From assembly GCA_041645555.1 (NCBI GenBank), contig JBAZPX010000001.1:127479-191478 (forward strand): a DNA stretch of 64,000 bases, in the 5' to 3' direction. This document shows, one piece after another, positions 1 to 64,000 of the stretch (the stretch's first letter is position 1; every line of letters starts with the position of its first letter). This stretch comes from Patescibacteria group bacterium. GTDB lineage: Bacteria > Patescibacteriota > Patescibacteriia > Patescibacteriales > JAQTRU01. The position numbers were made by a program, and so were the translations under genes. The notes under the pieces are model-generated. The model saw only the letters and a program-made list of their open reading frames with translations. It was not told the origin of the DNA and did no database searches.

Positions 1-732
1 ACTGGGAATATTTATGCTCAAGAGTTATCTGCCTATTGCCGTGACAAAAATATTAAAAAAATTCCTGCTCTTCATAAAATTGGCTGCCCCAAAGCAGATT
101 ATCTGTTTAATAAAAAAGTTAATAGAGAAGAGTTTATTAAAAGCATAGGCCTTGACCCGAATTTACCTACGGTTTTTTACGCTCCGACCTGGAATCAAGA
201 AGCTAGTATACCCATTTGGTTAGAGCCTATTCTAGAAATCCCGGACAAATATAAGGTTAATCTTATTGTAAAACTTCATCCTGGAGCCTACAATAATCCG
301 AAAAGCAAGAAACTGAGTGGTGGAATAGACTGGAAAACTTTTTTTGAGGCAGAAAATTTGCGTAAAAAAAGAATTTATAACGCCCTGAATGAAGACTCGG
401 CGGAGTTTGTAATGGTAAGCGATATTGCGATTACCGACATCAGTACTATTTGGATTGAATTTTATTTGCTTAGAAAAAATATTATTTTTTTAAACATACC
501 TGATTTTTTCAAAAAGTATGAAAAAAATTCATTAGGAGAATTCAGGGATACTTACGGCTACCTCGTTAAAGACGTTTATGAAATGAACGGTCTTATTGAG
601 GCTATGTTAAATAAAACATTTGATAAAAAAAATCCTCCTTCCTTAGATAACGAATTAATTTATAATAAAGGAGGGGCGGCGCAGGCAGCCTTTGAAGTTA
701 TTGAAAAACTATATAAATCATATGCTTCATAG
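1..732 (+). CDS. CDP-glycerol glycerophosphotransferase family protein (TagB/TagF-like), C-terminal part. The gene begins upstream of the window.
   Basis: Frame 1 is open from nt 1. The translation ...FYAPTWNQE...KLHPG...DIAITDISTIWIEFYLL...KGGAAQ matches the conserved C-terminal half of TagF-type glycerophosphotransferases. Stop at 730-732. Confidence 0.7.
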   Translation, partial: TGNIYAQELSAYCRDKNIKKIPALHKIGCPKADYLFNKKVNREEFIKSIGLDPNLPTVFYAPTWNQEASIPIWLEPILEIPDKYKVNLIVKLHPGAYNNPKSKKLSGGIDWKTFFEAENLRKKRIYNALNEDSAEFVMVSDIAITDISTIWIEFYLLRKNIIFLNIPDFFKKYEKNSLGEFRDTYGYLVKDVYEMNGLIEAMLNKTFDKKNPPSLDNELIYNKGGAAQAAFEVIEKLYKSYAS

Positions 733-1408
733 ACAGATAAAAAAGTTGCCAAAATTTTTCTTTAACTTATATGAATGGCAATTAATAAGATCATACTCCA
801 AATATCAGCCGATTTTTTATAAAGGGAAATTAGTTATGGGGCCAGACAGGGATTGTTTAGACAGGTGGAAGTTAATTGAAGAGGAAATAAAAAAGTTTAA
901 AATAAAAACAGTTGTTGATATTGGCTGCGCTGAAGGATTTTATGTGTTGCAATCAGCTAAAGAGTGCGGTTGTATTTCTTTAGGGATTGAGGCCGATATT
1001 CGGCGTTTAAGTATGGCGCAAAGCCAAATAATTTCTGAAAAAATTATACCCGCCGGATTTTTATTGGCGGAAGTTGATGAACAATTCATAGAAAATATGC
1101 CTGCTTTTGATTTAGTTATATTTATGTCAGTGATGCATCACCTGATGTATTCCAGGGGAGAGGAATATTGCCGTAATTTTTTAAATAAATTAAGGGGAAG
1201 AATCAACAAAGCAATGATTTTTGAGATGGGGCAATCTGATGAATTAAAAAATGCCTGGGCCGCAAAATTACCCGACATGGGCAGCGACCCCCATCAGTGG
1301 ATTGCTGATTTTTTGAAGTCAGCCGGATTTAGTGAAGTTACGAAAATAGGTGAAAGCGACTCTTATAAGAAAGATAAAAACAGGGCTATTTTCAGAGTAG
1401 TACCGTAG
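722..1408 (+). CDS. class I SAM-dependent methyltransferase
   Basis: Motif I VVDIGCAEGFY and the overall MTase fold pattern. The ORF track starts at a TTG at 692; the first ATG is at 722, overlapping the upstream stop by 11 nt. Confidence 0.65.
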   Translation: MLHRQIKKLPKFFFNLYEWQLIRSYSKYQPIFYKGKLVMGPDRDCLDRWKLIEEEIKKFKIKTVVDIGCAEGFYVLQSAKECGCISLGIEADIRRLSMAQSQIISEKIIPAGFLLAEVDEQFIENMPAFDLVIFMSVMHHLMYSRGEEYCRNFLNKLRGRINKAMIFEMGQSDELKNAWAAKLPDMGSDPHQWIADFLKSAGFSEVTKIGESDSYKKDKNRAIFRVVP

Positions 1409-1469
1409 GATTTTTTATTTTTTTCTGCTTGGGAAGATTTTACTAATATTAAGGCAAAAAATATTTAAT

Positions 1470-2672
1470 ATGCTAAAAAACGATAAATTAAAAGTCTTGT
1501 GTTTAAGCTTCTGGACGCCCCCTGTGGTTCGCCCGCAATCTATTTTAATTGGCAAGATGATTCCCGAATGGAAAAAACAGGGTTTAGATCCGATAATTAT
1601 CACTTATGATATCTGCGGAGACTGGAAAATAGGCGCACCGGTTTATAAAATTCCTAAATTTAAAATAAACCGGTATTTTAATAAGTTTTTTTTAGTTCGT
1701 AATTTTTTTGCCAATAAATATTATAAACAATTATATAAAGTTACGGAAGACGTAATAAAGAAACATAAAATAAATATTATTTTTTCTTTTTCAAACCCCC
1801 AAGCCAGCAATATCTTGGGGGCGATGTTAAAAGAAAAATTAGACATTAAATTCGTCGCCCATTTTAGCGATCCCTGGTTTGATAATCCGTATAAAGAGTA
1901 TCTGGGGCTTGAGAGAAGAAATGTTTTAAAACTAGAAAAATATGTTGTCGCCAATAGCGATAAAGTGGTTTTTACAAATGAGATAGCCCGCAATTTAATT
2001 ATGAAAAAGTATCCAGCGTCTTGGGCTAAAAAAGCGGGAGTAATTCCCCATTGCTTTAATTTGAAAGATTATCCGGAAGTTCAGAAGAAAGATTCCGATA
2101 AATTTATTATAAGTTATATTGGCGCTTTTTATGAAAAAAGAAATCCGGAAATGTTATTTGTCGCTTTAAGAGAGTTAATTAAAAAAAATCCCAGCTTTAA
2201 AGAAAAATTTATAATTAAGCTGATCGGTGCGGCCAATGATTATGCCGGTTATAGTACCGAAGGCATAGCCAAGATGGCAGATCTTTATAGCTTAAAAGAT
2301 AATATAAAAATTATTCCCCCGGTTAGTTATGAAGAGAGCTTAAAATATATGAAATTATCCGATTGTTTGGTCGTGATTGACGCCGATATGCCGGGCAGCC
2401 CGTTTTTGCCGTCAAAGGTTGTTGACTATGCCGGGAGCGGCAATATTATTATCGGGATAACCCCGGCCAATAGTCCGACGGCTCAGTTTATAAAAGGTTT
2501 GGGTTGCGAATCATTCAATTATGATCAAGCTTATGAATTAGCTAAATATCTTGAAGGGTTAATTTCGGGAGAAATAAAAATAGAAATAAACAAAGAATAT
2601 TTAAAGCAGTATGATGTGCGAAGCACTACTACTAAATTAATTAATATATTTGATAAAGTTTTAGAGAAATAA
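1470..2672 (+). CDS. glycosyltransferase (GT4-like)
   Basis: C-terminal Rossmann half with FIISYIGAFYEKRNPE...LIGAAND pattern typical of GT-B retaining glycosyltransferases. Lies in a sugar-biosynthesis neighbourhood. Confidence 0.5.
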   Translation: MLKNDKLKVLCLSFWTPPVVRPQSILIGKMIPEWKKQGLDPIIITYDICGDWKIGAPVYKIPKFKINRYFNKFFLVRNFFANKYYKQLYKVTEDVIKKHKINIIFSFSNPQASNILGAMLKEKLDIKFVAHFSDPWFDNPYKEYLGLERRNVLKLEKYVVANSDKVVFTNEIARNLIMKKYPASWAKKAGVIPHCFNLKDYPEVQKKDSDKFIISYIGAFYEKRNPEMLFVALRELIKKNPSFKEKFIIKLIGAANDYAGYSTEGIAKMADLYSLKDNIKIIPPVSYEESLKYMKLSDCLVVIDADMPGSPFLPSKVVDYAGSGNIIIGITPANSPTAQFIKGLGCESFNYDQAYELAKYLEGLISGEIKIEINKEYLKQYDVRSTTTKLINIFDKVLEK

Positions 2673-2675
2673 GTT

Positions 2676-3770
2676 ATGAAAATTGCTATTATTTTAGGAA
2701 CCAGGCCGGAGATTATAAAAATGTCTCCAATAATTAGGGCTTGCGAAGACAAAGGTTTTGATTATTTTATTTTGCATACCGGTCAGCACTATAGCTATGA
2801 AATGGATAAAAAAATGTTTGAAGATTTAGAAATTAGGGAGCCAAAGTATAACTTAAATGTTGGTGGTCATGAATATCGTAAGCAGGTTGGGCTTATGATT
2901 AGGGAAATTATAGGCGTTTTAGCCAAGGAAAAGCCGGAAGTGGTATTGGTTCAGGGGGATACCAACAGCGTTTTAGCCGGCGCCTTAGCCGCCAATAAGC
3001 TCGGAATTAAAATTGGCCATCACGAGGCGGGCTTAAGAAGCCACGATTTAACCATGCTGGAAGAAACTAACCGAATCATAACGGACCACATTTCTGATTT
3101 TTTATTCGCGCCCACAGAAGATGCCTTAAAAAATCTAAAAGACGAAGGGATTGCTGATGGCAAAGCGGTTTTAACCGGCAATACCGTAGTTGACGCCGTC
3201 TTTCAGAATCTTGAATTAGCCGGTAAGAAAAGCGATATTCTGGAAAAAATAAACCTAGAGGGCAAAGATTATATTTTAACTACGGCGCACCGGGCGGAAA
3301 ACGTAGATATAGAGGATCGTTTGAAAGGTATTTTGGGGGGATTAGCTTTGGTGGCTCGTGATTTTAGTTTGCCGATAATTTATCCGATTCATCCCCGAAC
3401 TTTAAATAACATAAAAAAATTCGGTTTAAAGATCCCGGCGGGCGTAAAAACAATAAAACCTTTGGGCTATCTGGATTTCTTACAATTAGAGTCAAAGGCA
3501 AATCTGATAATTACGGATTCCGGCGGTTTGCAGGAAGAAGCTTGTATTTTAAAAATTCCCTGCGTGACTATCAGGGATAATACCGAGAGGCCGGAAACAA
3601 TAAAAGCCGGTGTTAATATTCTAGCTGGCGTTGAGCCAGAAAAGATACGGCAATCGGCTAAGAAAATAATTAAAAGCAGAAAAAAATGGATCAATCCTTT
3701 TGGCGACGGTAAGGCTGCGGAAAGAATAGTCGGGGCTTTAGCAAACTCTAATAAAAATAAAGATTATTAA
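2676..3770 (+). CDS. wecB: UDP-N-acetylglucosamine 2-epimerase (non-hydrolysing)
   Basis: MKIAIILGTRPEIIKMSP, HTGQHY, LVQGDTNS, HHEAGLRS, TDSGGLQEEA: canonical WecB/MnaA motifs over the full length. Confidence 0.9.
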   Translation: MKIAIILGTRPEIIKMSPIIRACEDKGFDYFILHTGQHYSYEMDKKMFEDLEIREPKYNLNVGGHEYRKQVGLMIREIIGVLAKEKPEVVLVQGDTNSVLAGALAANKLGIKIGHHEAGLRSHDLTMLEETNRIITDHISDFLFAPTEDALKNLKDEGIADGKAVLTGNTVVDAVFQNLELAGKKSDILEKINLEGKDYILTTAHRAENVDIEDRLKGILGGLALVARDFSLPIIYPIHPRTLNNIKKFGLKIPAGVKTIKPLGYLDFLQLESKANLIITDSGGLQEEACILKIPCVTIRDNTERPETIKAGVNILAGVEPEKIRQSAKKIIKSRKKWINPFGDGKAAERIVGALANSNKNKDY

Positions 3771-3895
3771 TGAGTGGAGCAATTTATTAAAAAATTTTTA
3801 GTAGACCCCGTTAGCCCCGCTTATCCCGTTAGAAGTTTCACTTCCAATGGGACTAAAAAATTTATTTCTAACGGGGTAAATATAATATTAACAAG

Positions 3896-5338
3896 ATGAA
3901 AATAGTATTAATAAATCCGCCCGCTTTATCAGAAAAAGAAGAATTACCGCTTTCTCAACCGCTGGGGTTGGCTTCAATCGCGGCTGTTTTAAGGGAGAAG
4001 GGGCATCCAGTTTCAGTAATTGACTCCGTCGCTTTAGGGCGGGAAAAAGCCAGAGCCTTAATTATTAATGATAATACATATTATAGAGTTGGACTTGATT
4101 ACGAAGAAATAGCTAAACTTGTAGAGCCGGATACTGAATTAATCGGCCTTACCGCTCCTTTCACTCACCATTCCCATGTTGTTAAACCCCTAATTAAGGT
4201 TTTGCGGAAACATCATAAAAATATACCTATTATGTTAGGCGGAGTTTACCCCTCAACTATTCCTTGGCACGCTTCTCAAACAGGAGCTCATTATATTGCC
4301 ATTGGTGAAGGAGAGCCGATTATTACAGCTTTTGCTAACGGGGTGGATATTGGGAAAATCGATGGTTTGTATAGGTCGGAATATTTTTATGGCGCGGATT
4401 CTGAAAGTATCCCTGATTATACTATCGGCGTGGTTGATGATCTGAATTCTCTTCCTTTTCCAGCCAGAGATTTATTACCTTTTGATTTGTATCTTAAATC
4501 AAAAGGTTCAGGGCGTGGCAAAGGCAAGTTCGGCATATCTATTCATACCTCAAGAGGTTGTCCTTTTGCCTGCGCTTTTTGTTCCGTACATTCTGTTTTC
4601 AAAAGAGGATACCGCGCACGGTCAGTTGAAAAAATATGGGAAGAAATGCAAGAAATAATCAATCGTTATAATATTTTTCATTTTGAATTTGAAGATGATA
4701 ATTTAACTTTAATTAGGGAAAGAGCGGTCGGCTTGTTTAGCAAAATAGCCGATTGGAACAACACTCATGATAAAAAAATTACCTTTGCAACGCCTAACGG
4801 CGTAAGAATTGATACCCTTGATAAAGATTTAATTTTTTTAATGAGAGAAGCGGGCTGTGAAAGATTATCATTGGCTCTAGAACATGGTGATCAAGAAATG
4901 CTTGATTTAATGAACAAAAAATTAAATTTAGAAAAAGTGAGAGAAGTCGTGGCTAACTGCCAAAAAGCGGGGATAAAATTAGTGATTTATTTAATTGTTG
5001 GATTTCCGGGCGAGACCTTGGCGCGTTGGAAAAAGGGAATTAAATTTGCTAAAAAACTTAAAAGAATAAATGGAAATCTCTCCTTTAGTTTACATGCCGC
5101 CAAAGCTCTTCCCGGAACTCAATTATATAATTTTTGTAAAAACCATAATTATTTAGCAGGCCCTAATCCGAATGAGATGGTTTTAATTGGTAATATTCCT
5201 AATATTTCTACGCCGGATTTTTCCGTTGAAGATATTATAAAGAGAGTTAAAAAAACAGAAAAGATATTAAATCCAACCGGTATATTCAGAAAAAGTTTTT
5301 CAAAACTTCAAAAGCTAAGGTTAAAAATAAGTAGATAA
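3896..5338 (+). CDS. B12-binding domain radical SAM protein
   Basis: N-terminal cobalamin-binding-like domain (MKIVLINPP...) followed by the radical SAM CxxxCxxC motif SRGCPFACAFCSV. Confidence 0.8.
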   Translation: MKIVLINPPALSEKEELPLSQPLGLASIAAVLREKGHPVSVIDSVALGREKARALIINDNTYYRVGLDYEEIAKLVEPDTELIGLTAPFTHHSHVVKPLIKVLRKHHKNIPIMLGGVYPSTIPWHASQTGAHYIAIGEGEPIITAFANGVDIGKIDGLYRSEYFYGADSESIPDYTIGVVDDLNSLPFPARDLLPFDLYLKSKGSGRGKGKFGISIHTSRGCPFACAFCSVHSVFKRGYRARSVEKIWEEMQEIINRYNIFHFEFEDDNLTLIRERAVGLFSKIADWNNTHDKKITFATPNGVRIDTLDKDLIFLMREAGCERLSLALEHGDQEMLDLMNKKLNLEKVREVVANCQKAGIKLVIYLIVGFPGETLARWKKGIKFAKKLKRINGNLSFSLHAAKALPGTQLYNFCKNHNYLAGPNPNEMVLIGNIPNISTPDFSVEDIIKRVKKTEKILNPTGIFRKSFSKLQKLRLKISR

Positions 5339-5346
5339 ATAATTCA

Positions 5347-6711
5347 CTAAACCCCCTTCCTACTCGCTATGGTAGTAATAGTTTTTAAAATAATAGACAG
5401 GTCAAGATAAATTGATCTGTTTTTTATGTAAAATAAATCGTATTGAAGTTTTTTTAAGGTGTCTTCCTGGCTCGGGGAATGGTACTCGCCGGAAACCTGA
5501 TCCCAACCGGTTAGGCCGGGCTTAACCAGCAGCCTTTCATTGTAAAAAGGGATTTTTCTTTCCAGCTCCTCTATTAACTCCGGCCTTTCCGGGCGCGGGC
5601 CGACAAAGCCCATTTCCCCATATAGAATATTTATTACCTGAGGAATTTCGTCAATCCTGGTCTTGCGCAGCCAGGAGCCGAATTTAGTAATGCGGTTATC
5701 ATCTTTGGCGGTCGGAGAAAAATTATTATTTATAACCGTCATGGTGCGGAATTTAATTATTTTGAAAGGCTTCTTGCCCTTGCCGATTCTAGTCTGCCTA
5801 AAGAAAACCGGGCCCTGGCTTTCCAGTTTTATGGCTACCCCGATAATCGGCCAGAAAACCAAAGTCCCGAATAAAATTAATAAAGCCAGGATAAAATCAT
5901 AAAGACGCTTTATAAAACCAAATAAAGATTTTCGGCCTTCGCTTAAATTTTCCAAAAACCACATCTGGTTGATTGATTCAATCGGGATCCGGCCGGTAAT
6001 GTTTTCGTAAAAATTAGGCAGGCTGGTATAGCTGATCTTTAGGGGCAGGCAGCTGAAAAGAATGGTCCGCAGTTCCTCTGACTGATGGGGGTCGGAAGTG
6101 AGAATAATATTAGTAATTTTTTTAGAACTAATTAGGGGATACAAGCGGGAAACGTCATTAAAGATTGGGACACTGTCAATATTCCTCTGCCCGGTATTTT
6201 TATCATCAACCACGAAAGCAACGTTAAAACCGAGATGCGGTTTCTCCCTTAATTCTTTTATTAATTCCAGCACCTGGTTATTTAGACCGACAAAAGCGAT
6301 ATTATTTTTCGGCAAATATGATTTTAAAGACCAATTAAAAAATTGCCGCCAGAGAGAAAATAAAACAGCAAAGATGATTACGTAAATTAAAAGATTCCTT
6401 TTTGGGGCAATGCTTATCTGCGGCGTTAAATAAAAGAAGGCGACAGACAGCAAGCTGGTTATCAAAAGACCTTTGGCGGTTAAGCGGAAAAAATTTGCGT
6501 TGTTGGCAGCCAGATTCAGGTTGTATAAACTAGAAATATAGAAAATTAGAATCCAAGCCGCAAAAATTATAGTAAAAGGCCCGACATGGCTTTGCCAGAG
6601 CTCGCTAGTCGGCTTGTTCCAGTAGCGGATTAGAAGCGTTAAATAAAGGGAAAGATAAAGGACCCCGATATCACCGGCCAAAAGGATAATTTTTTTTAAT
6701 TTATTGTTCAT
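5347..6711 (-). CDS. polyprenyl-phosphate sugar phosphotransferase (WbaP/exopolysaccharide priming transferase family)
   Basis: N-terminal multi-TM region. C-terminal bacterial sugar transferase domain with ...FVGPRPERPELIEELERKIPFYNERLLVKPGLTGWDQV. Confidence 0.85.
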   Translation of the reverse strand: MNNKLKKIILLAGDIGVLYLSLYLTLLIRYWNKPTSELWQSHVGPFTIIFAAWILIFYISSLYNLNLAANNANFFRLTAKGLLITSLLSVAFFYLTPQISIAPKRNLLIYVIIFAVLFSLWRQFFNWSLKSYLPKNNIAFVGLNNQVLELIKELREKPHLGFNVAFVVDDKNTGQRNIDSVPIFNDVSRLYPLISSKKITNIILTSDPHQSEELRTILFSCLPLKISYTSLPNFYENITGRIPIESINQMWFLENLSEGRKSLFGFIKRLYDFILALLILFGTLVFWPIIGVAIKLESQGPVFFRQTRIGKGKKPFKIIKFRTMTVINNNFSPTAKDDNRITKFGSWLRKTRIDEIPQVINILYGEMGFVGPRPERPELIEELERKIPFYNERLLVKPGLTGWDQVSGEYHSPSQEDTLKKLQYDLFYIKNRSIYLDLSIILKTITTIASRKGV

Positions 6712-6824
6712 TTTTTAGGTGTTAAATTTAGGTGTTAGGTATTCATAATTTAGCAGACTTTTTGAGAAAAATCAAGCGGACTACAGCTGTTGCGAATTAT
6801 AAAACAGAATGTTATAATTTAAGC

Positions 6825-7916
6825 ATGCCAGGAAGTAAAAAGCAGGAAAAATTAAATTGGCCCTTGGTCGGCAATAGCCATATCATTGACTTTTTATCTA
6901 AAAGCCTTGTTAATGAAAAGATAGCCAATGCTTATATTTTTTTCGGACCGCAGGACTTAGGCAAAGCTACGGTTGCTAATTATTTTGCCAAGAGCCTGCT
7001 CTGCCAAAGCAAAGCTAAATTTAGAAAAGGCGAGATTGTTTCGCCTTGTGGCGAGTGCGTTTCCTGCCAGGCTTTTACCAGAATAAAGAAAAGCAATTCC
7101 GGCCAGAGCCAAAAGGAAGATGCCGGGATAATCCACGGAGACCTCCACTTAATAGAAAGGGAGAAAGATAAAAAAAATATTTCTATTGAGCAGGCCAGGG
7201 AATTCATCAAGGGCTTAAGTTTAAGTTCATTTTTAGGATCTTATAAGGTGGGCATTATAAAGGAAGCGGACAGTTTAAGCCTTGAAGCCGCTAATGCTTT
7301 ATTAAAGACTTTGGAGGAGCCAAAAGAAAAAGTGGTTATTATATTAATTGCCGCTAATTTAGAATCAATCCCGGCAACTATCGTTTCTCGCAGCCAGGTC
7401 CTAAATTTTTATCCGGTTAAGACTGATATTATCCATAATTATCTTGTCGATGAACATAAAGTTTCAAGAAGTTTAGCGAAAAATTTTTCTAAAATTTCTC
7501 TGGGCCGGCCGGCCTTGGCGGTTAAATTTTTAAAAGATAAAGATTTTTATAAGGACTACACGGATAAAGCAAAAATTTTTTTGGATTTTGCCAGACAGGA
7601 TATAAATGAACGGCTGGCCGGGATAGAAAAAATAATCGGAGCCGGTTTTTCCGGGCAGGAAAGCAGCAAAAGAGCCCTTAGAATATTAGAAATTTGGCAG
7701 GGGGTGGCCCGCGATTTATTGCTTTTGGATTTAGGGCAGAAGGATTTAATTCAGCACCATATAATGATTGAAGAGTTTGCCCAGCAAAGAGGAAAATTTA
7801 ACCCCGGAGTTGCGGTTTTAATAAATATGGTTAAAAATTTAGAGGCCGGTAAAGAATATTTAAGAGCCAATGTCAATCCTAAATTGGTTTTAGAAAACAT
7901 AGCGATTAATATATAG
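6825..7916 (+). CDS. holB: DNA polymerase III subunit delta'
   Basis: AAA+ clamp-loader pattern: IANAYIFFGPQDLGKATVA, Zn module CGECVSCQ, YKVGIIKEADSLSLEAANALLKTLEEP. The ORF track starts at a GTG at 6732; the first ATG (MPGSKK) is at 6825. Confidence 0.75.
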   Translation: MPGSKKQEKLNWPLVGNSHIIDFLSKSLVNEKIANAYIFFGPQDLGKATVANYFAKSLLCQSKAKFRKGEIVSPCGECVSCQAFTRIKKSNSGQSQKEDAGIIHGDLHLIEREKDKKNISIEQAREFIKGLSLSSFLGSYKVGIIKEADSLSLEAANALLKTLEEPKEKVVIILIAANLESIPATIVSRSQVLNFYPVKTDIIHNYLVDEHKVSRSLAKNFSKISLGRPALAVKFLKDKDFYKDYTDKAKIFLDFARQDINERLAGIEKIIGAGFSGQESSKRALRILEIWQGVARDLLLLDLGQKDLIQHHIMIEEFAQQRGKFNPGVAVLINMVKNLEAGKEYLRANVNPKLVLENIAINI

Positions 7917-7924
7917 CATAAAGT

Positions 7925-8110
7925 AAAATGCAAAAATAAAAATGATTAAAAAATTATCTTCTTAATTCCCAATTTCTAATTCACCTAATTTCTAATAAAA
8001 TGCCTAATTCTCAAATGTCTAATTTTTAATTAGTTCTTAAATTATTTTGGTCATTGGACATTTGGATTTTTATTAGGAATTAGAAATTGTAATTTAGAAA
8101 TTTTTAATTA
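7925..8110. repeat. AT-rich palindromic intergenic element (aatttctaat / attagaaatt family)
   Basis: Left arm aatttctaattcacctaatttctaataaaatgcctaattctcaaatgtctaat. Right arm is its imperfect reverse complement (...cattggacatttggatttttattaggaattagaaattgtaatttagaaatt). Confidence 0.7.
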
Positions 8111-8115
8111 AACAT

Positions 8116-9195
8116 ATGTTTAAAAACAAACTGAATTTACTAATTATAACGATGGCTATGGCGGTTCTAGTCTCTGGCTGTTCCATTAGTTTTAAGGGTG
8201 GAGAAGGTGGCGGCAATGACGGCGGCGTTTATGTGACTGCTAACCAAGGCAATACCTGGGTCCAGAAAGTTTTAATTCCGACCACCAGCGGCCAGCCGGG
8301 CAGTTTCGGCAATTTAAGCGCTTCTTCTTTGGCTATGGATCCAAGCGATCCGGGAGCGGTTTATTTCGGCAGCGTAGACAACGGTCTCCTTTATACTTAT
8401 AATGGAGCGGGAGGCTGGTTTCTGGCCAGCGGTTTGGGAAAGGTGACAATTAATACTATAGCCGTTGACCCGGGCTCAAAATGCATAATTTATGTCGGTA
8501 TTGGAAATAAAGTTTATAAATCAAACGACTGCAATCGGACTTGGGCCCAGGTTTATTACGATAATGATGTTAACACGAGAGTTGAGACTATCGCTATAGA
8601 CCACTATAATAGCGTTAATGTTTATGTCGGCACTTCAAGGGGCGAGGTAATACAGAGTTCTGACCGGGGAGGGAGTTGGAAAACTATCGGCCGCCTTGAA
8701 AGCAGCGTGCAAAAAATTATCGTCGGTCCGGCTGACAGCCGCTTAATCTTTGCCGCCACGGCTAAAAAGGGAATTTTCCGTTCAACCGACAGCGGCGCCA
8801 ATTGGGTAAGCCTAGAAGAAAACCTAAAGGACTTTAAAGACATTCTTAGCTTTAAGGATTTAGTTGCTGCTCCTACTGAGAAAGGTTTAATATTTCTGGC
8901 GACGAATTATGGAATATTAAAGTCAACCGATAACGGCGATAATTGGACAAAAATTGAGTTAATTACCCCGGAAAAGAAAGCAACCATTAATTCTATAGCC
9001 GTTGGCCCGAAGAATTCCAAAGAAATTTATTACGTTACCAATACGACTTTTTACCGTTCTCTAGACGGCGGGACGAACTGGGCGACAAAGAAACTGCCAA
9101 CTACCCGGGCCGGCTGGAAATTGCTGGTTAATAAGGAGAATCCGAATATCATTTATTTGGGCGTAAGAAAAATAGAGGATAATAGGGGTTTTTAA
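8116..9195 (+). CDS. BNR/Asp-box repeat lipoprotein (beta-propeller, sialidase/Ycf48-like fold)
   Basis: Signal peptide with lipobox LVSGC. Six S-x-D-x-G-x-[TN]-W Asp-box motifs (TANQGNTW, SNDCNRTW, SSDRGGSW, STDSGANW, STDNGDNW, SLDGGTNW). Confidence 0.7.
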   Translation: MFKNKLNLLIITMAMAVLVSGCSISFKGGEGGGNDGGVYVTANQGNTWVQKVLIPTTSGQPGSFGNLSASSLAMDPSDPGAVYFGSVDNGLLYTYNGAGGWFLASGLGKVTINTIAVDPGSKCIIYVGIGNKVYKSNDCNRTWAQVYYDNDVNTRVETIAIDHYNSVNVYVGTSRGEVIQSSDRGGSWKTIGRLESSVQKIIVGPADSRLIFAATAKKGIFRSTDSGANWVSLEENLKDFKDILSFKDLVAAPTEKGLIFLATNYGILKSTDNGDNWTKIELITPEKKATINSIAVGPKNSKEIYYVTNTTFYRSLDGGTNWATKKLPTTRAGWKLLVNKENPNIIYLGVRKIEDNRGF

Positions 9196-9199
9196 TTAC

Positions 9200-9265
9200 T
9201 AATTTATCACCGCCTCGGCGGGATCCCGCCTTCAAATATTATAATAAAGTGGCGGGACAAATTAC
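9200..9265 (+). repeat. dispersed ~60-nt palindrome-containing intergenic element, copy A (upstream of frr)
   Basis: ttatcaccgcctcggcgggatcccgccttcaaatattataataaagtggcgggacaaat. Contains the 12-nt perfect palindrome gcgggatcccgc and tcccgcc/ggcggga pairing. Confidence 0.8.
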
Positions 9266-9272
9266 AATTATT

Positions 9273-9827
9273 ATGAATCAATATTTAAAAACGAAACAAG
9301 GAGAATTTACCAAAGCCATTGATTTTTTTAAAAAAGATATTGCCAGTTTGCGCACCGGCCGGGCCAATCCGGCCATTTTGGAAGGAATTATGGCCGAAGC
9401 TTATGGCGCCAAGACTCCGCTTAACGGTCTGGCCAGTATAAGCGTAAGCGACGCTAAAAGTTTAGTAATTTCCCCTTGGGATAAGAATGTAATGAAAGAC
9501 CTTGAAAAAGCCATAGTGGCGGCTAATTTAGGCGTAGGCGTGGTTAATGAGGGGGATAAAATAAGAATAACCGTTCCGGCGATGACCGAAGAAAACAGGC
9601 GGGAATTAGTGAAGAAACTGAATGAAAAGATGGAAAAATCCCGTATTACTATCAGGCAGACCCGGGATGAAGTAAAAGAAGCGATAGAGAAAGGCGAAGA
9701 AGAAAAGGAAATTGCCGAAGATGATAAGTTTAGATTTATGAAAGAACTTGACGAGGAAGTGGGAAAGAAAAATGAGGAATTAAAAAATATAAGGGATAAA
9801 AAAGAGGAGGAAATAATGACGGTATAG
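9273..9827 (+). CDS. frr: ribosome recycling factor
   Basis: Full-length match to RRF (LRTGRANPAILEGIMAEAYG...ITVPAMTEENRRELVKK). ATG at 9273; the upstream GTG at 9249 lies inside a dispersed repeat. Confidence 0.9.
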   Translation: MNQYLKTKQGEFTKAIDFFKKDIASLRTGRANPAILEGIMAEAYGAKTPLNGLASISVSDAKSLVISPWDKNVMKDLEKAIVAANLGVGVVNEGDKIRITVPAMTEENRRELVKKLNEKMEKSRITIRQTRDEVKEAIEKGEEEKEIAEDDKFRFMKELDEEVGKKNEELKNIRDKKEEEIMTV

Positions 9828-10031
9828 TAGGAAGAGTTTGTGCGGGTTTAAACCGTTTATTAATCCTTTAATGCGAATTCTTTCTATGGACTTATATCTT
9901 CTTGCCATAATTCAAATGCCGCAAATAATAATTCGTAGCATTCGCATTATGGCGATATCGAGAAGATAGGCACAAAAGAATTCGGATTAAAGGTTCGATG
10001 TTCTAAGTAATCAATCTAACCGTGTTGAACT

Positions 10032-11351
10032 ATGATTTTAACAATAATTACTTTTTTAATAGTGTTTTCTCTTTTGATTTTCGCCCATGAACTGGGCCAT
10101 TTTTGGTTTGCCCGGAAATTCGGGGTTCGGGCGGAAGAATTTGGTTTTGGCTTTCCACCGAGAATTTTTGGCGTCCAGCTTTTAAAAGGAAAAAAATTAG
10201 TGAAAGTGGCGGAAAAAGAAAAAATGGAGATAAAAATTTCTGATTTTGAAACCAAGGATGGCGGGGAAATAATAAAAGAAACGATTACGGACGAGAAGCA
10301 AGAAACTCTTCAGTTAGTTTCTTTCAAGAAGTGGCGGTTTGTCCGAGGCAGCGGCGATCCGGAAATTAAAGCGGGCGAAGAGGAAATGCAAGCGAGCACC
10401 ATTTATTCCCTCAATTGGATTCCTTTGGGCGGATTTGTGAAAATCAAAGGTGAAAATGGAGAAGAAGAAAATGAGTCGGACAGCTTTGCTTCCAGGAAAA
10501 TCTGGCAAAGAGCGACAATTCTTTCCGCCGGGGTAGGCATGAACGTAATTTTAGCCGCAATTTTAATTTCTCTGGGGCTTATGATTGGCTTTCCCCAGGC
10601 CTTGGATAATATAGACTCTAGGGCTCGAGTGTCCGATAAAAAAATTCAGATAGCGCAGATCATACCGGATTCCCCGGCCGCTAAAACCGGATTTATGGCC
10701 GGCGACACCATAATAACTATCAATGATAAAGCGTTTGTCGCCGAAGAAGAACTGCAAAATTTTGTTGACGGCGAGACCGGGAAAGAATTGGCCTATAAAA
10801 TAAAACGGGGTCAAGAAGAAATGACCCTTAAAGCCATCCCGGAAATAAGAGAAGAAACCGGCCGGGGAGGCATAGGCATAGCTATAGCGACAACCGGGCT
10901 GGTAAAATACCCATGGTATTTGGCGGTTGAAGAAGGGATAAGGGAAACCGGGCTTTTAACCTGGGCGATAATCGTGGCCTTTTATGATTTAATAAAGGGA
11001 TTGGTTATGGGACAGGGTGTGGCGGTTGACGTAGCCGGGCCGGTCGGCATTGCGGCTTTAACCGGCCAGGTAGCGCATATGGGCCTTATTTATATTTTGC
11101 AGTTTACCGCTCTTCTCTCTATAAATTTGGCGATTATTAATTTTTTGCCTTTTCCGGCTTTGGACGGCGGCCGGGTCCTATTTTTAATAATAGAAAAAAT
11201 TAAGGGCTCGCCGGTTAAGCGGGAATTGGAAGCGGCTGTCCATAATATCGGCTTCGCCTTGCTCATGCTTTTGGTTTTAGTCGTAACTTTCCGGGACGTA
11301 GCCAGGTTCGGGGACAATTTTAAAGCGTTATGGGAAAGGGTAATTGGATAA
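10032..11351 (+). CDS. rseP: RIP metalloprotease RseP (site-2 protease, M50 family)
   Basis: HELGHFWFARKFGV HExxH in TM1, central PDZ domain, C-terminal LNFLPFPALDGGRV motif. Confidence 0.85.
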   Translation: MILTIITFLIVFSLLIFAHELGHFWFARKFGVRAEEFGFGFPPRIFGVQLLKGKKLVKVAEKEKMEIKISDFETKDGGEIIKETITDEKQETLQLVSFKKWRFVRGSGDPEIKAGEEEMQASTIYSLNWIPLGGFVKIKGENGEEENESDSFASRKIWQRATILSAGVGMNVILAAILISLGLMIGFPQALDNIDSRARVSDKKIQIAQIIPDSPAAKTGFMAGDTIITINDKAFVAEEELQNFVDGETGKELAYKIKRGQEEMTLKAIPEIREETGRGGIGIAIATTGLVKYPWYLAVEEGIRETGLLTWAIIVAFYDLIKGLVMGQGVAVDVAGPVGIAALTGQVAHMGLIYILQFTALLSINLAIINFLPFPALDGGRVLFLIIEKIKGSPVKRELEAAVHNIGFALLMLLVLVVTFRDVARFGDNFKALWERVIG

Positions 11352-11369
11352 CTCCTACGAATTACAAAT

Positions 11370-11440
11370 CAATTATCACCGCCTAGGCGGGATCCCGCCT
11401 TCAAATATTATAATAAAGTGGCGGGACAAATATACAAATT
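11370..11440 (+). repeat. dispersed ~60-nt element, copy B (upstream of hpf)
   Basis: aattatcaccgcctaggcgggatcccgccttcaaatattataataaagtggcgggacaaat, about 95% identical to copy A. Confidence 0.8.
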
Positions 11441-11569
11441 ATTATAATTTAAGGTTAGCCAATAAAGTTAAAAGTTATAAAGTTTGTAAAGTTTTCTATA
11501 ATTTAAAATAATAAATAATAAAAAGAATTTTTATTCGTAAATTCGTATAAAATTCGTAATTCGTAGATT

Positions 11570-11890
11570 ATGCAAATTAGGATTAAAGCGACGAAGATTA
11601 AATTAACGCCGGAAATAAAAAATTATATCCAGGAGAAAATGGATATGGTGGAGAAATATTTAGGCGATACCCAGGTCCTAAACTGCGACGTGGAAGTCGG
11701 GATGTCGGTCGGCGGGCAAAATAGTGGACAGATTTACCGGGCGGAAGTTAATTTAGAAGTGCCGGGGGAATTACTGCGGGTGGAGAAAACCGAGAAAGAA
11801 ATATTGAAAGCGATTGATAAAGTCAAAGACCATCTGGAAATAATAATTAAAAAATACCGGGGAAAGAGAATTGACAAAAAAAGAAGATAA
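11570..11890 (+). CDS. hpf: ribosome hibernation promoting factor / RaiA family
   Basis: Size and sequence pattern (MQIRIKATKIKLTPEIKNYIQEKM...VEKTEKEILKAIDKVKDHLE) of sigma-54 modulation/YfiA proteins. Followed by a rho-independent terminator. Confidence 0.7.
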   Translation: MQIRIKATKIKLTPEIKNYIQEKMDMVEKYLGDTQVLNCDVEVGMSVGGQNSGQIYRAEVNLEVPGELLRVEKTEKEILKAIDKVKDHLEIIIKKYRGKRIDKKRR

Positions 11891-11905
11891 GCGCTAAGAT
11901 AAAAA

Positions 11906-11935
11906 GAAAGGGAGGAAGACTCCCTTCTTTTTTTA
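11906..11935 (+). terminator. rho-independent terminator after hpf
   Basis: aagggag-gaaga-ctccctt stem-loop followed by a T8 run. Confidence 0.7.
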
Positions 11936-11993
11936 GATATTTTGAACTTTGACAAAACGACAAAAAACATAAAAAGCAACAAGGAGGCTGGGA

Positions 11994-13697
11994 ATGAAAA
12001 CTCCAACATTAGCAATCGGTTCTGGCGGAGATCGTGCCGATGAGCATAGCGGTTTTTCTTCAATTTATGATGGACGCGAAAGACATTTTACGCTAGAAAC
12101 GTTGCCGCATTCTTGCGCGGTAAAAAACGCCGAAGTCTTAAAAGGAGTATGTTTGAATCTTCGCTCTGATGCGATGAACAGAATTACTGTTTGCGAGAAA
12201 TACGGTTGCAGCCCGCCGTGGCTAAAACAGGCGAGTGGCGGGGCTCATAATCTTAGCTTAGATGCCGAAGCTGAGAGAGCCAGAAAAAATGCGGCGGCTG
12301 ATAATGGCGGAAGAGCCGAGGGCAAAGTCAAAACTCCTTTTTCGCTTCCCAAGATTAGAGGAGAGGGCAAGGCAGCGAAAGCTAAAAAGCCGGATGATAC
12401 CTTAAAAGCCGTAGAAGCAGATCCAGTTGCAGCTGAGGCAGCTCTGGCGGATATAAGGGCTGAAGGAGCAGAGGAAGTCGGGGCTGAAACCCTTGTTCTT
12501 GTTCCCGGGGATGGGGAGGATGAAGAAGCCGGCGGAGTTGACGCAATTGAATCAGAAATAGATGCAGCTGTGGTTGTTGCAACCAGGGCGGATATGGGGG
12601 TTGATGAAAACAGGGAAGATGATGGGGCTGAAACTTCGGTTTCTACTGCCGAGGATGATTCTGGGACAGGGGAAGGACCTTCATGGGGAGAGGAAGTGGA
12701 AAAAATTCCCCCTTCAATTTTAGAGGGGGCGGTTTTAATGAAGATCCCGGTTGATAAGATATACCCCAACCCTGAACAGCCGAGAGAATTCTTTGACAAA
12801 GAGAAACTTGGTCAGCTAAGAAAGAATCTTAGAAAGAAAAACCAGAAAGTGCCCGTTACCGTTATCAGAACGGAACAAGGCTTTGAATTAGTTGACGGAG
12901 AAAGGAGATGGCTTTCTGCTAAAGCAGGAGGCTTACAAGAAGTTTTCGCAATTGTTCTTGTCTGTTCAGATATTGATATTTTTGAAGAGGCAGCCATTGC
13001 TAACCTTGGCAGGGAGGGTCATACTCCGATGGAGTATGCCAAAACCGCGGCAAAGTTGATTGCCAAGTTAGAAAAAGTTGTAGAAAATGGCAAACCATTA
13101 AAGAGAGGGGTGATAAATGAAAGAGTGGCAGTAGCGTTGTGCATGTCTGTCCAAACAATGTTGAACTATTTGGACCTTCTTAAAGTTGCTCCTGAAATCC
13201 AAGAGCAAATAGTCCTCCATTCGCGGGACAAAGACTCGGGTGTTCCTTCCGGTCTGGCCGTTGAATTAGCCAAGTACATCCCCGATCATCAAAAGCAGAG
13301 GCGGTTATTGGAAAAAATTCAAAATGAGGGGATGTCAGTTGCCAGAGCCAAGCTATTCATCAAAAATCATGCCGGGCCAGAAGCGGGGAAACCGGGAAGC
13401 AGAAAAAGACAGCTGTCTGACGATTATCCCATTTTTTGCAATTCTTTGAAGATTATGGAAGATAGAGTCGATCTAGCCTTGGAGATGGACGCCCCAAAAA
13501 TTATCATGCTGTTTTATAGTCGGGATGGTAAAGACAAGGCAAGGGCTCTTGAGCGTTTGGATAGGATTATGAAAAAACTCCAAAAGTTGCGGGAAACTGT
13601 CCACAACGAGGGCAGTATCAAAGATGTGGTAACGGACAGTGTTAAAAAGCTTTGGGCGGCTGATAAGCCCGGTGGGCAAGGAGAAACGGAGGAATAA
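11994..13697 (+). CDS. ParB/Srx-like nuclease domain protein with a long acidic Ala/Glu/Asp-rich N-terminal region
   Basis: Central ParB N-terminal domain (KIPVDKIYPNPEQPREFFDKEKLGQLRKNL...VIRTEQGFELVDGERRWLSAKAGG, i.e. the GERRxxA box). The N-terminal ~240 aa are low-complexity and acidic. Local GC is ~50%, against ~38% for neighbouring genes. Confidence 0.6.
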   Translation: MKTPTLAIGSGGDRADEHSGFSSIYDGRERHFTLETLPHSCAVKNAEVLKGVCLNLRSDAMNRITVCEKYGCSPPWLKQASGGAHNLSLDAEAERARKNAAADNGGRAEGKVKTPFSLPKIRGEGKAAKAKKPDDTLKAVEADPVAAEAALADIRAEGAEEVGAETLVLVPGDGEDEEAGGVDAIESEIDAAVVVATRADMGVDENREDDGAETSVSTAEDDSGTGEGPSWGEEVEKIPPSILEGAVLMKIPVDKIYPNPEQPREFFDKEKLGQLRKNLRKKNQKVPVTVIRTEQGFELVDGERRWLSAKAGGLQEVFAIVLVCSDIDIFEEAAIANLGREGHTPMEYAKTAAKLIAKLEKVVENGKPLKRGVINERVAVALCMSVQTMLNYLDLLKVAPEIQEQIVLHSRDKDSGVPSGLAVELAKYIPDHQKQRRLLEKIQNEGMSVARAKLFIKNHAGPEAGKPGSRKRQLSDDYPIFCNSLKIMEDRVDLALEMDAPKIIMLFYSRDGKDKARALERLDRIMKKLQKLRETVHNEGSIKDVVTDSVKKLWAADKPGGQGETEE

Positions 13698-13701
13698 TAA
13701 T

Positions 13702-13740
13702 AAAAAACCCGCTAGCCAGTAAGGCAGGCGGGTTTTTTCT
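13702..13740 (+). terminator. rho-independent terminator (A-run/T-run flanked)
   Basis: aacccgc...gcgggtt stem followed by T6. Confidence 0.65.
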
Positions 13741-13821
13741 TATTATTGCTTTTTTTAGGAAAAAGTTATATAATAATTTTGTTAATAATTCTTATCGCGC
13801 TGAAAGCGTGCTTTTTAATAC

Positions 13822-16629
13822 ATGGGTATTTTAGGAAAAATCTTCGGGGATCCGAATGAAAAAATAGTAAAAAAACTGGAGCCGATTATTAAAGAAATAA
13901 ATGCTTTAGAGCCAAGGTTTGAAAAGATGAGCGATGAGGAGTTGAAGGGAATGACTGCCGAATTTAGGAAAAGACTGGGAGTGAAAATGGACGTTGCTGA
14001 AAAAATAGGATCTCTCCAGGATGACATAAAAAAGAAACTGGATGAAATATTGCCGGAAGCTTTTGCCGTGGTAAGAGAAGCAGGAAAAAGGGTTTTAGGG
14101 CAGAGGCATTATGATGTCCAGCTGGTAGGCGGCATAGTTCTTCATCGCGGCCAGATTGCGGAAATGAGGACCGGAGAAGGCAAAACTTTAGTGGCGACCT
14201 TGCCTCTTTATTTAAACGCTTTAGCCGGCCAGGGCGTGCATCTGGTAACGGTTAATGATTATTTATCCAGAGTGGGCGCGGGCTGGATGGCGCCGGTTTT
14301 CCATCTTTTAGGACTAACGACCGGCGTGATTATCCATGACACTGCGTTCGCTTTCGACCCGGAATTTTCGGATGATTCGCAGTATGATGACCGGTTAAAG
14401 CATTTCCGGAAAATAGCGAGAAAAGAAGCTTACCAATGCGACATAACTTATGGCACGAATAACGAATTTGGCTTTGATTATCTGCGCGATAATATGGTGC
14501 CGTCTTTGGGGCAAATGGTGCAAAGGGGGCTTTATTATACGATTGTTGATGAAATTGATTCTATTTTAATTGATGAGGCGAGAACCCCTTTGATAATTTC
14601 CGCTCCGGCCGAGGAGTCAACCGACAAATATTATAAATTTTCCCAATTGGTGGAGCGCTTAAAAGAAAAAGAAGATTATAACGTGGATGAGAAAATGCGG
14701 GCGGCAACTTTGACCGAAACCGCCATTACCAAAATGGAAAAATGGCTGGGCGTGGAAAATATTTACGTCTCCGGCGGGGTTCGCGATGTCCACCATATTG
14801 AGCAGGCCTTGAAAGCGCGGGTTTTATTTAAAAAGGACCGGGATTACGTCGTGAAGGAAGGCCAGATTATAATCGTTGACGAGTTTACCGGCCGTTTGAT
14901 GTTTGGCCGGCGCTACAGCGAAGGATTGCATCAGGCGATTGAAGCTAAAGAAGGCGTGGAGATCCAGAGGGAATCGCAGACGCTCGCGACCGTCACTTTC
15001 CAGAATTATTTTCGCATGTATAAAAAATTATCCGGTATGACCGGCACAGCCGTCACGGAAGCCGAAGAATTTTCTAAAATCTATAAATTAGAAACCGTGG
15101 TTATTCCCACGAACCAGCCGATGATAAGGAAGGATATGAATGATTTAATTTACCGCACCGAAGAAGGAAAATTCAAAGCTGTGATTGAAGACGTAAAAGA
15201 AAGAAATAAGAAGGGCCAGCCGGTTTTAATCGGGACGATTTCCATTGAGAAAAACGAGCTTTTGGCGGAAATGATGAAAAGGGAAGGGCTTGACCCGCAG
15301 GTTTTAAACGCCAAGAATCATGAAAAAGAAGCGCAATTTATCGCTCAAGCCGGCCGGTTAGGCACGATTACCGTGGCCACTAATATGGCAGGCCGGGGCG
15401 TAGATATAATTTTAGGCGGAAATCCTCCCGATAAGGAAGAACAAAAAAAGGTAATTGAAGCGGGCGGCTTGCACGTGCTTGGCACCGAGCGGCATGAAGC
15501 GAGAAGAATTGACAACCAGCTGCGCGGGCGGTCCGGCCGCCAGGGCGACCCGGGCTCTTCCCAATTTTTTGTTTCGACTGATGATGATTTAATGAGAATT
15601 TTTGGCGGGGACCGGATGAAGGGCTTAATGAAGACTTTGCGCGTGCCGGAAGACATGCCGATTGAAAACCGGATAGTTTCCAAGTCAATTGAATCCGCCC
15701 AGATGAAAGTTGAAGGCAATAACTTTGATATCCGCAAACACCTAGTTGAATATGATGACGTGATAAATAAGCACCGGGAGTCAATTTATCGTAAGAGGAG
15801 AGAAATACTGGAATTAGCGGGAGAGAAGGTGGTGGAAGATAAAGAAGGAGAAAAGGAGGAAAACAGCAGGACTTTGTCTGGCATAATATTTGATATGGTG
15901 GAAAATGAGATTGAGCAGGTAGTAAGTTTTCATACGGCTTCGGAGATTGTCAAAGACTGGAATTTAAACGAAATTTACGAAGTGGCCTCCACTATTTTCC
16001 CGGTAGAAAAAGGATTGAAAAAAGATTTGTCCGCTTTTGCCGAGGATGAGGGCAAATTAAATAAGGCCCGGGCCCGGACAGTGATTATTGAGCATTTAGT
16101 GAAACTGGCAGGAGAGAATTACGAAAAGATGAAAGAGCAGTTCAAGGCCATTGGCGCCGGTTTTAATTTTTCCGAAATTGAAAAAGCGATTTTAATCCGT
16201 TCGATTGATATGTTGTGGATAGAGCACTTGGATGCCATGGATTACATGCGCCGGGGCATAGGACTCCGCGGCTACGGCCAGCACGACCCCTTGGTTGAAT
16301 ATAAAAAAGAAGCTTATCATCTTTTTAACGAACTCAATAGCTTAATCCAGAAAGAAGTGGTTTATTCCGTTTTTAAAGTCGGGGACATGAACCAACTTAA
16401 AGCTCCGAGCCTGGTAGATAGGGCGAAACAGTTCAGCGCCCCGGCTAAAACAATGGACGAGAAAACTTCTTCTTTTTCCGGCTTTAAGCAGGCGGATAAA
16501 GGCAGTAATTCCGGCACCATTGATATGGTTAAGCCAAAACAAAAAAATGCCCAAGGGGAGAAAATCGGCCGCAATGACCCTTGCCCGTGTGGTTCAGGCA
16601 AGAAATACAAGAAGTGTTGCGGAAAGTAA
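13822..16629 (+). CDS. secA: preprotein translocase ATPase SecA
   Basis: Full-length SecA: DEAD motor domains, GRSGRQGDPG, C-terminal zinc tail CPCGSGKKYKKCCGK. Confidence 0.95.
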   Translation: MGILGKIFGDPNEKIVKKLEPIIKEINALEPRFEKMSDEELKGMTAEFRKRLGVKMDVAEKIGSLQDDIKKKLDEILPEAFAVVREAGKRVLGQRHYDVQLVGGIVLHRGQIAEMRTGEGKTLVATLPLYLNALAGQGVHLVTVNDYLSRVGAGWMAPVFHLLGLTTGVIIHDTAFAFDPEFSDDSQYDDRLKHFRKIARKEAYQCDITYGTNNEFGFDYLRDNMVPSLGQMVQRGLYYTIVDEIDSILIDEARTPLIISAPAEESTDKYYKFSQLVERLKEKEDYNVDEKMRAATLTETAITKMEKWLGVENIYVSGGVRDVHHIEQALKARVLFKKDRDYVVKEGQIIIVDEFTGRLMFGRRYSEGLHQAIEAKEGVEIQRESQTLATVTFQNYFRMYKKLSGMTGTAVTEAEEFSKIYKLETVVIPTNQPMIRKDMNDLIYRTEEGKFKAVIEDVKERNKKGQPVLIGTISIEKNELLAEMMKREGLDPQVLNAKNHEKEAQFIAQAGRLGTITVATNMAGRGVDIILGGNPPDKEEQKKVIEAGGLHVLGTERHEARRIDNQLRGRSGRQGDPGSSQFFVSTDDDLMRIFGGDRMKGLMKTLRVPEDMPIENRIVSKSIESAQMKVEGNNFDIRKHLVEYDDVINKHRESIYRKRREILELAGEKVVEDKEGEKEENSRTLSGIIFDMVENEIEQVVSFHTASEIVKDWNLNEIYEVASTIFPVEKGLKKDLSAFAEDEGKLNKARARTVIIEHLVKLAGENYEKMKEQFKAIGAGFNFSEIEKAILIRSIDMLWIEHLDAMDYMRRGIGLRGYGQHDPLVEYKKEAYHLFNELNSLIQKEVVYSVFKVGDMNQLKAPSLVDRAKQFSAPAKTMDEKTSSFSGFKQADKGSNSGTIDMVKPKQKNAQGEKIGRNDPCPCGSGKKYKKCCGK

Positions 16630-16740
16630 TGCGTAGCGCTAAACAAGAAAATTCCGAGTCTCGCCCCGCCGAAGTCCCACGCTCGGGACGAAGGAGGGTG
16701 CGGGAGTGGGAAGAAATATAAGAAATGCTGTGGGAAATAA
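16630..16740 (+). repeat. GC-rich hairpin element (72 nt) followed by a 39-nt in-frame duplicate of the secA C-terminal zinc-tail coding sequence
   Basis: 16702-16740 re-encodes GSGKKYKKCCGK* in the secA frame, with 9 synonymous differences from the authentic copy. 16630-16701 contains CCGAAGTCCC-acgctc-GGGACGAAGG. Confidence 0.7.
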
Positions 16741-16741
16741 T

Positions 16742-17014
16742 ATGGAAAAGACAACCTCAAATTTCGATAAAGAAATATTGAAAGCAAGCGACGAAGAGCT
16801 CAATAAAATTTTGAGCGAGGCATGGAATAAAAAAGATAGCTATGGATATCAAATGGAGTATCAACTTAAAACCTTGATTGTCAGCATGATTAAAAATCAG
16901 CGGCATATAGATAGGATTGAAGGTCGGAATCAAACCTTTACTAAAATAATTATTTGGCTGACCGTTGTAAATGTTATTGCTACTATCGTCAACATATTAA
17001 TTTCCCTGCGGTAG
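16742..17014 (+). CDS. hypothetical small protein with a C-terminal TM helix
   Basis: ORF with a hydrophobic C-terminus (IIIWLTVVNVIATIVNILISL). The start at MEKTT (16742) is chosen because the upstream part overlaps the duplicated secA tail. Confidence 0.35.
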   Translation: MEKTTSNFDKEILKASDEELNKILSEAWNKKDSYGYQMEYQLKTLIVSMIKNQRHIDRIEGRNQTFTKIIIWLTVVNVIATIVNILISLR

Positions 17015-17186
17015 GTTATTGAAAAGCGAAAAATGCCATGTGATTAGTTCTTTGTTGTTATACCGCGTTTGATGTGGCATCCAGGATTCATGCGGTATAA
17101 CCCTGGATTCCCGCTTTCGCGGGAATGACAGAATGGGGGAACATAAGAAGCGCCACGGGAAGTAGGAACTGAGCAAAATAATTATT

Positions 17187-17705
17187 ATGAAAAATATCGT
17201 GAAAAAAGTACTGATTTTAACCGGCCCCGGGGGGTCTGGTAAAACCACAATGGCTGATTTGCTAGTTAAAAGGCGCGGTTTTGTTAAAGTTGACGGCGAC
17301 AGGTTAGATAGTGAATTTTTTCCCGAAGGGAAACATTGGCTGCCGGAAAATTTTAAAAAATTAAAGCAAGCGCATGATAAAATTTTTATTGAAGTGGAAA
17401 AAGCATTTAATCAGGGTGAGAATAATATCGTTCTTGACTATATAATATTTGGCCATTATCTGGAATTTTTTGAAAAATTTAAAAAAGAATTCAGGGATAG
17501 TTTAGAAATTAAGGTTTTATTCCCGACCAAAGAAGAAATGATAAAAAGGGACAAAGAGCGCGAATGCTGGACAACCGGGATAGAGCGCATAGAGGCCGTT
17601 CGGGCAGAATTTGAAGCAATTAGAAATGAAGCGGGCGGAGATAATTTTATTGACACGACCGGGCAAACGCCGGACGAGACTTTTGAAAAATATTTTAAGG
17701 GTTAA
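17187..17705 (+). CDS. P-loop NTPase (nucleotide/nucleoside kinase-like, AAA_33-type)
   Basis: Walker A LTGPGGSGKTT at the N-terminus. Size and pattern of small kinases. Function not assignable. Confidence 0.5.
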   Translation: MKNIVKKVLILTGPGGSGKTTMADLLVKRRGFVKVDGDRLDSEFFPEGKHWLPENFKKLKQAHDKIFIEVEKAFNQGENNIVLDYIIFGHYLEFFEKFKKEFRDSLEIKVLFPTKEEMIKRDKERECWTTGIERIEAVRAEFEAIRNEAGGDNFIDTTGQTPDETFEKYFKG

Positions 17706-17710
17706 ATTTT

Positions 17711-18043
17711 ATGATTAGCTATCAGGATTTTGAAAAAGTAGATGTAAGAGTCGGAGAAATTATGAAAGTGGAAGATTTTCCCGAAGCCAAGAAACCGGCC
17801 TACAAGCTTACTATAAATTTTGGCCCGGAAATTGGCATTAAAAAATCTTCGGTTCAAATTACGAAGCGCCATACTAAAGAAGAGCTAGCGGGAAAATTAG
17901 TTATCGGAGTAGTGAATTTTCCGCCCAAACAGATTGGCCCGTTTGTATCTGAAGTTTTGACTCTTGGATTGCCAGATGAAAACGGAGATGTAGTATTATT
18001 GATGCCGACAAAAAAAGTGCCAAAAGGCGGGAAAATGTTCTAA
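17711..18043 (+). CDS. csaA: tRNA-binding protein (CsaA/YgjH, EMAP/Myf domain)
   Basis: FEKVDVRVGEIMKVEDFPEAKKPAYKLTINFG...LVIGVVNFPPKQIG matches the OB-fold tRNA-binding domain. Confidence 0.8.
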   Translation: MISYQDFEKVDVRVGEIMKVEDFPEAKKPAYKLTINFGPEIGIKKSSVQITKRHTKEELAGKLVIGVVNFPPKQIGPFVSEVLTLGLPDENGDVVLLMPTKKVPKGGKMF

Positions 18044-18216
18044 ACTTCTGCACGAGAAATAAAAAAAGCCGCGAGAACTGCTGTGGGTATCTAATCCACA
18101 TCTCGCGGCAGCCCAGCGCATTGCGCCCGGCGGAAAAAGTGGGAGAGGGCCAATCCTCACCACCACCGAGCCAAAATGTATCATAACTATACAGGAAAGG
18201 CAAGGAATTAGAAAAA

Positions 18217-18810
18217 GTGGTCATGAAAAATAGAAATATGAAAATAATTTTAGGCTCTGGTTCAAAATGGCGCAAGGCGATGTTTGAAGAGATGGGATAT
18301 AATTTTGAAGTTGTAACGGCTGATATTGATGAAAAAGCGGTTCGCAGTGATGATTATTACGCTTTGCCGATTAAGATAGCCTGCGCTAAAGCCGAGGCCA
18401 TAAAGCAGAAAATTAAGGAGCCGGTTCTTCTAATCACGGCTGACCAAGTTGTGCTTTGCAACGGTGAATTGCGGGAAAAGCCGGAAGATGAACGCCAGGC
18501 GCGAGAATTTCTGCGTTCCTATAAAAAATATCCGGCAGAAATTATTAACGCGGTTGTCGTGACCAATACCCAAAGCGGTAAACGCGCGCAGGGGATTGAT
18601 ATCGCCAAAGCTTATTTTAAAGAGATTCCTGAAGAAATTATTAATAAGCTTGTAAAGATAGAAGATATTTTAAACTCGGCGGGCGGATTTTTGGCAGAGC
18701 ATGAATTATTACAACCCTATCTTAAAAAATACGAAGGCAAAGAAGGAAACAGCCTTGGCTTGCCGAGAGAATTAACCGAGCGTCTTATTCTTGAAGTTCA
18801 AAAAATATAA
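18217..18810 (+). CDS. maf: Maf-like nucleoside triphosphate pyrophosphatase
   Basis: IILGSGSKWRKAMFEEMGYNFEVVTADIDE and the overall Maf/YhdE pattern. Confidence 0.75.
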   Translation: MVMKNRNMKIILGSGSKWRKAMFEEMGYNFEVVTADIDEKAVRSDDYYALPIKIACAKAEAIKQKIKEPVLLITADQVVLCNGELREKPEDERQAREFLRSYKKYPAEIINAVVVTNTQSGKRAQGIDIAKAYFKEIPEEIINKLVKIEDILNSAGGFLAEHELLQPYLKKYEGKEGNSLGLPRELTERLILEVQKI

Positions 18811-18898
18811 AAAGCATTTGACTAAATTTAAAAAATAAATTAAGCTATTTTCAACACAACCGCACACCAACTTTCACATCAAAAAAGGGGAGGAAATC

Positions 18899-19066
18899 AT
18901 GTCTATGCATCCGTCACTAAAGAGCCGTAAGTTCAAAAAACACGGAAAAAACACCGGCGGAAAAAGCTGGAGGGGAGGTAAGTGCTATCGTATTGGGGAG
19001 GGGCCCAAACCAAAGTCGGGTACAACAATCACAACTGTAAATCCTCTTCCGGATCATAAATATTAA
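18899..19066 (+). CDS. small basic protein (55 aa), hypothetical
   Basis: Not in the ORF track because it is shorter than 60 aa. Strong RBS aaaaGGGGAGGaaatcATG. Lys/Gly-rich basic sequence MSMHPSLKSRKFKKHGKNTGGKSWRGGKCYRIGEG... Followed by a terminator. Confidence 0.4.
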   Translation: MSMHPSLKSRKFKKHGKNTGGKSWRGGKCYRIGEGPKPKSGTTITTVNPLPDHKY

Positions 19067-19092
19067 TCTGCGACATATTTTCCCCAATAATA

Positions 19093-19126
19093 GCCCGTGG
19101 CAGAATATCGCCGCGGGTTTTTTCTT
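19093..19126 (+). terminator. rho-independent terminator
   Basis: gcccgtggc-agaatatc-gccgcgggt stem (one G-U pair) followed by T6. Confidence 0.7.
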
Positions 19127-19190
19127 TGACTTTTGTTAATTTTTAGGTTATTTTATAGATATGAGTCATACAACATGATTTTTTTAATTT

Positions 19191-22190
19191 ATGGCAGAAA
19201 AAAAGAACGAAAACATAGAGAAGAAGAGCCCCCAGCCACAAGGGCGGGGCACGTCTTTTCCGGCTATGGAAGAGGAGGTTTTGAATTTTTGGGAGAAAAA
19301 TAAGATTTTTGAGAAATCAGTGGAAAATCCCCCCCACCCCCCTTTTCGAAAGGGGGCAGTTAAGGATTATGTTTTTTACGATGGGCCGCCTTTTGCGACC
19401 GGTACGCCTCATTACGGCCATATTGTTGCTAGTTTAATGAAAGATATCGTGCCGCGGTACTGGACGATGAAGGGCTATCGGGTGGAAAGGCGCTGGGGTT
19501 GGGATTGCCACGGTTTGCCGATTGAAAATATCGTGGAAAAAGAGATGAAGACCAAGAGCAAGAAAGATATTGAGAAAATGGGGGTAGAAAAGTTTAATGA
19601 ACAATGCCGAAGCAAGGTTTTAGTTTATGCCAAGGAATGGGAGAAAACCATAAGAAGAATGGGCCGCTGGGTGGATATGAAAAACGCTTATAAAACCATG
19701 GATCTAGACTATATGGAAAGCGTTTGGTGGGTGTTTAAACAACTTTGGGATAAAGGTTTGATTTATAAAGATTACCGCTCAATGCATATCTGCCCTAGAT
19801 GCGAAACCACTCTTTCTCAATCAGAAGTGGCGGAGGGGTATAAGATGGTAAAAGATTTGTCCGTGACTGTTAAGTTTAGAGTAAAGCCAGGGCAGATAAT
19901 AGAAGATCCTTTATCGCCAGAAACGGGTGGAATATGGAAAGTACCTGAAAACACATATTTACTTGCATGGACGACAACTCCTTGGACGTTAATAGGAAAT
20001 GTAGCTCTAGCGATAGGTGCAGGAATTCCTTATACTTTGTTTAGTAAAGATAATGAACATTTTCTTGCCTCAGATGTTCTTGCTAATAAGGAAAAAGAGA
20101 AAGATCCAAAAATTAGATTTGAAAGGATGTTTACGACTTATGATTTAGCCAATCTTGGATATGAACCGCTTTTTAATTACTATTCTGAAGATGAAACGCT
20201 TAAAAATCGAGAAAGAGGGTGGAAAGTGTACATAGCTGATTTTGTAACAACTGAAGAAGGCACGGGCATTGTTCATATTGCGCCGGCTTTTGGCGAGGAT
20301 GATATGAACTTGGGTAAAAAAGAGAAACTGCCTTTTGTTCAGCACGTCGGCATGGACGGAGTTATTAAAGAAGAAGCAAAGGATTTTGCCGGCTTGCACG
20401 TTAAACCGGCCGATGATGTTATGAAAACCGATGTAGAGATTATGAAATATTTAGCTGGCAAAGGACTTTTATTTTCTAAAGAAAAATATGAGCATAGTTA
20501 TCCGCATTGCTGGCGTTGCGAAACGCCTTTATTAAATTACGCCACCTCTTCCTGGTTTGTTAATATTTCCAAGATAAAATCAAAAATGCTCAAACTGGCT
20601 AAGAAAATAAATTGGGTGCCGGCTCATATTAAGGAAGGTAGATTTGGCAATTGGCTGGAAGGGGCGCGGGATTGGTCAATTTCGAGGCAAAGATACTGGG
20701 CTTCGGCAATTCCGATCTGGGAGTGTTCCTGCGGAGAAAGAAAAGTGATTGGGTCGGTTGAGGAACTGGAAAAACTGAGCAAAGAAAAAATTACGGATTT
20801 ACATAAGCATATAGTTGATAAAATCACTTTCGCCTGCAAATGCGGCGGAGAAATGAAGCGCATCCCGGATGTAATAGATTGCTGGTTTGAATCGGGCTCA
20901 ATGCCTTACGCGCAGATGCATTATCCTTTTGAGAATAAAAAGAAATTTGAGGCCAATTTTCCGGCCGAGTTTATTGCTGAGGGCGTTGACCAGACAAGGA
21001 CCTGGTTTTATTATCTTCATGCCATTGCCACCGGCATAAAAGGCAGCCACGCTTTTAAGAATGTCATTGTTAATGGCATAGTTTTAGCCGAAGACGGCAA
21101 AAAAATGTCAAAGCGGCTAAAAAATTATCCTGACCCGATGGAGGTTATGGATAAATACGGAGCTGACCCTTTGCGCTATTATCTTTGCGCTTCGCCGGTT
21201 ATGAAAGCGGACAACATAAATTTTTCCGAAAAAGATATGGCGGAGCAGACAAGATTTTTTAATATCCTCCTTAACGTTTTATCTTTTTATAAAATGTTCG
21301 CGGTTGATGTGAAAATTGAAGATTTAGAAAAGAAAGATTTGGTTAATGTTTTAGATAAATGGATAACCGCCAGATTAGAGCAAACCAAGCAGATTATTAC
21401 GGAAAAAATGGATAATTATGACTTGCACGCCATTCGTGAAATTCCAATTTTTATAAATGATTTATCAACCTGGTATGTGCGCCGTTCAAGAGACCGTTTT
21501 AAAGGAGATGATGAAGTAGATAAAATGCGGGCGTTAAAAACTTTACGCCGGACTTTATATCACTTAGCCCGGATTATGGCGCCGTTTTTGCCTTTTACAG
21601 CTGAGCATATTTATCAGGAATTAGGCGCAGACGTTGAATCGGTACATCTTAAAGAATGGGCTGACGTGAGAAAAGAGTGGATTAATAAGGATGTCCTAGA
21701 AAATATGGAAATGGTAAAAAAAATTGTGGAATTAGGATTGGCGAAAAGAGATGAGGCCGGAATTAAAGTTAGACAGGCTCTCGCTTCGCTTAAAGTCAAA
21801 AGTCAAAAGTCAAAAGTCAAAATCGCTGAAGATTATGTACAATTAATAAAGGATGAGATAAACGTGAAAGAAGTGATATTCACTGATGGAGATGACTTGG
21901 CCGTTGAACTTGACACGACTATGACTCCGGAATTGATTGCTGATGGGATTAAACGAGAATTGGTAAGAGCGATAAATAATTTGCGCAAAGAAACGGGAAT
22001 GACAATTCAGGACCGGGCCGCGATTTATTATGAAACAAAAAATAAGGAAATAAAAGAGGTGTTTGAGAAATTCGGCGAAGAGATTAAAAAAGATACTTTG
22101 GCTGATGAAATTCATGCGGGTGAAAGCGGCGAGATGATTAAAATCAACGGAGAAGATGTTGGCCTAAAAGTTAAAAATTTGAAATTGTAG
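19191..22190 (+). CDS. ileS: isoleucine--tRNA ligase (type 2, eukaryote/archaeal-like)
   Basis: HIGH (PHYGHIVAS), KMSKS (KMSKRLKNYPDP), WDCHGLP, editing domain, Zn-binding C-terminal extension. Confidence 0.95.
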   Translation: MAEKKNENIEKKSPQPQGRGTSFPAMEEEVLNFWEKNKIFEKSVENPPHPPFRKGAVKDYVFYDGPPFATGTPHYGHIVASLMKDIVPRYWTMKGYRVERRWGWDCHGLPIENIVEKEMKTKSKKDIEKMGVEKFNEQCRSKVLVYAKEWEKTIRRMGRWVDMKNAYKTMDLDYMESVWWVFKQLWDKGLIYKDYRSMHICPRCETTLSQSEVAEGYKMVKDLSVTVKFRVKPGQIIEDPLSPETGGIWKVPENTYLLAWTTTPWTLIGNVALAIGAGIPYTLFSKDNEHFLASDVLANKEKEKDPKIRFERMFTTYDLANLGYEPLFNYYSEDETLKNRERGWKVYIADFVTTEEGTGIVHIAPAFGEDDMNLGKKEKLPFVQHVGMDGVIKEEAKDFAGLHVKPADDVMKTDVEIMKYLAGKGLLFSKEKYEHSYPHCWRCETPLLNYATSSWFVNISKIKSKMLKLAKKINWVPAHIKEGRFGNWLEGARDWSISRQRYWASAIPIWECSCGERKVIGSVEELEKLSKEKITDLHKHIVDKITFACKCGGEMKRIPDVIDCWFESGSMPYAQMHYPFENKKKFEANFPAEFIAEGVDQTRTWFYYLHAIATGIKGSHAFKNVIVNGIVLAEDGKKMSKRLKNYPDPMEVMDKYGADPLRYYLCASPVMKADNINFSEKDMAEQTRFFNILLNVLSFYKMFAVDVKIEDLEKKDLVNVLDKWITARLEQTKQIITEKMDNYDLHAIREIPIFINDLSTWYVRRSRDRFKGDDEVDKMRALKTLRRTLYHLARIMAPFLPFTAEHIYQELGADVESVHLKEWADVRKEWINKDVLENMEMVKKIVELGLAKRDEAGIKVRQALASLKVKSQKSKVKIAEDYVQLIKDEINVKEVIFTDGDDLAVELDTTMTPELIADGIKRELVRAINNLRKETGMTIQDRAAIYYETKNKEIKEVFEKFGEEIKKDTLADEIHAGESGEMIKINGEDVGLKVKNLKL
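21792..21819 (+). repeat. (aaagtca)x4 heptanucleotide tandem repeat inside ileS
   Basis: Four perfect 7-nt units, translated as KVKSQKSKVK. Confidence 0.8.
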
Positions 22191-22194
22191 CAAT

Positions 22195-22575
22195 ATGGTT
22201 GGTAAAAAGAATTTTTGTCAAAATTGCGAGGAAATATGCTGTTCGGTAAGCTATGTCCAGATATCGAAAGAAGAGATAGAAAGATTTAAAGATAACATAG
22301 TTTGCCTTGATGGAATTTTTTTTCTCAAAAATGTCGGGGGAAAATGCGTTTTTTGGAAAAAAAATAAATGCGCTTTAAGCTACGCGGATAGGCCCCTGTC
22401 CTGCAAATTATATCCGATCGGCTTTGTTTTAGAAAACGGAAAACCGGTAGTCAGTATTGAAAAAAGTTGTTCTTTGGCGAAATTCGTGGATATGAAAAAA
22501 GAAGAACCATTAATTCGCAAGGCGATAGAATTGGGCTTAGATAAAGGCATCGCTATATCTGAAAGGGATTTTTAG
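22195..22575 (+). CDS. YkgJ-family cysteine-cluster (putative Fe-S/zinc) protein
   Basis: CQNCEEICC...C...C cysteine pattern of the UPF0153/YkgJ family. Confidence 0.55.
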   Translation: MVGKKNFCQNCEEICCSVSYVQISKEEIERFKDNIVCLDGIFFLKNVGGKCVFWKKNKCALSYADRPLSCKLYPIGFVLENGKPVVSIEKSCSLAKFVDMKKEEPLIRKAIELGLDKGIAISERDF

Positions 22576-22597
22576 TTATTTTTGAAGCGATAATTTT

Positions 22598-22855
22598 ATG
22601 AAAATTGAAAAAAAAATTTGGCCAGAATATTTTCAAGAGATTATGGACGGTAAGAAGAAGTTTGATTTACGATTAGGAGACTTTAATGTTAGCGAAGGCG
22701 ATATTTTGGTTTTGCGGGAATGGGATCAAAAGAAAAAAGAATATACGGGGAGAAGTCTAGAAAAGGAAGTGAAATATATTTTAAAAACAAAAGAGACGAA
22801 TTTTTGGCCGAAAGAAGAGGTTGATAAATATGGTTATCAGGTTATTGGTTTTTAA
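22598..22855 (+). CDS. small ASCH/PUA-like domain protein (DUF3850-like)
   Basis: KIWPEYFQEIMDGKKKFDLRLGDFNVSEGDILVLREW resembles the ASCH-like DUF3850 N-terminus. Low certainty. Confidence 0.4.
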   Translation: MKIEKKIWPEYFQEIMDGKKKFDLRLGDFNVSEGDILVLREWDQKKKEYTGRSLEKEVKYILKTKETNFWPKEEVDKYGYQVIGF

Positions 22856-22860
22856 TATTT

Positions 22861-23910
22861 ATGAAGAAGAAGATAAAAACTTTAGTATTACTGTCTGGCG
22901 GGCTGGACTCAATGCTGGCGGCGAAAATTTTAGCCGAGCAGGGAATTGAGGTGACCGGACTTAGTTTTATCAGTTGTTTTTTCGGAGCGGGAAAAGCCGA
23001 GAAAACGGCACAGCAACTTGGCATTGAACTAAAAAAAATTGATTTTAAAGAAGAACATCTGGAGATGGTAAAAAATCCGGCTTCAGGTTATGGAAAATGC
23101 CTTAACCCTTGTATTGACTGCCACGCCTTAATGATAAAGCGGGCCGGAGAAATAGCAAAAAAAGAAGGTTATGACTTTATTGCTACGGGTGAAGTTTTAG
23201 GGCAGAGGCCGATGTCGCAAAATTCCGGCGCTTTAGAAAGAGTGAAAAAGCTGGCCGGGGTAGAAGTCCTGCGGCCTTTATCAGCTTTAGTTTTACCGGA
23301 AACGGAAATAGAAAAGAAAGGACTGGCAGACAGAAATAAATTATTAGATATAAGCGGGCGAAGCAGAGAAAGACAAATGGAATTAGCGAAAAAATATGGC
23401 CTTACTTATCCGTCTCCGGCCGGAGGATGTTTATTAACCGATCCGGCTTTTAGCCAAAGAGCGCGAGATATGATAAAAAATTGGCCAAAATGCGGACCGG
23501 AGGATATGGAGTTATTGAAGCACGGGCGTATTTTCTGGGCCGGAGGAAAAACTTTAATAGCGGTGGGCAGGGATAAAGGAGATTGTGAGGCGCTGGAGAA
23601 GTTGGCAAAAACGGGCGATATTTTGATGGAATTAGAGAGTGAAATAGGACCGCTCACGGTTGTGAGAATTTTCAATTTTAAATTTTCAATTTTAAAACAA
23701 TTTTCAATTCTTAAATTACAAATTCCGGAAAAATTGGATGTTAGCGGATTAAAGCTAGATGAAGTAAAAGATGAAGAAGAAATTTTGCGATTAGCTGGAT
23801 TATTAACCGGCTGGTATGCGACCAAGGCGAGAGGGAAGACCGTGAAGTTATCCGCCTTCGCTAAAGCTACGGCGGACAAGGGAAGTAAAATTTCTATGAA
23901 AGTTAAATAA
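22861..23910 (+). CDS. PP-loop ATPase, ThiI-like tRNA sulfurtransferase domain protein
   Basis: PP-loop LLSGGLDS near the N-terminus and ThiI-like CIDCHALM...ATGEVLGQRPMSQNSGALE. Contains an in-frame copy of an intergenic AT-rich repeat arm at 23665-23728. Confidence 0.6.
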   Translation: MKKKIKTLVLLSGGLDSMLAAKILAEQGIEVTGLSFISCFFGAGKAEKTAQQLGIELKKIDFKEEHLEMVKNPASGYGKCLNPCIDCHALMIKRAGEIAKKEGYDFIATGEVLGQRPMSQNSGALERVKKLAGVEVLRPLSALVLPETEIEKKGLADRNKLLDISGRSRERQMELAKKYGLTYPSPAGGCLLTDPAFSQRARDMIKNWPKCGPEDMELLKHGRIFWAGGKTLIAVGRDKGDCEALEKLAKTGDILMELESEIGPLTVVRIFNFKFSILKQFSILKLQIPEKLDVSGLKLDEVKDEEEILRLAGLLTGWYATKARGKTVKLSAFAKATADKGSKISMKVK

Positions 23911-23912
23911 AG

Positions 23913-24761
23913 ATGATAAAAGAATTTATAAAATTTGACGAAAATAGAGAAGATGAGAAGCGGTTGGATAATATTCGGGAGGAAATTTTACAATTGGGCG
24001 ATATTAAAACAATCACCAGAGAAGAAGTCAGGCGAATAAAAGAAAAATTATTAGCCGAAAATCAGGGCTTTGAACAAGAAATTGAATTTATTTTTTCCGT
24101 TATTGACCAGATGGTTGACCAGGTTGAATATGATAAATTAAAAAGTGAGAACGGAGGTAAAATTGAGGGTCAAGTTAGCAAGAGATTAAATACCTCATTT
24201 GCCGAATCTTTTTTCCTGGAAACGGCATATATTATACAAAATAAGGATAACAGAAAATATTTATCAAACTTATTTGACTTATGCCAGGCAACTACGGAAA
24301 AATTAAAGGTAACCAAGGAATGGCAGAGGACTAAAAACGGTTTAATCGGCCAGGTTGGTGTTTGCAATTTCATGGAAAGATATGGCTTATCGCCCAGACT
24401 GGCCACGCCCAAAGAAGATGCTTTTATGAAGGTTGATTTTTGGGGGAAATCAGAGCAAGGTGAAACTTTAGCGGTACAGGGGAAGAGCCTGCGGTCTGCG
24501 GAACGGCCCGCTTATTTAGATTCAGACAGTAAATTAGAAAAGTGGCTCGGCCAGGAAGAGATGAGATCAAGGAAAGGGGGAAATGGAAAAGTTTTAAATT
24601 CCCTCCATAAGGTGGAAGAAGATTATAGAAGAGTTAAAAAATTTTGCGGCGATCAACCAAATACTAGAACGGTGGCGATTATTTTGCCCAGCGAGTCATT
24701 AGATCCGATTAATGGCGCGCTGGATGAAAAATATTTTGAAAATTTTAAATTAAATAATTAA
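23913..24761 (+). CDS. hypothetical protein
   Basis: ORF with a coiled-coil-like N-terminus and no recognisable motif. Start abuts the previous stop. Confidence 0.4.
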   Translation: MIKEFIKFDENREDEKRLDNIREEILQLGDIKTITREEVRRIKEKLLAENQGFEQEIEFIFSVIDQMVDQVEYDKLKSENGGKIEGQVSKRLNTSFAESFFLETAYIIQNKDNRKYLSNLFDLCQATTEKLKVTKEWQRTKNGLIGQVGVCNFMERYGLSPRLATPKEDAFMKVDFWGKSEQGETLAVQGKSLRSAERPAYLDSDSKLEKWLGQEEMRSRKGGNGKVLNSLHKVEEDYRRVKKFCGDQPNTRTVAIILPSESLDPINGALDEKYFENFKLNN

Positions 24762-24776
24762 TAAGCCAAAAAAGTT

Positions 24777-25331
24777 ATGAAAAAGTTTTTAATCGTCCTG
24801 GTAATCGTCGTGGTTATTGTGGCCGGCTATGCTTGGAGCCTCTATAACAAGATGGTTACCGGATCGGAAAACGTTGATAACGCCTGGGCGCAAGTTGAAA
24901 CCCAGTATCAACGCCGTTTTGATTTAATTCCGAATTTGGTTGAATCAGTTAAAGGAATCATGGCGCAGGAAAAAGAAGTTTTTGGTAATATTGCCGACGC
25001 CAGAACCCGATATGCCGGCGCTACTACCATTAATGACAAAGCCGAAGCGGCTACCCAAGTGGAAAGCTCTTTAGCCCGTTTATTGGTGGTTATGGAAAAT
25101 TATCCGCAGTTAAAATCAGCGGAAAATGTCCAGACTTTGATGGTCCAGCTGGAGGGGACAGAAAATCGGATCAGCGTAGAGCGCAAGAGGTATAATGATA
25201 TGGCTAAGGAATTTAATGTTATGGTTAAACGCGTTCCGGCCAAATGGTTTGCCTCCATGTTTTCTTTTGCGGAAAAAACTTATTTTGAGTCAGTGACTGG
25301 TTCGGAGAATGCACCAGCCGTAAAGTTCTAA
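24777..25331 (+). CDS. lemA: LemA family protein
   Basis: N-terminal TM plus WAQVETQYQRRFDLIPNLVESVKG...RLLVVMENYPQLKS, the canonical LemA pattern. Followed by a TPM-domain gene, the usual pairing. Confidence 0.85.
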   Translation: MKKFLIVLVIVVVIVAGYAWSLYNKMVTGSENVDNAWAQVETQYQRRFDLIPNLVESVKGIMAQEKEVFGNIADARTRYAGATTINDKAEAATQVESSLARLLVVMENYPQLKSAENVQTLMVQLEGTENRISVERKRYNDMAKEFNVMVKRVPAKWFASMFSFAEKTYFESVTGSENAPAVKF

Positions 25332-25334
25332 ATT

Positions 25335-25450
25335 GCAATTTCTAATTTCTAATAAAATTTCAAATGTCTAATGTCAAATTTTTAATTATAATTTTGAGCA
25401 TTAAGCATTTTATTAGAAATTAGGTGAATTAGAAATTAGGAATTTTTATT
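25335..25450. repeat. AT-rich palindromic intergenic element (same family)
   Basis: aatttctaatttctaataaaat...attttattagaaattaggtgaattagaaattagg. Confidence 0.7.
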
Positions 25451-25454
25451 CTAA

Positions 25455-26336
25455 ATGTTTAAACTATTTAGAAAAGTAATATTTGTATTACTATTATTTT
25501 TTGTGGCGATACCAGCCCTGGCTTATTACAATCCGGGAACGCCGGCTGGTTTTGTTAATGATTATGCGGGGATGATGAGTGAAAGCGAAAAGCAGAGTCT
25601 GGAAGCTAAATTAGTTAATTTTGAAAGCCAAACCAGCAATGAAATTACGGTTGTAACCATTCCCAATCTGGACGGGGATACGATTGAAAATTTCGCAGTC
25701 AAGCTTTTTGAAGATTGGAAAATTGGTAAAGCCAAAAATGACAATGGCATTTTGCTTTTAATTGCCAAAGAGGATAGGCAGATGCGGATTGAAGTTGGAT
25801 ACGGCCTGGAAGGCGCTTTAACCGACGCTCAAAGTTTCTGGATTATTGACGATTTAATGAAACCGGCTTTTAGGGAAGAAAAATATTACGAGGGTATAGA
25901 CCAGGCAGTTGATAAAATCATAGCGGCCACTCAAGGCGAATACGTGCCGGAAAGTAAGCCGGCAAAAGGGTTGAGTTCTAACGCTTGGGAAAATATTTTT
26001 TGGTTTGGGCTTTTCGCCATAATGTGGATTGCGAGCATCTTGGGCCGGAGCAAGTCCTGGTGGGCCGGCGGAGTGGTTGGGGGCGTAATTGGCGTAATAA
26101 TCGGGATAGTCAAGGGTTTTGCTATTTTTGGCCTGGTTGCTTTGGCGATTTTAATCCCTTTCGGCTTGCTGTTTGATTTTATCATTTCCAAGAATTACGC
26201 CAAACATAAAGCGAGCGGCACAATTCCCTGGTGGATTGGCGGAGGACGCGGGGGCGGAGGCGGATTCGGCGGCGGAGGATTTGGCGGATTCGGCGGCGGA
26301 TCGTCCGGCGGCGGCGGGTCTTCTGGATCGTGGTAA
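25455..26336 (+). CDS. TPM-domain (YgcG-like) membrane protein with a Gly-rich C-terminal tail
   Basis: Signal peptide, TPM phosphatase-like domain (AGMMSESEKQSLEAKL...ITVVTIP...ILLLIAKEDRQMRIEVGYGLEG), TM segments, then GGGRGGGGGFGGGGFGG. Confidence 0.8.
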   Translation: MFKLFRKVIFVLLLFFVAIPALAYYNPGTPAGFVNDYAGMMSESEKQSLEAKLVNFESQTSNEITVVTIPNLDGDTIENFAVKLFEDWKIGKAKNDNGILLLIAKEDRQMRIEVGYGLEGALTDAQSFWIIDDLMKPAFREEKYYEGIDQAVDKIIAATQGEYVPESKPAKGLSSNAWENIFWFGLFAIMWIASILGRSKSWWAGGVVGGVIGVIIGIVKGFAIFGLVALAILIPFGLLFDFIISKNYAKHKASGTIPWWIGGGRGGGGGFGGGGFGGFGGGSSGGGGSSGSW

Positions 26337-26405
26337 GTTGACATAAGGGGAATATTCGTATATGATTTATAAGATTTGGTAGATGATAAACGCTTCGCTA
26401 GGACT

Positions 26406-26425
26406 TATCCCGCCTAGGCGGGATA
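26406..26425. repeat. perfect 20-nt palindrome tatcccgcctaggcgggata
   Basis: Perfect dyad symmetry. Shares the cccgcctaggcggga core with the 60-nt dispersed repeat copy at 11370-11440. Confidence 0.8.
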
Positions 26426-26645
26426 ACCAAAAGTAAGCAAAAGTTTCGGGGGCCTCAATTCGCTATCACGTTGATTAATCTTTAGATATGCTCGCCTTGG
26501 CGCTGGAGTTTAAGCCCCCGAACCCCATGGTGATTTTTAAGAGTTTTGAAAATTTATAAATTAAAAATTGTTTAAAAATTATAAAATTACAAAATTGAAA
26601 ATTAATAGTGTTACATGTTTCATGCTGCATGTTTCGTGAAAAAAT

Positions 26646-27596
26646 ATGAATGTACAACAAATCTACGACTTAGCGGTGAAGATGGGCATTAAGGCTGACC
26701 TTCGCGGCGAAAAAGATGTCAGAAAAAATTTGGAAAGGATAAAGGCCAAGTATGAGAAAATGGATAAGGAAGCAAAGGCTGAATTTGATAAGGAGAAGTT
26801 AACCAATCCTTACAGTGATTCCCGGATTTTATTTTCGGGCGGCGAAAAAGAGATAAAGAAAGTTTTAATCGGAGTTGATATGGAGGGGGCAGAATTGCTG
26901 TTAGCCGATAAATTAGGCGATATTGATTTGGTAATTGCCCATCATCCGGAAGGGCCGGCCTTGGCTGATTTGCACGGCGTAATGGATTTGCAATCAGAAG
27001 TTTTGGCCAAGTACGGTGTGCCAATTAATATTGCCGAATCAGTCATCAGACCGAGAATTTCCGAAGTTGGCCGCGGTATTTCTTCGGCTAACCATAACCG
27101 TTCGGTTGATATAGCAAAAATTTTAGGTCTTAATTTTATGTGTATTCATACTCCTTGCGATAATTTGGGAGCGAATCATTTGGTAAAATTAATAAACAAG
27201 AAGAAGCCCGAGTTTGTGGAAGATGTTTTAAAAATGTTAAAAGAAATTCCGGAATTTAAAGAAGCAGTTAACCGCAAAGCCGGGCCGAAGTTATTTGTCG
27301 GCAATCCGGACGATAGATGCGGCAAAGTCGTGGTAACGGAATTTACCGGCGGCACGTCAGGGTCAAAAGATATTTACGAAAAGATGGCGCAAGCCGGCAT
27401 TGGCACGGTTATAGGCATGCATATGAGTGAAGAGCACAGGAAAGAAGCGGAGAAAGCTCATATCAATGTCGTGATTGCCGGACACATGGCTTCTGATTCT
27501 TTAGGCTTGAATTTATTTTTAGACGAGTTAGAGAAAAAAGGCATTAAAGTAGTGCCGGTTTCCGGGCTGATTAGGGTGAAGAGATCGGGACGTTAA
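26646..27596 (+). CDS. Nif3-like dinuclear metal centre protein (NIF3/YqfO family)
   Basis: DLVIAHHP and C-terminal VVIAGHMASD motifs at spacing typical of NIF3 proteins. Confidence 0.5.
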   Translation: MNVQQIYDLAVKMGIKADLRGEKDVRKNLERIKAKYEKMDKEAKAEFDKEKLTNPYSDSRILFSGGEKEIKKVLIGVDMEGAELLLADKLGDIDLVIAHHPEGPALADLHGVMDLQSEVLAKYGVPINIAESVIRPRISEVGRGISSANHNRSVDIAKILGLNFMCIHTPCDNLGANHLVKLINKKKPEFVEDVLKMLKEIPEFKEAVNRKAGPKLFVGNPDDRCGKVVVTEFTGGTSGSKDIYEKMAQAGIGTVIGMHMSEEHRKEAEKAHINVVIAGHMASDSLGLNLFLDELEKKGIKVVPVSGLIRVKRSGR

Positions 27597-27684
27597 GATT
27601 CTTGAGATTCTTAAGATTTTTAGGATTTTTAAGATAAAGTTATCAGGCAGCTCGTTTCGGCGGGCTGTTTTGGTAAAAATCAAG

Positions 27685-27960
27685 ATGAAAATTATAAAAT
27701 CAAAAAAGCCGGAATTGATTGCGCCGGCCCTCCTTCGTCCCAAGTACTCGGGACTTCGGAAGGGCTACTACTGTGCGACTTAATAATAAATATAAAATGG
27801 CAAATAATATTAAAACAAAACTGGAGCTAATTGCGCCGGCCCGCCTTCTCCGCCAGCGGGCGGATTCGGCGAGGCACTTGCTATGCAAATTAATAGTAAA
27901 TACAAAATGAGAAATAATACTAAAATAAAACCCGAGCTAATTGCGCCGGCCGGGAATTTG
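27685..27960 (+). repeat. about 111-nt tandem repeat (2.4 units). Each unit is a 45-nt copy of the U32 peptidase 5' coding end plus a 65-67-nt GC-rich hairpin element.
   Basis: Three copies of ATG-...-gagctaattgcgccggcc (M-x4-K-x-K-x-ELIAPA) at 27685, 27797 and 27907. The spacers 27730-27796 and 27842-27906 are reverse-orientation relatives of the secA-tail element. Confidence 0.8.
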
Positions 27961-29160
27961 GAAAAAATGAAAACCGCTTTTGCTTTCGGAGCGGACGCGG
28001 TTTATTTAGGCATACCGGATTTTTCTTTACGCGTCCGGGTTAATGATTTTACTTTAGCCGGAATCGCTAAGGCCGTAGAATATGCCCACGGGGTTAGAAA
28101 AAAAGTTTACGCGACAGTTAATATCTTTGCCCATAACAAGCATTTGAAAAAATTGCCTGGCCACATAAGAGAATTAAGAAAAATAGGGGTTGACGGTTTG
28201 TTTATTTCCGACCCGGCAGTTTTATTTGAGGTAAAAAGAATCTGGCCTAAAGCAAAAATTATTTTAAGTACGCAAGCTAATTGCACGAACTGGCAAGCGG
28301 CTAAATTTTGGCTTAAAGAGGGAGTAAAAAGAATAATCTTAAGCAGAGAGTTAAGTCTAGAGGAAATAAAAGAAATAAAAAAACGAGTGCCGAAACTGGA
28401 ATTAGAGTGTTTTATCCACGGGGCCTTGTGTACGGCTTATTCCGGCCGGTGCTTTCTTTCAAAATATTTTAATGACCGGAATGCCAACTTAGGCGACTGT
28501 TCCCAGCCCTGCCGCTGGAATTATTTTATATCCGCAGAAAATCACGAAACTTTAGAACTGGTGGAAGAAAAGCACGGCAGTTATCTTTTGAATTCTAAAG
28601 ATTTGTGTTTAGTTAAAAAGGTTCCGGAATTGATTAAGGCAGGCATAAGCGCTTTCAAAATTGAAGGCCGGGCTAAGAGCGTTTATTATTTAGCCAATGT
28701 CGTCGGGGCTTATAGAAAAGCGATAGATTTGACTTCGGGAAAAATTAAAGGCGGAATATTAAAAAAGGAACTGAATTTTTTATATAAAGAACTGGAAGAA
28801 AAATTATATCACCGGGGTTATACTAAAGGCTTTATGTTCGGGGAAGGCGAGACCGCCCAGAATTTAGATAATTCGCATAAGATTCCGGAGTGGGAATTCT
28901 GCGGCCAAGTCGTTAGTCAATTTTCAAATGTCAAAGGTCAATTGTCAATCAAAGTACATAATACGATGAGGGTTGGAGACGAGATAGAGATTATCCGACC
29001 GAGTTATGATATAATAAGATTAAAGCTGAAAAAGATGATAAATGCAGAAAATGGCAAGGAAATAGCCGAAGCGCATGGGGGAGGAAGCGAGGATGTGGTG
29101 TTTTTGGAAATAAAACAAGATGTGCCGGAGTATAGCGTGGCGCGAAGACGCATGACTTAA
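27907..29160 (+). CDS. peptidase U32 family protein
   Basis: ELIAPAGNLEKMKTAFAFGADAVYLG and the E..GRAKSVYYLANVVGAYRKAID U32 signature. Start placed at the third tandem copy (27907); the ORF track starts at 27883. Confidence 0.8.
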   Translation: MRNNTKIKPELIAPAGNLEKMKTAFAFGADAVYLGIPDFSLRVRVNDFTLAGIAKAVEYAHGVRKKVYATVNIFAHNKHLKKLPGHIRELRKIGVDGLFISDPAVLFEVKRIWPKAKIILSTQANCTNWQAAKFWLKEGVKRIILSRELSLEEIKEIKKRVPKLELECFIHGALCTAYSGRCFLSKYFNDRNANLGDCSQPCRWNYFISAENHETLELVEEKHGSYLLNSKDLCLVKKVPELIKAGISAFKIEGRAKSVYYLANVVGAYRKAIDLTSGKIKGGILKKELNFLYKELEEKLYHRGYTKGFMFGEGETAQNLDNSHKIPEWEFCGQVVSQFSNVKGQLSIKVHNTMRVGDEIEIIRPSYDIIRLKLKKMINAENGKEIAEAHGGGSEDVVFLEIKQDVPEYSVARRRMT

Positions 29161-29295
29161 ATAATTTTCAATTTCTAATTTTAAATTTTCAAACAATTTT
29201 TATTTTTTTTATTTTTAATTATTTGTTGCTAAGTTTAGAAATTGTAAAATTAGGTCATTGAAAATTGTTTAGAAATTAAAAATTGAAAATTAATC
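29161..29295. repeat. AT-rich palindromic intergenic element (aattttcaattttaaattttcaa subfamily)
   Basis: attttcaatttctaattttaaattttcaaacaat ... attgtttagaaattaaaaattgaaaatt. Confidence 0.7.
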
Positions 29296-29299
29296 AAAT

Positions 29300-29881
29300 A
29301 TGATTTCATACTTAAAAGGAAAAATTTTATCTAAGGGGCAAAATTTCGCGATTGTAGAAGTTAGCAATGTCGGCTATAAAGTTTTCCTTAATCCGACTGT
29401 TTTGATTAAACTGGAAAACGGAAAAGAGACAGAATTTTACACCTACCAGTATGTGCGGGAAGACGCCTTGGATTTATACGGATTTAAAAATCCGGAAGAA
29501 TTAGAATTTTTTGAATTGCTTCTTTCCATTTCCGGAATCGGGCCGAAATCAGCTTCGGGGGTTTTAGCTACGGCCAGCGTCGCTAATATTAAGGAATCAA
29601 TTTCCCGCGGCGACCCTTCTCTTTTAACTAAAGTTTCCGGCATTGGCCGGAAAACCGCGGAAAGAGTCGTGCTCGAATTAAGGGAGAAAATTGACCGCTT
29701 GTCTTACGCCGGCAAGGCTAAAGGGGGCGACGGGGCAGCGATAAGCGGAGAAGAGATAGACGCTTTGATGGCTTTAGGTTATTCTATGTCGCAGGCGCGG
29801 GAAGCTCTAGGGAAGGTAGACGCAAAAGTTAAAGATAGCGGAGAAAGAATCAGACAGGCTTTGAAGAAGATGGGAAGATAA
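29300..29881 (+). CDS. ruvA: Holliday junction branch migration protein RuvA
   Basis: Full-length RuvA pattern: IGYKVF, HhH motifs SISGIGPKSA / VSGIGRKTAER, C-terminal domain III. Confidence 0.9.
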   Translation: MISYLKGKILSKGQNFAIVEVSNVGYKVFLNPTVLIKLENGKETEFYTYQYVREDALDLYGFKNPEELEFFELLLSISGIGPKSASGVLATASVANIKESISRGDPSLLTKVSGIGRKTAERVVLELREKIDRLSYAGKAKGGDGAAISGEEIDALMALGYSMSQAREALGKVDAKVKDSGERIRQALKKMGR

Positions 29882-30142
29882 TTAATTTCAGATTTAAGAA
29901 GAGGTTAAATTTTTGAAAAAACTATCGGAATCGACCGGTGGTTTTTTCTTTTTGACCCCACACCACAAAGGGTGCGGGGCGAGATGAAGCAATGTGGAAT
30001 TTAAAGTTTTAAGACAAGCTATGCGTTTGGTATATTGGATGTACCTGATTTTTGACAAGAAGGCGATTTTAAGATAAAATAACTGTATATAAATGAGTCT
30101 TAAAAATAGTGCTGTATAAAACTTTTATACAGATATAATCAT

Positions 30143-31393
30143 ATGCTTCAATCCAAACTTTTTACTAAAACCATAAAAGAGTTGCCTAAGGACGAAACCA
30201 GTTTTAATGCCAAAGAATTAATTAGGGCCGGCTTTATTGATAAGGTGGCGGCCGGAGTTTATTCGTTTCTGCCTTTGGGCTTACGCGTCCACAATAAAAT
30301 CTGCCGGATCATCAGGCAGGAAATGGACGCTATCGGCGGGCAGGAAATTTTAATGCCGGCTTTAATCCCGAAAGAAGCCTGGGCGACAACTAACCGCTGG
30401 GAAAATTTTGACGCCTTATTCAGGTTAATCGGGGGAGATAAAAAGGAATACGGACTGGGAGCGACGCACGAGGAAGTCGTAACGCCCTTGGTAAAAAAAT
30501 TTGTTTTTTCCTATAAAGACCTGCCGACCGCCGTTTACCAGATTCAGACTAAATTCAGGAATGAGCTTCGCGCTAAAGCCGGTTTAATAAGGGGCCGGGA
30601 GTTTTCTATGAAAGATTTATATTCTTTTCATACAGACGAGAAAGATCTGGAGAAATTTTACGAAATAGTGACAGAGGCTTATTTCAAGATATTCGCTCGC
30701 TGCGGTTTGGGCAACCTTACCTATTTAACTTATGCTTTGGGCGGGACGTTCTCTAAATATTCCCACGAATTCCAAAGTTTAGCCAAAACCGGAGAAGATA
30801 CTATCCATATTTGCCAGAAATGTAAAATTGCCATAAATAAAGAGATTATCGAGGAGCAAAAAGTCTGCCCAAAATGCGGAAAAAAAGATTTTACCGAAGA
30901 GAAAGCGGTTGAAGTGGGAAATATTTTTAAACTAGGCACCCGTTTTTCTAAGCCCTTTGGTTTGCAATACATGGATGAAAAAGGCGGAAAGCAGGATGTG
31001 ATTATGGGCTGCTACGGTCTTGGCCCCAGCCGGGTGATGGGAACGGTTGTGGAGGTTTGCCACGATGAGCAAGGCATAATCTGGCCAGAAGAAATCGCGC
31101 CGTTTAAAGTCCACCTAATTGAAGTAAGAAGCAAGGAATCAAAAGTTAGAAAAGAAGCGGAAAAATTATATAATGATTTAAGAAAAAATGGAGTTGAAGT
31201 TTTGTATGATGATCGGGAAGGGGTGAGCGCAGGAGCAAAATTCGCGGAAGCGGATTTAATCGGCTGCCCGTATCGGCTGGTAGTGAGCGAGAAGACTTTG
31301 GCGAAAGATAGCGTGGAAGTGAAGAAACGGAATGAAAAAGAAGTGGAGATGGTGAAAATTAGCGAATTAGTTAATTGGTTAATTAAGGGTTAG
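30143..31393 (+). CDS. proS: proline--tRNA ligase (short form lacking the bacterial INS editing domain)
   Basis: Class II motifs: GVYSFLPLGLRVHNKICRIIRQEMDAIGGQEILMP, motif 2 FRNELRAKAGLIRGREFSMKDLYSFH. Zn ribbon CQKC...CPKCG. C-terminal anticodon-binding domain. Confidence 0.8.
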   Translation: MLQSKLFTKTIKELPKDETSFNAKELIRAGFIDKVAAGVYSFLPLGLRVHNKICRIIRQEMDAIGGQEILMPALIPKEAWATTNRWENFDALFRLIGGDKKEYGLGATHEEVVTPLVKKFVFSYKDLPTAVYQIQTKFRNELRAKAGLIRGREFSMKDLYSFHTDEKDLEKFYEIVTEAYFKIFARCGLGNLTYLTYALGGTFSKYSHEFQSLAKTGEDTIHICQKCKIAINKEIIEEQKVCPKCGKKDFTEEKAVEVGNIFKLGTRFSKPFGLQYMDEKGGKQDVIMGCYGLGPSRVMGTVVEVCHDEQGIIWPEEIAPFKVHLIEVRSKESKVRKEAEKLYNDLRKNGVEVLYDDREGVSAGAKFAEADLIGCPYRLVVSEKTLAKDSVEVKKRNEKEVEMVKISELVNWLIKG

Positions 31394-31496
31394 GATTCTT
31401 AGGACTTTTAGGATTTTTGAGATTCTTGGGAATCTCAAAAGAATTTCATAAGAATCCTAAGGATCGCAAAAATCGTAATAATCCCATAAGGAAATC

Positions 31497-32540
31497 ATGT
31501 TTAATAAAATTTTGGGAAAATTTAGCAAGGATTTGGGCATTGATTTGGGTACAAAAAACACCCTGGTTTATTCTAGCGATAAAGGCATAGTTATAAATGA
31601 GCCGTCGGTGGTGGCCGTCAACATGCGGACAGACGAGGTTTTGGCCGTCGGCGAAGAGGCGAAAAAGATGGTTGGAAAAACTCCGGCTCATATCCAGGCC
31701 ATCAAGCCTTTGATAGACGGAGTTATTTCTGATTTTGAAGTGACGGAAAAAATGCTGAAATATTTTATTGATAAAGTCCACAGCGAAAGTTTTACGCTGG
31801 CGCCGCGCCCGCGAGTCGTAATCGGCATTCCTCTAGATATTACCGAGGTGGAAAGAAAGGCGGTGGAAGACGCGGCTAAATCCGCCGGCGCCCGCCAGGT
31901 TTTTTTAGTGGAAGAATCTATGGCCGCGGCGATAGGCGCGCGCCTGCCGGTTCTGGAGCCGACCGCCACGATGATAGTTGATATAGGAGGCGGGACAACG
32001 GAAATCGCCGTTATTTCTTTAGCCGGGGTGGTTACCTGGAAGTCTTTAAGGCTCGCCGGCAATGAGCTTGATAATAACATCGTTGAATATATCAGGGAAG
32101 AATTTAATATTTTGGTCGGAGAACAGCTGGCGGAAGAAGTAAAAATAAAAATAGGCTCGGCCACTCCGCTAAAAACTTCCTTAGAGATGGAAGTTCGGGG
32201 GAGAGACTTGATTAACGGTTTGCCGAAAGCGGTAATTATAAATGACAGCCAGGTAAGAGAGGCAATGAGCAGAACTATAAAACAGATTGTGGATAATATA
32301 AAAATCACTCTAGAAACAACTCCGCCGGAATTAGTTTCTGATATTTATGAGCATGGGATATTTTTAACCGGAGGCGGAGCTCTTTTGCGCGGCATTGATA
32401 AAGAGATAGCCCAGCACACCAAAATTCCGGTTCGAGTGGCGGATGATCCCCTGACTTGCGTTGTGAGAGGAACAGGGATTCTTTTGTCCGATCCGGAACT
32501 TTTAGACAAGGTGGCTTTGCCGAGCAGCGAGGAGCTTTAG
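31497..32540 (+). CDS. mreB: rod shape-determining protein MreB
   Basis: Actin-like ATPase motifs DLGIDLGTKNTLVY, VIVDIGGGTTEIAVISL, IFLTGGGALLRGI. Confidence 0.9.
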   Translation: MFNKILGKFSKDLGIDLGTKNTLVYSSDKGIVINEPSVVAVNMRTDEVLAVGEEAKKMVGKTPAHIQAIKPLIDGVISDFEVTEKMLKYFIDKVHSESFTLAPRPRVVIGIPLDITEVERKAVEDAAKSAGARQVFLVEESMAAAIGARLPVLEPTATMIVDIGGGTTEIAVISLAGVVTWKSLRLAGNELDNNIVEYIREEFNILVGEQLAEEVKIKIGSATPLKTSLEMEVRGRDLINGLPKAVIINDSQVREAMSRTIKQIVDNIKITLETTPPELVSDIYEHGIFLTGGGALLRGIDKEIAQHTKIPVRVADDPLTCVVRGTGILLSDPELLDKVALPSSEEL

Positions 32541-32620
32541 ATAATACCTGCCTGCCGGTAGGCAGGAAATAATATGAAAATATGAAAATAAAATATAAAA
32601 TTTTTTATGGCAATTAATTA

Positions 32621-33034
32621 TTGTTTAACCTTGAAAATATGAAAGATAATTTTGCCGGGGTAATTATCGGGGAGAGTCTTGAAAATAAGGACATTTTAAA
32701 AAAGGTTAAAATTTTAAAAACAAAAGTTGAAAAAGTTTTAGAAAAGCATAAAACGCCATGGATAAAACAATGGACTTTGTGTACGGTTGAAATTCCGGAG
32801 AACGAGGCTAAGAAAATCGCGGAAGAAATAAGCAGGTCTTTAGATTCAGAACATAACTGGTATGCTGATTTTAAAAATAATACCCGCCATTTTATAATCT
32901 TTCGCAACAAAATTTTTAATATAGACAGGCAAAATCAAGAACAATACAACCAGGCGAAACAATACGGCATTTCTTTAGGGATACCCGAATACCAAGTTGA
33001 TTTTCATCCAGAAATAAAAGAATGGAAGAGATAA
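32621..33034 (+). CDS. hypothetical protein between mreB and mreC
   Basis: ORF only; no recognisable motif. Confidence 0.35.
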   Translation: MFNLENMKDNFAGVIIGESLENKDILKKVKILKTKVEKVLEKHKTPWIKQWTLCTVEIPENEAKKIAEEISRSLDSEHNWYADFKNNTRHFIIFRNKIFNIDRQNQEQYNQAKQYGISLGIPEYQVDFHPEIKEWKR

Positions 33035-33082
33035 TTTTTTAATATTATTTGTGAATTCGTGCAAGATTTGTGATTTGTAATT

Positions 33083-33925
33083 ATGTTAAAGATAAAAACA
33101 AAAAATAATATTTTTATATTTACGGCAGTTATCGGGCTGCTTATTTTTTTGCATTTTATTAAAGTTCTGTCTCCTCTTGAAAATATAATGGCGCGGGCAA
33201 TAAGCCCAATTGCCGGCCGTCTTTATTCCGCAAGCTCTTCTCTGCGGGTGGCGTTAAGCGAACGGACAGATAAAGAAGAACTGCTGGCTACCACAAAAGA
33301 TCTTCAAGCGGAAATAAACCAGGTGAAGGCGGAAAACGCCAGGCTTAAATCGATTGAAGAGGAAAATAAGAAGTTGCGCCAGTATTTAAAATTTTCCACA
33401 AAAAATGAATTTAATTACATTTTAACCAATGTTATTTCCCGGGGGATATTGGGTGATCCGGTTAGCGGAGGGCAAAGTTTAATTGTTGATAAGGGGGTAG
33501 CAGACGGTTTGGCTCCCGGTTTAGCCGTGGTAAATAGCGAGGGGATTGTCGCCGGCAAGATAGCTGAAGTAAAAGAGAATACGGCAAAGATTTATCTTGC
33601 TACCGACAGTAATTGCAAACTAGCCGCGGCGGTCCAGGGGAGCGAGGGCCAGCCAGGCAGCGCAAACAAAACCGTTGGCATTGCGGAAGGAGAATTGGGC
33701 CTGACCATAAGGATGAATTTTATCCCCCAGGCAGAAGAAATAAAAGTTGGCGATACAGCAGTCACCTCTGGGCTAGAGGAGAATATTCCAGCCGGCTTAG
33801 TTATAGGCAGAATAGTCGAGGTGGACAAAACCAGCAATGAAGTTTGGCAAAGGGCGACTATCGAACCTTTAATTAATTTAGATGAGTTGACAATAGTTTC
33901 GGTTTTGCGGCCGCGGGAAAATTAA
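33083..33925 (+). CDS. mreC: rod shape-determining protein MreC
   Basis: N-terminal TM, coiled coil (LQAEINQVKAENARLKSIEEENKKLRQYL), C-terminal beta-domain with GIVAGKIAEV. Positioned after mreB. Confidence 0.75.
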   Translation: MLKIKTKNNIFIFTAVIGLLIFLHFIKVLSPLENIMARAISPIAGRLYSASSSLRVALSERTDKEELLATTKDLQAEINQVKAENARLKSIEEENKKLRQYLKFSTKNEFNYILTNVISRGILGDPVSGGQSLIVDKGVADGLAPGLAVVNSEGIVAGKIAEVKENTAKIYLATDSNCKLAAAVQGSEGQPGSANKTVGIAEGELGLTIRMNFIPQAEEIKVGDTAVTSGLEENIPAGLVIGRIVEVDKTSNEVWQRATIEPLINLDELTIVSVLRPREN

Positions 33926-33935
33926 ATCTTAAGTT

Positions 33936-34475
33936 ATGTACCTAAGAATTTTTTTGAATTTTATTTTAATATACATTTTATCTGTCGCTCAGGTATCTTT
34001 CATTGCCGCCCTGCCTTTTGGAATAAGCCATTTTAATATAATATTGGTTATTCTAATTTTTATTCTTATGCTTAGCGGCTTTAAACTGTCTTTGTGGTGG
34101 GCATTAGGCGCCGGGTTTTTGTTAGACACCTATTCCTTCTTGCCTTTCGGCGTTTACTTGATTTCCTTATTTTTAGTTGTTTTACTGGCTAATTTTTTAC
34201 TAGCTAATTTTTTTACCGACCGGTCTCTCTATTCGTTTTTAGCTTTAACTTTTTTTTCCACCCTTTTTTATAGCTTTCTTTTTTATCTGCTGGCTTATTT
34301 ATTTAGTTTTCCGGAGATAAAGATAAACGTTTTGTGGGGGAAAGAGTTTTGGCTGGCTTTAGCTTATCAATTATTTTTTAATTTATTATCTGTATCCCTG
34401 CTGTTTTATATTGTTAGTTTTGCGAGCAAGAGATTAAGGCCGGTATTTTTAGAGCGGTCTTCTAATAAATTTTAA
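33936..34475 (+). CDS. mreD: rod shape-determining protein MreD (probable)
   Basis: Small polytopic membrane protein immediately after mreC. Confidence 0.5.
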   Translation: MYLRIFLNFILIYILSVAQVSFIAALPFGISHFNIILVILIFILMLSGFKLSLWWALGAGFLLDTYSFLPFGVYLISLFLVVLLANFLLANFFTDRSLYSFLALTFFSTLFYSFLFYLLAYLFSFPEIKINVLWGKEFWLALAYQLFFNLLSVSLLFYIVSFASKRLRPVFLERSSNKF

Positions 34476-34487
34476 AATAATAAAAAT

Positions 34488-35504
34488 ATGCGCTGGTTTT
34501 TAAATCGTAAAGTCGAATATTATCCCTTTGATACTTATTTGGTAGGCCGTGGCTATACCAAAGAAATGGAAAGGGATTTCGGCTGGGCTTTTAAAAACGT
34601 GTTTTTTTATTATGTCGGGGATCTTGAATACTCCTACCGGTCGATTGCCGATATGGAATCATTAAAAAAATATTACCGGAAACGGTTTAATGCCCGATTG
34701 GTGCAGAAATTCAGCTTAATGATTAAACAAAGGTCTGAAAAGATGCTTTCTATAACCAAAAAATGTTTTGGCAAAGAAACTGATTTTATCCCTTATTTAC
34801 CAAAATTATTTCAGAGCGTTTATGATTTATTAGCGGTTTTTCAATTGCCTGACTTAGCCCAATACCTAATGCCCGAAGCGGATAAGGGGTTACTCAAAAA
34901 ATTCGGGTTGTCCAGGGAAGCGGCAGTTAAAAAGCTTTTGGCCTCGGAAAAGATTTGGCGGGGGAGATTGGGCGAAAAACTTAGTTTGCCTCCAAAGCAG
35001 GCTCTAATGCTTTTGCCGCCAGAGGTTTTAAATTATGCCAGGGGCGGTTGTCTGCCTAAAGATTTTTATAAGAGAAAAAGGGCGGTTATTTTATTTTCCA
35101 AAGGTAAGGTGAAAGTTTTTTGGAATAAAAAAGCCGATGAATTCTTCCGCCGGGAAACAGGCGGAGAAAAAAAAGACATTAAGCATGAACTAGCCGGTAA
35201 TCCGGCCTATCCGGGTGTAGTTATTGGCAAGGCTTTTATTGCCTTGCGGCCCAGTGATTTTAAAAATATTCCCCAAGGAGCGATTTTAGTTTGCTCAACC
35301 ACCAGATACGATGTTGTGCCATATTTAAAGCGGGTCAGGGGGATTGTCGCTGACCAGGGCGGAATTACTTCTCATGCGGCAATCGTTTCCCGCGAATTAA
35401 AGATTCCCACTATTGTCGGGACTAAAAATGGCACCGATTGTTTTAAAACCGGGGATAAAATAAAGTTAGACGCGGAGCGGGGAATAGTTAGAATTTTAAA
35501 ATAA
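34488..35504 (+). CDS. PEP-utilising enzyme mobile-domain protein
   Basis: C-terminal GGITSHAAIVSRELKIPTIVG, the phospho-histidine swivelling domain signature. N-terminal ~230 aa uncharacterised. Confidence 0.6.
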   Translation: MRWFLNRKVEYYPFDTYLVGRGYTKEMERDFGWAFKNVFFYYVGDLEYSYRSIADMESLKKYYRKRFNARLVQKFSLMIKQRSEKMLSITKKCFGKETDFIPYLPKLFQSVYDLLAVFQLPDLAQYLMPEADKGLLKKFGLSREAAVKKLLASEKIWRGRLGEKLSLPPKQALMLLPPEVLNYARGGCLPKDFYKRKRAVILFSKGKVKVFWNKKADEFFRRETGGEKKDIKHELAGNPAYPGVVIGKAFIALRPSDFKNIPQGAILVCSTTRYDVVPYLKRVRGIVADQGGITSHAAIVSRELKIPTIVGTKNGTDCFKTGDKIKLDAERGIVRILK

Positions 35505-35535
35505 AAAAACGGCGGATGTAGAGCAATCCGCCGTG
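35503..35535 (-). terminator. bidirectional rho-independent terminator (strongest for the minus-strand gene)
   Basis: A7-cggcgga-tgtagagcaa-tccgccg. On the minus strand this is a hairpin followed by T7. Confidence 0.75.
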
Positions 35536-35556
35536 TAAAGTGCAAGAAGAATGGAG

Positions 35557-36123
35557 TTAGACTTTGTGCCCATCTTCTTTTGCGTCATCGAGAATAATGC
35601 CTATCACCATCAGTTTGGGAGTAATTTCCCCGTTGTCATAGATGGAGAGGGAATAGATAGCGCCGCTATGGCATTCTTCTGCTTCAATAAGGCCCTTAAA
35701 TACCCTGATAAGAGTGGGGCGGCCAGAAGTGATGACGGACCCATGGGGGAGACGCTTGAGAGCATCCCTAGCCGCTTGGGCAAGGTCATCGCTGGATAGG
35801 AATTTATCCGGATAATCGACAAGAGTCCCATCCGCCAGGATTACCTTTTTTTCTCCACCGATTTTGGTGAGAGTGGCTGGTCCTCCCCAGACGTCGGAGA
35901 AGAAGATGTTTTTCAGCTCGAAACCAAGGCATAGAGCAACTTCAATTTGCCGTGCTCCTGTCCCACAGAAAACTTGGCTCGGGCGACCATTCGGGAGAAG
36001 GTCTTCAAGGATGGGCCTAAGATTTCTGATCCTTGCTTTTCCCTCGTCAGTCATACCCGGGTTGGGGCCATCTGTTTTTTCCCCATGAGTCACTAAATAA
36101 ACTATTTTCACCACTTTCATCAC
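35557..36123 (-). CDS. histidine phosphatase family protein (PGAM/SixA-like)
   Basis: N-terminal LVTHGE(K) catalytic RHG-type motif and size. Confidence 0.55.
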   Translation of the reverse strand: MMKVVKIVYLVTHGEKTDGPNPGMTDEGKARIRNLRPILEDLLPNGRPSQVFCGTGARQIEVALCLGFELKNIFFSDVWGGPATLTKIGGEKKVILADGTLVDYPDKFLSSDDLAQAARDALKRLPHGSVITSGRPTLIRVFKGLIEAEECHSGAIYSLSIYDNGEITPKLMVIGIILDDAKEDGHKV

Positions 36124-36342
36124 TTCCCGCCTTTCAAAAAAGTGTGATATAATTCAGTTATAATGTACATTATTTAATATAATAAAATAGCATATATTAA
36201 TAAAAATGTCAAATCCCATATCCGCCAACTGGCGGGGGGCAAAAAAGAAAATATGAACCCCGTTAGAAATTTGGTTAGCCAGAAAAAATAACGAAGTTTT
36301 TAGTGGGGAAAAGATATTTTACAAATAAATTAAAATATTTTT

Positions 36343-37350
36343 ATGGTGAAAAAAAATAACAAAATTTCTAACGGGGCAAGATACGACATAATTACTATTG
36401 GCGGAGCCACCGAAGATATAACTTTTTATACCCGTGAAGGAATTTTAATAGACAATAAAAAGGATATTCTAAAGCAAAAGTTATTGGCTTTTGAATATGG
36501 CGCCAAAATGAAGATTGACAAGTCTTATTCCACTTTTGGCGGCGGGGCGGCTAATGCCGCGGTTAATTTATCCGGCCTAGGTTTCCGAGTGGCAAGTTTA
36601 ATCGCTATTGGCGATGACGAAAGAGGCAAAAGAGTTTTGGCTAATTTAAAAAAACGCAGAGTGGACACAAAATTGGTGCAGAAAATAAAAGGTATTGAAA
36701 CCGGCTTTTCTTTTGTTTTGATTAATCCGGAAAAAATAGTTTTTTCCAACCGAGCCGCGAATTCGGAATTAGGAATAAGGAATAAGGAATTAAGAAGCCT
36801 GAAAAATACTAAGTGGGTTTTTGTAGCTTCTTTGTCGGGAAAATGGGAAGAAATTTTAGCTAAAGTGTTTTCCGCCAAGGGATTAAAAATTGCCTGGAAC
36901 CCGGGGCATGTCCAGCTTGATAGCGGCGCGAAAAAATTAAAAAAGTTTATATCAAAAACAAATATCCTATTCGTTAATAAAGACGAAGCGATTGAACTGG
37001 TGGTATCAGACCCTAGATATAAAAATAAAAGCAACGGATTTCTAAATAATATAAAAGAGTTGCTAAAAATCATAAAATCCTGGGGTCCGGAGATTGTCGT
37101 GATAACTAGCGGTAAAGACGGGGCGGACGCTTATGATGGGCAAAAATTTTATCATCAGAATATAATAAGAGAAAAAAAACGGGTTGATACGACGGGTGTG
37201 GGCGACGCTTTTAATTCCTCTTTTATAGCCGGCTTGGAAATTTATAAAGGCGATATTGCCAAAGCCATGCATTTGGGGATAAGAAATACCGCTTCGGTTA
37301 TAGCCGAGCAGGGAGCGCAGAATGGATTACTGACGAAGAAAGATTTATAA
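36343..37350 (+). CDS. PfkB-family carbohydrate kinase
   Basis: ITIGGATEDI N-terminal motif and C-terminal VDTTGVGDAFNSSFIAGL PfkB signature. Confidence 0.8.
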   Translation: MVKKNNKISNGARYDIITIGGATEDITFYTREGILIDNKKDILKQKLLAFEYGAKMKIDKSYSTFGGGAANAAVNLSGLGFRVASLIAIGDDERGKRVLANLKKRRVDTKLVQKIKGIETGFSFVLINPEKIVFSNRAANSELGIRNKELRSLKNTKWVFVASLSGKWEEILAKVFSAKGLKIAWNPGHVQLDSGAKKLKKFISKTNILFVNKDEAIELVVSDPRYKNKSNGFLNNIKELLKIIKSWGPEIVVITSGKDGADAYDGQKFYHQNIIREKKRVDTTGVGDAFNSSFIAGLEIYKGDIAKAMHLGIRNTASVIAEQGAQNGLLTKKDL

Positions 37351-37382
37351 ATTAACCTGCCCTGCCGGCAAGGCAGGGATTT

Positions 37383-37841
37383 ATGAATATGATTGAGGGA
37401 GTTGTCATCAAAAAATTAAATAAGAATGAAGATGAACGGGGCTGGCTAACGGAAATTTTTCGGCAGGATGAAGATAATTTTTCGCCGGTGATGAGTTATG
37501 TTAGTCTGACTAAGCCGGGCATAACACGTGGGCCGCATGAGCATGTTAAGCAAGCCGACCGGTTTGTTTTTACCGGCCCGGGAGATTTCTTGCTTTATCT
37601 TTGGGATAAGCGGGAAAATTCCGGGACTAAGGGCGAAAATATAAAAATAAAAGTTGGGGCGTCAAACCCAACTTTAGTGATTGTGCCGCCCGGAGTGGTG
37701 CATGGTTATAAATGTATTTCTAACGAAGGGGGAATGAGTATTAATTTACCGGATAAATTATATAAAGGGCAGGGGAAGATCGAAGAGGCTGACGAAATAA
37801 GGTGGGAAGGCAAAGAGGATTCGCCTTATAAAATCGTATAA
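37383..37841 (+). CDS. rfbC: dTDP-4-dehydrorhamnose 3,5-epimerase-like cupin (RmlC family)
   Basis: NEDERGWLTEIFR... plus HEH/GVVHGY cupin residues. Confidence 0.65.
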   Translation: MNMIEGVVIKKLNKNEDERGWLTEIFRQDEDNFSPVMSYVSLTKPGITRGPHEHVKQADRFVFTGPGDFLLYLWDKRENSGTKGENIKIKVGASNPTLVIVPPGVVHGYKCISNEGGMSINLPDKLYKGQGKIEEADEIRWEGKEDSPYKIV

Positions 37842-37847
37842 CGCCTT

Positions 37848-39560
37848 ATGGATAAATTTTTTCGAGAAAAATTAAGATTAATAGAAGTAAACCAACTTTT
37901 GGTAAAGGGACGCTGGCTTTATGTCAGCGGCGTTGTTTTAATCGGCCTGGCTTCAAAGATTACCAGCAGTTTATCAGAAAAAATTGTTGATGCGCCCAAT
38001 ACTAATTTTCCTCTGTTCTTGATGATTTTCATGGGTTTATGCGCTTATGGCTTAAACATCATATTTTTACTTTATTTGCGGAAACCGGAAAAAATTTCTC
38101 TTGCCGGAATTAAAATTATCAGTTTTTTCAATTTAACTCTTGATTATCTTTTTTATATTTTAATAATTTTTTATGCCGGGGGCCTGACCAGCATCTCTTT
38201 CCTTTATTTTTTCTTTAATATTATCGCTTCGGCTTTTTTCTACTCTTTTGCCGGAGTTTTAGTTATTTCCAGCCTCGCCAGCGTCTTGTATGGCGGTTTA
38301 ATCTTATTGCAGTATTTTGAAATTATTCCTTTCTTCTCCCGCTATAATTTAGCTTATGAATACGCCTTGGCTTTTAATTATTCAGCGGTTATCACCAATC
38401 TGATTGCTATCATCTTGAGCTTTTATATCGTGGGGATGTTTGCCGGGTTAATTGCCCGGGCTCTGCGAAACAGGGAAGAGGAAATTAGAGAAGAAAGAGA
38501 TAAAGAGAGGGCGATTCTGGCTAATTTATCCGACGGCTTAATTTTTATCAACCGGAGAGGAATTATTGAGGCGGTTAATCCTAAAGCGGAAAAATTATTG
38601 GATTTCGGAGCTAAAGAAGTTTTGGGTAAAAAAATAAAAAATATAGACAGAAGCAAAGCTAACTTATTGGAAATTTTTAAGGATAAATATAAGAAAAGAG
38701 GAGAGTTGCAGCCGGCCGGCAGAAGCGAGGAAGTCTTAAGAATTTATACGGTTACGATTATAGACGAAGAAAGTGAATTAATCGGAACCGCGAAAATAAT
38801 TCATGATATTTCTCGGGAAAAATTCGTTGATAGAATGAAGTCAGAATTTATAATGATTGCCGGCCACCAGTTAAGAACCCCGCTTTCCGCCATTAAATGG
38901 GCTTTCGAGTTGCTTTTAAAAGGCGGTTTCGGCAAGATAGAACCGAAGCAGAAGAAAGTTTTGGGACAATGCGTTGATTATAACGAAAAGTTGATAAAAA
39001 TGGTGGATGATTTGCTGGATATTTTTTCCATAGAACAAGGTAAATATTATTATCAGTTCGTAAAGACCGATTTGGGCGGTCTCCTGGAAGAGGCGAGCAA
39101 GCGCTATGAAGAAATGGCGGCAGAAAGAGGCATAAAATTTAATCTCACGATAGAAAAAAATTTGCCGGAGGTTAAAATTGACCCTTACAAAATAAAATTG
39201 GTTTTGGTCAGTTTGATTGAGAATGCCGTTACCTATACGGATAAAGGCGGCGAAGTAAACATTGATTGCCGCATTAAAGACGGAAAAATATTTATGGCCA
39301 TTAAAGATACCGGCATTGGCATATCAAAAGAATCGCAAAGCCAGATTTTTACAAAATTTTTCCGGGGAGCCAACGCTTTAAGTTTTCAGCCGGAAGGCAA
39401 TGGCCTGGGCCTGTTTGTGGCGAAAAATATTGTCGAGTATCATGAAGGTAAAATTTGGTTTACGAGCGAAGTGGACAAGGGCACGACTTTTTATGTAGAA
39501 TTGCCTTTAGACCCGCTTATTAATCCTAAAAAAGGAGAAAAAGATTTAATAAAATCTTAA
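37848..39560 (+). CDS. sensor histidine kinase (polytopic N-terminal membrane domain, PAS, HisKA, HATPase_c)
   Basis: About 6 TM helices. PAS (LANLSDGLIFINRRGII). H-box HQLRTPLSAIKW. N, G1, G2 boxes (DTGIGISKE, GNGLGLFVAKNIV). Confidence 0.85.
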   Translation: MDKFFREKLRLIEVNQLLVKGRWLYVSGVVLIGLASKITSSLSEKIVDAPNTNFPLFLMIFMGLCAYGLNIIFLLYLRKPEKISLAGIKIISFFNLTLDYLFYILIIFYAGGLTSISFLYFFFNIIASAFFYSFAGVLVISSLASVLYGGLILLQYFEIIPFFSRYNLAYEYALAFNYSAVITNLIAIILSFYIVGMFAGLIARALRNREEEIREERDKERAILANLSDGLIFINRRGIIEAVNPKAEKLLDFGAKEVLGKKIKNIDRSKANLLEIFKDKYKKRGELQPAGRSEEVLRIYTVTIIDEESELIGTAKIIHDISREKFVDRMKSEFIMIAGHQLRTPLSAIKWAFELLLKGGFGKIEPKQKKVLGQCVDYNEKLIKMVDDLLDIFSIEQGKYYYQFVKTDLGGLLEEASKRYEEMAAERGIKFNLTIEKNLPEVKIDPYKIKLVLVSLIENAVTYTDKGGEVNIDCRIKDGKIFMAIKDTGIGISKESQSQIFTKFFRGANALSFQPEGNGLGLFVAKNIVEYHEGKIWFTSEVDKGTTFYVELPLDPLINPKKGEKDLIKS

Positions 39561-39564
39561 ATAT

Positions 39565-39969
39565 ATGGATTGTATTTTTTGTAAAATTATAGCCGGCGAA
39601 ATCCCGAGTTTTAAAGTATATGAAGACGAAAACATTTTAGCTTTTTTAGATATTGCACCAGTGAATCCTGGGCATACTTTAATCGTGCCAAAGAAACATT
39701 ATGTTAACATGGAGGAGATTCCTGAGGGCGAGTTGGTCCGGTTGGCTGTAGCTGTTAAAAAGATAGGGAAAGCGATGAAAGATGGTTTGGGGGCAGAAGG
39801 GTATAATATAATGGAAAATAATGACCCAATTGCCGGCCAAATCGTCCCTCATCTTCATTTCCATGTTATTCCGAGAAGACGAGGCGATGATTTGCATCTT
39901 TGGTCGCAAGGAAAATATAAAGAAGGGGAGGCGGAGGAGATCTCAAAAAAATTATCAATTATCAATTAA
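39565..39969 (+). CDS. HIT-family nucleotide hydrolase
   Basis: CIFCKII...NPGHTLIVPKKH...HLHFHVIPR histidine-triad motif. Confidence 0.85.
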   Translation: MDCIFCKIIAGEIPSFKVYEDENILAFLDIAPVNPGHTLIVPKKHYVNMEEIPEGELVRLAVAVKKIGKAMKDGLGAEGYNIMENNDPIAGQIVPHLHFHVIPRRRGDDLHLWSQGKYKEGEAEEISKKLSIIN

Positions 39970-39995
39970 TAATTTTCAATTATTTATTAAAAAAT

Positions 39996-41006
39996 ATGAA
40001 ACTATTAATTACCGGCGGAGCCGGGTTTATAGGAAGTAATTTTATTCATTATTGGTTAAAAAAATATCCGGATGACAAAATTATTAATCTGGATATTCTG
40101 ACTTATGCGGGGAATTTAGAAAATTTAAAAGATATTGCCAATAAGGCTAATTATAAGTTTGTGAAAGGTGATATAGGGGATTTAAAGAATAATATTGATT
40201 TGCTTAAGGCGGAAAAAGTTGAGGTGATTGTGAATTTCGCAGCCGAATCACACAATGGCCGGGCTATGGTGGAACCGGATATTTTCGTTAAAACCAATGT
40301 CTTGGGCACTCAAATGCTCTTGGAAGCGGCTAAAGAAGCCGGGTTAATAAGATTCCACCATATTTCAACCTGCGAAGTTTTCGGGGACTTGGCTTTAGAT
40401 GAAAAGCGGGCCTTTAAAGAAAGCGATCCTTATACTCCTAAAACCCCCTATAACGCTTCTAAGGCCGGAGCCAATCACGAAGTAATGAGTTATTTTCATA
40501 CTTTTAAATTACCCATAACCATAAGCCATTGTGCGAATAATTATGGACCATACCAATTTCCGGAAAAAGTAATTCCCAGATTTATTTCTGATTTAATTGA
40601 TAATGAGCCGATTCCGCTGTTCAAGAGCAGCTTAAACAAAAGAGAATGGATTCACACCGATGACCATTGCCGGGCGATTGATATAATTATTAAGAAGGGT
40701 AAGATCGGCGAGGCTTATAATGTCGGCACGGGTGTTGAAAAAAGCATTGAAGAAATTGCCGGAGCGGTGTTAAAGAGATTGGGAAAAGATGAATCCATGA
40801 AGAAATACGTGGAAGACAGGCCCGGACATGACCGCCGGTATCTGCTTGATATTGCCAAAATGAAAAATGATTTGGGCTGGGAACCAGAGATTGAATTTGA
40901 AAAAGGCCTTGATGAAGTAGTTGAATGGTATAAGCAAAATGAATGGTGGTGGCGGCCGCTTAAAGGCAAGGGTTTTGTGGAGAATTATAAGGAAGTGAAA
41001 AAATAG
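39996..41006 (+). CDS. rfbB: dTDP-glucose 4,6-dehydratase
   Basis: ITGGAGFIGSNF, YTPKTPYNASKAGAN (YxxxK), C-terminal RPGHDRRY. Confidence 0.9.
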   Translation: MKLLITGGAGFIGSNFIHYWLKKYPDDKIINLDILTYAGNLENLKDIANKANYKFVKGDIGDLKNNIDLLKAEKVEVIVNFAAESHNGRAMVEPDIFVKTNVLGTQMLLEAAKEAGLIRFHHISTCEVFGDLALDEKRAFKESDPYTPKTPYNASKAGANHEVMSYFHTFKLPITISHCANNYGPYQFPEKVIPRFISDLIDNEPIPLFKSSLNKREWIHTDDHCRAIDIIIKKGKIGEAYNVGTGVEKSIEEIAGAVLKRLGKDESMKKYVEDRPGHDRRYLLDIAKMKNDLGWEPEIEFEKGLDEVVEWYKQNEWWWRPLKGKGFVENYKEVKK

Positions 41007-41063
41007 AATCGCATATCGCATAACGTGGAACGCATAACATTATAAACTTTTGACTTAGTTATT

Positions 41064-41768
41064 ATGAAACGAAAAATACTTTTGGGCCTGACAACTACGA
41101 AAAAGTCAGACTGGAGAAAAAAAGTTAAAGAGATTGATAAATTGGGGTTAAAAGAAATCGCTCTTTTTCCTACTTGTTTAGAAATTAAGGAAAGGAGAGA
41201 GTTTTATAAACTACTTGAAAAAACCGGGCTGGAAAAAATACCCTTTGTTCATATCAGGCATGATCCTGAAAAGTGGGAATTTGCCTACTTGAAAAAAAGA
41301 TTCGGCACTAAGGTTTTTAATACCCATTTTGATAGTGTGAATGATAAATTTATCGCCGAAAGCAAAAAATATTTAAAACAAATTTATTTAGAAAACAACC
41401 GTCCTTTTCCTGATAATTTAATGCCTTTGTTGGATATTTTTGCCGGCCTTTGCCTTGACATTAGCCATTGGGAAGATTATGGAAGATTGCAGAAAATTGC
41501 CGCCTATAAAAAATTGCCAAAACTTTTAAAAAAATATAAAGTCAGATGCGGCCATATATCCGCTATCAGAAAAAAGCCTTTTTATGAAGGGGATGATGGC
41601 AAGAAAGAGAAGTATTACAATAGCCATTGGCTGCAGGATTTATCCGAATTGGATTATGTTAAGAAATATGTAAAATATTTACCCTTGATTTGTGCGATTG
41701 AATTGGAGAATTCCTTCAAAGAGCAGATGGAAGCCAAAAAATATTTAGAAAAGATTATCCGCCGATAA
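41064..41768 (+). CDS. hypothetical protein
   Basis: ORF with no recognisable motif. Confidence 0.4.
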   Translation: MKRKILLGLTTTKKSDWRKKVKEIDKLGLKEIALFPTCLEIKERREFYKLLEKTGLEKIPFVHIRHDPEKWEFAYLKKRFGTKVFNTHFDSVNDKFIAESKKYLKQIYLENNRPFPDNLMPLLDIFAGLCLDISHWEDYGRLQKIAAYKKLPKLLKKYKVRCGHISAIRKKPFYEGDDGKKEKYYNSHWLQDLSELDYVKKYVKYLPLICAIELENSFKEQMEAKKYLEKIIRR

Positions 41769-41769
41769 C

Positions 41770-41798
41770 TTGGCAAAATTAAATAGATTGGGTATAAT
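41770..41798 (+). promoter_or_regulatory. sigma70-type promoter (TTGGCA-17-TATAAT) for the small peptide gene
   Basis: ttggca at 41770-41775, 17-nt spacer, ggtataat with tataat at 41793-41798. Confidence 0.6.
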
Positions 41799-41896
41799 AT
41801 AAGAGAGTCTAGCAAATGGCTCGCAGCTTTTTACAAAGAAGCCTGGAAGCACAAGCTTTCCAGGGAACATTCACGTCTTTCCTCAAGGAGGAACAG

Positions 41897-42043
41897 ATGA
41901 ATATGACCCTTCCCGGCGCCCACGGCAATCGCGGGCGTCCAAGTTTCAACGGTTTCAACGCTGTCAACGGTGGAAACGGTGTCAACCGCGGATTCAACCA
42001 GGCGAACTCTCTGAACGTCAAGGGCGTGTACAACAAGGTCTGA
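41897..42043 (+). CDS. small Gly/Asn-rich repeat peptide (48 aa); could alternatively be a small RNA
   Basis: AGGAGG 5 nt upstream of the ATG. The peptide MNMTLPGAHGNRGRPSFNGFNAVNGGNGVNRGFNQANSLNVKGVYNKV is encoded by an imperfect 9-nt repeat (x-N-G)n. GC is ~52%, atypical for this window. Own promoter and terminator. Confidence 0.45.
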   Translation: MNMTLPGAHGNRGRPSFNGFNAVNGGNGVNRGFNQANSLNVKGVYNKV

Positions 42044-42075
42044 TCATCCGAGAAGGGCTCTAAAAGGAGAGCCAA

Positions 42076-42112
42076 AGCGGGAACCATTACGTGGTACCCG
42101 CTTTTAATATTT
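42076..42112 (+). terminator. rho-independent terminator
   Basis: gcgggaacc-attacgt-ggtacccgc followed by ttttaatattt. Confidence 0.65.
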
Positions 42113-42167
42113 AGGCGAATATTAGCTTTAAGTTGTAAAAAAAATTAAATGTTGCTATAATAAAAAT

Positions 42168-42563
42168 ATGGCTAAGAAGATATTTATAATTGAGGACGAT
42201 GCTAATATTTTATCAAGCCTGCAGGCGAAATTCAGCCTGGAGGGGTTTCAAGTCGGGACAAGCAGCGGCAATACGGAGATTAGCGACCTACTTGCGGGGA
42301 TAAAGAAATTTAAGCCTGATTTTATTATTTTAGATTTAATTCTGCCGGCCGTAGACGGCTTTGAGGTGATAAAAGCCATAAAAGCGGACGAAGAAATTTC
42401 TTTTCCGCCTATATTTATTTTTACTAACTTAAGCGACGAGGATAGCCGGAGCCGGAGCACAAACCTGGGAATAAAGCATTATTTTATAAAAAGCGATTTT
42501 AATATTGATGAATTTATTTCTAAATTTAAAAAAATTATTGCTAATATAGAAAAAATAAAGTAA
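42168..42563 (+). CDS. single-domain response regulator (CheY-like receiver, no output domain)
   Basis: IFIIEDD..., phospho-acceptor region FIILDLILPAVDGFEV, conserved K region. Confidence 0.8.
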   Translation: MAKKIFIIEDDANILSSLQAKFSLEGFQVGTSSGNTEISDLLAGIKKFKPDFIILDLILPAVDGFEVIKAIKADEEISFPPIFIFTNLSDEDSRSRSTNLGIKHYFIKSDFNIDEFISKFKKIIANIEKIK

Positions 42564-42576
42564 AATTTTTAGGATT

Positions 42577-44490
42577 ATGAAAATAACGGGGAAAAGGATA
42601 AAAATCATATTAATATTTTTAGCAGTAATTGCGGCTTTGTCCGTATTTTTTATTGTGGGTAAAAAAGACAAGACGGAATATACAACGGCGGCGGTAGCCA
42701 AAGGCAAATTAACCCAGACCGTTAGCGAAGTGGGCACGGTTAAGTCCTCCCAGGAAATTGAATTAGGTTTTTTGCAAAGCGGGAAAATCGGAAAAATATT
42801 AGTTAAAATAGGCGATAAAGTAAGCGAGGGCCAGGTTCTGGCCGAACTGGATTATAACTCGTTTTCCATAAAAGAGCAGGAGGCACAGGCCAATTTAGAC
42901 GTGGCTAACGCTAACTTAAATAAATTACTGGCTGGCGCTACTTCTAGGGAAATCGCCGTTTCCCAGGCCCAGGTTGACCAGGCCAAAGCGACTTATCTAG
43001 CTAACTTGGAAGAGCTGGATAAAATCGAAAAAAATACGGCCGAAGACATTTCCCAGGCGGAAAAAAGTTTGGCTGATTTAGAATCAAACCAGGCGGATGA
43101 TATTACTTCTTATGAACAGGCCATAGCTTTAGCCGAAACTGATTTGGCTAGCGCCAAGAGCACTTATGAGCAGTCGATTAATAATAAAAGGAATGTAGCT
43201 TTAACGACCATTGATAATAAATTAGTGATTGCCAATACCGCTCTGGACAATATAAATACGATTTTAAACGATAACGATATTGAGAGTGTTTTAAGCGTTA
43301 AAAACAAAATTTATTTAACCAATACGGAGAATTCCCATGATGATGGTCTTGATTTACTTACAGCAGCTGACAACAGTTTAGCCGCGGCTAAGCAAACCCA
43401 AACTAACACGGCCGTAATTACGGCCAGCCAGGATTCCCTGGCCACTTTGAATAAAACTTTTGAAGCCCTTGATTATTGTTATAAGGCCTTAGAAAATAGC
43501 GTTGTTTCTTCGGGTTTTACCCAAACTGAATTGGATGCTTACAAAACTTCAATCAGCGCGCAGATTACGGCTATCAGTACGGCGATTTCGGCTGTCCAGA
43601 CGGCCCAGCATAATTTAGAGGACGCAGTTTTAACCTACCAAACGGAAGTGGCGGGAGCTAGTGACGATTTAGCTAAGACAAAAACAGACCTGGCTAATGC
43701 CATAAAGTCAGCTAAGAATTCTTTAGCTTCTGTCCGGCTGGCCGGGGAGCAAAAGATAGCGGTCGCCCAGTCAAAAGTTGATACTAGCCAAGAGGCTTGG
43801 CAGGTGGCAAAAGCCCAATTTGAAAATCTTAAATCACCGGCTCGTGTTCAGGACGTTTCTTTGTATCGGGCCCAGGTTAAGCAGGCCGAAGCCGCTTTGG
43901 CTCTAGCGAAAGAGCAAATTGAAGATAGTATTATAAAGGCGCCGATTGGCGGGACGGTCGTTAGGATTGAATATGAATTGGGGGAGCAGGCAACGGCGGC
44001 CAAACCGGCCATAGCGGTTTTGGGCGAGAATAATTTTGAAATTGAAGTTGATATTTCGGAAGCCGATATTGCCAAGATAAAAAAAGACAACTCGGTCGAA
44101 ATTACTTTGGACGCTTTTGGAGACGGGGTGAAATTTACCGGAAGAGTCTATTCAATAGAGCCGGCGGAGACGGTTATTCAGGATGTAATTTATTACAAAG
44201 TTAAAGTGCAGTTTACGGAGAAAGATAAGGCGAAAATGGCCAGCATAAAATCAGGCATGACCGCTAATGTTGTTATTACCACTAATTCCAGAGATAACGT
44301 TTTAATAATGCCTTCCCGCGCGGTCGTGGAAAAAAACGGCGGGGATAAATACGCAAGAATTTTAGTCGACGAAAAAGTCATTGAGGCGCCGGTCGTAATC
44401 GGTCTGCAGGGAGATGAAGGTATGGTAGAAGTTTTATCCGGAGTTAAGGAAAGCGACCAGGTAATAACTTTTGTGAAAAACGGCAATTAA
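42577..44490 (+). CDS. HlyD-family periplasmic adaptor/membrane fusion protein with an unusually long coiled coil
   Basis: N-terminal TM anchor, lipoyl-like GTVKSSQEIELGFLQSGKIGKILVKIGDKV, a coiled-coil hairpin of roughly 380 aa, C-terminal beta-barrel/MP domains. Followed by ABC ATPase and permease genes. Confidence 0.8.
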   Translation: MKITGKRIKIILIFLAVIAALSVFFIVGKKDKTEYTTAAVAKGKLTQTVSEVGTVKSSQEIELGFLQSGKIGKILVKIGDKVSEGQVLAELDYNSFSIKEQEAQANLDVANANLNKLLAGATSREIAVSQAQVDQAKATYLANLEELDKIEKNTAEDISQAEKSLADLESNQADDITSYEQAIALAETDLASAKSTYEQSINNKRNVALTTIDNKLVIANTALDNINTILNDNDIESVLSVKNKIYLTNTENSHDDGLDLLTAADNSLAAAKQTQTNTAVITASQDSLATLNKTFEALDYCYKALENSVVSSGFTQTELDAYKTSISAQITAISTAISAVQTAQHNLEDAVLTYQTEVAGASDDLAKTKTDLANAIKSAKNSLASVRLAGEQKIAVAQSKVDTSQEAWQVAKAQFENLKSPARVQDVSLYRAQVKQAEAALALAKEQIEDSIIKAPIGGTVVRIEYELGEQATAAKPAIAVLGENNFEIEVDISEADIAKIKKDNSVEITLDAFGDGVKFTGRVYSIEPAETVIQDVIYYKVKVQFTEKDKAKMASIKSGMTANVVITTNSRDNVLIMPSRAVVEKNGGDKYARILVDEKVIEAPVVIGLQGDEGMVEVLSGVKESDQVITFVKNGN

Positions 44491-44492
44491 AA

Positions 44493-44613
44493 TCCCGCAC
44501 CTTTTGGGCGAAACGTTTGCACGTTAAATATTTTAAATAGCTAACTGCTATAAAGTAATAGATTATAATGATTAAATATTTTTAAGATATTTAATCGCCC
44601 AAAAGGTGCGGGA
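44493..44613. repeat. perfect 20-bp inverted repeat flanking an ~80-nt AT-rich spacer
   Basis: atcccgcaccttttgggcga at 44493-44512 and tcgcccaaaaggtgcgggat at 44594-44613. Confidence 0.85.
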
Positions 44614-44673
44614 TAAAAAAAGGCGGCCCACTTAGTGTGAACCGCCCGATATCTTTTGTGGAAGCCTAGAGGT

Positions 44674-45453
44674 TTACCACTTCCACTTTTTCATCAGAAT
44701 AAATCCTCCGATAGCTCCGCCGTCAACAACCCAGGTGGAGGTTCGGCCGGTGGAAATATACTTATCCGTGAGTTTTCCGTTCTCGAACCCCCAATAAGGC
44801 AAAGTATGCTGATTATAACGGGGGTCGTTGTAAGCAGAAAATCCGCCCTTAACGATTTTCGTGGTGATATTAAAAACCACAAATCTTATCATTCCTCCTT
44901 CGCTAAGGTCCTGGAGTCCAACTTTAAGCGGTATTTTTTCTATGAATACCCGTCGGGCGAAGCTTAGCGTGGCCATAACGGCGCAAAAGTGCTGGCAATT
45001 ATTCCAGACATGCCAATCGTCGTCGCCGGCAAAGTATTTCATATTCCCATGTGAATGGACTTTGGCATCGGCTATGGAATTAAAGAAAGACTGGGCAACC
45101 ATCCAGGCCAGAAAACCGTTATTGCTTTCCGTTGTTATTTTTGTGACGACATTCACCAGCGGTCCGTTCCAGGTTTCCTTGACTTTATTCCAGGTTTCGT
45201 TCTCCAAGATAATTGCCTTGGGGTAAAGATTATATGACAGAGAACAGAAAGAGGGTTGGTTTTCTCCGGCTTCGGTCAGATTGGGAAACGGCCTTAGCGG
45301 AGAGAAATTTGCGAGGGGAATGCTACCTTCGGAAAAATGGATTTCCGCTTCTGTTTCCGGGAGCTCGGGGAGTTTTAGCCCCAGACTCCAGGCGATTGTC
45401 CCGAGTTGAAATAAGGACAGAAATGCGAATGAGAATAAAAGTATCTTTTTCAT
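44674..45453 (-). CDS. secreted hypothetical protein, atypical GC
   Basis: Signal peptide MKKILLFSFAFLSLFQLGTIAWS after a GGAGGAA RBS. GC ~46-48%. No recognisable catalytic motif. Convergent with, and embedded between, hlyD and the ABC genes. A terminator-like hairpin follows on the minus strand at 44623-44660. Confidence 0.5.
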   Translation of the reverse strand: MKKILLFSFAFLSLFQLGTIAWSLGLKLPELPETEAEIHFSEGSIPLANFSPLRPFPNLTEAGENQPSFCSLSYNLYPKAIILENETWNKVKETWNGPLVNVVTKITTESNNGFLAWMVAQSFFNSIADAKVHSHGNMKYFAGDDDWHVWNNCQHFCAVMATLSFARRVFIEKIPLKVGLQDLSEGGMIRFVVFNITTKIVKGGFSAYNDPRYNQHTLPYWGFENGKLTDKYISTGRTSTWVVDGGAIGGFILMKKWKW

Positions 45454-45520
45454 GGCTTTCCTCCAGGGGAAATTGTAAGTTTTAAAGGTCAACAGAATAA
45501 ATTAACATAAATATAAACAA

Positions 45521-46243
45521 ATGTCAACTCCCTTGATTCAAGTAAAAGATTTAAAAAAAGAATATCGGACAGACGAGGTCGTGACTAAAGTCTTGCACGG
45601 CCTTTCTTTTAATATAGCCAAGGGCGAGTTCGTAGCGATTATGGGGCCGTCCGGTTCCGGCAAATCCACTTTAATGCATATCTTGGGGTTGCTTGACCGG
45701 GCGACGAGCGGAACTTATGAGCTGGAAACGGAAAATGTAAATAATTTAAGCGATGATGAGTTAGCCGGTCTGCGCAATAAAAAAATTGGTTTTGTTTTTC
45801 AGGCCTTTAATTTACTGCCGCGCACAACTGTTTTAAATAATGTAAAATTGCCCCTAGTTTATTCGGAGGACAAAAATGATCCAGATAAAAGAGCGAGAGA
45901 GGTTTTGGAAAGTGTGGGCTTAGGGCACCGGTTAAATTATTTTACCAACCAAATCTCCGGCGGAGAAAAGCAGCGGGTAGCGATTGCCCGGGCTTTGGTC
46001 AATAACCCATCGGTAGTTTTTGCCGATGAACCGACCGGAAACCTAGATTCAAAATCCGGCGTTCAGGTAATGGAAATCCTGCAGAAGTTGAACGATGCCG
46101 GCAACACTATAATTTTAGTTACCCACGAAACCTATACGGCCGAGCACGCGGACAGAATTATAAAGATAAGAGACGGTTTGATTTTTGACGATTCTAAAGT
46201 GGCAAACAGAAGGATAGCCAGGGATGGGGAAATACTTAAATAA
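45521..46243 (+). CDS. ABC transporter ATP-binding protein (MacB/LolD/FtsE type)
   Basis: Walker [10 protein letters not shown], signature [15 protein letters not shown], Walker [14 protein letters not shown]-loop. Confidence 0.9.
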
Positions 46244-46375
46244 ATTTTCAATTTTAAATTTTCAAACGATTTTTTATTTTTTAATTATTTGTTTCGTTAA
46301 ATTTAGAAATTATAAAATTTGGTTATTGGAAATTGTTTAGAAATTAGAAATTGAGAATTAGAAATTATTTGTGAT
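46244..46375. repeat. AT-rich palindromic intergenic element (aattttcaattttaaattttcaa subfamily)
   Basis: aaattttcaattttaaattttcaaacgatttt ... ggaaattgtttagaaattagaaattgagaattagaaatt. Confidence 0.7.
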
Positions 46376-46377
46376 TT

Positions 46378-47631
46378 ATGTTTTCTCTAATCAGGCAATG
46401 CATTAAGAATTCTACCGCTTCGCTTCTAGCTAATAAGGTTAGAAGTTTTTTGACGATGCTCGGGATTGTGATCGGAGTCGGAGCGGTTATTATCATAATG
46501 TCGGTCGGGGCCGGAGCCCAAAGCTTGATTTTAGCCCAGGTTAAGAGCCTGGGCACGAATTTAATCGGGGTCCTGCCGGGCCAAGCCGAAGACGAAGGCC
46601 CGCCGGCTTCGGCCATGGGCATTGTTATCACGACCCTCACCTATGAAGATGCCGTGGCTTTGCGGGATAAAAAAAATGCCCCCCACATTGCCGCCGTGGT
46701 AGCTTATTCTAACGGCGTAGGTACGGCCAGCTGGGGCTCCCGCACTTATGATACTAATTTAAGCGGCTGCACTTTTGATATGATGGACGTGGAGGGGGGA
46801 GAAGTGGAAAAGGGTCGCTTTTTTTCCGAGGAGGAAGAAAAAAATTTAGCCAAGGTAGTAGTTTTGGGCAGCACGGTCAAAAATGAACTTTTCGGAGAAT
46901 CGGATGCGACGGGTCAGAGAATTAAAATAAAAAAGCATACTTTTGAAGTAATCGGGGTCATGGCCGAAAGAGGGACAGTGGCTTTTCAGGATTATGACGA
47001 TAAAATATTTTTGCCCATCCGGACGATGCAGAAGCTGATGCTTGGGGTTAACCATATTAATATGATCAGAGCCAAAGTTGACTATGAAGAAAATATTGCC
47101 GAGGCCATGGAAGAAGTAAAAATTACTTTACGGGATAAACATAATATTACTGACCAAAGCGGCACCAATGATGATTTTACGGTCAGAAGCGCGGCGCAAG
47201 CTCTGGATATGATAAAAACCGTTACCGATGCCTTGCGTTACTTTTTGGCGGCGATGGCGGCCCTGTCTTTGCTGGTCGGCGGAATTGGGATTATGAACAT
47301 AATGCTGGTAAGCGTGACGGAAAGGACAAGGGAAATCGGCTTGCGCAAGGCGGTCGGCGCCACTAATTCCAATATTTCAAACCAATTTTTAGTTGAAGCC
47401 GTTTCTATAACCTTAATCGGCGGAATAATCGGCATAGTTGCCGGTACCGTTATTTCGTTTTTAGTTTCTGTCGTAGCTAATTTTTTAGGTTACGATTGGA
47501 AATTTTCTATTTCTTTGATTTCCATTATCCTGGCCGTGGGAGTTTCTTCTTTAGTCGGTTTTGTTTTCGGTTTGTATCCCGCCCGCAAGGCTTCTCACCT
47601 TGAACCGGTGCAGGCGCTGCATTACGAGTAG
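46378..47631 (+). CDS. ABC transporter permease, FtsX/MacB family
   Basis: N-terminal TM, large extracytoplasmic domain, C-terminal 3-TM FtsX domain (LVGGIGIMNIMLVSVTERTREIGLRKAVGA). Confidence 0.85.
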   Translation: MFSLIRQCIKNSTASLLANKVRSFLTMLGIVIGVGAVIIIMSVGAGAQSLILAQVKSLGTNLIGVLPGQAEDEGPPASAMGIVITTLTYEDAVALRDKKNAPHIAAVVAYSNGVGTASWGSRTYDTNLSGCTFDMMDVEGGEVEKGRFFSEEEEKNLAKVVVLGSTVKNELFGESDATGQRIKIKKHTFEVIGVMAERGTVAFQDYDDKIFLPIRTMQKLMLGVNHINMIRAKVDYEENIAEAMEEVKITLRDKHNITDQSGTNDDFTVRSAAQALDMIKTVTDALRYFLAAMAALSLLVGGIGIMNIMLVSVTERTREIGLRKAVGATNSNISNQFLVEAVSITLIGGIIGIVAGTVISFLVSVVANFLGYDWKFSISLISIILAVGVSSLVGFVFGLYPARKASHLEPVQALHYE

Positions 47632-47652
47632 TCGCATAACGCATAACGCATT

Positions 47653-47769
47653 TTTGTCATTCCGACCCGTAGGGGAGGAATCCCTTAAGCATGGCGACAT
47701 TAATGTTCGTGCTATTTTAAAACTCGAAGGGATTTCTCACCCCGAAGCGTCGGGGTTCGAAATGACAAA
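47653..47769. mobile_element. MITE-like element with ~17-nt terminal inverted repeats (tttgtcattccgaccc ... gggttcgaaatgacaaa) and internal nested inverted repeats
   Basis: The TIRs match at 15 of 17 positions. Internal pair ggaatccctt/aagggatttc. Lies between the two paralogous permease genes. Preceded by a cgcataacg x2 direct repeat. Confidence 0.5.
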
Positions 47770-47778
47770 TAAAAAACA

Positions 47779-49068
47779 ATGAATATAAAGTCTACAATTA
47801 AGATTTCTTGGCAGGCGATGCACGCCAATAAAGTCAGGACCGGCCTGACGGTTTTAGGAATGGTTATCGGCATTGCCAGCGTCATTATTGTTTTTTCCGC
47901 CGGCGAGGGTATAAACAACCTGATTTTAGGCGAAGTGGAATCCTTCGGCGGTTCGGACATGGTAGAGACGGAAATAAAAGTCCCTAGCACGAAAAAGGGC
48001 ACGGCCGGCGAGGCCCAATCCGGAGCGAATTTAGCTACCGGCGTGCAGGTGACGACTTTGACCTTGAAGGATATGGAAGACATCGATAAATTGCCGAATA
48101 TAAAACAAAGTTATGCCGGTATAATGGGGCAGGAACAGGTAAGTTACGGCAATGAATTAAAAAAAGCTTTTTTGTTCGGGGTCAGCCCAAGTTTTATAGA
48201 TATGGATAAGAGCGAAATTGATACGGGGAGATTTTTTACCGAAGCTGAAGATAAATCTTTAACGCCGGTAGCGGTTCTGGGCTCTAAGATGAAAGAGAAA
48301 TTATTTGGCGACTCTGACCCCATCGGCCAGTTTGTTAAAATCCGCCAGAAAAAATTCAGGGTTATCGGAATTCTTAAAGAAAGGGGAGCGGTGATGACTT
48401 TAGATTTTGACGACTTTGTCTATGTGCCGGTAAGGACTTTGCAAAAAAGAGTTATGGGCATAGACCATGTCATTTTTTTAATGCACCAGGTTAATGATAC
48501 TAATTTACTTGATGAAACTACTGAAGAAATGCGCGCTATTTTAAGGGAAAACCACGATATTCCTCCGCCGGAAGAAGCGGTGACGACTATATTCGGTTCA
48601 GGCAAAGACGATTTCCGCGTGACCTCAATGGTGGAATCAATGGACGTTATGAAAACCGTTACCGGCGCCATTACTTTATTACTTTTGGCAATTGTGGCGA
48701 TTTCTTTGGTAGTCGGCGGAGTGGGGATTACCAATATTATGTATGTCATAGTGACCGAGCGGACAAAAGAAATTGGTTTACGCAAAGCGGTCGGCGCGAA
48801 GTACGCGGATATTATGTGGCAATTTTTAACCGAATCAATTTTAATTACCATTGCCGGCGGAGTGGTTGGAATAATTTTAGGCGTGGGCGTTTCCCTCCTG
48901 GTTTCTTTGGGCGCTAGTTATTACGGATGGAATTGGGGATTTAGCGTGCCGCTTAAGGCATTTATTGTTTCATTGGGATTTTCTTTATTCTTTGGCGTGG
49001 CCTTTGGTTTGTACCCGGCTCGCAAAGCGGCGAAATTAGAGCCGGTGGAAGCCTTGGGTCATGAGTAA
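47779..49068 (+). CDS. ABC transporter permease, FtsX/MacB family (paralog)
   Basis: Same architecture as the upstream permease (LVVGGVGITNIMYVIVTERTKEIGLRKAVGA). Confidence 0.85.
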   Translation: MNIKSTIKISWQAMHANKVRTGLTVLGMVIGIASVIIVFSAGEGINNLILGEVESFGGSDMVETEIKVPSTKKGTAGEAQSGANLATGVQVTTLTLKDMEDIDKLPNIKQSYAGIMGQEQVSYGNELKKAFLFGVSPSFIDMDKSEIDTGRFFTEAEDKSLTPVAVLGSKMKEKLFGDSDPIGQFVKIRQKKFRVIGILKERGAVMTLDFDDFVYVPVRTLQKRVMGIDHVIFLMHQVNDTNLLDETTEEMRAILRENHDIPPPEEAVTTIFGSGKDDFRVTSMVESMDVMKTVTGAITLLLLAIVAISLVVGGVGITNIMYVIVTERTKEIGLRKAVGAKYADIMWQFLTESILITIAGGVVGIILGVGVSLLVSLGASYYGWNWGFSVPLKAFIVSLGFSLFFGVAFGLYPARKAAKLEPVEALGHE

Positions 49069-49119
49069 ATAGTACGAAAACACAAAAACACAAAAAAGAT
49101 TAAATATTTTTTAAATTAA

Positions 49120-49355
49120 AACGCCACGGGTTCTTCGCCCGTGGCTTCTTCGTATCCCGCCGTTTCCAGAAATTTTTTTAGTTTTAAAAAGTTTTTATTA
49201 AGTAGCGGCTTCGCCTTTCTTTAAAAAATTTTTCGAAATTTCAATGCGCCGAAACGGCGGGATATACCGATCCGCCCAGCTGCTTGCGAGCAGCTGGGGG
49301 CTTCCGGTATATAAAAAGACGGGCTCGGTGTAAAACACACACGAGCCCGTTTAAC
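49120..49355. other. GC-rich multi-hairpin non-coding region (candidate structured RNA)
   Basis: gccacggg-ttcttcg-cccgtggc. A 13-nt long-range pair atcccgccgtttc / gaaacggcgggat separated by ~80 nt. cccagctgc-ttgcga-gcagctggg nested inside tataccg / cggtata. Terminal acgggctcg-...-cgagcccgt followed by ttt. Confidence 0.4.
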
Positions 49356-49409
49356 ATAAAGATAAGGGATAAAGCTTACGTCTCTCGGTAACTTATTCGC
49401 TCCCAGCGC

Positions 49410-49928
49410 TTATGCGGTGCATTGGAAAATAATTGCCAATACTTCCTCTGGCAAAAACTCGTCAAATTTTTCTTCGAGCCTTTCCAAGTTCACCGGGCGG
49501 ATGAGGAGATATGGCCAACAGAGTTGGTCAACGCTGAGTGCCGTGTGCCAGCTGGAAAAATCGACGTTCGAAAAGATTATTGTCCTTTTTTCGGTCCCGA
49601 CGGTTATTGTCCGGTTGAGTTCATTGAAGCTCACCCGTCCGTTAGTGGACCGTTCGATCAATTCCATTTGGTCTTGGCAGCCGGTAAACGTTCGGGGCAG
49701 AACCAGAACAGGGGACAGGCAGTCCGCTGGCGTAGGTGGAAGAAACTCCGGATAAGATCCCCTGTTGACAAAACTCCACAAGAGATCGAGATATCTTTGT
49801 TTTTCTACTCGGGTCCCAGGATTCTGGAACAATCCAGCCCGAAAACATTTTTCCATCTGGCTTGTTATAAAACCACGCATTTCTACGAACTTGGTTCCTC
49901 CCCCGCGTTGCGCAAGTGTAGGCATCAT
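49410..49928 (-). CDS. hypothetical ORF in a high-GC patch (coding status uncertain)
   Basis: Weak RBS (aaaggcgggaaaaATG). Overlapping + strand ORFs of similar length exist, so this could be non-coding. GC about 50%. Confidence 0.25.
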   Translation of the reverse strand: MMPTLAQRGGGTKFVEMRGFITSQMEKCFRAGLFQNPGTRVEKQRYLDLLWSFVNRGSYPEFLPPTPADCLSPVLVLPRTFTGCQDQMELIERSTNGRVSFNELNRTITVGTEKRTIIFSNVDFSSWHTALSVDQLCWPYLLIRPVNLERLEEKFDEFLPEEVLAIIFQCTA

Positions 49929-50078
49929 TTTTCCCGCCTTTCTTTGTTGGAGTGTCAGTTTCTAGAAATCATTTGATTCTTTTATAATCTATTTTTGTAA
50001 GAGCAATTTTATTTTTTAATAAAGATTAAATCAGGTTAACATATTTTATATTTTTTGTCAATTTTTTAAATAAAAAAG

Positions 50079-50112
50079 GCAAATCATTAATGCGATTTGC
50101 CTTCCTTTTTTT
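50079..50112. terminator. bidirectional rho-independent terminator
   Basis: A6-ggcaaatc-attaatgc-gatttgcc-ttccT7. Confidence 0.7.
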
Positions 50113-50116
50113 CTTC

Positions 50117-50407
50117 TTATTTCGGTATGCGGAACAGAAATCCATCGGCACTTGGTTCTTCTCCCGTAAATATCTTTACCGGCAGGCTAAGAATATCTTT
50201 GCCAAGAGTTCCGTTTTTGCATTCGTGCAATTTTACTTCTCCATCCGAAATGGCCGGATTAGCGATTGCCAAAATTTTCACGAGATGAAATTCTCCCGGA
50301 TTAGCGCCATCTCCGCCCTCGCCCGTAAATACATGGATTGTCCGGCTTGGCTCAATCATCCCGACCGTTATTTCACGGTACCCAGCCAAAAATTTCTCCC
50401 TTGTCAT
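50117..50407 (-). CDS. small conserved-looking hypothetical protein (96 aa)
   Basis: Strong RBS AGGAGGaaacgATG, terminator directly downstream on the minus strand. Sequence MTREKFLAGYREITVGMIEPSRTIHVFTGEGGDGANPGEFHLVKILAI... looks globular. Confidence 0.5.
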   Translation of the reverse strand: MTREKFLAGYREITVGMIEPSRTIHVFTGEGGDGANPGEFHLVKILAIANPAISDGEVKLHECKNGTLGKDILSLPVKIFTGEEPSADGFLFRIPK

Positions 50408-50473
50408 CGTTTCCTCCTTTTTGTAGTTTGGGGAACAGGCTTGTTTTTAACAGTTTACTAAAATATTTTTTTC

Positions 50474-50502
50474 TTGTCAAATAAAGCTAAAGTTGCTATA
50501 AT
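50474..50502 (+). promoter_or_regulatory. sigma70-type promoter TTGTCA-17-TATAAT
   Basis: ttgtca at 50474-50479, 17-nt spacer, tataat at 50497-50502. Upstream of the large membrane-anchored protein gene. Confidence 0.65.
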
Positions 50503-50524
50503 TTATGTATATTTTTGACTGCGA

Positions 50525-52612
50525 ATGCTACCTGTCTCGCCGGCAGGCGGGCAAATTTGGCGTTCGAATTATAAAGTCTTTATGTTTAAACTCTCAAAAT
50601 CAAACAATATAAACTTGGTTGGAATTTACGAAAAAGCCGAGGATTTAATTGCCTCGGTGCCGTTTATTAAAAAACGGAGAAGAAGGAGAAAATTTTTAGA
50701 AATTTTAAAATATTTCTTTTTTTGTTTTATTGGGTTGCTGATTTTCTCTATTATTTTGGGCGCGGGTGTTTTTTTTAATTTCCGGCAGGTTTACAGAAGC
50801 GCGTCTATCGCCCGGGATAATTTAACACAGGCCATTAGTTTAGCCGGGGAAAGGGAATTTGCCGCGGCTCTGGCCGCTTCAAAAAAAGCAGAAGAGGAAT
50901 TTAATTTGGCTTCTCTCCATCTAAAGTCAGTTAATAGCAATTTTTTTGTTTCTCGCCTTCCGTTTCTGCAAAGCCAGATTAATGATTTAAACTATCTGGT
51001 AGAAGGCGGGGAAATTTTGTCTAAATCGGTTTATCAGGCCGCCGCTCTCGGGCAGGAGTTAGATATTTTATTCCTTAAGCGATTCGGTTCAAGTTTCTCT
51101 AAATTCAGCCAGGAAGAAAAAGGAGAGATATTAAAATTAATTTATGAATCAGGCCCGGAACTGGCCGGCCTAAAAGCTAATCTAGATTTGGCCCTTATTA
51201 GTTTAGACCAGATTCGTTTTAAGGGAATATTTGGGCTCCTGGAAAATAAAATAAATAAAATAAAGTTAGAGCTTAAAAACGGCAGCGCTTTGCTGGAAAG
51301 AGCGGTAACGATGACGGAAATTTTACCTTTTTGGGCGGGCTACCCAAACAAAACCAGTTTTCTGGTGCTTTTACAGAATAATGACGAATTAAGGCCGACC
51401 GGCGGATTTTTAGGCACCTACGGTATTCTAGAGATAAAAGATGGGGAAATCGTCCGTTTTGATACCCATGATATCTATCACATGGATATGCCGGTTAAGG
51501 ATAAGATTAATATCGTCCCGCCTGAGCCTTTAAAGAAATATTTAGAAGTGGATAAATGGTTTATGCGGGACGCTAACTGGTCGCCGGACTGGCCGACCGC
51601 CGCTTCTCAAATTGAAGAGTTTTATAAAAAAGAAGATTCGCTGCTGCCGCCGGCAAACCAGATTAATAATTTTTTCGGAGAGTTTTCCGGGATAATCGCC
51701 ATAACGCCGAAATTCGTTACCGACCTTTTAGCTATAACCGGGCCGGTTTTTGTTGGAGGAGAAGAATATAACAAAGATAATTTTCAGGGCTTATTACAGT
51801 ATAAGGTGGAGGCCGGTTATGTCCAATTAGGCATTCCTTCCTGGCAAAGGAAAGAAGTAATCGGAGAATTGGTAAAAGAGCTAAAGATAAAATTATTTGA
51901 TTTGTCTTTTTCTTCGTGGCGCCAGGTTTTAACCGGTTTTGAAGAAAATATTTTAAAAAAAGATATTTTAATATATTTAAAAGATGAGCCGGCGCAAAAG
52001 TTAGTAAAAGATTCTGGCGGAGCCGGAGAGATAAAGGAGGCAAGCGGCGATTATTTAATGGTCGTGGATGCCAATTTAGCCGCTTTAAAAACCGACGCTG
52101 TGATGAGCAGAAACATCAGTTATGAACTTGAGCAAAAGGATGATGGCTTATTTGTTAAGTTAAAAATTAATTACGCCCATAATGGCGGATTTGACTGGCG
52201 GACAACCAGGTATAGAACCTATACGCGGATTTATGTTCCGGAAGGGGCTAAACTAATTAAAGTTAAGGTGGACGGCAAAGATAAAAATATAAGCGAAGTT
52301 GATATTGCCAAGGAGTTTAATAAAACTGTTTTTGGCGTTTTTGTTTCCATTGAGCCGGGCGAGATTGGCAGTTTATATTTTGAGTATAAATTGCCGGTTG
52401 ATTTAGAAAAATTGGTTAAAAACGGAAATTACAGCTTATTTGTCCAGAAACAACCCGGCAACAACGTGGAAAATTTAGCAGTTGACTTAAAGCTTAAAAA
52501 TAAGGTAAAATCATATAATCCGACTGGCTTTTCTGCGGCCAGGATCGGGAGCAATGAGATAAGGTGGAAAAGCGACCTTAATACTGACAAGATATTTGAA
52601 ATAAATTTTTAA
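50525..52612 (+). CDS. large N-terminally membrane-anchored extracytoplasmic protein, hypothetical
   Basis: Single TM helix (FFFCFIGLLIFSIILGAGVFF) after an Arg-rich stretch, then ~600 aa with no recognised catalytic motif. An alternative ATG lies at 50582. Confidence 0.5.
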   Translation: MLPVSPAGGQIWRSNYKVFMFKLSKSNNINLVGIYEKAEDLIASVPFIKKRRRRRKFLEILKYFFFCFIGLLIFSIILGAGVFFNFRQVYRSASIARDNLTQAISLAGEREFAAALAASKKAEEEFNLASLHLKSVNSNFFVSRLPFLQSQINDLNYLVEGGEILSKSVYQAAALGQELDILFLKRFGSSFSKFSQEEKGEILKLIYESGPELAGLKANLDLALISLDQIRFKGIFGLLENKINKIKLELKNGSALLERAVTMTEILPFWAGYPNKTSFLVLLQNNDELRPTGGFLGTYGILEIKDGEIVRFDTHDIYHMDMPVKDKINIVPPEPLKKYLEVDKWFMRDANWSPDWPTAASQIEEFYKKEDSLLPPANQINNFFGEFSGIIAITPKFVTDLLAITGPVFVGGEEYNKDNFQGLLQYKVEAGYVQLGIPSWQRKEVIGELVKELKIKLFDLSFSSWRQVLTGFEENILKKDILIYLKDEPAQKLVKDSGGAGEIKEASGDYLMVVDANLAALKTDAVMSRNISYELEQKDDGLFVKLKINYAHNGGFDWRTTRYRTYTRIYVPEGAKLIKVKVDGKDKNISEVDIAKEFNKTVFGVFVSIEPGEIGSLYFEYKLPVDLEKLVKNGNYSLFVQKQPGNNVENLAVDLKLKNKVKSYNPTGFSAARIGSNEIRWKSDLNTDKIFEINF

Positions 52613-52614
52613 TT

Positions 52615-53622
52615 ATGTTTATAAAACGAATAGGCATTGACCTGGGAACAACTTATACTTTGGTTTATCTGCCTAAGCGCGGTATTGTTATTAATGAACC
52701 TTCGGTGGTGGCAATCTCCATGGAAGACAGAAAAATTTTAGCCGTGGGCAATGAAGCCAAAGATATGCTTGGCCGCACTCCCGATACCATTATTGCCTTA
52801 AAGCCGCTAAAGGACGGGGTAATTGCCGATTATCGCACGACCGAGGCCATGCTTAGGTATTTTATAAATAAGACTTTGGGCGGGATTCATCTTTTTCGGC
52901 CCGAGGTTATGGTGGCGGTGCCGGCCGGAATTTCTTCAACCGAAAGGCGGGCTGTCACCGAAGCGACAATCGCGGCCGGAGCTAAAGCCGCTTATATAAT
53001 AAAAGAGCCGATTGCGGCGGCGATCGGGGCTGATATCCCGATTGGTTCGGCTTCCGGGCATATGATTGTGGATATTGGCGGCGGGACAGCGGAAATGGCC
53101 GTTATCTCTTTGGGCGGGATTGTGGCTTCAACTTCGGTCCGGGTCGGGGGCAATAAATTTGATGAAGCTATCTTGGAATATATCCGGCGGAAATATAATT
53201 TAGCCATTGGCGAAAGAACTTCTGAGGAGGTAAAAATAAATATTGGCTCCGCTCTATTTCTTGAGGATAAATTAACAATGGAAATACGCGGCCGGGATAT
53301 TATTACCGGCCTGCCGCGCGCCATTAATGTTACCAGTGACGATGTCACTGAAGCCATTCAGAATGAATTAGAAGCTATTATTTCTGCGGCCAAAAGAGTT
53401 TTGCATAATACTCCGCCGGAATTGGCAGCTGATATTATGGATAAGGGCATGGTAATGGCTGGAGGCAGTTCACTCCTGCGAAATATTGACCAACTGCTGT
53501 CCCGCACTACCGGTGTCCCGGTTTACGTGGCGGACGAACCGCTTCTCTGCGTCGCTAAAGGGACGGGGATAGCGCTGGATAACTTAGATAGCTATAAACG
53601 CAGTATTCTCGCAACGAAGTAA
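52615..53622 (+). CDS. MreB/Mbl-like actin homolog (second paralog)
   Basis: IGIDLGTTYTLVY, MIVDIGGGTAEMAVISL, MVMAGGSSLLRNI. Confidence 0.85.
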   Translation: MFIKRIGIDLGTTYTLVYLPKRGIVINEPSVVAISMEDRKILAVGNEAKDMLGRTPDTIIALKPLKDGVIADYRTTEAMLRYFINKTLGGIHLFRPEVMVAVPAGISSTERRAVTEATIAAGAKAAYIIKEPIAAAIGADIPIGSASGHMIVDIGGGTAEMAVISLGGIVASTSVRVGGNKFDEAILEYIRRKYNLAIGERTSEEVKINIGSALFLEDKLTMEIRGRDIITGLPRAINVTSDDVTEAIQNELEAIISAAKRVLHNTPPELAADIMDKGMVMAGGSSLLRNIDQLLSRTTGVPVYVADEPLLCVAKGTGIALDNLDSYKRSILATK

Positions 53623-53649
53623 TATCCCCGTTTTGGATAAACTTCTAAT

Positions 53650-53752
53650 ATTTACATTTTAAGTCGGTTTAATTTTCAATTTTAAATTTTCAATGAATTT
53701 TTAATTTCTTAAATTTGAAATTGTTTAAAAATTACAAAATTAAAAATTTTAA
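53650..53752. repeat. AT-rich palindromic intergenic element (aattttcaattttaaattttcaa subfamily)
   Basis: ttaattttcaattttaaattttcaatgaattttt ... ttgaaattgtttaaaaattacaaaattaaaaatttt. Confidence 0.65.
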
Positions 53753-53755
53753 GTT

Positions 53756-55036
53756 ATGCTCATAGGCATTGACGCTTCCAGGGCTAACCGAGACCATAAA
53801 AGCGGTACGGAATGGTATTCGTATTATTTAATTAGGTGGCTGGCGAAATTGGATAAAGAAAACCAATATATTCTTTATACGGATAGACCGCTTAAAAATG
53901 GGTTATTGGATTTAACCACTGATCAATATCTTCCCAATCCGGGGCAGGTAGGAGTTAAACCCGATAAAGCCGGCTATCAGGCGATAAAGAGCCCTTATAA
54001 TAATTTTCAGGCCAAAGTTCTTAATTGGCCTTTTAATTTTTTTTGGACCCTGGGAAGATTATCCTGGGAAATGTTAATTCATAGGCCGGAGGCTCTATTT
54101 GTACCGGCCCACAGCTTGCCTTTAGTTTTTCCCCAAAAAACAATAACTACCATTCACGATATTGCCTTCGAAAAGAATAGTTTCCTGTACCAGCCAGATA
54201 ATATTGGGCCAGAGGGAAAATTTTTAAGAAATACTCTTTGTTTTTTTGTTAGAATTTTTACGGGAGGAAAATATAGAGCTAACTCCACGGATTACTTAAA
54301 ATGGTCTACGAAATTTGCTTTAAAGCACGCTCGAAAGATAATCACCGTATCTAATTTTTCCAAGGATGAGATATTAAAAATATATAAGACCAAAAGAGAA
54401 AAAATAAAAGTAATTTATAACGGCTACAATAGATCGCTCTACCGAAAGATTGACAGTCAGGAAAGAATAAAAGAAATTTTAGATAAATACGGGATTGAAA
54501 GCCCTTTTATATTATATGTCGGCCGTTTGGAAAAAAAGAAAAATACGCCGGCTTTGCTTGAAGCTTTTTGCCAGATGCGCGAAAATAATAAAAATATAAA
54601 ACATAAGTTAGTTTTAATCGGGGATGCCAGCTTTGGTTATGATGAAGTGAAATATGTTATAAGGGAATTTGACTTGGAGCCAGAAGTAATTATGACGGGC
54701 TGGGTGGAGGAAGAAGATTTGCCTTATATTTATAATGCCGCTACGGCCTTTATTTTTCCCACAAAGTATGAAGGTTTCGGCATCCCTTTGCTTCAGGCGA
54801 TGTCTTGCGAGGTGCCGATAGCCGCTTCCTCCCTGTCGGTTTTAAAAGAGGTCGGAGGAGAGGCGGTTTTATTTTTTGATCCAGACGACACCAGCTCGAT
54901 AGAAGCGGCCTTAAAAAATATAATAAAAGATGATAAGTTAAGGGAAAGCTTAATAGAGAAGGGCAGGGAAAGGGTGAAAAATTTTAGTTGGGAGAAATGT
55001 GCGCAGGAAACTTTAGAAGAAATAAATAATTTATGA
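53756..55036 (+). CDS. glycosyltransferase family 4
   Basis: C-terminal EGFGIPLLQAMSCEVPIAASSLSVLKEVGGEAVLFFDPDD (E-x7-E region) and the GT-B pattern. Confidence 0.85.
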   Translation: MLIGIDASRANRDHKSGTEWYSYYLIRWLAKLDKENQYILYTDRPLKNGLLDLTTDQYLPNPGQVGVKPDKAGYQAIKSPYNNFQAKVLNWPFNFFWTLGRLSWEMLIHRPEALFVPAHSLPLVFPQKTITTIHDIAFEKNSFLYQPDNIGPEGKFLRNTLCFFVRIFTGGKYRANSTDYLKWSTKFALKHARKIITVSNFSKDEILKIYKTKREKIKVIYNGYNRSLYRKIDSQERIKEILDKYGIESPFILYVGRLEKKKNTPALLEAFCQMRENNKNIKHKLVLIGDASFGYDEVKYVIREFDLEPEVIMTGWVEEEDLPYIYNAATAFIFPTKYEGFGIPLLQAMSCEVPIAASSLSVLKEVGGEAVLFFDPDDTSSIEAALKNIIKDDKLRESLIEKGRERVKNFSWEKCAQETLEEINNL

Positions 55037-55155
55037 TTTAATTTTACTCCAATACCGCCTTTGTGCTATAATAAAGATGTTATTTACCCCGTTAGATATC
55101 ATCTTTTTATTTATATTGGGTAAATTTTACATTGGTGTTTTTTTATCTTATTTTT

Positions 55156-57420
55156 ATGCGAAAATTACCGGTAATATCTAATGGGGTTGTATGTTTTTTG
55201 TTTTTTCCGATTTTGCTTTGGTTTTTGTATTTTTGTCCTGTTTTAGCGGAAAAAGAAGGTGCTCAGGGTTTATCCGTGAAGAAGGAGGAAGGCAATAAAA
55301 CAGAGGATATATTGGTTAAATTTAAGGGAAAAGACGAAATTAAAATAATAAAGATAATTGGCGGGGACAATTTTTATAAAACTTTAGATGAGTATAATAG
55401 CAATCCGGAAGTCCTATACGCTGAGCCCAATTATCTTTATCATCAGGTTTCCCTTATCCCAAACGATCCTTATTATGATAACCAGTGGTATTTGCAGAAA
55501 ATAAAAGCCCCGGTTGCCTGGGAAAATATAAACCAAAGTCCGAAGGTGATTATTGCTATTATAGATTCCGGGATCAAGATAGACCACCCTGATTTAGCCG
55601 CCAATATCTGGAGAAATATTGATGAGGTTCCGGGCAACGGGATTGATGATGATAAAAATGGCTTTATTGATGACGCTAATGGCTGGGATTTTATAAACAA
55701 TATGCCCGACCCCTCGCCTAAGTTTGAAGCGGGGTTTACTGAGTCGGGAATTTTGCACGGCACGATTGTGGCGGGCATAGCTGCGGCCGTTGGAAACAAC
55801 GGGGCGGGGATAACGGGGGTAGCCTGGAAAACTTCAATTATGCCGCTGCGGGTTTTAAATGATAATGGCGAAGGCAGAACCAGCGAAGTCATCAGAGCGG
55901 TTGACTACGCCATTGCCAATGGCGCTGATATTATAAATTTCAGTTTTGTCGGTTTCGGCTACAGTAAAGCTTTGCACGAAGCCATAAAGAGAGCTTATGA
56001 TGCCGGCATAATTATTGTGGCCGCGGCTGGCAATGAGCAAGAAGGGGGAGAGGGGTATAATTTAAGCAGTACGCCGATGTACCCGGTTTGCCATGACGGG
56101 AGTAACGGGGAAAATATGATTATTGGCGTGGCCGCCACTGATACCCTTGACCAAAAGGCCAGTTTCTCCAGTTATGGTTTTAACTGTGTCGACATCGCCG
56201 CTCCGGGCGTAAGTATTTTTGGCACGGCCGTTTATGAGCCGACCAAGGGCCCGTTTGATAAATATTATAATGGCTATTGGTCAGGAACCTCAATGGCTAC
56301 GCCGATGGTTTCGGCCGCCGCGGCTTTAATAGAAGAAGCTAATCCAAAAATCAGCCGAGATGGAGTTATAAATATTTTGTTGGATAATTCTGACAATATT
56401 AGCCGGCTTAATCCTGGTTTTTTAGGCCAGTTGGGAAAAGGCAGATTAAATATCGCTTTAGCCGTTGCCAAGACCATTGAGGAGCTAAAAAAAGAAAAAA
56501 TGAAAATATTGACAGCTCCTTTTTCTAATTATTCCAGCCAGGTGAAAATTGCCGGTTATAATGGTGAAATTGAGAAAGAATTTTTGTCATATGGGGAAAA
56601 TTTTCGTGGCGGAGTTAATATTGCGGCCGGAGACGTCAACGGCGACGGCCAGGATGAAATAATCGTCGGAGCCGGAGTTGGCGGTGGCCCGCATGTCCGC
56701 ATATTTGATTATTCGGGCAAGGTTTTAGGCCAGTTTTTCGCCTATGACAAAAATTTTCGCGGCGGAGTTAATGTTTCCTCCGGGGATATAAACGGAGACG
56801 GAATTGATGAAATTATTACTGGTAGCGGTCTTGGCGGCGGCCCGCAAGTCCGGATTTTTGACGGCAAAGGCAAGGTTTTAGGCCAGTTTTTCGCCTATGA
56901 CAAAAATTTTCGCGGCGGAGTTAATGTCGCGTCCGGAGACGTCAACGGCGATGGCAAAGACGAAATTATTGCCGGCGCTGGAGCCGGCGGCGGCCCGCAA
57001 GTACGCATTTTTAATTCAGCCGGTGTTATAGAGGGACAATTTTTCGCCTATGCCCAGAATTTCAGGGGAGGGGTGAGAGTAGCGGTAGCTGATATTGACG
57101 GCGGAGTAGCACAGAAAAAAGACGAAATTATAACGGCTCCCGGCCTTGGCGGCGGTCCTCACATCAGAATTTTTGATAACCATGCCAATTTAGCCGGTCA
57201 GTTTTTCGCCTATGATAAAAGTTTTCGCGGCGGAGTCAATATTGCGGCCGGGGACATTGATAATGACGGGCTGGCGGAAGTTATTACCGGCGCCGGACCG
57301 GGCGGAACCCCGCATGTCAGAATTTTTGAAACTGATGGCGAGTTAATCGGATCTTTTTATGCTTATGAAGATAAATTTAGCGGCGGGGTTAACGTGGGAG
57401 CGGTGGCGGTTAAGAATTAG
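55156..57420 (+). CDS. S8 subtilisin-like serine protease with C-terminal FG-GAP repeat beta-propeller
   Basis: Signal/TM, then catalytic D (AIIDSGIKIDHPDL), H (HGTIVAGIAAA), S (GTSMATPMVSAAAAL). Then 5.5 tandem ~51-aa repeats FRGGVNxxxGDxNGDGxDEIIxGxGxGGGPxVRIF...QFFAY. Confidence 0.85.
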   Translation: MRKLPVISNGVVCFLFFPILLWFLYFCPVLAEKEGAQGLSVKKEEGNKTEDILVKFKGKDEIKIIKIIGGDNFYKTLDEYNSNPEVLYAEPNYLYHQVSLIPNDPYYDNQWYLQKIKAPVAWENINQSPKVIIAIIDSGIKIDHPDLAANIWRNIDEVPGNGIDDDKNGFIDDANGWDFINNMPDPSPKFEAGFTESGILHGTIVAGIAAAVGNNGAGITGVAWKTSIMPLRVLNDNGEGRTSEVIRAVDYAIANGADIINFSFVGFGYSKALHEAIKRAYDAGIIIVAAAGNEQEGGEGYNLSSTPMYPVCHDGSNGENMIIGVAATDTLDQKASFSSYGFNCVDIAAPGVSIFGTAVYEPTKGPFDKYYNGYWSGTSMATPMVSAAAALIEEANPKISRDGVINILLDNSDNISRLNPGFLGQLGKGRLNIALAVAKTIEELKKEKMKILTAPFSNYSSQVKIAGYNGEIEKEFLSYGENFRGGVNIAAGDVNGDGQDEIIVGAGVGGGPHVRIFDYSGKVLGQFFAYDKNFRGGVNVSSGDINGDGIDEIITGSGLGGGPQVRIFDGKGKVLGQFFAYDKNFRGGVNVASGDVNGDGKDEIIAGAGAGGGPQVRIFNSAGVIEGQFFAYAQNFRGGVRVAVADIDGGVAQKKDEIITAPGLGGGPHIRIFDNHANLAGQFFAYDKSFRGGVNIAAGDIDNDGLAEVITGAGPGGTPHVRIFETDGELIGSFYAYEDKFSGGVNVGAVAVKN
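56593..57420 (+). repeat. about 153-nt in-frame tandem repeats encoding FG-GAP units (x5.5)
   Basis: Repeated aattttcgcggcggagttaat...ggcggcggcccgca...ttttcgcctatga blocks. Confidence 0.8.
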
Positions 57421-57506
57421 GTATTAGGTGTTAGCTGTTAGGTGTTGGGTGTTAGTGGGCGTAATTGAAAATTGATAATTAGTATATGGTTTAAGAATTA
57501 TGATTT

Positions 57507-58073
57507 ATGAATATAGGGAAAGAAGTTAGAAAAATTGTTAAAAATCGCGCCAGTAAAGAGGATTGGAATTTTCATATATTGTTAGTTGTAAAATATGCTT
57601 TAATTTTAGCTAAAGATTATAAGATAGACAGAAAACAAGTGGAATTAGCCGCTTTGTTGCATGATATCGGTCGTCTCCCTTATTCTGACAAAAAAGACGA
57701 GACTCATCATATAATCGGGGCGAAAGAGGCAGAAAAAATTTTAAGGAAATTAAAATATTCGGGGAATAAAATAAAGGAGATACAAAGAGTTATAATCTGC
57801 CATCGAGGTAGTGATTTCATAAAACCTAAAACTGTCCTGGAAAAAATAATTGCCAATGCCGATGCTATGTCCCACTTTGATACCTTGCCATTATTTTATT
57901 ATTGGCGGGCTAAAGGATGCAATTCTTTTAATGAGGTAACAGATTGGGTGGAGAAAAAATTATCAAGGAGCTGGCAAAAAATAACTTTGCCGAGGGCAAA
58001 AAGCATAATAAAAGAAAGGTATTTGTCAGATAAGAAAATATTGGAAAGTTTAAAAGAATCTAAAAATTTTTAA
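57507..58073 (+). CDS. HD-domain phosphohydrolase
   Basis: H...LLHDIGR...H...D metal-binding pattern. Confidence 0.7.
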   Translation: MNIGKEVRKIVKNRASKEDWNFHILLVVKYALILAKDYKIDRKQVELAALLHDIGRLPYSDKKDETHHIIGAKEAEKILRKLKYSGNKIKEIQRVIICHRGSDFIKPKTVLEKIIANADAMSHFDTLPLFYYWRAKGCNSFNEVTDWVEKKLSRSWQKITLPRAKSIIKERYLSDKKILESLKESKNF

Positions 58074-58099
58074 TTTTTTATTTTTAGTTTTTTCCGCCA

Positions 58100-58130
58100 A
58101 AGGCGGATCAGCCTCTGGCTGAAATTTTTT
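58100..58130 (+). terminator. rho-independent terminator (tandem hairpins, T-run)
   Basis: ccgcc-aaa-ggcgg then tcagcc-tct-ggctga followed by aattttttt. Confidence 0.55.
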
Positions 58131-58136
58131 AACCAT

Positions 58137-59159
58137 ATGTCTAAACGCGCAATCTTTGATAAGAAAAATATTTTAGTGACCGGCGGGGCCGGATTTATCG
58201 GCTCCCATCTTTGTGATGAGCTTGTTAAAACCCGCAAAGTTATCTGCCTTGATAATTTTTCTTCGGGCGACGAAAGAAATATTGACCATTTATTGGCCGA
58301 CCCTAATTTCATGTTTATCCGACATGATATATCAGAGCCGATTGATTTAGAAAAACTGCCGGAACTGCAGAAATTTAAAATCCAGTTTCAGGGCATTCAG
58401 GAAATTTATAATCTGGCCTGCCCGATGTCGCCTAAGGATTTTAATAAAAGTAAAATTGCCAATATCTTGGCTAATTCTTACGGGGTGAAAAATATGCTTG
58501 ATTTGGCCCGTAAATATGAAGCTAAGTTTATGCAATTTTCTTCTTCGGTAGTTTACGGCCCGAGGCGGGGAGAAAATAAAAAAAATAAAGAAAGTGACCT
58601 AGGGACAGTCGATATGCTGTCGGAGCGAAGTTCGTATGATGAGGGTAAAAGATTTGCCGAAACGATTGTTCAGAATTACAAGGATGTTTATGGGATTGAT
58701 ACAAAGATTGTCCGTATTTTTAGGACTTATGGCCCGAGAATGATGCTTAACGACGATCAGATGATCCCGGATTTTATAAGGGACGCTCTAGACAATAAAG
58801 ATTTAAATATTTTTGGCGACAAAAATTTTTCTTCTTCTTTCTGCTATGTGAGCGATGTCCTTGATGCCGCCATAAAGATGATGGAAAGCGATTTTTCCGG
58901 CCCCTTAAATATCGGCTCGGATATGGATATTAATTTAACCGATTTGGCGCAAAAAATTATAAATATTATCGGTTCAAAATCGAAAATTGTTTATGCGCAG
59001 GAAAAATTGTTTATGACGCCTTTGTGTCTGCCGGATATTACGGCGGCTCGGGAGGAACTGGGCTGGATGCCGGTCGTGACTTTAGAAAAAGGGCTGGCAA
59101 AAAGCATTGATGATTTGCGCGCCAGCAAAGGCTTAAAGGGGGTAAAGCAGGTGGTTTAA
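58137..59159 (+). CDS. NAD-dependent epimerase/dehydratase, UDP-glucuronate decarboxylase (UXS)-like
   Basis: ILVTGGAGFIGSHLCDEL and the YDEGKRFAETIV active-site motif typical of UXS/ArnA-type SDRs. Confidence 0.65.
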   Translation: MSKRAIFDKKNILVTGGAGFIGSHLCDELVKTRKVICLDNFSSGDERNIDHLLADPNFMFIRHDISEPIDLEKLPELQKFKIQFQGIQEIYNLACPMSPKDFNKSKIANILANSYGVKNMLDLARKYEAKFMQFSSSVVYGPRRGENKKNKESDLGTVDMLSERSSYDEGKRFAETIVQNYKDVYGIDTKIVRIFRTYGPRMMLNDDQMIPDFIRDALDNKDLNIFGDKNFSSSFCYVSDVLDAAIKMMESDFSGPLNIGSDMDINLTDLAQKIINIIGSKSKIVYAQEKLFMTPLCLPDITAAREELGWMPVVTLEKGLAKSIDDLRASKGLKGVKQVV

Positions 59160-59255
59160 CGTAAATAATAAAATAATATAAAAATAAAATAATAAAATAA
59201 AAAGTAGACTAATTTTTATATTATTTTATTAGTTTATTACTTTATTTTTAAAAAT

Positions 59256-60455
59256 ATGGCTATCAATTTGTCCCAAGGGACAAGCAACCAGGGGGATGGC
59301 GCGATAAGCGCTTCAAAGCCGGATAAAGACAAGGGCAATGGCCAGGAAGATAAGAAAAAAAAGCCGGAATCCGGAGGGTCGATAATGGGTAAAGTCAATA
59401 ATCTTCTTCTGGTTTTTTCCCGGGTGCCTTTAAAAGAAAAATTATTCTTTGTTCAGTATCTCGGCATAATGCTTAAAGCAGGCATTTCTTTGGCAGGCGG
59501 CTTAAAAACGTTAAGCGCTCAAAGCGCTAATAAACGTTTTGCCAAGATTATCGGAGAGATTGCTGTTAGCGTGGAGAAAGGAACGAGCTTTACCGAAAGC
59601 TTAAAGCCCCATCAGAAAATTTTTGGCGAATTGTTTATAAACATGGTTGAAGCCGGCGAAGTTTCCGGTAAATTAGAGAATGTTTTAGTTCAGCTTTATA
59701 CCCAGCTAAAAAAGCAGAACGAACTGATTTCTAAAGTAAAGGGCGCCATGACTTACCCGGCCGTTATTATTGTGGCGATGGCTGGCATCGGCATATTTAT
59801 GATGGTAAAAATAGTGCCGCAGATGATAGGAATGTTAAAATCTTTTAACGCTGAATTGCCCCTGGCCACTAAAATTCTTATTACCGCAAGCGACGCTCTT
59901 GTTGCTAATGGCCTACTGGCTGCCGGGATATTAGTGGTTTCTGTTTTAGTTGTTATCCAGATTATGCGCACTTACAGAGGCCGATATTATTGGCAGGCGA
60001 TAGTTTTACATATGCCGATAATTTCCCCGATTGTGAAAAAAGTAAATTTAGCGAAATTTTCCCGGACAATAAGCACTTTGCTTAAAACCGACATAATGAT
60101 TATTAAAACTTTTCAGATAACCGCCAATGTTTTGGGCAACCTTCATTATCGCAAAGCGGTTAACGAAATGAGCGAAAAAATAAAAAAAGGCAGCCAAATA
60201 AATGAAGTCGTGTCGGCTTATCCAAAATTATTTCCGCCCGTTGTTAACCAGATAATTTCAGTGGGCGAGCAGACAGGCGAATTGGATAATATTTTAGGCG
60301 AATTAGCTGAATTTTACGAAGGTGAAGTCGATAAAATAATGGACAATCTTCCTTCCATTATAGAGCCTTTGCTTATTTTAATTTTAGGCTGCGCGGTCGG
60401 CGGTATGGCAGTGGCGATTATTATGCCTATGTATTCTTTGGGTTCAGCCATTTAG
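59256..60455 (+). CDS. pilC: type II secretion / type IV pilus platform protein (GspF/PilC family)
   Basis: GspF-type repeats (QLxxMLKAGISLxxGL ... ISPIVKKVNLAKFSRTISTLLKTDIMI...). Inner-membrane topology. A possible later start lies at 59386. Confidence 0.8.
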   Translation: MAINLSQGTSNQGDGAISASKPDKDKGNGQEDKKKKPESGGSIMGKVNNLLLVFSRVPLKEKLFFVQYLGIMLKAGISLAGGLKTLSAQSANKRFAKIIGEIAVSVEKGTSFTESLKPHQKIFGELFINMVEAGEVSGKLENVLVQLYTQLKKQNELISKVKGAMTYPAVIIVAMAGIGIFMMVKIVPQMIGMLKSFNAELPLATKILITASDALVANGLLAAGILVVSVLVVIQIMRTYRGRYYWQAIVLHMPIISPIVKKVNLAKFSRTISTLLKTDIMIIKTFQITANVLGNLHYRKAVNEMSEKIKKGSQINEVVSAYPKLFPPVVNQIISVGEQTGELDNILGELAEFYEGEVDKIMDNLPSIIEPLLILILGCAVGGMAVAIIMPMYSLGSAI

Positions 60456-60496
60456 CCAAAATAATTTTAACTAAAAGTTATTTTGATATCTTTTAA

Positions 60497-60955
60497 ATGA
60501 AGGAGTATATTTTTAAAAAAAACCAGGGTTTTTCTTTAATGGAGGTTTTGGTAGCTTTCGGCATTATTGCCTTGATGGCGACTATTAGCATTCCTTATAT
60601 CAGGCAGTATCAGCCCAATTTAAAGCTTAATGCTACGGCCCGCGATTTAACCTCTGATTTGCGTTATGCCCAGCAGCTTACCATTACGGAACAAGCCGTA
60701 TATTTCGTTGATCTTAATTTAGACGATGACAGTTATCGAATTTTAAAAGGCGGTGTGGCTACCACGACCATAAAAACAGTTGAATTTGATTCAAGCGTTA
60801 GCTTCCAGCAAATTACCGGCCTGACAGACAACGAAGTGGTTTTTAATTTTTACGGCGGCGCAAGCGAATCCGGCGAGATTATTTTAATTAACTCTAACGG
60901 CAAAACGGCTACGATTAATGTTAAGCCATCTGGCTATATCCAATTAGAGCAATGA
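60497..60955 (+). CDS. prepilin-type N-terminal cleavage/methylation domain protein (pseudopilin)
   Basis: KNQG|FSLMEVLVAFGIIALMATI class III signal peptide. Confidence 0.7.
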   Translation: MKEYIFKKNQGFSLMEVLVAFGIIALMATISIPYIRQYQPNLKLNATARDLTSDLRYAQQLTITEQAVYFVDLNLDDDSYRILKGGVATTTIKTVEFDSSVSFQQITGLTDNEVVFNFYGGASESGEIILINSNGKTATINVKPSGYIQLEQ

Positions 60956-60958
60956 GTT

Positions 60959-61393
60959 ATGAATTATAGAGAATTATTAAAACAACGGGGCGGATTTTCC
61001 TTGATTGAAGTCATGGTGGCTTTTACGATTTTATCCGTGGCTTTTATCGGCTTAGTTCAGGCTTTTCCTTTTGGTTTGTCTATAAATAAAGAAGCGGAGA
61101 ATACGACGGAAGCCTCTTATTTAGCGCAGAGTAAGATCGAGGAGTTAAACTCTTTAGGATATAGCGATGTTAGCGTTGGCACCATTGAAGCAAAACATCG
61201 TTTGTCCGATGACCCGAGCAATTATTTATATAATTATCAGAGGCAAACGACAGTAAGCTATGTTGACGGCGATTTAAGCGAAGTCGGGGAAGACCAGGGA
61301 ATGAAAAAAATTTCCGTTACTATTTATTTTATAAATGCCATATCTAAAACGGAAAAAAGTTTTAATGCGGCAACCCTTGTAAGCGAAAAATAG
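60959..61393 (+). CDS. prepilin-type N-terminal cleavage/methylation domain protein (pseudopilin)
   Basis: RGG|FSLIEVMVAFTILSVAFIGL. Confidence 0.7.
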   Translation: MNYRELLKQRGGFSLIEVMVAFTILSVAFIGLVQAFPFGLSINKEAENTTEASYLAQSKIEELNSLGYSDVSVGTIEAKHRLSDDPSNYLYNYQRQTTVSYVDGDLSEVGEDQGMKKISVTIYFINAISKTEKSFNAATLVSEK

Positions 61394-61425
61394 CAAGTAG
61401 CTGTTCGGTTGCGGGAGGTGATTTT

Positions 61426-62046
61426 ATGAAGAAAAAAGTTATAAATAAAAATCAAAAAGGCTTTACCCAAGCAAATACCGCCAAGGGAAATTTGGCGGGG
61501 TTTACTCTGCTAGAAATACTAGTAAGTCTTTCTTTATTTACCCTGGCTATTATTTTAGTCGGTTCAATGTTTTCCTTGTCGCAGAGATCATATAATAAAG
61601 GAGCCGGCAAGGGCGAACTAGTGCAGAACGCCAGAGTTTCCCTTGACAGGATATCAAGAGAATTGCGCCAGTCTGTTAATATTGTTACGGATCTTCCCGA
61701 AACAGACACCGACCCCATGGATCCTCCAGCCGAAGAAATTTTTTTTCAAGATGGTCATAATGCGAGCCAGATAACTTATTTGCGTTATTATTTGGACGGC
61801 GCCGACTTAAAGCGGTCTTATGTTGTTTATTATTTTTCCGCTGAACCAGAAACCTACGTAACTTATGATAGCGTTGACCAAGACGGCTATTCCCCGGAAG
61901 AGTTAATCATTGAAGACCGGATAGTGGGGGAATATTTTGACCAGTTGCAATTTTGGGGAAGCAACAGTTTGGTCCATATTTCCATGGCTTTAGCCAAAGG
62001 CCAAGATTCCTTTAATATAAATTCCAGTATTTTTAAAAGGAATTAA
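61426..62046 (+). CDS. prepilin-type N-terminal cleavage/methylation domain protein (pseudopilin)
   Basis: LAG|FTLLEILVSLSLFTLAIILVG. Confidence 0.65.
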   Translation: MKKKVINKNQKGFTQANTAKGNLAGFTLLEILVSLSLFTLAIILVGSMFSLSQRSYNKGAGKGELVQNARVSLDRISRELRQSVNIVTDLPETDTDPMDPPAEEIFFQDGHNASQITYLRYYLDGADLKRSYVVYYFSAEPETYVTYDSVDQDGYSPEELIIEDRIVGEYFDQLQFWGSNSLVHISMALAKGQDSFNINSSIFKRN

Positions 62047-62055
62047 TTTTGTCTA

Positions 62056-62120
62056 CGAATTATCACCGCCTTAGCGGGATCCCGCCCACATAAATTATAA
62101 TAAGGTGGCGGGACAAATCT
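62056..62120 (+). repeat. dispersed ~60-nt element, copy C (upstream of the PilX-like gene)
   Basis: gaattatcaccgccttagcgggatcccgcccacataaattataataaggtggcgggacaaat. Confidence 0.8.
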
Positions 62121-62280
62121 ATTACAAATTTACAAATACGCTGTAAGATGTTTTGTAAGAATTCGTAAATTCGTGAAAGGATTTGTCGATTTGTGGGAAA
62201 AGTAAACATTTATAACCGGAGTAAACTAAAAATTTGGTGAAATTACAAAAAGGTAAAAAGTTATATTTTAAAAAGAAGAA

Positions 62281-63510
62281 GTGGAAAATATGTCAAGAGA
62301 AATAAAAAATAATAAGGGAGTGGCTCTTCTAATAACGATTTTGCTAATGTCTTTAATTTTATTTTCCTCTTTATATTTCCTGAGCTTTTCTTTAACGGAG
62401 AAAAAAATTTCTCATAGCCAGGCTTGGGGAGCAAAAACTTATTATTTAGCGGAAGCCGGCATTAATGAAATGATTTGGAAATTAAAAAATGATGCAACCT
62501 ACGAAAATAATTTTGAAACTGACTCTGACTGGACAGCCGAGTTTACTAGAGACGATCCGTTTGGAGCAGGCAGCGGTTCATATACGGTTAGTATTACAAA
62601 TTCTGATCTAGCAACTGGTGAAATAGTGTCAACCGGATCAATAGATGTGGGGGGCGACAAAACAAGTTATAGGGTTATTAGGACCAGTATTTATAAAGCA
62701 TTAGCTGGGGGTTTAGAGGGTAATTTAGCCACTTTTGGTAACCATGATATAAAGACAAATCATAGTAATGTAAATTTCTATGATGGCAATACTTATGCTA
62801 ATCATGATGTTGATGTTGGCGGGTTTAGCGAAGTTTTTTTTGCCGGTGATGTAATGGCTAAGCATAGTTTCGAAGTGGATTTTGAAGCGTCGACTACTGT
62901 GGCCGGAAATATATATGTCCCTTACGCAGGCGAAATAGAAATACCAGCTGTTGATTTTCATTCAAGCGATCCTAATTCTTATAAAAATAAAGCTGATATT
63001 GTTTATGATGATGATGATTTTAAAGATTTAATGTGGGCTAATCAAACTTTAACTTTAAACAATGATATTACTTATGTGGACAAAGATGTATTTTTAAGGG
63101 GGGGGCAGACTTTAATTGTGAATGGCTTGTTGGTGGTAGAACATGATTTTGAAATGGGAGGAAACGAATGCTGGAATGATCGCTGCGGCAATAATACAAT
63201 TACTATTAATAATACCCCGGGAAAACCGGCTGGAATTCTAGCTAAACATGATATTAATTTTAAGCAGTATATAGGAGATGTTAACATAGACGGATTACTT
63301 TATGCTAGCCATGATGTTAAAATAGATAATTTAGCCGCTGGCGATGATTTTAATGTTAACGGGGCAATTGTCGCTGGGCATGATTCAGACTTTCTTAGTA
63401 CTCCGCGCGCAGTAAATATTTATTACGATCCCGAGACTTTTCCTGGTATTTTCAGTTCAGCTGATTTCTCGCCCATTATAACACTTGAGCACTGGGAGGA
63501 AGAATATTAG
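62281..63510 (+). CDS. PilX-N-domain minor pilin / putative pilus-tip protein with beta-helix-like C-terminal repeats
   Basis: N-terminus NKGVALLITILLMSLILFSSLYFLSF...AKTYYLAEAGINE resembles the PilX N-terminal domain. C-terminal recurring HD[VI]x[VI]GG / HDFEMGG / HDVKIDN blocks. Confidence 0.55.
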   Translation: MENMSREIKNNKGVALLITILLMSLILFSSLYFLSFSLTEKKISHSQAWGAKTYYLAEAGINEMIWKLKNDATYENNFETDSDWTAEFTRDDPFGAGSGSYTVSITNSDLATGEIVSTGSIDVGGDKTSYRVIRTSIYKALAGGLEGNLATFGNHDIKTNHSNVNFYDGNTYANHDVDVGGFSEVFFAGDVMAKHSFEVDFEASTTVAGNIYVPYAGEIEIPAVDFHSSDPNSYKNKADIVYDDDDFKDLMWANQTLTLNNDITYVDKDVFLRGGQTLIVNGLLVVEHDFEMGGNECWNDRCGNNTITINNTPGKPAGILAKHDINFKQYIGDVNIDGLLYASHDVKIDNLAAGDDFNVNGAIVAGHDSDFLSTPRAVNIYYDPETFPGIFSSADFSPIITLEHWEEEY

Positions 63511-63617
63511 AATTAAGCTAATTGTGGTATAATTATAATATGAATGTTGTTAAGAAGTAATAATTAGAATTAGTTTATTGGAATAATTTTTAATTTTTAA
63601 TTTTTAATTTCTAATTG

Positions 63618-64000
63618 ATGTTATTCTCTAAAAATTCACTTTATCCCCTGGGCTTAGATATTTCTGATTTGTCTTTAAAGCTGGTTCAGCTTAATAAGGT
63701 CGGGGGAAAAATAAAAATTCAAGCTTTGGGGAAAGTTAGCGTTCCGGTCGGCTTAATCGTGGAAGGAGAAATAAAAAATGAAGAGGAAGTGGCAAATATA
63801 ATAAAGAAGCTTATTGATAAGCCCAAATACGGGAAAGTAAGCTCGGATATGGTTGTGGCTTGTTTACCGGAAACCAAAACTTTTATTAAGCTGATTGAAG
63901 TGGAAAAAACCCCGAATAATTTAGCGGATGTAATCGAAACGGAAATAGAAAAGTATGTGCCATTTTTATTGGAAGAGATTTATTACGACTGGCAGGTCAT
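63618..64000 (+). CDS. pilM: type IV pilus assembly protein PilM, N-terminal part (runs off the window end)
   Basis: LGLDISDLSLKLVQLNKVGGKIKIQALGKVSVPVGLIVEGEIKNEEEVANIIKKL, the actin-like PilM N-terminus. No stop before nt 64000. Confidence 0.7.
   Translation, partial: MLFSKNSLYPLGLDISDLSLKLVQLNKVGGKIKIQALGKVSVPVGLIVEGEIKNEEEVANIIKKLIDKPKYGKVSSDMVVACLPETKTFIKLIEVEKTPNNLADVIETEIEKYVPFLLEEIYYDWQV

What the first reader, a model, noticed from the sequence alone, without database searches (positions are those of the whole stretch)
11994..13697. Compositionally foreign ParB-like nuclease-domain protein with a ~240-aa acidic low-complexity N-terminus
The gene and its flanks run at roughly 50% GC with a different codon preference (gca/gct/gag-rich) from the ~38% GC housekeeping genes on either side (hpf, secA). 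It is bracketed by two clean terminators. The product has a ParB/Srx domain with the GERRW box but no obvious ParA partner or centromere context. The N-terminus is an Ala/Glu/Asp-rich disordered region. Standalone ParB-like nucleases occur in mobile elements and defence or anti-defence contexts. This looks like a horizontally acquired single-gene insertion.
Basis: partly seen in the sequence, partly recalled or inferred. Interest (0 to 1): 0.6.

Follow-up and report, generated by a model that had tools for sequence, protein, structure and literature searches.

The report
Orphan ParB-type DNA clamp, clade-specific
The gene encodes a full-length ParB-family DNA-binding nucleotide switch with no ParA partner; a small group of Patescibacteria gained it between hpf and secA long ago and it has evolved fast since, so it is neither a fresh foreign insertion nor a nuclease.

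Summary
The ORF (11994-13697, +, 567 aa) is real. It has a strong ribosome-binding site and a terminator on each side.

Its GC (46.7%) is not foreign. The excess sits in codon positions 1 and 2 of an Ala/Glu/Gly/Asp-rich stretch. GC3 (41.4%) is average, and secA next door is 45% GC. Synonymous codon choice is nevertheless the most atypical in the window (z = -4.7).

The product is not a stand-alone nuclease domain. It has a ParB CTPase-fold domain, a ParB-type HTH DNA-binding domain and a helical C-terminal domain. These follow a four-cysteine N-terminal module and an acidic disordered linker.

It belongs to a ParB subfamily in which Box III (ENLQR) reads xN[FL]xRxGH, so the catalytic Glu is lost. 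That subfamily lacks the ParA-binding motif (0/77 versus 36/44 canonical ParBs) and lacks an adjacent parA (0/10 versus 38/40).

The gene sits between hpf and secA in four related genomes. In 80 more distant Patescibacteria loci it is absent, and hpf abuts secA in 25 of them.

It evolves far faster than its flanks: 34-64% identity against 75-91% for SecA.

The most likely function is a ParA-independent CTP-gated DNA clamp of the Noc/KorB/VirB kind. Its target and role are unknown.

The parts
11901..11933 (+). Terminator hairpin after hpf. An A-tract and a T-tract flank it, so it could act in both directions.
   Evidence: Inverted repeat I2. Terminator scan. Hairpin conserved in 5 loci.
11940..11979 (+). 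Promoter-like A/T-rich leader. It holds -35-like hexamers TTGAAC (11942-11947) and TTGACA (11949-11954). The -10 element is not assigned.
   Evidence: The block TTTTGAACTTT(G/A)ACA is conserved in window, L001, L005 and L008. Promoter function is inferred.
11981..11987 (+). Shine-Dalgarno sequence AAGGAGG, 6 nt before the ATG at 11994.
   Evidence: Sequence. GGAGG is conserved before the start codon in L001 and L009.
11994..13697 (+). CDS for a 567-aa orphan ParB-family protein.
   Evidence: ORF list. An identical protein is annotated as ParB/RepB/Spo0J in a Patescibacteria MAG. dN/dS = 0.27 against the L001 orthologue.
12072..12233 (+). N-terminal four-Cys module (residues ~27-80; C41, C53, C67, C72, P74 and W76 invariant). 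Presumed to bind zinc.
   Evidence: Alignment of 5 clade members. AF2 pLDDT 63-80 with four strands plus helices. dN/dS = 0.23. No homologues found elsewhere. Zinc binding is inferred.
12246..12410 (+). Lys-rich, mixed-charge disordered linker (residues 85-139).
   Evidence: Composition. Mostly pLDDT < 50.
12411..12698 (+). Acidic disordered region (residues 140-235; 30 D/E versus 3 K/R). It carries a repeated motif E.D..AA..A.AD[IM], and it is the source of the local ~52% GC.
   Evidence: Motif conserved in P0001, P0002, P0034, P0035 and P0005. pLDDT < 50 apart from a helix at 134-158. dN/dS = 0.49.
12729..13013 (+). ParB CTPase-fold domain (residues 246-340). Box I is Q262-P-R264, Box II is G302-E-R-R-W306, and variant Box III is A336-N-L-G-R340-E-G-H343.
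   Evidence: Pfam ParB_N. Alignment to M. xanthus ParB. pLDDT > 90. Family invariants.
13014..13403 (+). ParB-type helix-turn-helix DNA-binding domain (residues 341-470).
   Evidence: HTH_ParB scores 19.3 bits here. It is found in 6 of 7 clade members, best E = 1e-7. Foldseek TM-score (normalised to target) is 0.66-0.75 to Noc 7nfu, Caulobacter ParB 6t1f and KorB 8qa9. Lowest dN/dS in the gene, 0.10.
13404..13658 (+). Helical C-terminal domain (residues 471-555) after a basic linker RKRQLSDDY. It is the best-conserved part across the clade. Presumed to mediate dimerisation.
   Evidence: Alignment. AF2 pLDDT 90-96 with helices 474-497, 499-508 and 512-536. No PDB fold match. Dimerisation is inferred.
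13690..13750 (+). Terminator after the ParB-like gene. The core hairpin is AACCCGC...GCGGGTT followed by a T-run.
   Evidence: Inverted repeat I1, 28-nt arms, 86% complementary. Conserved in 5 loci.
13746..13774 (+). secA's own promoter: TTGCTT, 17 nt, TATAAT.
   Evidence: This block is nearly identical in window, L001, L005 and L008. It shows the ParB-like gene is a separate transcription unit. Function is inferred from the consensus.

Best explanation
The gene encodes a ParA-independent ('orphan') member of the ParB family.

Architecture:
- It has a nucleotide-binding ParB CTPase-fold domain, a ParB-type HTH DNA-binding domain and a conserved helical C-terminal domain.
- A lineage-specific N-terminal extension precedes them. 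This is a four-Cys (probably zinc-binding) module tethered by a long disordered linker that is largely acidic.

Proposed mechanism:
- By analogy with ParB, Noc, KorB, VirB and BisD, it most likely binds a specific DNA site through the HTH.
- It then binds CTP (or another NTP) through Box I, II and III, closes into a dimeric clamp and slides or spreads on DNA.
- The Box III catalytic Glu is replaced by Ala here, and by Ala/Ser/Cys across the whole subfamily. Hydrolysis is therefore expected to be slow or absent, giving a long-lived nucleotide-bound state.
- The N-terminal module would be the output or regulatory part. It sits where ParB carries its ParA-binding peptide and Noc its membrane helix.
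- The cellular role is more likely gene regulation or nucleoid organisation than ParA-driven segregation.

Evolution:
- The gene entered the hpf-secA junction in the ancestor of a narrow Patescibacteria clade.
- It has been kept there as its own transcription unit, and it evolves several times faster than its neighbours while remaining under purifying selection.

Status of the steps:
- Shown: the domains, motifs, fold, synteny, evolutionary rates, and the absence of ParA and of the ParA-binding motif.
- Inferred: NTP binding, clamp formation, weak hydrolysis, zinc binding and the cellular role.
For: DOMAINS AND FOLD
- ParB_N is above Pfam's cut-off, and TIGR00180 scores 68.6 bits against a cut-off of 58.45.
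- HTH_ParB is found in 6 of 7 clade members.
- In the AF2 model the core (residues 240-555) has pLDDT > 90.
- The top Foldseek hits are CTP/CDP-bound ParB (7bnr, 6sdk), Noc (7nfu), Caulobacter ParB (6t1f) and KorB (8qa9).

NUCLEOTIDE-BINDING RESIDUES
- Q262, P263, R264, G302, R305 and N337 are invariant across 78 subfamily members. R304, R340 and H343 are at least 90% conserved.
- These correspond to Caulobacter Q58, R60, R103/R104, N136 and R139, which are needed for CTP binding.
- The residue equivalent to Caulobacter E135 is Ala. The E135A mutant binds CTP but does not hydrolyse it (PMC8367383).

INDEPENDENCE FROM ParA
- No member of the variant Box III group has the N-terminal [LIVMF]G[RK]G[LIVM] motif (0/77), against 36/44 canonical proteins.
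- No variant member has an adjacent ParA (0/5 wider members and 0/5 clade loci), against 38/40 canonical ParBs.

IT IS A FUNCTIONAL GENE
- dN/dS is 0.27 overall, 0.10 in the HTH and 0.23 in the N-terminal module.
- It has its own Shine-Dalgarno sequence, terminator and conserved leader.

PLACE AND AGE
- The same slot is occupied in L001, L005, L008 and L009/L010.
- It is absent from 80 outgroup loci.

PRECEDENT
- Orphan ParBs are described as common and functionally diverse (bioRxiv 10.1101/2025.10.10.680097).
Against: - No DNA target was found. There is no canonical parS in the window, and the only conserved palindromes in the flanking spacers are the terminators.
- The C-terminal domain matches neither Pfam's ParB dimerisation domain nor any PDB fold. 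Dimeric clamp closure is therefore unproven.
- HTH_ParB is below Pfam's cut-off in this particular protein (19.3 versus 22.6 bits).
- Nucleotide specificity cannot be read from sequence. The survey paper's section headings state that the fold also binds other NTPs and that neither sequence analysis nor AlphaFold 3 predicts specificity reliably.
- Only 64 kb of the genome is visible. A ParA or a canonical parAB operon elsewhere cannot be excluded.
Confidence: 0.6

Rival explanations
1. It is the organism's working centromere-binding ParB for chromosome segregation. It would act with a ParA encoded elsewhere, or by loading SMC without ParA.
For: - It has the full ParB-like three-part layout, and its best sequence and fold matches are chromosomal ParB/Spo0J proteins.
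- It sits in a housekeeping neighbourhood.
- The rest of the genome was not visible, so no other ParB has been shown to exist.
Against: - The subfamily lacks the ParA-binding motif (0/77 versus 36/44) and an adjacent parA (0/10 versus 38/40).
- The catalytic Glu is lost, although hydrolysis recycles canonical ParB.
- There is no parS in 64 kb.
- The gene is absent from 80 related Patescibacteria loci at this position.
- Its evolutionary rate is several times that of neighbouring housekeeping genes (dN 0.255 versus 0.03-0.07).
Confidence: 0.15
2. It is a domesticated mobile-element (phage-derived) ParB-like gene kept for genetic conflict, for example silencing or excluding invading DNA. Alleles would be replaced in place by recombination.
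For: - A variant-Box III member (SNFGREAH) lies between the portal and head-morphogenesis genes on phage contig L173.
- Divergence is very fast: ParB-like identity is 34-64% where SecA is 75-91%.
- There are two sequence types, A and B, whose distribution disagrees with SecA relatedness. L008 has SecA 89% identical to the window but carries type B.
- Four-fold-site divergence exceeds that of the flanks in A-versus-B comparisons (0.55 versus 0.41, p = 0.036; 0.75 versus 0.52, p = 0.0014).
- Codon usage is atypical in the window and in L001 (z = -4.7 and -4.9).
- N-terminal modules have been swapped: an XRE-type HTH in P0035 and larger Cys-rich modules in P0034.
Against: - PADLOC found no match.
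- There are no neighbouring defence or mobile-element genes, no tRNA and no flanking repeats.
- The closest phage and plasmid proteins are only about 30% identical, no closer than ordinary ParBs.
- The four-fold-site tests rest on few sites (34-131) and are not corrected for multiple tests.
- Weak codon bias in a lowly expressed gene would explain the codon data.
Confidence: 0.15
3. One reading: a recently acquired, compositionally foreign, stand-alone ParB-like nuclease from a mobile or defence context.
For: - Synonymous codon usage is atypical.
- The gene is absent from more distant relatives.
- PHROGs contains 'ParB-like partition nuclease' families that weakly match clade members.
Against: - It holds the same position in four related genomes. 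dS to the nearest one is about 0.96, similar to the flanks at 0.65-0.72.
- GC3 is normal.
- HTH and C-terminal domains are present.
- No mobile-element hallmarks were found.
Confidence: 0.05

Closest known systems
Chromosomal ParB/Spo0J (M. xanthus 7bnk/7bnr, B. subtilis 6sdk, T. thermophilus 1vz0, C. crescentus 6t1f)
   Same: - It has the ParB_N CTPase fold with Box I QPR and Box II GERRW, the Asn and Arg of Box III, and a ParB-type HTH.
- These are its best sequence hits (E = 6e-19 to 6e-11) and best fold hits.
   Different: - There is no ParA-binding peptide, no adjacent parA and no parS in the window.
- The Box III Glu is replaced by Ala.
- The C-terminal domain is helical and unrelated to the canonical one.
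- It carries a 245-aa N-terminal extension.
Noc (nucleoid occlusion protein, Bacillota)
   Same: - Both are orphan ParB paralogues with the same core layout and no ParA motif.
- The Noc model TIGR04285 aligns over residues 249-488.
- The fold match to 7nfu has a TM-score (normalised to target) of 0.66.
   Different: - It scores 92.5 bits against the Noc cut-off of 315.
- Noc keeps ENLQR and hydrolyses CTP.
- Noc's N-terminus is a membrane-targeting helix, not a Cys4 module plus an acidic linker.
- The lineage is different.
KorB / VirB / BisD (CTP-dependent ParB-like transcription regulators)
   Same: - It may work like them, as a ParA-independent CTP-gated DNA clamp used for regulation.
- The fold match to KorB 8qa9 has a TM-score (normalised to target) of 0.73.
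- One member of the wider subfamily is fused to an ECF sigma factor.
   Different: - Sequence identity is only 16-18%.
- Those proteins are encoded on plasmids or ICEs and have known operators. Here the gene is chromosomal, no operator is known and no partner such as KorA is known.
Orphan ParB proteins as surveyed by Kaljevic et al. 2025 (bioRxiv 10.1101/2025.10.10.680097)
   Same: It fits their definition: clear ParB similarity including the CTPase fold, encoded outside a parAB operon, lacking the ParA-binding motif, and fused to lineage-specific domains that Pfam does not cover.
   Different: The main text of that paper does not mention Patescibacteria, zinc modules or disordered regions. 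The variant Box III subfamily seen here is not named there, as far as I read.
Stand-alone ParB/Srx-fold enzymes (sulfiredoxin, ParB-like nucleases)
   Same: They share the roughly 90-residue ParB/Srx fold (sulfiredoxin hits at E about 1e-3 to 1e-4).
   Different: Those proteins lack the HTH and C-terminal domains that this protein has. They match only about 75-83 columns.

Membership tests
ParB/RepB/Spo0J superfamily (ParB CTPase fold) | ParB_N domain (PF02195 / TIGR00180) above the curated cut-off | tested here: met
   PF02195 scores 60.4 bits against a cut-off of 26.3. TIGR00180 scores 68.6 against 58.45.
ParB/RepB/Spo0J superfamily (ParB CTPase fold) | Box I (QPR) and Box II (GERR) nucleotide-binding motifs | tested here: met
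   Q262-P-R264 and G302-E-R-R305 are present. They are invariant or nearly invariant across 78 relatives.
ParB/RepB/Spo0J superfamily (ParB CTPase fold) | Box III ENxxR with the catalytic Glu | tested here: not met
   The sequence is A336-N-L-G-R340. Asn and Arg are kept but Glu is replaced. The same holds for 77 of the 186 proteins collected.
ParB-type DNA clamp (ParB, Noc, KorB, VirB, BisD) | HTH DNA-binding domain following the CTPase fold | tested here: met
   HTH_ParB scores 19.3 bits here, below the 22.6 cut-off. It is found in 6 of 7 clade members (best E = 1e-7). The structural match covers about 210 columns of ParB, Noc and KorB, spanning the N-terminal and HTH domains.
ParB-type DNA clamp (ParB, Noc, KorB, VirB, BisD) | C-terminal dimerisation domain | tested here: inconclusive
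   A conserved, confidently modelled helical domain is present (residues 471-555). It does not match PF23552 or any PDB fold. Oligomeric state was not testable.
ParB-type DNA clamp (ParB, Noc, KorB, VirB, BisD) | CTP binding and CTP-dependent clamp closure on a specific DNA site | not testable with these tools
   This needs biochemistry. The binding residues are conserved.
Canonical chromosomal ParABS ParB | Adjacent parA gene | tested here: not met
   There is no deviant Walker A protein in the 64-kb window or next to the gene in L001, L005, L008 or L009. As a control, 38 of 40 canonical ParBs have one.
Canonical chromosomal ParABS ParB | N-terminal ParA-interaction motif (LG-R/K-GL type) | tested here: not met
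   It is absent in all 7 clade members and in 0 of 77 variant-subfamily proteins, against 36 of 44 canonical ones.
Canonical chromosomal ParABS ParB | parS (TGTTNCACGTGAAACA) nearby | tested here: not met
   There are 0 matches at up to 3 mismatches in the window. The rest of the genome was not seen.
Noc | Score above the TIGR04285 cut-off | tested here: not met
   92.5 bits against 315.
   HTH and C-terminal domains are present. Activity was not testable.
Recently acquired genomic islet | Absent at the same site in close relatives, with foreign GC3 and mobile-element marks | tested here: not met
   The gene is present at the same site in four related genomes. GC3 is 0.414 against a mean of 0.428. 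There is no tRNA, no flanking repeat and no integrase. Only the synonymous codon choice is atypical.

The most novel reading that the evidence does not exclude
The variant Box III subfamily (xN[FL]xRxGH, no catalytic Glu, no ParA motif, its own helical C-terminal domain) may be a distinct and so far uncharacterised class of ParB-fold switch. It would bind but barely hydrolyse nucleotide.

In this Patescibacteria clade the class would have been recruited, possibly from a phage, as a fast-evolving conflict or regulatory factor. Interchangeable N-terminal sensor or effector modules (Cys4 zinc module, XRE HTH, acidic linker) and two HTH specificity types would be swapped in place at the hpf-secA locus.
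Probability: 0.12. Interest if true: 0.65.

Novelty: new variant of a known kind. Interest (0 to 1): 0.35.

Why it matters
- ParB-fold CTP switches are a recently recognised class of molecular switch, and orphan members are where new functions are being found.
- This case defines, with internal controls, a ParA-independent subfamily that has lost the hydrolytic Glu but keeps the binding residues. That makes it a natural 'locked' variant, useful for asking what CTP hydrolysis is for.
- It also gives a dated example of a gene gained by ultra-small Patescibacteria genomes and then kept under selection while diverging several-fold faster than its neighbours.
- For annotation, the practical lesson is that local GC excess can be purely an amino-acid effect. 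'ParB-like nuclease' and 'partition protein' are both poor labels for this gene.

Tried and rejected
- Canonical parS search with up to 3 mismatches: none found.
- Palindrome census of the window:
  - The only recurrent palindrome, GGCGGGATCCCGCC (9217 and 11386), sits just after genes and looks like a terminator.
  - The palindrome inside the gene at 13021 is at chance frequency (84 comparable ones in the window).
- Footprinting of both intergenic spacers across 5 loci: only terminators, a leader or promoter block and the secA promoter are conserved. No operator-like repeat appears.
- Homology search with the N-terminal Cys4 module alignment: no hits. Pfam finds nothing there either.
- PADLOC defence models: no match for P0001.
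- Phage and plasmid databases: only generic ParB-level similarity, at most 30% identity.
- tRNA, Rfam and flanking direct-repeat searches for integration marks: nothing.
- An internal start at M249 giving a core-only protein: rejected as the main product. The Met is not conserved (Lys in P0002), and the upstream 245 codons are under purifying selection.
- The metagenome scan added only one more clade member (L093, 38% identity). The clade is rare in public data.
Full report
THE OBSERVATION

The ORF at 11994-13697 (+) exists and encodes 567 aa.
- AAGGAGG lies 6 nt upstream of the ATG.
- A hairpin plus T-run terminator follows hpf (11901-11933), and another follows the gene itself (13690-13750).
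- Both terminators are conserved in related loci. So is a TTGCTT-17-TATAAT promoter for secA at 13746-13774.
- The gene is therefore its own transcription unit.

COMPOSITION

The gene is 46.7% GC. The 36 other long ORFs of the window average 41.6% (sd 3.1, maximum 48.1%).
- The flanks are not 38% GC: secA is 45.0%, rseP 44.4% and hpf 39.6%.
- Only 12100-12700 reaches about 52% GC.
- That stretch encodes an Ala/Glu/Gly/Asp-rich segment, with GC1 = 0.64 but GC3 = 0.37.
- Whole-gene GC3 is 0.414 against a window mean of 0.428 (sd 0.048). The GC signal is an amino-acid effect.

- I simulated synonymous choice from the window's usage, conditioned on the amino-acid sequence.
- The gene deviates at z = -4.7 (core -4.6, N-terminal part -1.9). 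This is the strongest of 37 genes.
- GCA is used 15 times against 5.1 expected.
- The L001 orthologue shows the same deviation (z = -4.9). L008 shows less (-2.3) and L009 none (-0.4).

WHAT THE PROTEIN IS

Sequence and fold evidence:
- Pfam finds ParB_N at residues 248-338 (E = 1.8e-16) and a weak HTH_ParB at 373-458.
- NCBIfam's general ParB model passes its cut-off. The Noc model scores 92.5 bits against a cut-off of 315.
- HTH_ParB is found in 6 of 7 clade members.
- The closest solved structures by sequence are chromosomal ParBs and Noc.
- An AlphaFold2 model built on 78 relatives has pLDDT > 90 for residues 240-555, below 50 for most of residues 81-226, and 63-80 for residues 21-80.
- Foldseek returns CTP/CDP-bound ParB, Noc, Caulobacter ParB and KorB over about 210 columns, covering the N-terminal domain plus the HTH.

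This is the clamp-type ParB layout, not a stand-alone ParB/Srx nuclease domain.
- The C-terminal 100 residues form a confident helical domain.
- That domain is the best-conserved part across the clade, but it matches nothing in the PDB.

THE N-TERMINUS IS MODULAR
- Residues ~27-80 carry four invariant cysteines (C41, C53, C67, C72) plus P74 and W76 in five clade members. No relatives were detected elsewhere.
- Residues 85-139 are Lys-rich.
- Residues 140-235 are strongly acidic (30 D/E versus 3 K/R).
- The acidic part holds a repeated, conserved motif E.D..AA..A.AD[IM].
- Other clade members replace the Cys4 module. P0035 has an XRE-type HTH and P0034 has two larger Cys-rich modules.

A DISTINCT ParB SUBFAMILY

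The protein keeps Box I (Q262-P-R264) and Box II (G302-E-R-R305). Box III reads A336-N-L-G-R340-E-G-H343 instead of ENLQRxDL.
- Across 78 aligned relatives, Q262, P263, R264, G302, R305 and N337 are invariant. R304, R340 and H343 are at least 90% conserved.
- In Caulobacter ParB the equivalents of these Arg and Asn residues are required for CTP binding. E135A, the residue replaced here, still binds CTP but does not hydrolyse it (PMC8367383).

Two internal controls show that the variant group does not work with ParA:
- The N-terminal ParA-interaction-type motif occurs in 36 of 44 canonical-Box III proteins and in 0 of 77 variant ones.
- An adjacent deviant-Walker-A ParA occurs next to 38 of 40 canonical ParBs, next to 0 of 5 wider variant members and next to 0 of 5 clade loci.

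Other points:
- Wider variant members sit in ordinary chromosomal contexts.
- One variant member lies between the portal and head-morphogenesis genes on a phage contig.
- No curated family more specific than 'ParB' matches, and PADLOC finds nothing.

HISTORY OF THE LOCUS

Only six representatives in 1.84 billion score below E = 1e-30.
- For four of these I could see the genomic context. Each gene sits in the same place: RRF, RseP, hpf, ParB-like, SecA. L009/L010 have an extra sigma-70 gene before secA.
- In 80 species-representative loci with SecA 50-73% identical, no ParB-like gene lies within 6 kb.
- In those 80 loci, hpf abuts secA in 25. In 19 more, unrelated genes sit between them.
- The gene is therefore a clade-specific insertion into an ancestrally adjacent hpf-secA pair, and it is old enough to be shared by the clade.

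It evolves fast.
- ParB-like identity to the window is 64% (L001), 42% (L008), 34.5% (L005) and 43% (L009).
- SecA identity for the same four is 91%, 89%, 84% and 75.5%.
- Against L001, dN/dS is 0.27 (HTH 0.10, core 0.18, acidic linker 0.49), compared with 0.04-0.10 for the flanks. dS is similar: 0.96 against 0.65-0.72.

There are two sequence types.
- Type A comprises P0001, P0002 and P0032. Type B comprises P0033, P0034, P0035 and P0005.
- They differ most in the HTH region, and their distribution does not follow SecA relatedness.
- Four-fold-site divergence exceeds that of the flanks in some A-versus-B comparisons (p = 0.036 to 0.0014; few sites; uncorrected).
- This hints at in-place allele replacement but does not prove it.

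No sign of recent mobility was found:
- no tRNA;
- no flanking repeats;
- no phage or plasmid relative above about 30% identity.

VERDICT
- It is wrong on recency, on GC foreignness and on 'nuclease'.
- The best reading is an orphan, ParA-independent ParB-type nucleotide-gated DNA-binding protein with weak or absent hydrolysis and a lineage-specific N-terminal effector module.
- Its DNA target, nucleotide and cellular role remain to be found. Whether the genome also has a canonical parAB is the first thing to check.

Noticed in passing
Outgroup loci L018, L019, L025, L031, L033, L037, L054, L056, L072, L075 and others (gap between hpf and secA): The hpf-secA junction is a recurrent insertion point across Patescibacteria. 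In 19 of 80 loci, unrelated ORFs sit between the two genes. By my reading of their sequences these include NDK-, hydrolase-, LexA- and pyruvoyl-decarboxylase-like proteins.
   Followed up: partly
window 9217-9230 and 11386-11399; related palindrome at 26408-26423: The palindrome GGCGGGATCCCGCC recurs just downstream of genes (after the 8116-9195 ORF and after rseP). It probably belongs to a shared terminator type.
   Followed up: no
window 5347-6711 (-): This is almost the only sizeable minus-strand gene in a window otherwise coded on the + strand. Its L001 and L008 counterparts are Bac_transf sugar transferases. Its codon usage is atypical (z = -3.4), as it is in L001 (-3.75) and L008 (-3.0).
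   Followed up: partly
L173 3010-3978 (IMG/VR contig IMGVR_UViG_3300002301_000575): A phage contig encodes a variant-Box III ParB-like protein (SNFGREAH) between the portal and head-morphogenesis genes, with an endolysin nearby.
   Followed up: partly
P0035, P0034; one member of alignment A2: N-terminal modules are swapped within the clade: an XRE-type HTH in P0035 and two larger Cys-rich modules in P0034. One wider subfamily member matches ECF sigma-factor models.
   Followed up: partly
L009 4956-5939 (-) and L010 1688-2671 (-): In this more distant clade member, a sigma-70 family gene on the opposite strand lies between the ParB-like gene and secA. Its codon usage is atypical there (z = -4.6).
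   Followed up: no
window 49100-50500: This stretch breaks the uniform + strand gene order and has GC skew near zero. The only ORFs are a 172-aa minus-strand ORF (49410-49928) and doubtful ones. There is no Rfam match.
   Followed up: no
window 31497-32540 and 52615-53622: Two MreB-like paralogues lie in one 64-kb window, judged from their N-terminal sequences only.
   Followed up: no
window 13020-13038: The palindrome CATACTCC-GAT-GGAGTATG lies inside the gene, over the conserved HTPMEY codons. It is at chance frequency (84 comparable palindromes in the window).
   Followed up: yes

Follow-up and report, generated by a model that had tools for sequence, protein, structure and literature searches.

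Duplicated starts of a U32 peptidase gene look like relics of ~111-base insertions that pair a hairpin with a spare gene end

Introduction

REP/REPIN elements of the GTAG and CGTC superfamilies (PMC3733652) are short, GC-rich imperfect palindromes that are dispersed and conserved in structure. The hairpin described here, hairpin H, resembles them in these respects, as well as in being sometimes translated inside open reading frames and in leaving no target duplication. The proposed movers of REPs are IS200-like tyrosine (HUH) transposases, which would act in trans on hairpins in single-stranded DNA (PMC3733652). Hairpin H differs in lacking the unpaired GTAG/CGTC tag by which REPs are defined (PMC3733652), in place of which it has a symmetric GAA/GAA loop and a weak 5' CTTG. 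It also differs in that about half of its copies are intragenic rather than predominantly extragenic, in keeping nearly the same sequence in genomes of very different GC, and in occurring mostly as single copies instead of inverted pairs, at no high copy number per contig. In the literature on REPs we found no association with duplicated, replaced gene ends.

Rickettsia palindromic elements are, like hairpin H, selfish palindromes that lie in frame within coding genes and are tolerated as extra peptide. They measure 100–150 bp and are confined to Rickettsia (PMC3733652), whereas hairpin H is about 45 nt long and has a different sequence. Hairpin H is hosted by Patescibacteria and other lineages and, unlike the Rickettsia elements, comes with a replacement terminus when it is located at a gene end.

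Genomic islands and prophages that target tRNA genes, the tmRNA gene or the 5' end of dusA integrate into gene ends and restore them. As in the arrangement described below, the end borne by the insert is the functional one, the old end persists as a far-side direct repeat (seen here at secA and in the relative L211), and repeated integration gives tandem arrays of old ends. Such islands are, however, kilobases in length and carry their own integrase and att-core repeats, whereas the inserts described here are 110–112 nt with no open reading frame, and the common denominator across their targets is the hairpin rather than an integrase.

In Neisseria, minimal mobile elements are small cassettes between conserved flanks that are exchanged by transformation and homologous recombination, and NIME/dRS3 arrays are composed of short hairpin repeats separated by units of 50–150 bp. 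To our knowledge these elements are lineage-specific, and no replacement of coding termini has been described for them. The dRS3 repeats are CGTC-1 repeats (PMC3733652).

IS200/IS605 "peel and paste" elements and their miniature derivatives (PATEs) share with hairpin H strand-specific ends defined by hairpins and the lack of target duplication, and if a circular single-stranded intermediate of the IS200/IS605 kind were closed at the foot of the hairpin, the result would be exactly the circularly permuted block found here. Strand asymmetry of the PATE kind is also apparent in the GAA/GAA loop and in the constant polarity of the hairpin to displaced termini in 8/8 cases. Both ends of these elements carry a hairpin, and a fixed tetra- or pentanucleotide lies 5' of their insertion point; in the units described here one hairpin each is seen. 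With integron attC sites only the general plan of two stems around an unpaired spacer is shared; the hairpins contain no GTTRRRY or RYYYAAC boxes.

Results and Discussion

Three copies of the U32 start flank two hairpins

The window, by which we mean the whole stretch of 64,000 nucleotides that was analysed, contains a U32 family peptidase gene whose beginning, an ATG plus 14 codons ending in ELIAPA, is present at 27685, 27797 and 27907. A preliminary description of this DNA had reported the three copies, and direct reading of the sequence agrees with it. The array has the following parts.

27648–27667, plus strand: leader hairpin U0 (cagctcgtttcggcgggctg); the ancestral leader, short and AT-rich, lies between it and the first ATG
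27685–27729, plus strand: U32 N-terminus copy 1 (MKIIKSKKPELIAPA), displaced; translation from this copy stops at 27783
27730–27764, minus strand: spacer 1 hairpin H, CCCTT-CCGAAG-TCCC-gagtactt-GGGA-CGAAGG-AG, its 3' foot abutting copy 1
27765–27796, plus strand: linker 1, the leader before the copy 2 ATG; its homologues are linker 2 and the spacer of L001
27797–27841, plus strand: U32 N-terminus copy 2 (MANNIKTKLELIAPA), displaced
27842–27874, minus strand: spacer 2 hairpin H, CCTCG-CCGAAT-CCGCC-cgct-GGCGG-AGAAGG-CG, its 3' foot abutting copy 2
27875–27906, plus strand: linker 2, an opening stretch followed by the copy 3 leader; its identity to the linker of L001 is 27/31
27907–29160, plus strand: functional U32 family peptidase gene, 417 aa, the first 45 nt being copy 3
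27907–27951, plus strand: U32 N-terminus copy 3 (MRNNTKIKPELIAPA), which runs on into the U32 peptidase

The gene was identified as U32 by Pfam domains PF01136 and PF16325 on homologues and by a 100% match to P0001; the genes neighbouring the array are NIF3-like and RuvA. Only the third copy continues into the peptidase, a further point on which the earlier account was right: in the open reading frames 27670–27783 and 27719–27910, copies 1 and 2 run into stops, and the TGA that closes the frame of copy 2 shares bases with the copy 3 ATG (ATGA). The start-to-start spacings are 112 and 110 nt, which leaves the units in no common frame. Allowing <=3 mismatches, the 18-mer GAGCTAATTGCGCCGGCC occurs three times, compared with 0.03 occurrences expected from shuffles. 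By our own count the copies are 64–87% identical and ungapped, with copies 2 and 3 agreeing at 39/45 positions, and the differences among them in the PELIAPA codons are exclusively synonymous.

On the minus strand the two spacers share the motif of the secA element, CC-GAA-stem-loop-stem-GAA-GG, which confirms their earlier interpretation as its reverse-orientation relatives. The hairpins fold as had been stated, with z-scores of -1.9 to -3.7 versus shuffles. The core of the spacer 1 hairpin is that of the secA hairpin and, among the matches listed, of 116 unique metagenome copies; spacer 2 holds a rare variant with a compensated inner stem (TCCGCC/GGCGGA). The spacers are mutually homologous, their flanks being 80–87% identical and their inner stems wholly different. 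The beginning of linker 2 may derive from the U32 gene body after codon 15 (GGcAcTTG..ATGcAAA versus GGgAaTTG..ATGaAAA, a resemblance noted by eye and without statistical control). Within the 64-kb window there are only three such hairpins and only two duplicated gene ends, and hairpins and ends coincide. A CRISPR array was rejected as an explanation, given that the repeats are coding gene ends of 64–87% identity, that the spacers are homologous to each other and that no CRISPR family was found with Rfam.

The secA terminus and its empty-site relative

The other duplicated end in the window belongs to secA and is arranged as follows.

16588–16629, plus strand: secA terminus A (CGSGKKYKKCCGK*), the functional terminus now and the imported copy
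16630–16660, plus strand: linker between terminus A and the hairpin
16661–16698, plus strand: secA hairpin H, TCGCCCCG-CCGAAG-TCCC-acgctc-GGGA-CGAAGG-AGGG, its 3' foot abutting terminus B
16699–16740, plus strand: secA terminus B, the displaced resident terminus, with the same peptide as A and in frame with the secA stop

The 13 residues encoded by terminus A are also those of terminus B, and none of the 12 nucleotide differences between the two changes an amino acid; third-codon positions are unlike in 10/13 cases, and Ser is encoded by TCA in one terminus and by AGT in the other. The relative L212 has an empty site, and compared with it the secA unit is a 111-nt insertion of terminus A, linker and hairpin located 42 nt before the stop. 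Terminus A matches L212 at 30/42 positions and differs from it at 8/13 third-codon positions (P=0.006 at the gene-wide rate, for what is a short sequence); the 150 nt just upstream are ~92% identical to L212 by eye, and computed 120-nt windows gave 0.85–0.86. Terminus B agrees with L212 at 35/42 positions, or at 38/39 once one Cys/His codon is set aside, and adjoins the next ORF through the same taaTATG junction. The alignments show terminus B to be the orthologue of the L212 terminus and the gene-attached terminus A to be foreign, and they demonstrate the secA insertion and its polarity. The last part of the linker (aaaattccgagtctcg...) may be a decayed copy of secA from just upstream of the insertion point, as judged by eye and without statistical control.

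In another relative, L211, a new terminus of another SEC-C type is followed by the hairpin and then by the old terminus, an order that shows the import of a different secA terminus type; the alternative SecA terminus type is patchy among close SecA relatives. One mechanism put forward in the preliminary description, a small element with very long target duplications, is not supported by these data: the copies are no recent local duplicates, the secA termini being too unlike at third-codon positions, the gene-attached one foreign and the new terminus of L211 of a different SEC-C type. Cassette-like exchange of gene ends, also proposed there, fits best of its three candidate mechanisms.

We consider it rather improbable that the arrays arose by local tandem duplication, in which the segment from a resident intergenic hairpin to codon 15 would have been duplicated there by replication slippage or unequal crossing-over and the copies would have diverged in place. 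The layout does equal that of a tandem duplication whose distal copy carries the hairpin, the 5S rRNA locus described below (L148) has an extra duplicated flank, and spacer 1 plus copy 2 could be the unequal-crossover product of spacer 2 plus copy 3, two copies that agree at 39/45. REP elements at the join-points of duplications are known from Salmonella, which likewise counts for this explanation. Against it, the gene-attached secA copy is more diverged from L212 than the gene is, and the distal copy is the orthologue; the 12 nucleotide changes in the secA termini are accompanied by 0 amino-acid changes; the new terminus of L211 is of another sequence type; and the wholly different inner stems of spacers 1 and 2 lie between flanks that are 80–87% identical. 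In its plain form, with paralogues of equal age of which the non-functional one decays neutrally, tandem duplication was rejected for secA, where the divergence lies with the functional copy (P=0.006) and no amino acid has changed.

Other candidates were also rejected at this site. A template/variable pair of a DGR, whose differences would concentrate at template adenines, does not account for third-codon changes of all base types together with the TCA/AGT switch between A and B, and an antisense regulator or self-targeting guide RNA does not account for a copy in sense orientation that differs from its would-be target at 12/42 positions (about a quarter). The idea that a foreign end had served as a repair patch for a resident secA damaged by the hairpin was discarded for secA: terminus B has decayed far less than the stretch lying 5' of the hairpin, and the two therefore cannot have lost function simultaneously.

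Between secA and the kinase gene the small genes in the spacer differ from relative to relative, and the region downstream of secA is a hotspot for small accessory genes.

Hairpin H forms a widespread family

Hairpin H was found in at least 120 metagenome stretches. The 116 unique copies among the matches listed give the consensus CTTGnCCCG-CCGAAG-TCCCGC-loop-GCGGGA-CGAAGG-CGGG; the set was gathered by one exact inner-stem pattern, so that the conservation of that stem is partly by construction. In these 116 listed copies the outer 4 bp are paired in 72–82% of cases, versus about 30% further out. Compared with shuffles the stems covary (outer pair 1: G-C 55, T-A 23; inner extension pair: C-G 39, A-T 28; matches listed), and a conserved GAA/GAA internal loop lies between the covarying stems. 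The preliminary description had inferred covariation from the stems of this window. At the level of the family this holds; as regards the window itself, spacer 1 and secA have in common the dominant, sequence-conserved inner stem GTCCC/GGGAC, and spacer 2 is one of the variants with other inner stems that occur in the family. On the 5' side the flank has a consensus G-C-Y-T-G-N of low information, and nothing is conserved 3' of the stem.

Among the matches listed, the sequence flanking the hairpin has a GC content of between 0.31 and 0.71, and a contig nearly always holds a single hairpin. Hairpin H has no stops in six frames, and 37/70 of the listed copies in low-GC contigs lie within ORFs >=120 aa, on either strand. 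A strand bias relative to genes, which an RNA-level element would be expected to show, was not detected among the matches listed (40 sense vs 30 antisense). A TatD gene with the hairpin in frame (L123, L214), compared with the empty site of L213, reveals an in-frame, stop-free replacement, and the same TatD site holds many hairpin variants and many hairpin-coded peptides. Searching for target duplications at the hairpins, we found no combination of boundary and repeat length that exceeded the shuffled control. A MITE was therefore rejected, there being no fixed-length target-site duplication above that control; an archaeal-type bulge-helix-bulge intron was rejected as well, since the two 3-nt loops face each other instead of being offset by 4 bp.

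With Rfam there was no match in the whole window at the gathering score and nothing relevant around the array at E up to 10. The hairpin pattern had 0 matches in viral contigs, and the consensus gave partial chance matches only in PLSDB plasmids and INPHARED phages. Scans for promoters and terminators yielded nothing interpretable. In the literature we found no description of the sequence, of the hairpin-coded peptides or of the concept, the REP-superfamily paper (PMC3733652) being nearest. Judged by its sequences, hairpin H is a large, widespread, strand-asymmetric REP-like family for which we found no earlier description.

Displaced ends of unrelated genes adjoin the hairpin

The search for further hairpins with duplicated gene ends, a check to which the earlier account had pointed, was productive, and duplicated ends were found at the hairpin in the following loci.

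L148: 5S rRNA, confirmed as an RNA gene
L096 and L146, the same locus: ArsR-like gene
L174: MetK
L110: tRNA-Gly, confirmed as an RNA gene
L165: tRNA-Arg, confirmed as an RNA gene
L145: prepilin

Overall a duplicate of the neighbouring gene end adjoins the hairpin in roughly 8% of the matches listed (the flank-repeat score exceeding the control maximum in about 9/110), and a search for flank duplicates at the protein level was no more sensitive than at the DNA level. The same layout recurs at seven or eight unrelated genes, including genes of other bacteria. In 8/8 cases of a displaced terminus the 3' outer stem of the hairpin touches the old copy and the gene body is on the 5' side. On the 5' side of the insertion points the sequence varies from case to case (TTGCCCG, AATTCCC, GGCCGA, CCTTGG and others) and no fixed target motif was found; each unit has one hairpin. 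A unit length of 110–112 nt had been claimed earlier for both loci of the window and is correct there (112 and 110 nt at U32, 111 nt at secA), but it is not general, with periods of 54 to 140 nt elsewhere.

These loci bear on the idea that the units are scars of larger integrase-type islands that target gene ends and bring a replacement, as islands at tRNA, tmRNA and dusA genes do, and that later lost their cargo by deletion, the hairpin being part of an island arm. We regard this as very improbable. At the same secA position as the unit of the window, L210 has a ~400-nt insert with a 94-aa ORF between the working secA terminus and a decayed old terminus, which counts for an island, and the hotspot of small accessory genes downstream of secA is also in its favour. 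The same hairpin, however, adjoins displaced ends of at least seven unrelated genes and also occurs alone within ORFs, the cassette units are alike in small size (75–140 nt), no integrase remnant is evident, and the L210 insert itself lacks the hairpin.

Homologous recombination acting without a dedicated enzyme is an unlikely explanation, if by no means a negligible one. Each gene would have had its founder once, which then moved between related genomes after DNA uptake with the gene body and the old terminus as arms, and the hairpin would be a passive junction marker. Consistent with this are the boundaries of the secA insert, both of which sit in sequence nearly invariant among relatives, the foreign new and resident old terminus, the lack of target duplication and of any evident enzyme gene in or near the units, and the different small genes per relative between secA and the kinase gene, as exchange through flanking homology predicts. 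The right arm would nevertheless be just 42–45 nt long and 75–85% identical. Recombination alone also leaves unexplained the constant hairpin orientation (8/8) and the zero spacing at its 3' foot, and it cannot explain nearly identical hairpins across GC 0.31–0.71 (matches listed) or in unrelated genes.

A model of gene-end replacement cassettes

The U32 start copies look like relics of ~111-base insertions, each composed of a hairpin and a spare gene end. That the array consists of two gene-end replacement cassettes, stacked and moved as mobile units, is a reading to which we give a little less than an even chance. A cassette of ~111 nt would land inside a gene at a GC-rich site, after U32 codon 15 or 42 nt before the secA stop, and would bring its own copy of the severed terminus, so that the gene stays intact. 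The previous terminus would be stranded against the 3' foot of the hairpin, giving, in hairpin orientation, the order gene body, new terminus, linker, hairpin H and old terminus, and repeated events would stack old termini outwards. Copy 3 of U32 would then be the newest and functional copy, and copy 1, beside the ancestral leader, the original and oldest. This polarity at U32, by analogy with secA, and the way the unit moves are what we infer.

The most likely route would have the hairpin as the recognised end of a single-stranded unit that is handled in trans, a candidate handler being a hairpin-specific enzyme of the HUH / IS200-RAYT kind. Such a unit would take DNA on the 5' side of the hairpin and join at its 3' foot, and only insertions whose passenger restores the gene would survive. 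Once established, cassettes may pass from one related genome to another by DNA uptake and homologous recombination. The model leaves its founding event unexplained, that is, how the first terminus copy came to lie 5' of a hairpin; hairpin-driven template switching may have been that step. Further points count against it: the block amounts to a hairpin-bearing gene end in circularly permuted form, and tandem duplication with subsequent loss or gain of a hairpin would yield the same layout; the statistics for foreign origin come from short sequences (P=0.006 for secA, about 0.003 for U32); a duplicated terminus is present at only about 8% of the hairpins (matches listed); the terminus of L210 was displaced without hairpin H; and the relatives compared at U32 are compatible with more than one order of events.

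More broadly, these units may represent an enzyme-less mobile unit of ~100 nt and of an unrecognised kind, a strand-asymmetric hairpin with a spare terminus that inserts harmlessly into the ends of conserved and essential genes (secA, metK, 5S rRNA, tRNAs, U32) in several bacterial lineages, so that ends are serially swapped and the stacks record the history. We advance this proposal tentatively and would sooner doubt than assert it. If it is true, core-gene termini are exchangeable modules, moved by a tiny hairpin element, in Patescibacteria as in other bacteria not yet cultured, and horizontal transfer and mosaicism occur at a scale of 40–100 nt that gene-level analyses miss. It would explain odd annotations in MAGs such as N-terminal extensions and duplicated motifs of the kind of KKSELLAPRQSCPELLAPAG, and also the hairpin-coded peptides (LARRSP..RDEGG, LPAEALAKAG) and the patchy zinc-finger tails of SecA. 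It would also mean a new and very widespread REP-like family with a testable structure, the GAA/GAA loop between covarying stems, and a handle for finding the enzyme that moves such hairpins, a question that is open for CGTC-type REPs and Rickettsia palindromic elements as well.

The U32 start in related genomes

The number of U32 N-terminal copies varies among syntenic relatives, in keeping with the copy-number differences that the preliminary description had thought worth looking for: there is one in L002, L206 and L207, two in L001 and three here. Hairpin U0 and the leader lie directly before the single U32 start in L206, L207 and L002, and the leader spacer is 95% identical between the window and L206. 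The L001 orthologue of copy 1 is MKSLKIKKPELIAPI, copy 2 is similar to the functional N-terminus of L002 (MKNNIKKKLELIAPA), and every displaced U32 copy is similar to the working N-terminus of some relative. The L001 spacer is orthologous to spacer 2, and its hairpin orthologue has lost the inner stem.

In L206 a copy-3-like N-terminus stands directly behind the ancestral leader. This arrangement fits an array in which copies 1 and 2 were added upstream as well as one from which L206 lost a unit, and since the three genomes compared are about equidistant, parsimony does not decide the order of the U32 units. The extra U32 unit may have arisen by tandem duplication.

Comparison with relatives also weighs on the reading of the array as a selected regulatory device, in which the upstream U32 copies would be upstream ORFs or alternative starts and the second secA copy would be reached by read-through of the stop codon. 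Copies 1 and 2 do keep the ATG and the PELIAPA codons, the stop of copy 2 overlaps the ATG of copy 3, and the secA stop and copy B share a frame. We nevertheless find such a device most improbable: 5S rRNA and tRNA genes, for which translation is irrelevant, show the same layout, the array is absent from close relatives, the U32 units (112 and 110 nt) are out of common frame, and the peptides after ELIAP differ between the window and L001 in sequence and length. Ribosome hopping or stop read-through as such was rejected on the same two grounds, the out-of-frame U32 units and the recurrence of the layout at RNA genes.

At the 5S rRNA locus L148 the duplication also takes in part of the trailer and sequence lying upstream of the hairpin. 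Further duplicates of the U32 N-terminus were present in L005, L007, L023, P0052, P0067 and P0069.

Repeated gene starts and a shared hairpin in the window

Direct reading of 27400–28300 agreed with the preliminary description in that the N-terminus of the U32 peptidase, ending in ELIAPA, occurs three times and only the third leads into the peptidase. Each copy is an ATG plus 14 codons ending GAR-YTN-ATT-GCG-CCG-GCC, with spacings of 112 and 110 nt:

27685, plus strand: copy 1, MKIIKSKKPELIAPA
27797, plus strand: copy 2, MANNIKTKLELIAPA
27907, plus strand: copy 3, MRNNTKIKPELIAPA

The 18-mer coding ELIAPA was observed 3 times against 0.03 expected. The 417-residue peptidase (27907–29160) is open only from copy 3; translation from copy 1 ends at 27783 and from copy 2 at 27910, where the stop overlaps the ATG of copy 3. 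Spacers S1 (27730–27796) and S2 (27842–27906) both fold as GC-rich hairpins reading CC-GAA-stem-loop-stem-GAA-GG on the minus strand, and the same motif lies on the plus strand just 3′ of secA, as anticipated by the claim that the spacers are reverse-orientation relatives of the secA element. Across the 64-kb window, scanning for the structure and scanning for duplicated gene ends bring up only the U32 and secA loci, and the two sets coincide. No tRNA, rRNA or other Rfam family reached gathering score in the whole window (1–64000).

A REP-like hairpin family

The exact pattern CCGAAGTCCC-N4-10-GGGACGAAGG, common to S1 and the secA element, occurs in at least 120 metagenome stretches. Viral contigs scanned with the same pattern gave no match, plasmid and phage collections gave no full-length match, and an Rfam search returned nothing resembling the family. 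Among the matches listed, 116 unique copies give the consensus (G-C-Y-T-G-N)-CCCG-CC-GAA-G-TCCCGC-loop-GCGGGA-C-GAA-GG-CGGG, with no conservation outside it. Its outer four pairs are formed in 72–82% of the copies listed versus ∼30% further out. In these 116 copies outer pair 1 is G-C in 55 and T-A in 23, and is paired in 90 (shuffles: mean 57, maximum 71), while the loop-adjacent pair alternates between C-G (39) and A-T (28). The suggested stem covariation thus holds at the family level, through compensatory switches in these two pairs. The 3×3 GAA/GAA internal loop is invariant, which makes the hairpin strand-asymmetric. Outer pairing, pair switches compared with shuffles and the invariant loop are evidence for a real structure. 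Other inner-stem variants include S2 and CCGAAG-CCTTGG-CGAAGG and similar forms.

The GC content of the flanks ranges from 0.31 to 0.71 among the matches listed. In low-GC contigs, 37 of the 70 copies listed lie within ORFs of at least 120 aa (22 sense, 15 antisense), and overall orientation is 40 sense versus 30 antisense. The hairpin has no stops in any of its six reading frames. In TatD we find an empty site, ...acaccaccc-CAGGCTGGAGTTGAG-cgcaat (TPPQAGVER), and a filled site with the hairpin in frame, ...actccgccc-TTGGCTCGCCGAAGTCCCGCtgaaaaGCGGGACGAAGGCGGG-cgcaac; at this position a close relative has a variant with a short stem, and many CPR TatDs have other variants there, e.g. LPAEALAKAG or LARRSPKGEGG. 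This distribution, the intragenic TatD copies, the stop-free frames and the mixed orientation lead us to conclude that the hairpin is not an RNA gene but a selfish element resembling REPs or RPEs, which acts at the DNA level and moves on its own as well. A regulatory role for the repeated gene ends is most improbable. A fixed-length target duplication was looked for beside the hairpin and none was found.

In CPR TatD genes (L123, 7816–8604, and homologues P0241–P0360) hairpin-coded peptides occupy at least two hotspots. One lies after KYKKLA, as with LRSFGEGG; another, between DCPYL and NEP, holds for instance LPAEALAKAG or LARRSP..GEGG. An 18-aa insert (STSGLVKIKTDPEEG..) is present in many TatD homologues.

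Insertion of a foreign terminus in secA

The last 13 codons and stop of secA (CGSGKKYKKCCGK*) recur 111 nt downstream, with the plus-strand hairpin (16661–16698) between. Locus L212, from the same genome as the U32 locus L206, has a secA ∼88% identical in nucleotides to that of the window and an empty site, ...gacccttgcccg|tgcgggagcgggaag...gggaaataa|tATG. P values below are at the gene-wide third-codon difference rate of 0.25.

16588–16629: terminus A, gene-attached; 30/42 identity to L212; 8/13 third-codon differences, P=0.006
16699–16740: terminus B, displaced; 35/42 identity to L212 (38/39 without one Cys/His codon); 5/13 third-codon differences, P=0.21

The taaTATG junction to the next ORF is common to B and L212. 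The 150 nt 5′ of A are ∼92% identical to L212 by eye, and computed 120-nt windows give 0.85–0.86. Translation of A and B gives identical 13-residue peptides despite 12 nt differences, among them serine TCA versus AGT. Because L212 is empty, B has the orthologous junction and A diverges beyond the gene-wide rate, 16588–16698 is a 111-nt insertion in the resident gene. It brought in a terminus with its stop codon, followed by linker and hairpin. This terminus came from a more distant functional secA, and the resident one was displaced downstream. The “very long target duplication” proposed earlier is not supported here, as it is the gene-attached copy that is foreign relative to L212. Beside these differences local tandem duplication, as a source of the repeats, is unlikely.

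Two further relatives, L211 and L210, show independent displacement at the same secA codon. In L211 the gene now ends in another SEC-C type (CPCGAKRPDGTPIKYKHCHGK*); behind it come a linker containing 9-mer repeats typical of the lineage, a GC hairpin and the former end GSGKKYKKCCGA*. In L210 the former terminus is decayed and lies beyond an insert of ∼400 nt that contains a 94-aa ORF in reverse orientation. Among close SecA relatives the alternative SEC-C tail has a scattered distribution.

An alternative zinc-finger tail (CPCGAKKPDGTPKKYKHCCGK) is present in SecA proteins P0124, P0127, P0137, P0140, P0159, P0186, P0193 and P0199 of CPR lineages; it is unscored by the precomputed Pfam SEC-C model, and close relatives have the standard tail. 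Between secA and the AAA-type kinase gene the small genes present vary from relative to relative, and the interval behaves as an accessory-gene hotspot:

Window, 16742–17186: 90-aa ORF
L210, 4000–4455: reverse 94-aa ORF
L211, 3019–3900: 52-aa ORF and PBECR3 nuclease-like protein
L212, 4082–4344: another ORF

A different GC-rich palindrome (ggattcccgctttcgcgggaatgac; spurious translations VIPAKAGIQ, SFPRKRESR) lies at 17080–17135, and a near-identical element 5′ of U32 in L005 (∼2905–2935) marks it as a second dispersed hairpin family.

Displaced gene ends in other genes

We compared the sequence 3′ of each hairpin with the 220 nt 5′ of it, using shuffled partners as the control. About 9 of the 110 hairpin copies listed exceed the control maximum, including:

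L148: 5S rRNA 3′ end, RNA gene confirmed
L096 and L146 (same locus): ArsR-like C-terminus, QLKTKLES* / QLKSKLEKD*
L174: MetK C-terminus, EKIDKVSVIRKLAKKR* / EKLDKIKAIRKLASIKRGN*
L110: tRNA-Gly 5′ end, RNA gene confirmed
L165: tRNA-Arg 5′ end, RNA gene confirmed
L145: prepilin N-terminus

The tRNA-Gly(UCC) 5′ end is fused to the hairpin in three contigs. All displaced-end cases (secA, U32 twice, MetK, ArsR, 5S and two tRNAs) have one layout in hairpin orientation: gene body, working terminus, linker of 8–66 nt, hairpin, displaced terminus, the last abutting the hairpin's 3′ outer stem with 0 nt between. The hairpin is consequently sense at gene 3′ ends and antisense at gene 5′ ends; exceptions are sense hairpins at N-termini, which are fused in frame (L145; U32 in L023 and L005). 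Gene sequence from immediately before the insertion point reappears 5′ of the hairpin at 5S (27 nt) and tRNA-Arg (16 nt), and by-eye comparison suggests that secA and S2 may have similar upstream sequence there. The inserted block thus corresponds to a gene end with its hairpin in circularly permuted order. The 110–112 nt unit described for U32 does recur at secA (111 nt), but is no constant, as periods elsewhere span 54–140 nt.

In L203 (∼2650–2735) a tRNA-like 3′ end (..gaatcccacctcctccgcc), not called a tRNA by ARAGORN, lies directly 5′ of a hairpin and may be another displaced RNA-gene fragment; this hairpin sits between two GIY-YIG-like ORF fragments.

History of the U32 array

Matches to the U32 peptidase and SecA are Patescibacteria (CPR) proteins near Falkowbacteria; the contig that contains the window measures 301 kb. 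Unit number varies between related genomes:

L002, L206, L207 (syntenic relatives): one copy, starting directly after the same leader hairpin
L001 (syntenic relative): two copies; spacer orthologous to S2, inner stem deleted
Window: three copies

The orthologous array in L001, an independent assembly, argues against an assembly artefact. Other lineages have more U32 N-terminal duplicates, some of them in-frame fusions (L005, L007, L023, P0052, P0067, P0069). By analogy with secA, the latest cassette would be copy 3, linker 2 and hairpin 2, the preceding one copy 2, linker 1 and hairpin 1, and copy 1, joined to the ancestral leader, would be where the gene originally began. The displaced copies resemble relatives' working N-termini (copy 2 that of L002, copy 1 that of L207). 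PELIAPA codons differ only synonymously between copies (gaa ttg att versus gag cta att), while ∼1/3 of positions differ in copy 1 outside them; we estimate ∼0.003 for this pattern under neutral decay. L206 has a copy-3-like start right after the leader, which fits either unit loss in L206 or upstream addition of copies 1 and 2 in the window lineage. Both histories fit and the three genomes are about equidistant (83–85% identity across the gene), so that at U32 the order of events is inferred. The “cassette-like exchange of gene ends” envisaged earlier is supported at secA by an insertion with a foreign terminus. The window's extra unit could have arisen by unequal crossing-over inside a two-unit array.

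Tandem 9-mers (TTAAGATTC / TTAGGATTC, 4–5 copies) directly follow stop codons at 27593–27635 and 31390–31435, and also occur at L206 1370–1400, L207 130–170 and L211 3030–3070, a position conserved among relatives. Over the whole NIF3-U32 spacer the window and L206 share 95% identity, against only ∼85% in the flanking coding sequence. U32 proteins P0048, P0049, P0054, P0055, P0060, P0062 and P0085 carry N-terminal extensions with PPTPFTKGG, SPLPPLLKG or similar just before PELIAPAG, which look like the translated product of a further family of GC-rich hairpins that entered U32 at the same site.

A possible mechanism and known systems

Taken together, the cases show that units insert, that a foreign copy takes the place of the terminus, that polarity is constant and that there is no target duplication. 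In the reading we favor, the unit would be single-stranded with the hairpin as its recognized end, and a putative HUH-type (IS200/RAYT) enzyme specific for hairpins would act on it in trans. Cutting and joining would occur at the hairpin's 3′ foot, the cargo being whatever lies 5′ of it. To units that carry the target gene's end, homologous genes would offer the same conserved GC-rich site, where insertion does no damage, and these units would therefore be the survivors. Homologous recombination between relatives probably also transfers established cassettes; that recombination alone accounts for their spread is conceivable but doubtful.

Islands targeting tRNA, tmRNA and dusA genes restore the gene end by an insert-borne copy and are kilobases long and integrase-encoding. 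The window units share this restoration but are ∼100 nt long with no enzyme of their own, and that they are scars of larger islands is very unlikely. The hairpin is nearest to the REP superfamilies, including intragenic copies and RPEs, of PMC3733652, but carries neither their GTAG nor their CGTC tag, is not chiefly extragenic and occurs across very different genomes. In the literature searched we found no description of ∼100-nt enzyme-less units joining a REP-like hairpin with gene-end restoration, and there is a real chance that they form a new class of mobile unit.

The window also contains a 153-nt tandem repeat (56597–57019; 2.8 copies, 75% match) within a 762-aa ORF (55132–57420). A fourth copy, diverged, lies at 57184, and the repeat presumably encodes a protein domain present several times.

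Follow-up and report, generated by a model that had tools for sequence, protein, structure and literature searches.

At positions 41770-42105 of the window, the whole 64,000-nucleotide stretch of Patescibacteria DNA analysed here, lies a complete expression unit that is restricted to one narrow clade of the Patescibacteria (candidate phyla radiation, CPR). It comprises a promoter, a structured 92-nt leader, a Shine-Dalgarno (SD) sequence, an ORF, a 9-nt repeat and a terminator. The best explanation, which we hold with somewhat more confidence than doubt, is that it is an autonomous, monocistronic, lineage-restricted gene whose product is a disordered small protein of the cytoplasm, with translation gated by a hairpin over the SD sequence. 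The preliminary description had proposed a TTGGCA-17-TATAAT promoter, a ribosome-binding site, a 48-aa ORF and a terminator; all are present, and the translation matches the quoted peptide exactly. Its reading as a monocistronic unit encoding a repetitive Asn/Gly peptide gains strength from two diverged homologues, designated L004 and L031. The unit and its surroundings contain the following features.

37848-39560: PAS histidine kinase (Pfam)
41770-41798, plus strand: sigma-70-type promoter of the unit, TTGGCA (-35), 17-nt spacer, TATAAT (-10)
41805-41896, plus strand: structured 5' leader of ~92 nt, with hairpins at ~41805-41822, 41826-41842 and 41843-41863
41874-41899, plus strand: SD-sequestering hairpin, core UUUCCUC-AAG-GAGGAAA, SD GGAGG at 41887-41891
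41897-42043, plus strand: small ORF, 48 aa and stop, MNMTLPGAHGNRGRPSFNGFNAVNGGNGVNRGFNQANSLNVKGVYNKV, with in-frame homologues in L004 and L031
41915-41939, plus strand: GC-rich hairpin within the ORF, GGCGCCC..GGGCGTC, codons 7-15, the best-conserved coding stretch
41946-41986, plus strand: imperfect 9-nt tandem repeat (TRF: 4.6 copies, consensus TCAACGGTG, 78% matches)
42056-42105, plus strand: two 3' hairpins, GGCTCT-AAAAGG-AGAGCC (42056-42073) and then an intrinsic terminator
42133-42161, plus strand: separate promoter of the receiver/pump operon, TTGTAA-17-TATAAT with TG extension, the right boundary of the unit
42168-42563, plus strand: stand-alone receiver protein, 131 aa (Pfam Response_reg, 3.3e-15)
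42577-44490: HlyD-type adaptor, 637 aa (Pfam; TIGR01730, 130.6 bits against a cut-off of 94.9; YknX-type domains)
44674-45492, minus strand: 272-aa ORF of unannotated family, between adaptor and ATPase
45521-46243: ABC ATPase, 240 aa (Pfam: ABC_tran only, a bare NBD)
46378-47631 and 47779-49068: two MacB_PCD+FtsX permeases (Pfam; 4-TM)

The unit is well delimited on both sides. Its promoter matches 11 of the 12 consensus positions and has the top score in a 2-kb scan, and both hexamers are kept in L004 and L031. These homologous units were located by synteny, their adaptors being 86% (L004) and 84% (L031) identical to that of the window, and all comparative tests therefore concern three closely related sequences only. 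We infer a transcription start at ~41805. At the 3' end, the intrinsic terminator (42074-42104) is a 13-bp hairpin, AAAGCGGGAACCA-TTACG-TGGTACCCGCTTT, followed by a T-run; a simple terminator scan did not flag it. Both 3' hairpins persist in L004 and L031 with compensatory substitutions, and the unit as a whole folds better than shuffled sequences (z -4.1). The near-consensus promoter would thus yield a transcript of ~300 nt, which the two 3' hairpins would end before the independent promoter of the receiver/pump operon. Because identical copies occur on at least three contigs from different samples, the unit is not an assembly artefact. A promoter duplication and AATATTTAG direct repeats were considered as candidate insertion scars; their shortness and AT-richness preclude interpretation.

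The most constrained part of the leader surrounds the SD sequence. AAGGAGGAA occupies 41885-41893, and the ATG at 41897 begins 5 nt past GGAGG. All three units share a 17-nt block, TTTCCT[C/T]AAGGAGGAA, the rest of their leaders being 57-66% identical, and the sole change within it, C-G to U-G, preserves pairing. The resulting hairpins have energies of -8.2, -7.0 and -7.7 kcal/mol, and in the window the AUG is also paired. Further upstream, the third leader hairpin (alignment columns 61-83) is kept with compensatory changes, and the fold z-scores of the whole leaders are -3.3 in the window, -1.5 in L004 and -3.8 in L031. The SD hairpin probably gates translation, with temperature, an RNA-binding factor or a helicase as conceivable triggers: the leader would fold into hairpins of which the last masks the SD sequence, and its opening would allow synthesis of a hydrophilic, intrinsically disordered 48-aa peptide rich in Asn, Gly and Arg. 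An SD-sequestering leader is also the sole resemblance to type I toxin mRNAs. A type I toxin-antitoxin system was considered and rejected, the peptide being hydrophilic and no minus-strand promoter-like site lying within 41800-42110.

The frame of the small ORF is already open from an ATG at 41816, and the NCBI annotation accordingly gives a 75-aa product. That start is conserved in neither L004 nor L031, and the public annotation is corrected to the supported 48 aa. An overlapping 92-aa ORF on the minus strand (41809-42087), likewise not conserved as an ORF in either relative, is stop-free because of the C-ending sense codons. Segments of the small-ORF product suited to mass spectrometry are PSFNGFNAVNGGNGVNR and GFNQANSLNVK.

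The homologous ORFs encode 47 aa (L004, 3287-3430) and 44 aa (L031, 993-1127). Both loci keep the promoter, SD, in-frame ATG, open frame, same-column stop and terminator, and the position of the ATG across units shifts only by 3-nt steps. In a codon-blind MAFFT alignment all four indels are of 3 or 6 nt, which could partly reflect slippage of the 9-nt repeat rather than selection on the frame. The chance that a frame stays stop-free after shuffling is 0.10-0.20 per sequence. Taken over these three sequences only, the open frame, start, stop, SD and frame-preserving indels have the character of a coding region, which speaks for a translated small gene rather than an sRNA. The encoded sequence itself is poorly retained. 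Amino-acid identity is 52% and 40%, nucleotide divergence of the ORF reaches 40-60% in an AT-biased genome, and divergence at all three codon positions equals or exceeds that of the flanking gene's third positions. Substitutions by codon position (17/20/20, 19/26/23 and 27/28/26) are not enriched at the third position, and in a BLOSUM frame test on the three sequences frame 0 gave z 2.3 and the stop-containing frame 2 gave z 2.8; these results do not demonstrate purifying selection at the amino-acid level.

What persists through this divergence is composition. Asn makes up 23-27% and Gly 13-19% of the three peptides, compared with 4.9% and 7.8% in the genome. The number of Asn codons (11, 12 and 12) is held even where L031 swaps AAC for AAT and loses CAAC. 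All AAC triplets lie in frame 0 (9, 10 and 8 of them), with none in frames 1 and 2; AAC supplies 27 of the 35 Asn codons in the three ORFs, as against 25% genome-wide, and their Arg codons are exclusively CGN. The ORF has 56% GC compared with 40% for the window, but 120-nt stretches that are GC-rich are frequent inside the window's genes, so ORF GC alone is not unusual. The unusual traits are GC3 (0.73, 0.81 and 0.57 in the three ORFs, against 0.28-0.52 in other genes) and codon choice. Other genes of the window show no sign of translational selection, and the non-native codon usage leaves room for a foreign origin or for a constraint at the RNA level.

Two local elements lie within the coding region. 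The imperfect 9-nt repeat, as first described and now confirmed by TRF, encodes (F/V/G)-N-G/A triplets. A different 9-nt repeat, ACAACAGCA, occurs in 2.8 copies at the homologous place in L004, and L031 has no repeat; the repeat is therefore a lineage-specific expansion. The peptide sequence turns over rapidly, by substitutions and by slippage of short repeats within the frame. In the GC-rich hairpin, none of the three units shows a change in the CGCCC/GGGCG arms, and variation at the inner pairs is partly compensated (columns 137-161), which hints at an RNA-level role of some kind. The ORF segments as a whole show no structure in excess of shuffled sequences (z 0.06, 0.04 and -0.7).

The peptide has the properties of a disordered, hydrophilic product. 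AlphaFold2, run on the three-sequence alignment, returned a low-confidence coil with no secondary structure (pLDDT 51). GRAVY is -0.64 for the window peptide and -1.09 and -1.12 for the other two, and net charge differs among the three (+5, -1, +5). The reported absence of a signal peptide holds: in all three peptides the maximum 15-residue Kyte-Doolittle mean is below zero, leaving no stretch of that length with positive mean hydropathy and no hydrophobic segment. A double-glycine leader was sought by inspection against the consensus (ending in GG/GA/GS, hydrophobic at -4, -7, -12 and -15, acidic at -8); a mid-peptide N-[GS]-G is conserved, and the residues upstream of it are off consensus (Pro/Arg at -12/-15, Gly at -8). 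Since the peptide has no export signal, action in the cytoplasm is most likely. Searches of the three peptides against Pfam and NCBIfam at E<=10 gave no match, including to Bacteriocin_IIc and ComC. At the RNA level, Rfam 15 gave no match in the whole window at gathering thresholds; at E<=10 the local region gave weak matches only, at 42061-42250 (terminator and AT-rich spacer) and far below gathering scores, among them antisense_SR1 at E=9, outside the unit. ARAGORN found no tRNA or tmRNA.

Judged by composition only, the peptide may have a cytoplasmic role. It would be a low-complexity protein defined by its composition, resembling hydrophilins or RG-motif proteins and acting as a stress protectant or as a binder of nucleic acids or ribosomes. 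Hydrophilins are defined by more than 6% Gly and a high hydrophilicity index, and related small proteins include stress-induced Gly-rich proteins such as the E. coli YciG/KGG-repeat proteins and ribosome-associated proteins of the RMF type. In this comparison, which is one of composition only, the product of the unit is similarly small, Gly-rich (13-19%), hydrophilic (GRAVY -0.64 to -1.12) and unstructured, with no export signal and an RNA-masked start. It differs in its dominant residue (Asn in place of Lys, Glu or Gln), in its unconserved charge and in matching no family at E<=10; the window peptide (GRAVY -0.64) is also less hydrophilic than classic hydrophilins. Taxonomically restricted (orphan) bacterial small proteins of fewer than 50 aa, with low complexity and disorder, are a second point of reference. 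The unit shares with them a 44-48 aa ORF served by a promoter, SD and terminator of its own, the lack of homologues beyond a narrow clade, predicted disorder and variable presence among close relatives, and departs from them in its strong conserved expression signals, the SD hairpin, ~25% Asn and off-host codon usage.

The family is very small. The homologue search that the preliminary description had called for did recover two relatives, and it also confined the family to three close relatives: single-sequence and profile searches, covering 5.8 billion protein clusters and 1.84 billion representative proteins, returned only the three peptides, and the family thus has three members among about 15 billion proteins. 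Two additional HMMER matches, P0124 and P0125, are giant repeat proteins matching an 'NTGNVTL' motif and are spurious. A search of genome and metagenome contigs with the in-ORF hairpin pattern GGCGCCCNCGNCAATCGCGGGCG found the L004 contig and otherwise chance matches in DNA of 52-71% GC; a less GC-rich search pattern might have worked better. Viral contigs (searched with peptide and DNA patterns), phage records and plasmid records held no match to the unit, and there is thus no evidence for a mobile-element origin. In a fourth relative, L030, the unit is absent by clean loss, and the adaptor identity matrix nests this locus in the unit-bearing clade. Three relatives carry the gene and a fourth of the same clade lacks it, which marks it as dispensable.

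Downstream of the unit, Pfam confirmed the receiver, HlyD adaptor, ABC ATPase and two FtsX permeases named in the preliminary description, together with the upstream kinase. The adaptor had been called exceptionally long, but 637 aa is ordinary: more than 100 orthologues span 600-665 aa, among more than 500 homologues. NCBIfam and PDB sequence searches with the 272-aa minus-strand ORF and an upstream 234-aa protein gave nothing informative. The neighbouring pump is a MacB-type system. Its closest counterparts, which resemble the module and not the peptide, are the MacAB-like pumps of bacteria without an outer membrane, YknWXYZ of B. subtilis and Spr0693-0695 of S. pneumoniae; these share a HlyD/MacA-type adaptor, a separate ABC ATPase and 4-TM MacB_PCD+FtsX permeases, and pumps of this kind give protection from antimicrobial peptides as well as peptide toxins. 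The module here departs from them in its pair of permease genes, in its adaptor (637 aa, with a long coiled-coil insert), in the stand-alone receiver gene that precedes it and in the opposite-strand 272-aa ORF that it encloses; the small ORF beside it lacks the Sec signal of SDP and STII.

The module does not depend on the unit. The TGCTATAAT element of the receiver/pump promoter is kept in 5/5 aligned loci, including two without the unit, and the receiver gene stays beside the adaptor in loci of both kinds; the receiver is a neighbour, with no functional link to the unit shown. At least six related loci (L030, L006, L007/L008, L032, L033 and L034) carry the pump module and lack the unit. The unit, which adjoins the module in all three unit-bearing loci, is never seen away from it. 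Since the pump occurs without the unit and the unit is seen nowhere else, the linkage is one-sided synteny, and the check proposed earlier, for co-occurrence of the peptide gene with HlyD/ABC genes, comes out negative.

These observations bear on the proposal that the unit encodes a leaderless, unmodified bacteriocin-like or signalling peptide that the HlyD/ABC/FtsX module exports or confers immunity to, possibly under control of the kinase and receiver. We regard this as very doubtful. Similar pumps do shield producers from their own peptide toxins, as with YknWXYZ against SDP and in the AS-48 cluster (PMC4887032; PMC5985334), and fast turnover with presence/absence variation is typical of antagonism genes. 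Against this, adjacency in 3/3 loci is plain synteny of close relatives, and the module is kept with its own promoter in six loci that lack the unit. MacB-type pumps take their substrates from outside the membrane and offer them no path across it, and the peptides that they are known to transport, STII and SDP, depend on Sec (PMC5985334), whereas the peptide here has neither a signal peptide nor a double-glycine leader context. The resemblance to class II and leaderless bacteriocins is limited to a small, ribosomally made, Gly-containing peptide encoded near an ABC system. There is no GG-leader, no immunity gene and no cationic, amphipathic or hydrophobic core, the charge flips between +5 and -1, no bacteriocin family is matched at E<=10, and Pfam found no Peptidase_C39 domain in the pump cluster, the ATPase being a bare NBD. 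The same module invites a reading of the ORF as an Asn/Gly-rich leader peptide through which ribosomes would attenuate read-through into the receiver/pump operon. A short ORF with hairpins and a terminator within 13 nt, a same-strand operon downstream, and conservation of composition rather than sequence, as in amino-acid-sensing leader peptides, would fit such a role. We consider it highly improbable: whether or not a locus carries the unit, the operon is served by an extended -10 promoter of its own, relatives that lack the unit still regulate this operon, the consensus fold has no conserved antiterminator, and the sole long-range pairing (41907-41916 with 42048-42057) is lost in L031. Moreover, 44-48 codons are long for a leader peptide, and nothing connects Asn supply with a MacB-type pump.

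A different question is whether the peptide is the functional product at all. The structured sRNA put forward earlier as an alternative, in which the ~300-nt RNA would act in trans or have a dual function and the ORF would be incidental or secondary, is not favoured, and we judge it distinctly unlikely. The fold of the unit (z -4.1), the compensatory changes in leader and 3' hairpins, the GC-rich hairpin as the best-conserved coding stretch, substitutions without a codon-position signature, and a GC content and C-ending bias foreign to the genome's coding style all speak for it. Dual-function sRNAs such as SR1/SR1P of B. subtilis likewise combine a structured, independently transcribed and terminated RNA with a small ORF. 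The unit differs from them in having no Rfam match above noise, no identified target-pairing region and an ORF segment that is not specially structured (z from 0.06 to -0.7). The SD, in-frame ATG, open frame and same-column stop are also conserved, with AAC confined to frame 0, and retention of the Asn codons in L031 despite the change from AAC to AAT and the loss of CAAC fits a constraint on the protein and not on an RNA motif. Rather unlikely, too, is that the unit is a transient proto-gene or a remnant of acquired DNA, transcribed and perhaps translated with no selected function. Divergence of the ORF at every codon position, at least as great as at flanking third positions, clean loss in L030, a family of three, foreign-like codon usage and low complexity from repeat slippage would be expected of such a sequence. 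The hexamers, SD block, frame, stop, Asn/Gly content, high GC3 and terminator hairpins nevertheless survive 40-60% divergence of the ORF, a persistence that is hard to account for unless expression and composition are under selection. Finally, the unit could exemplify a CPR-specific class of translationally gated, Asn/Gly/Arg-rich peptides with non-native C-ending codons, in which composition is selected and sequence is free, serving either as episymbiotic effectors released by an unrecognised leaderless route or as dual-function RNA/peptide regulators; we see this as a long shot.

We therefore return to the autonomous gene for a gated, disordered cytoplasmic protein as the preferred reading. 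The finding opens no long-standing question, and it warns against reading a peptide with a dedicated exporter into adjacency to MacB-type pumps, which are ubiquitous in Patescibacteria. One unexplained point possibly worth attention is the non-native codon usage, which has been kept through heavy divergence. If the preferred reading is true, the gene would add one more lineage-specific small protein to a poorly understood, uncultivated phylum, and, with empty sites in sister genomes, it would provide a well-bounded case of the birth, turnover by repeat slippage and loss of a small low-complexity gene.

The window comes from a metagenome-assembled genome of the Patescibacteria (candidate phyla radiation, CPR). 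A preliminary description had reported a complete expression unit encoding a small peptide, and we confirmed that every listed element is present:

41770-41798, plus strand: promoter TTGGCA-17-TATAAT, matching 11 of 12 consensus positions
41885-41893, plus strand: Shine-Dalgarno (SD) sequence AAGGAGGAA
41897 (ATG) to 42041-42043 (TGA), plus strand: 48-codon ORF
41946-41986, plus strand: 9-nt tandem repeat TCAACGGTG, 4.6 copies
42056-42105, plus strand: two 3' hairpins, of which the second (42074-42105) is a terminator of 13 bp with a T-run

At least three contigs from separate samples carry the unit in identical form, and an assembly artefact was therefore excluded. The NCBI entry for the ORF is a 75-aa 'hypothetical protein WC619_00775' starting at ATG 41816 (window 41816-42043). 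This ATG lacks an SD and is not kept in the two homologous units described below (L004, L031), and we rejected it because the conserved SD and ATG point to the 48-aa product from 41897.

As the peptide had no homologue in a single-sequence search, orthologous loci were fetched via the adaptor protein of the neighboring pump module, which offers a graded orthologue series. Homologous units were found at the same place, between a 234-aa gene and the receiver gene, in two relatives' loci: L004 (adaptor 86% identical to the window's; ORF of 47 aa, 3287-3430) and L031 (adaptor 84% identical; ORF of 44 aa, 993-1127). The ORF has diverged more than the promoter, leader or flanking gene, with only 40–60% nucleotide identity among the three units. 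Both promoter hexamers and, with compensatory changes, both 3' hairpins are retained in all three. The units also share a 17-nt block, TTTCCT[C/T]AAGGAGGAA, followed 5–9 nt downstream by the ATG, which shifts in multiples of three only; the frame is unbroken and the stop codons share one alignment column. Individual loci carry further insertions or duplications: in L031, a 16-nt tandem duplication in the unit's 5' leader (900-930) and a ~52-nt insertion between the receiver -10 box and start codon (1262-1313); in L004, a perfect 22-nt palindrome, GGGGCAATTCGCGAATTGCCCC, after the unit's terminator (~3525-3546), absent from the window and L031.

We favor a translated 48-aa gene over the structured sRNA offered earlier as an alternative, based on the conserved frame, start, stop and SD in three sequences together with the composition and folding of the ORF. 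All AAC triplets of the ORF, 9, 10 and 8 in the three units, fall in frame 0, with none in either alternative frame. Asn accounts for 23–27% of peptide residues compared to 4.9% in the genome, and this content is maintained even in L031, which uses AAT for one third of its Asn and has largely lost the CAAC motif. The ORF segment folds no more than shuffled sequences (z 0.06, 0.04 and -0.7), Rfam gave no match for the unit, and ARAGORN found neither a tRNA nor a tmRNA. The indels favor translation too: aligning the three units without regard to codons gives four, each 3 or 6 nt long. As a caveat, third-position substitutions showed no excess in this three-unit comparison. A BLOSUM frame test did not discriminate the frames with three sequences. 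Constraint appears to act on translation and composition, not on amino-acid sequence. An opposite-strand ORF was rejected, since neither L004 nor L031 conserves it.

The L004 and L031 peptides are 52% and 40% identical to that of the window, and all three share an N-R/N-G-R core, N-G-(F/N) and N-[GS]-G. They contain no Cys and no hydrophobic stretch (maximum 15-residue hydropathy <0), with GRAVY of -0.64 to -1.12 and net charges of +5, -1 and +5; AlphaFold2 predicted no secondary structure (pLDDT 51). The search for homologues yielded the two found by synteny but none beyond: Pfam and NCBIfam returned nothing at E<=10, and neither a profile search against 5.8 billion clusters nor exhaustive HMMER screening of 1.84 billion representative proteins recovered more than the three known peptides, apart from two further HMMER matches rejected as spurious repeat similarity. 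The 9-nt repeat is lineage-specific, since at the corresponding position L004 has another 9-nt repeat and L031 has none, indicating that the low-complexity core turns over by slippage.

The ORF is also an extreme outlier in codon usage, with GC3 of 0.73, 0.81 and 0.57 (window, L004, L031) compared to 0.28–0.52 in 49 other window ORFs. AAC makes up 27 of 35 Asn codons across the three units versus 25% genome-wide (p about 1e-10); in the small ORF all six Phe codons are TTC and Arg codons are exclusively CGN. The bias is maintained in three heavily diverged units despite an AT-biased genome. Slippage of GC-rich repeats regenerating the composition, very high expression, and foreign origin of the ORF are all possible explanations. 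MreB, pilin-like and other window genes lack such bias, so translational selection is not demonstrable within the window; phage, plasmid and viral collections gave no match.

Other genes of the window encode two paralogues of MreB as well as MreC (31497-32540, 52615-53622, 33083-33925). A platform protein of the type II secretion/type IV pilus kind (59256-60455) precedes three pilin-like ORFs (60497-62046) that bear GFSLxE/GFTLLE motifs at their N termini. The window's most GC-rich stretch (72%; 26154-26377) is due to the C-terminal Gly-rich tail, GGGRGGGGGFGGGGFGGFGGGSSGGGGSSGSW, of a 293-aa membrane protein (25455-26336). A ~1.4-kb region (49068-50525) contains only candidate ORFs without family matches, of 172 aa (49410-49928, minus strand) and 123 aa (50090-50461, plus strand).

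Upstream of the ORF, the 92-nt leader folds with z of -3.3 (window), -1.5 (L004) and -3.8 (L031), significant in two of three units. The SD is buried in the last hairpin of the leader, UUUCCUC-AAG-GAGGAAA (-7 to -8 kcal/mol), which is invariant save one C-G to U-G change; from this we infer that translation may be gated by the hairpin.

Pfam confirmed the reported neighbors, namely a stand-alone receiver, a HlyD/MacA-type adaptor, an ABC ATPase, two MacB_PCD+FtsX permeases, and a PAS histidine kinase ending 2.2 kb upstream of the unit. The adaptor, described as exceptionally long, has at 637 aa a normal length for its family. The proposed link to a dedicated exporter or bacteriocin system was not supported. 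An extended -10 promoter (42133-42161) belongs to the pump module itself and is kept whether or not a locus carries the unit, and six related pump loci (L030, L006, L007/L008, L032, L033, L034) lack the unit, absences confirmed with an nhmmer profile. Mechanism likewise speaks against export. MacB-type transporters lack a transmembrane path for substrates, acting instead on those that have already crossed the cytoplasmic membrane (PMC5985334); STII and SDP, the peptides they handle, depend on Sec (PMC5985334; YknWXYZ, PMC4887032), whereas the window peptide lacks an export signal. Pfam detected no C39 peptidase domain in the ABC ATPase.

In L030 (adaptor 84% identical to the window's), the whole 363-nt unit is cleanly absent (L030 735-875 versus window 41769-42132), leaving a 40-nt spacer with only the receiver promoter, directly 3' of the upstream gene's stop codon; presence of the unit is therefore polymorphic within the clade. 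The L030 adaptor is 85% identical to that of L031, compared to only 80% between L004 and L031, which nests L030 among unit-bearing loci; the unit is therefore dispensable, having undergone either loss or repeated gain. In the more distant L006 and L007, a second ABC (447–449 aa) and FtsX pair lies directly upstream of the receiver and adaptor genes, together with a giant fn3/purple-acid-phosphatase-like protein, so the upstream neighborhood is not conserved. In the gap that separates the adaptor gene from the ABC ATPase gene, the window has a 272-aa ORF without family match (44674-45492, minus strand), with counterparts of 275 aa in L004 and L005 and 253 aa in L007 and L008; the site is empty in L029, L032 and L033 and holds two small plus-strand ORFs in L034, which suggests a position of variable content within the pump cluster.

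The earlier interpretation thus stands for a real peptide gene but not for its tie to the exporter. Our best reading, held with moderate confidence, is an accessory gene, autonomous and restricted to one lineage, that encodes a small, disordered cytoplasmic protein rich in Asn, Gly and Arg; its translation would be gated by the SD hairpin. The foremost rival, itself unlikely, is a proto-gene without function, to be set beside both the apparent dispensability of the unit and its unbroken frame. Next comes an sRNA or dual-function RNA, for which the structured leader and the shuffle-like folding of the ORF point in opposite directions, then an exported peptide, improbable for a product lying beside a pump module but lacking an export signal. 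An attenuator leader, set against a module with its own promoter, is the most improbable of these. Orphan small ORFs are a kind already known, to which this unit adds one member.
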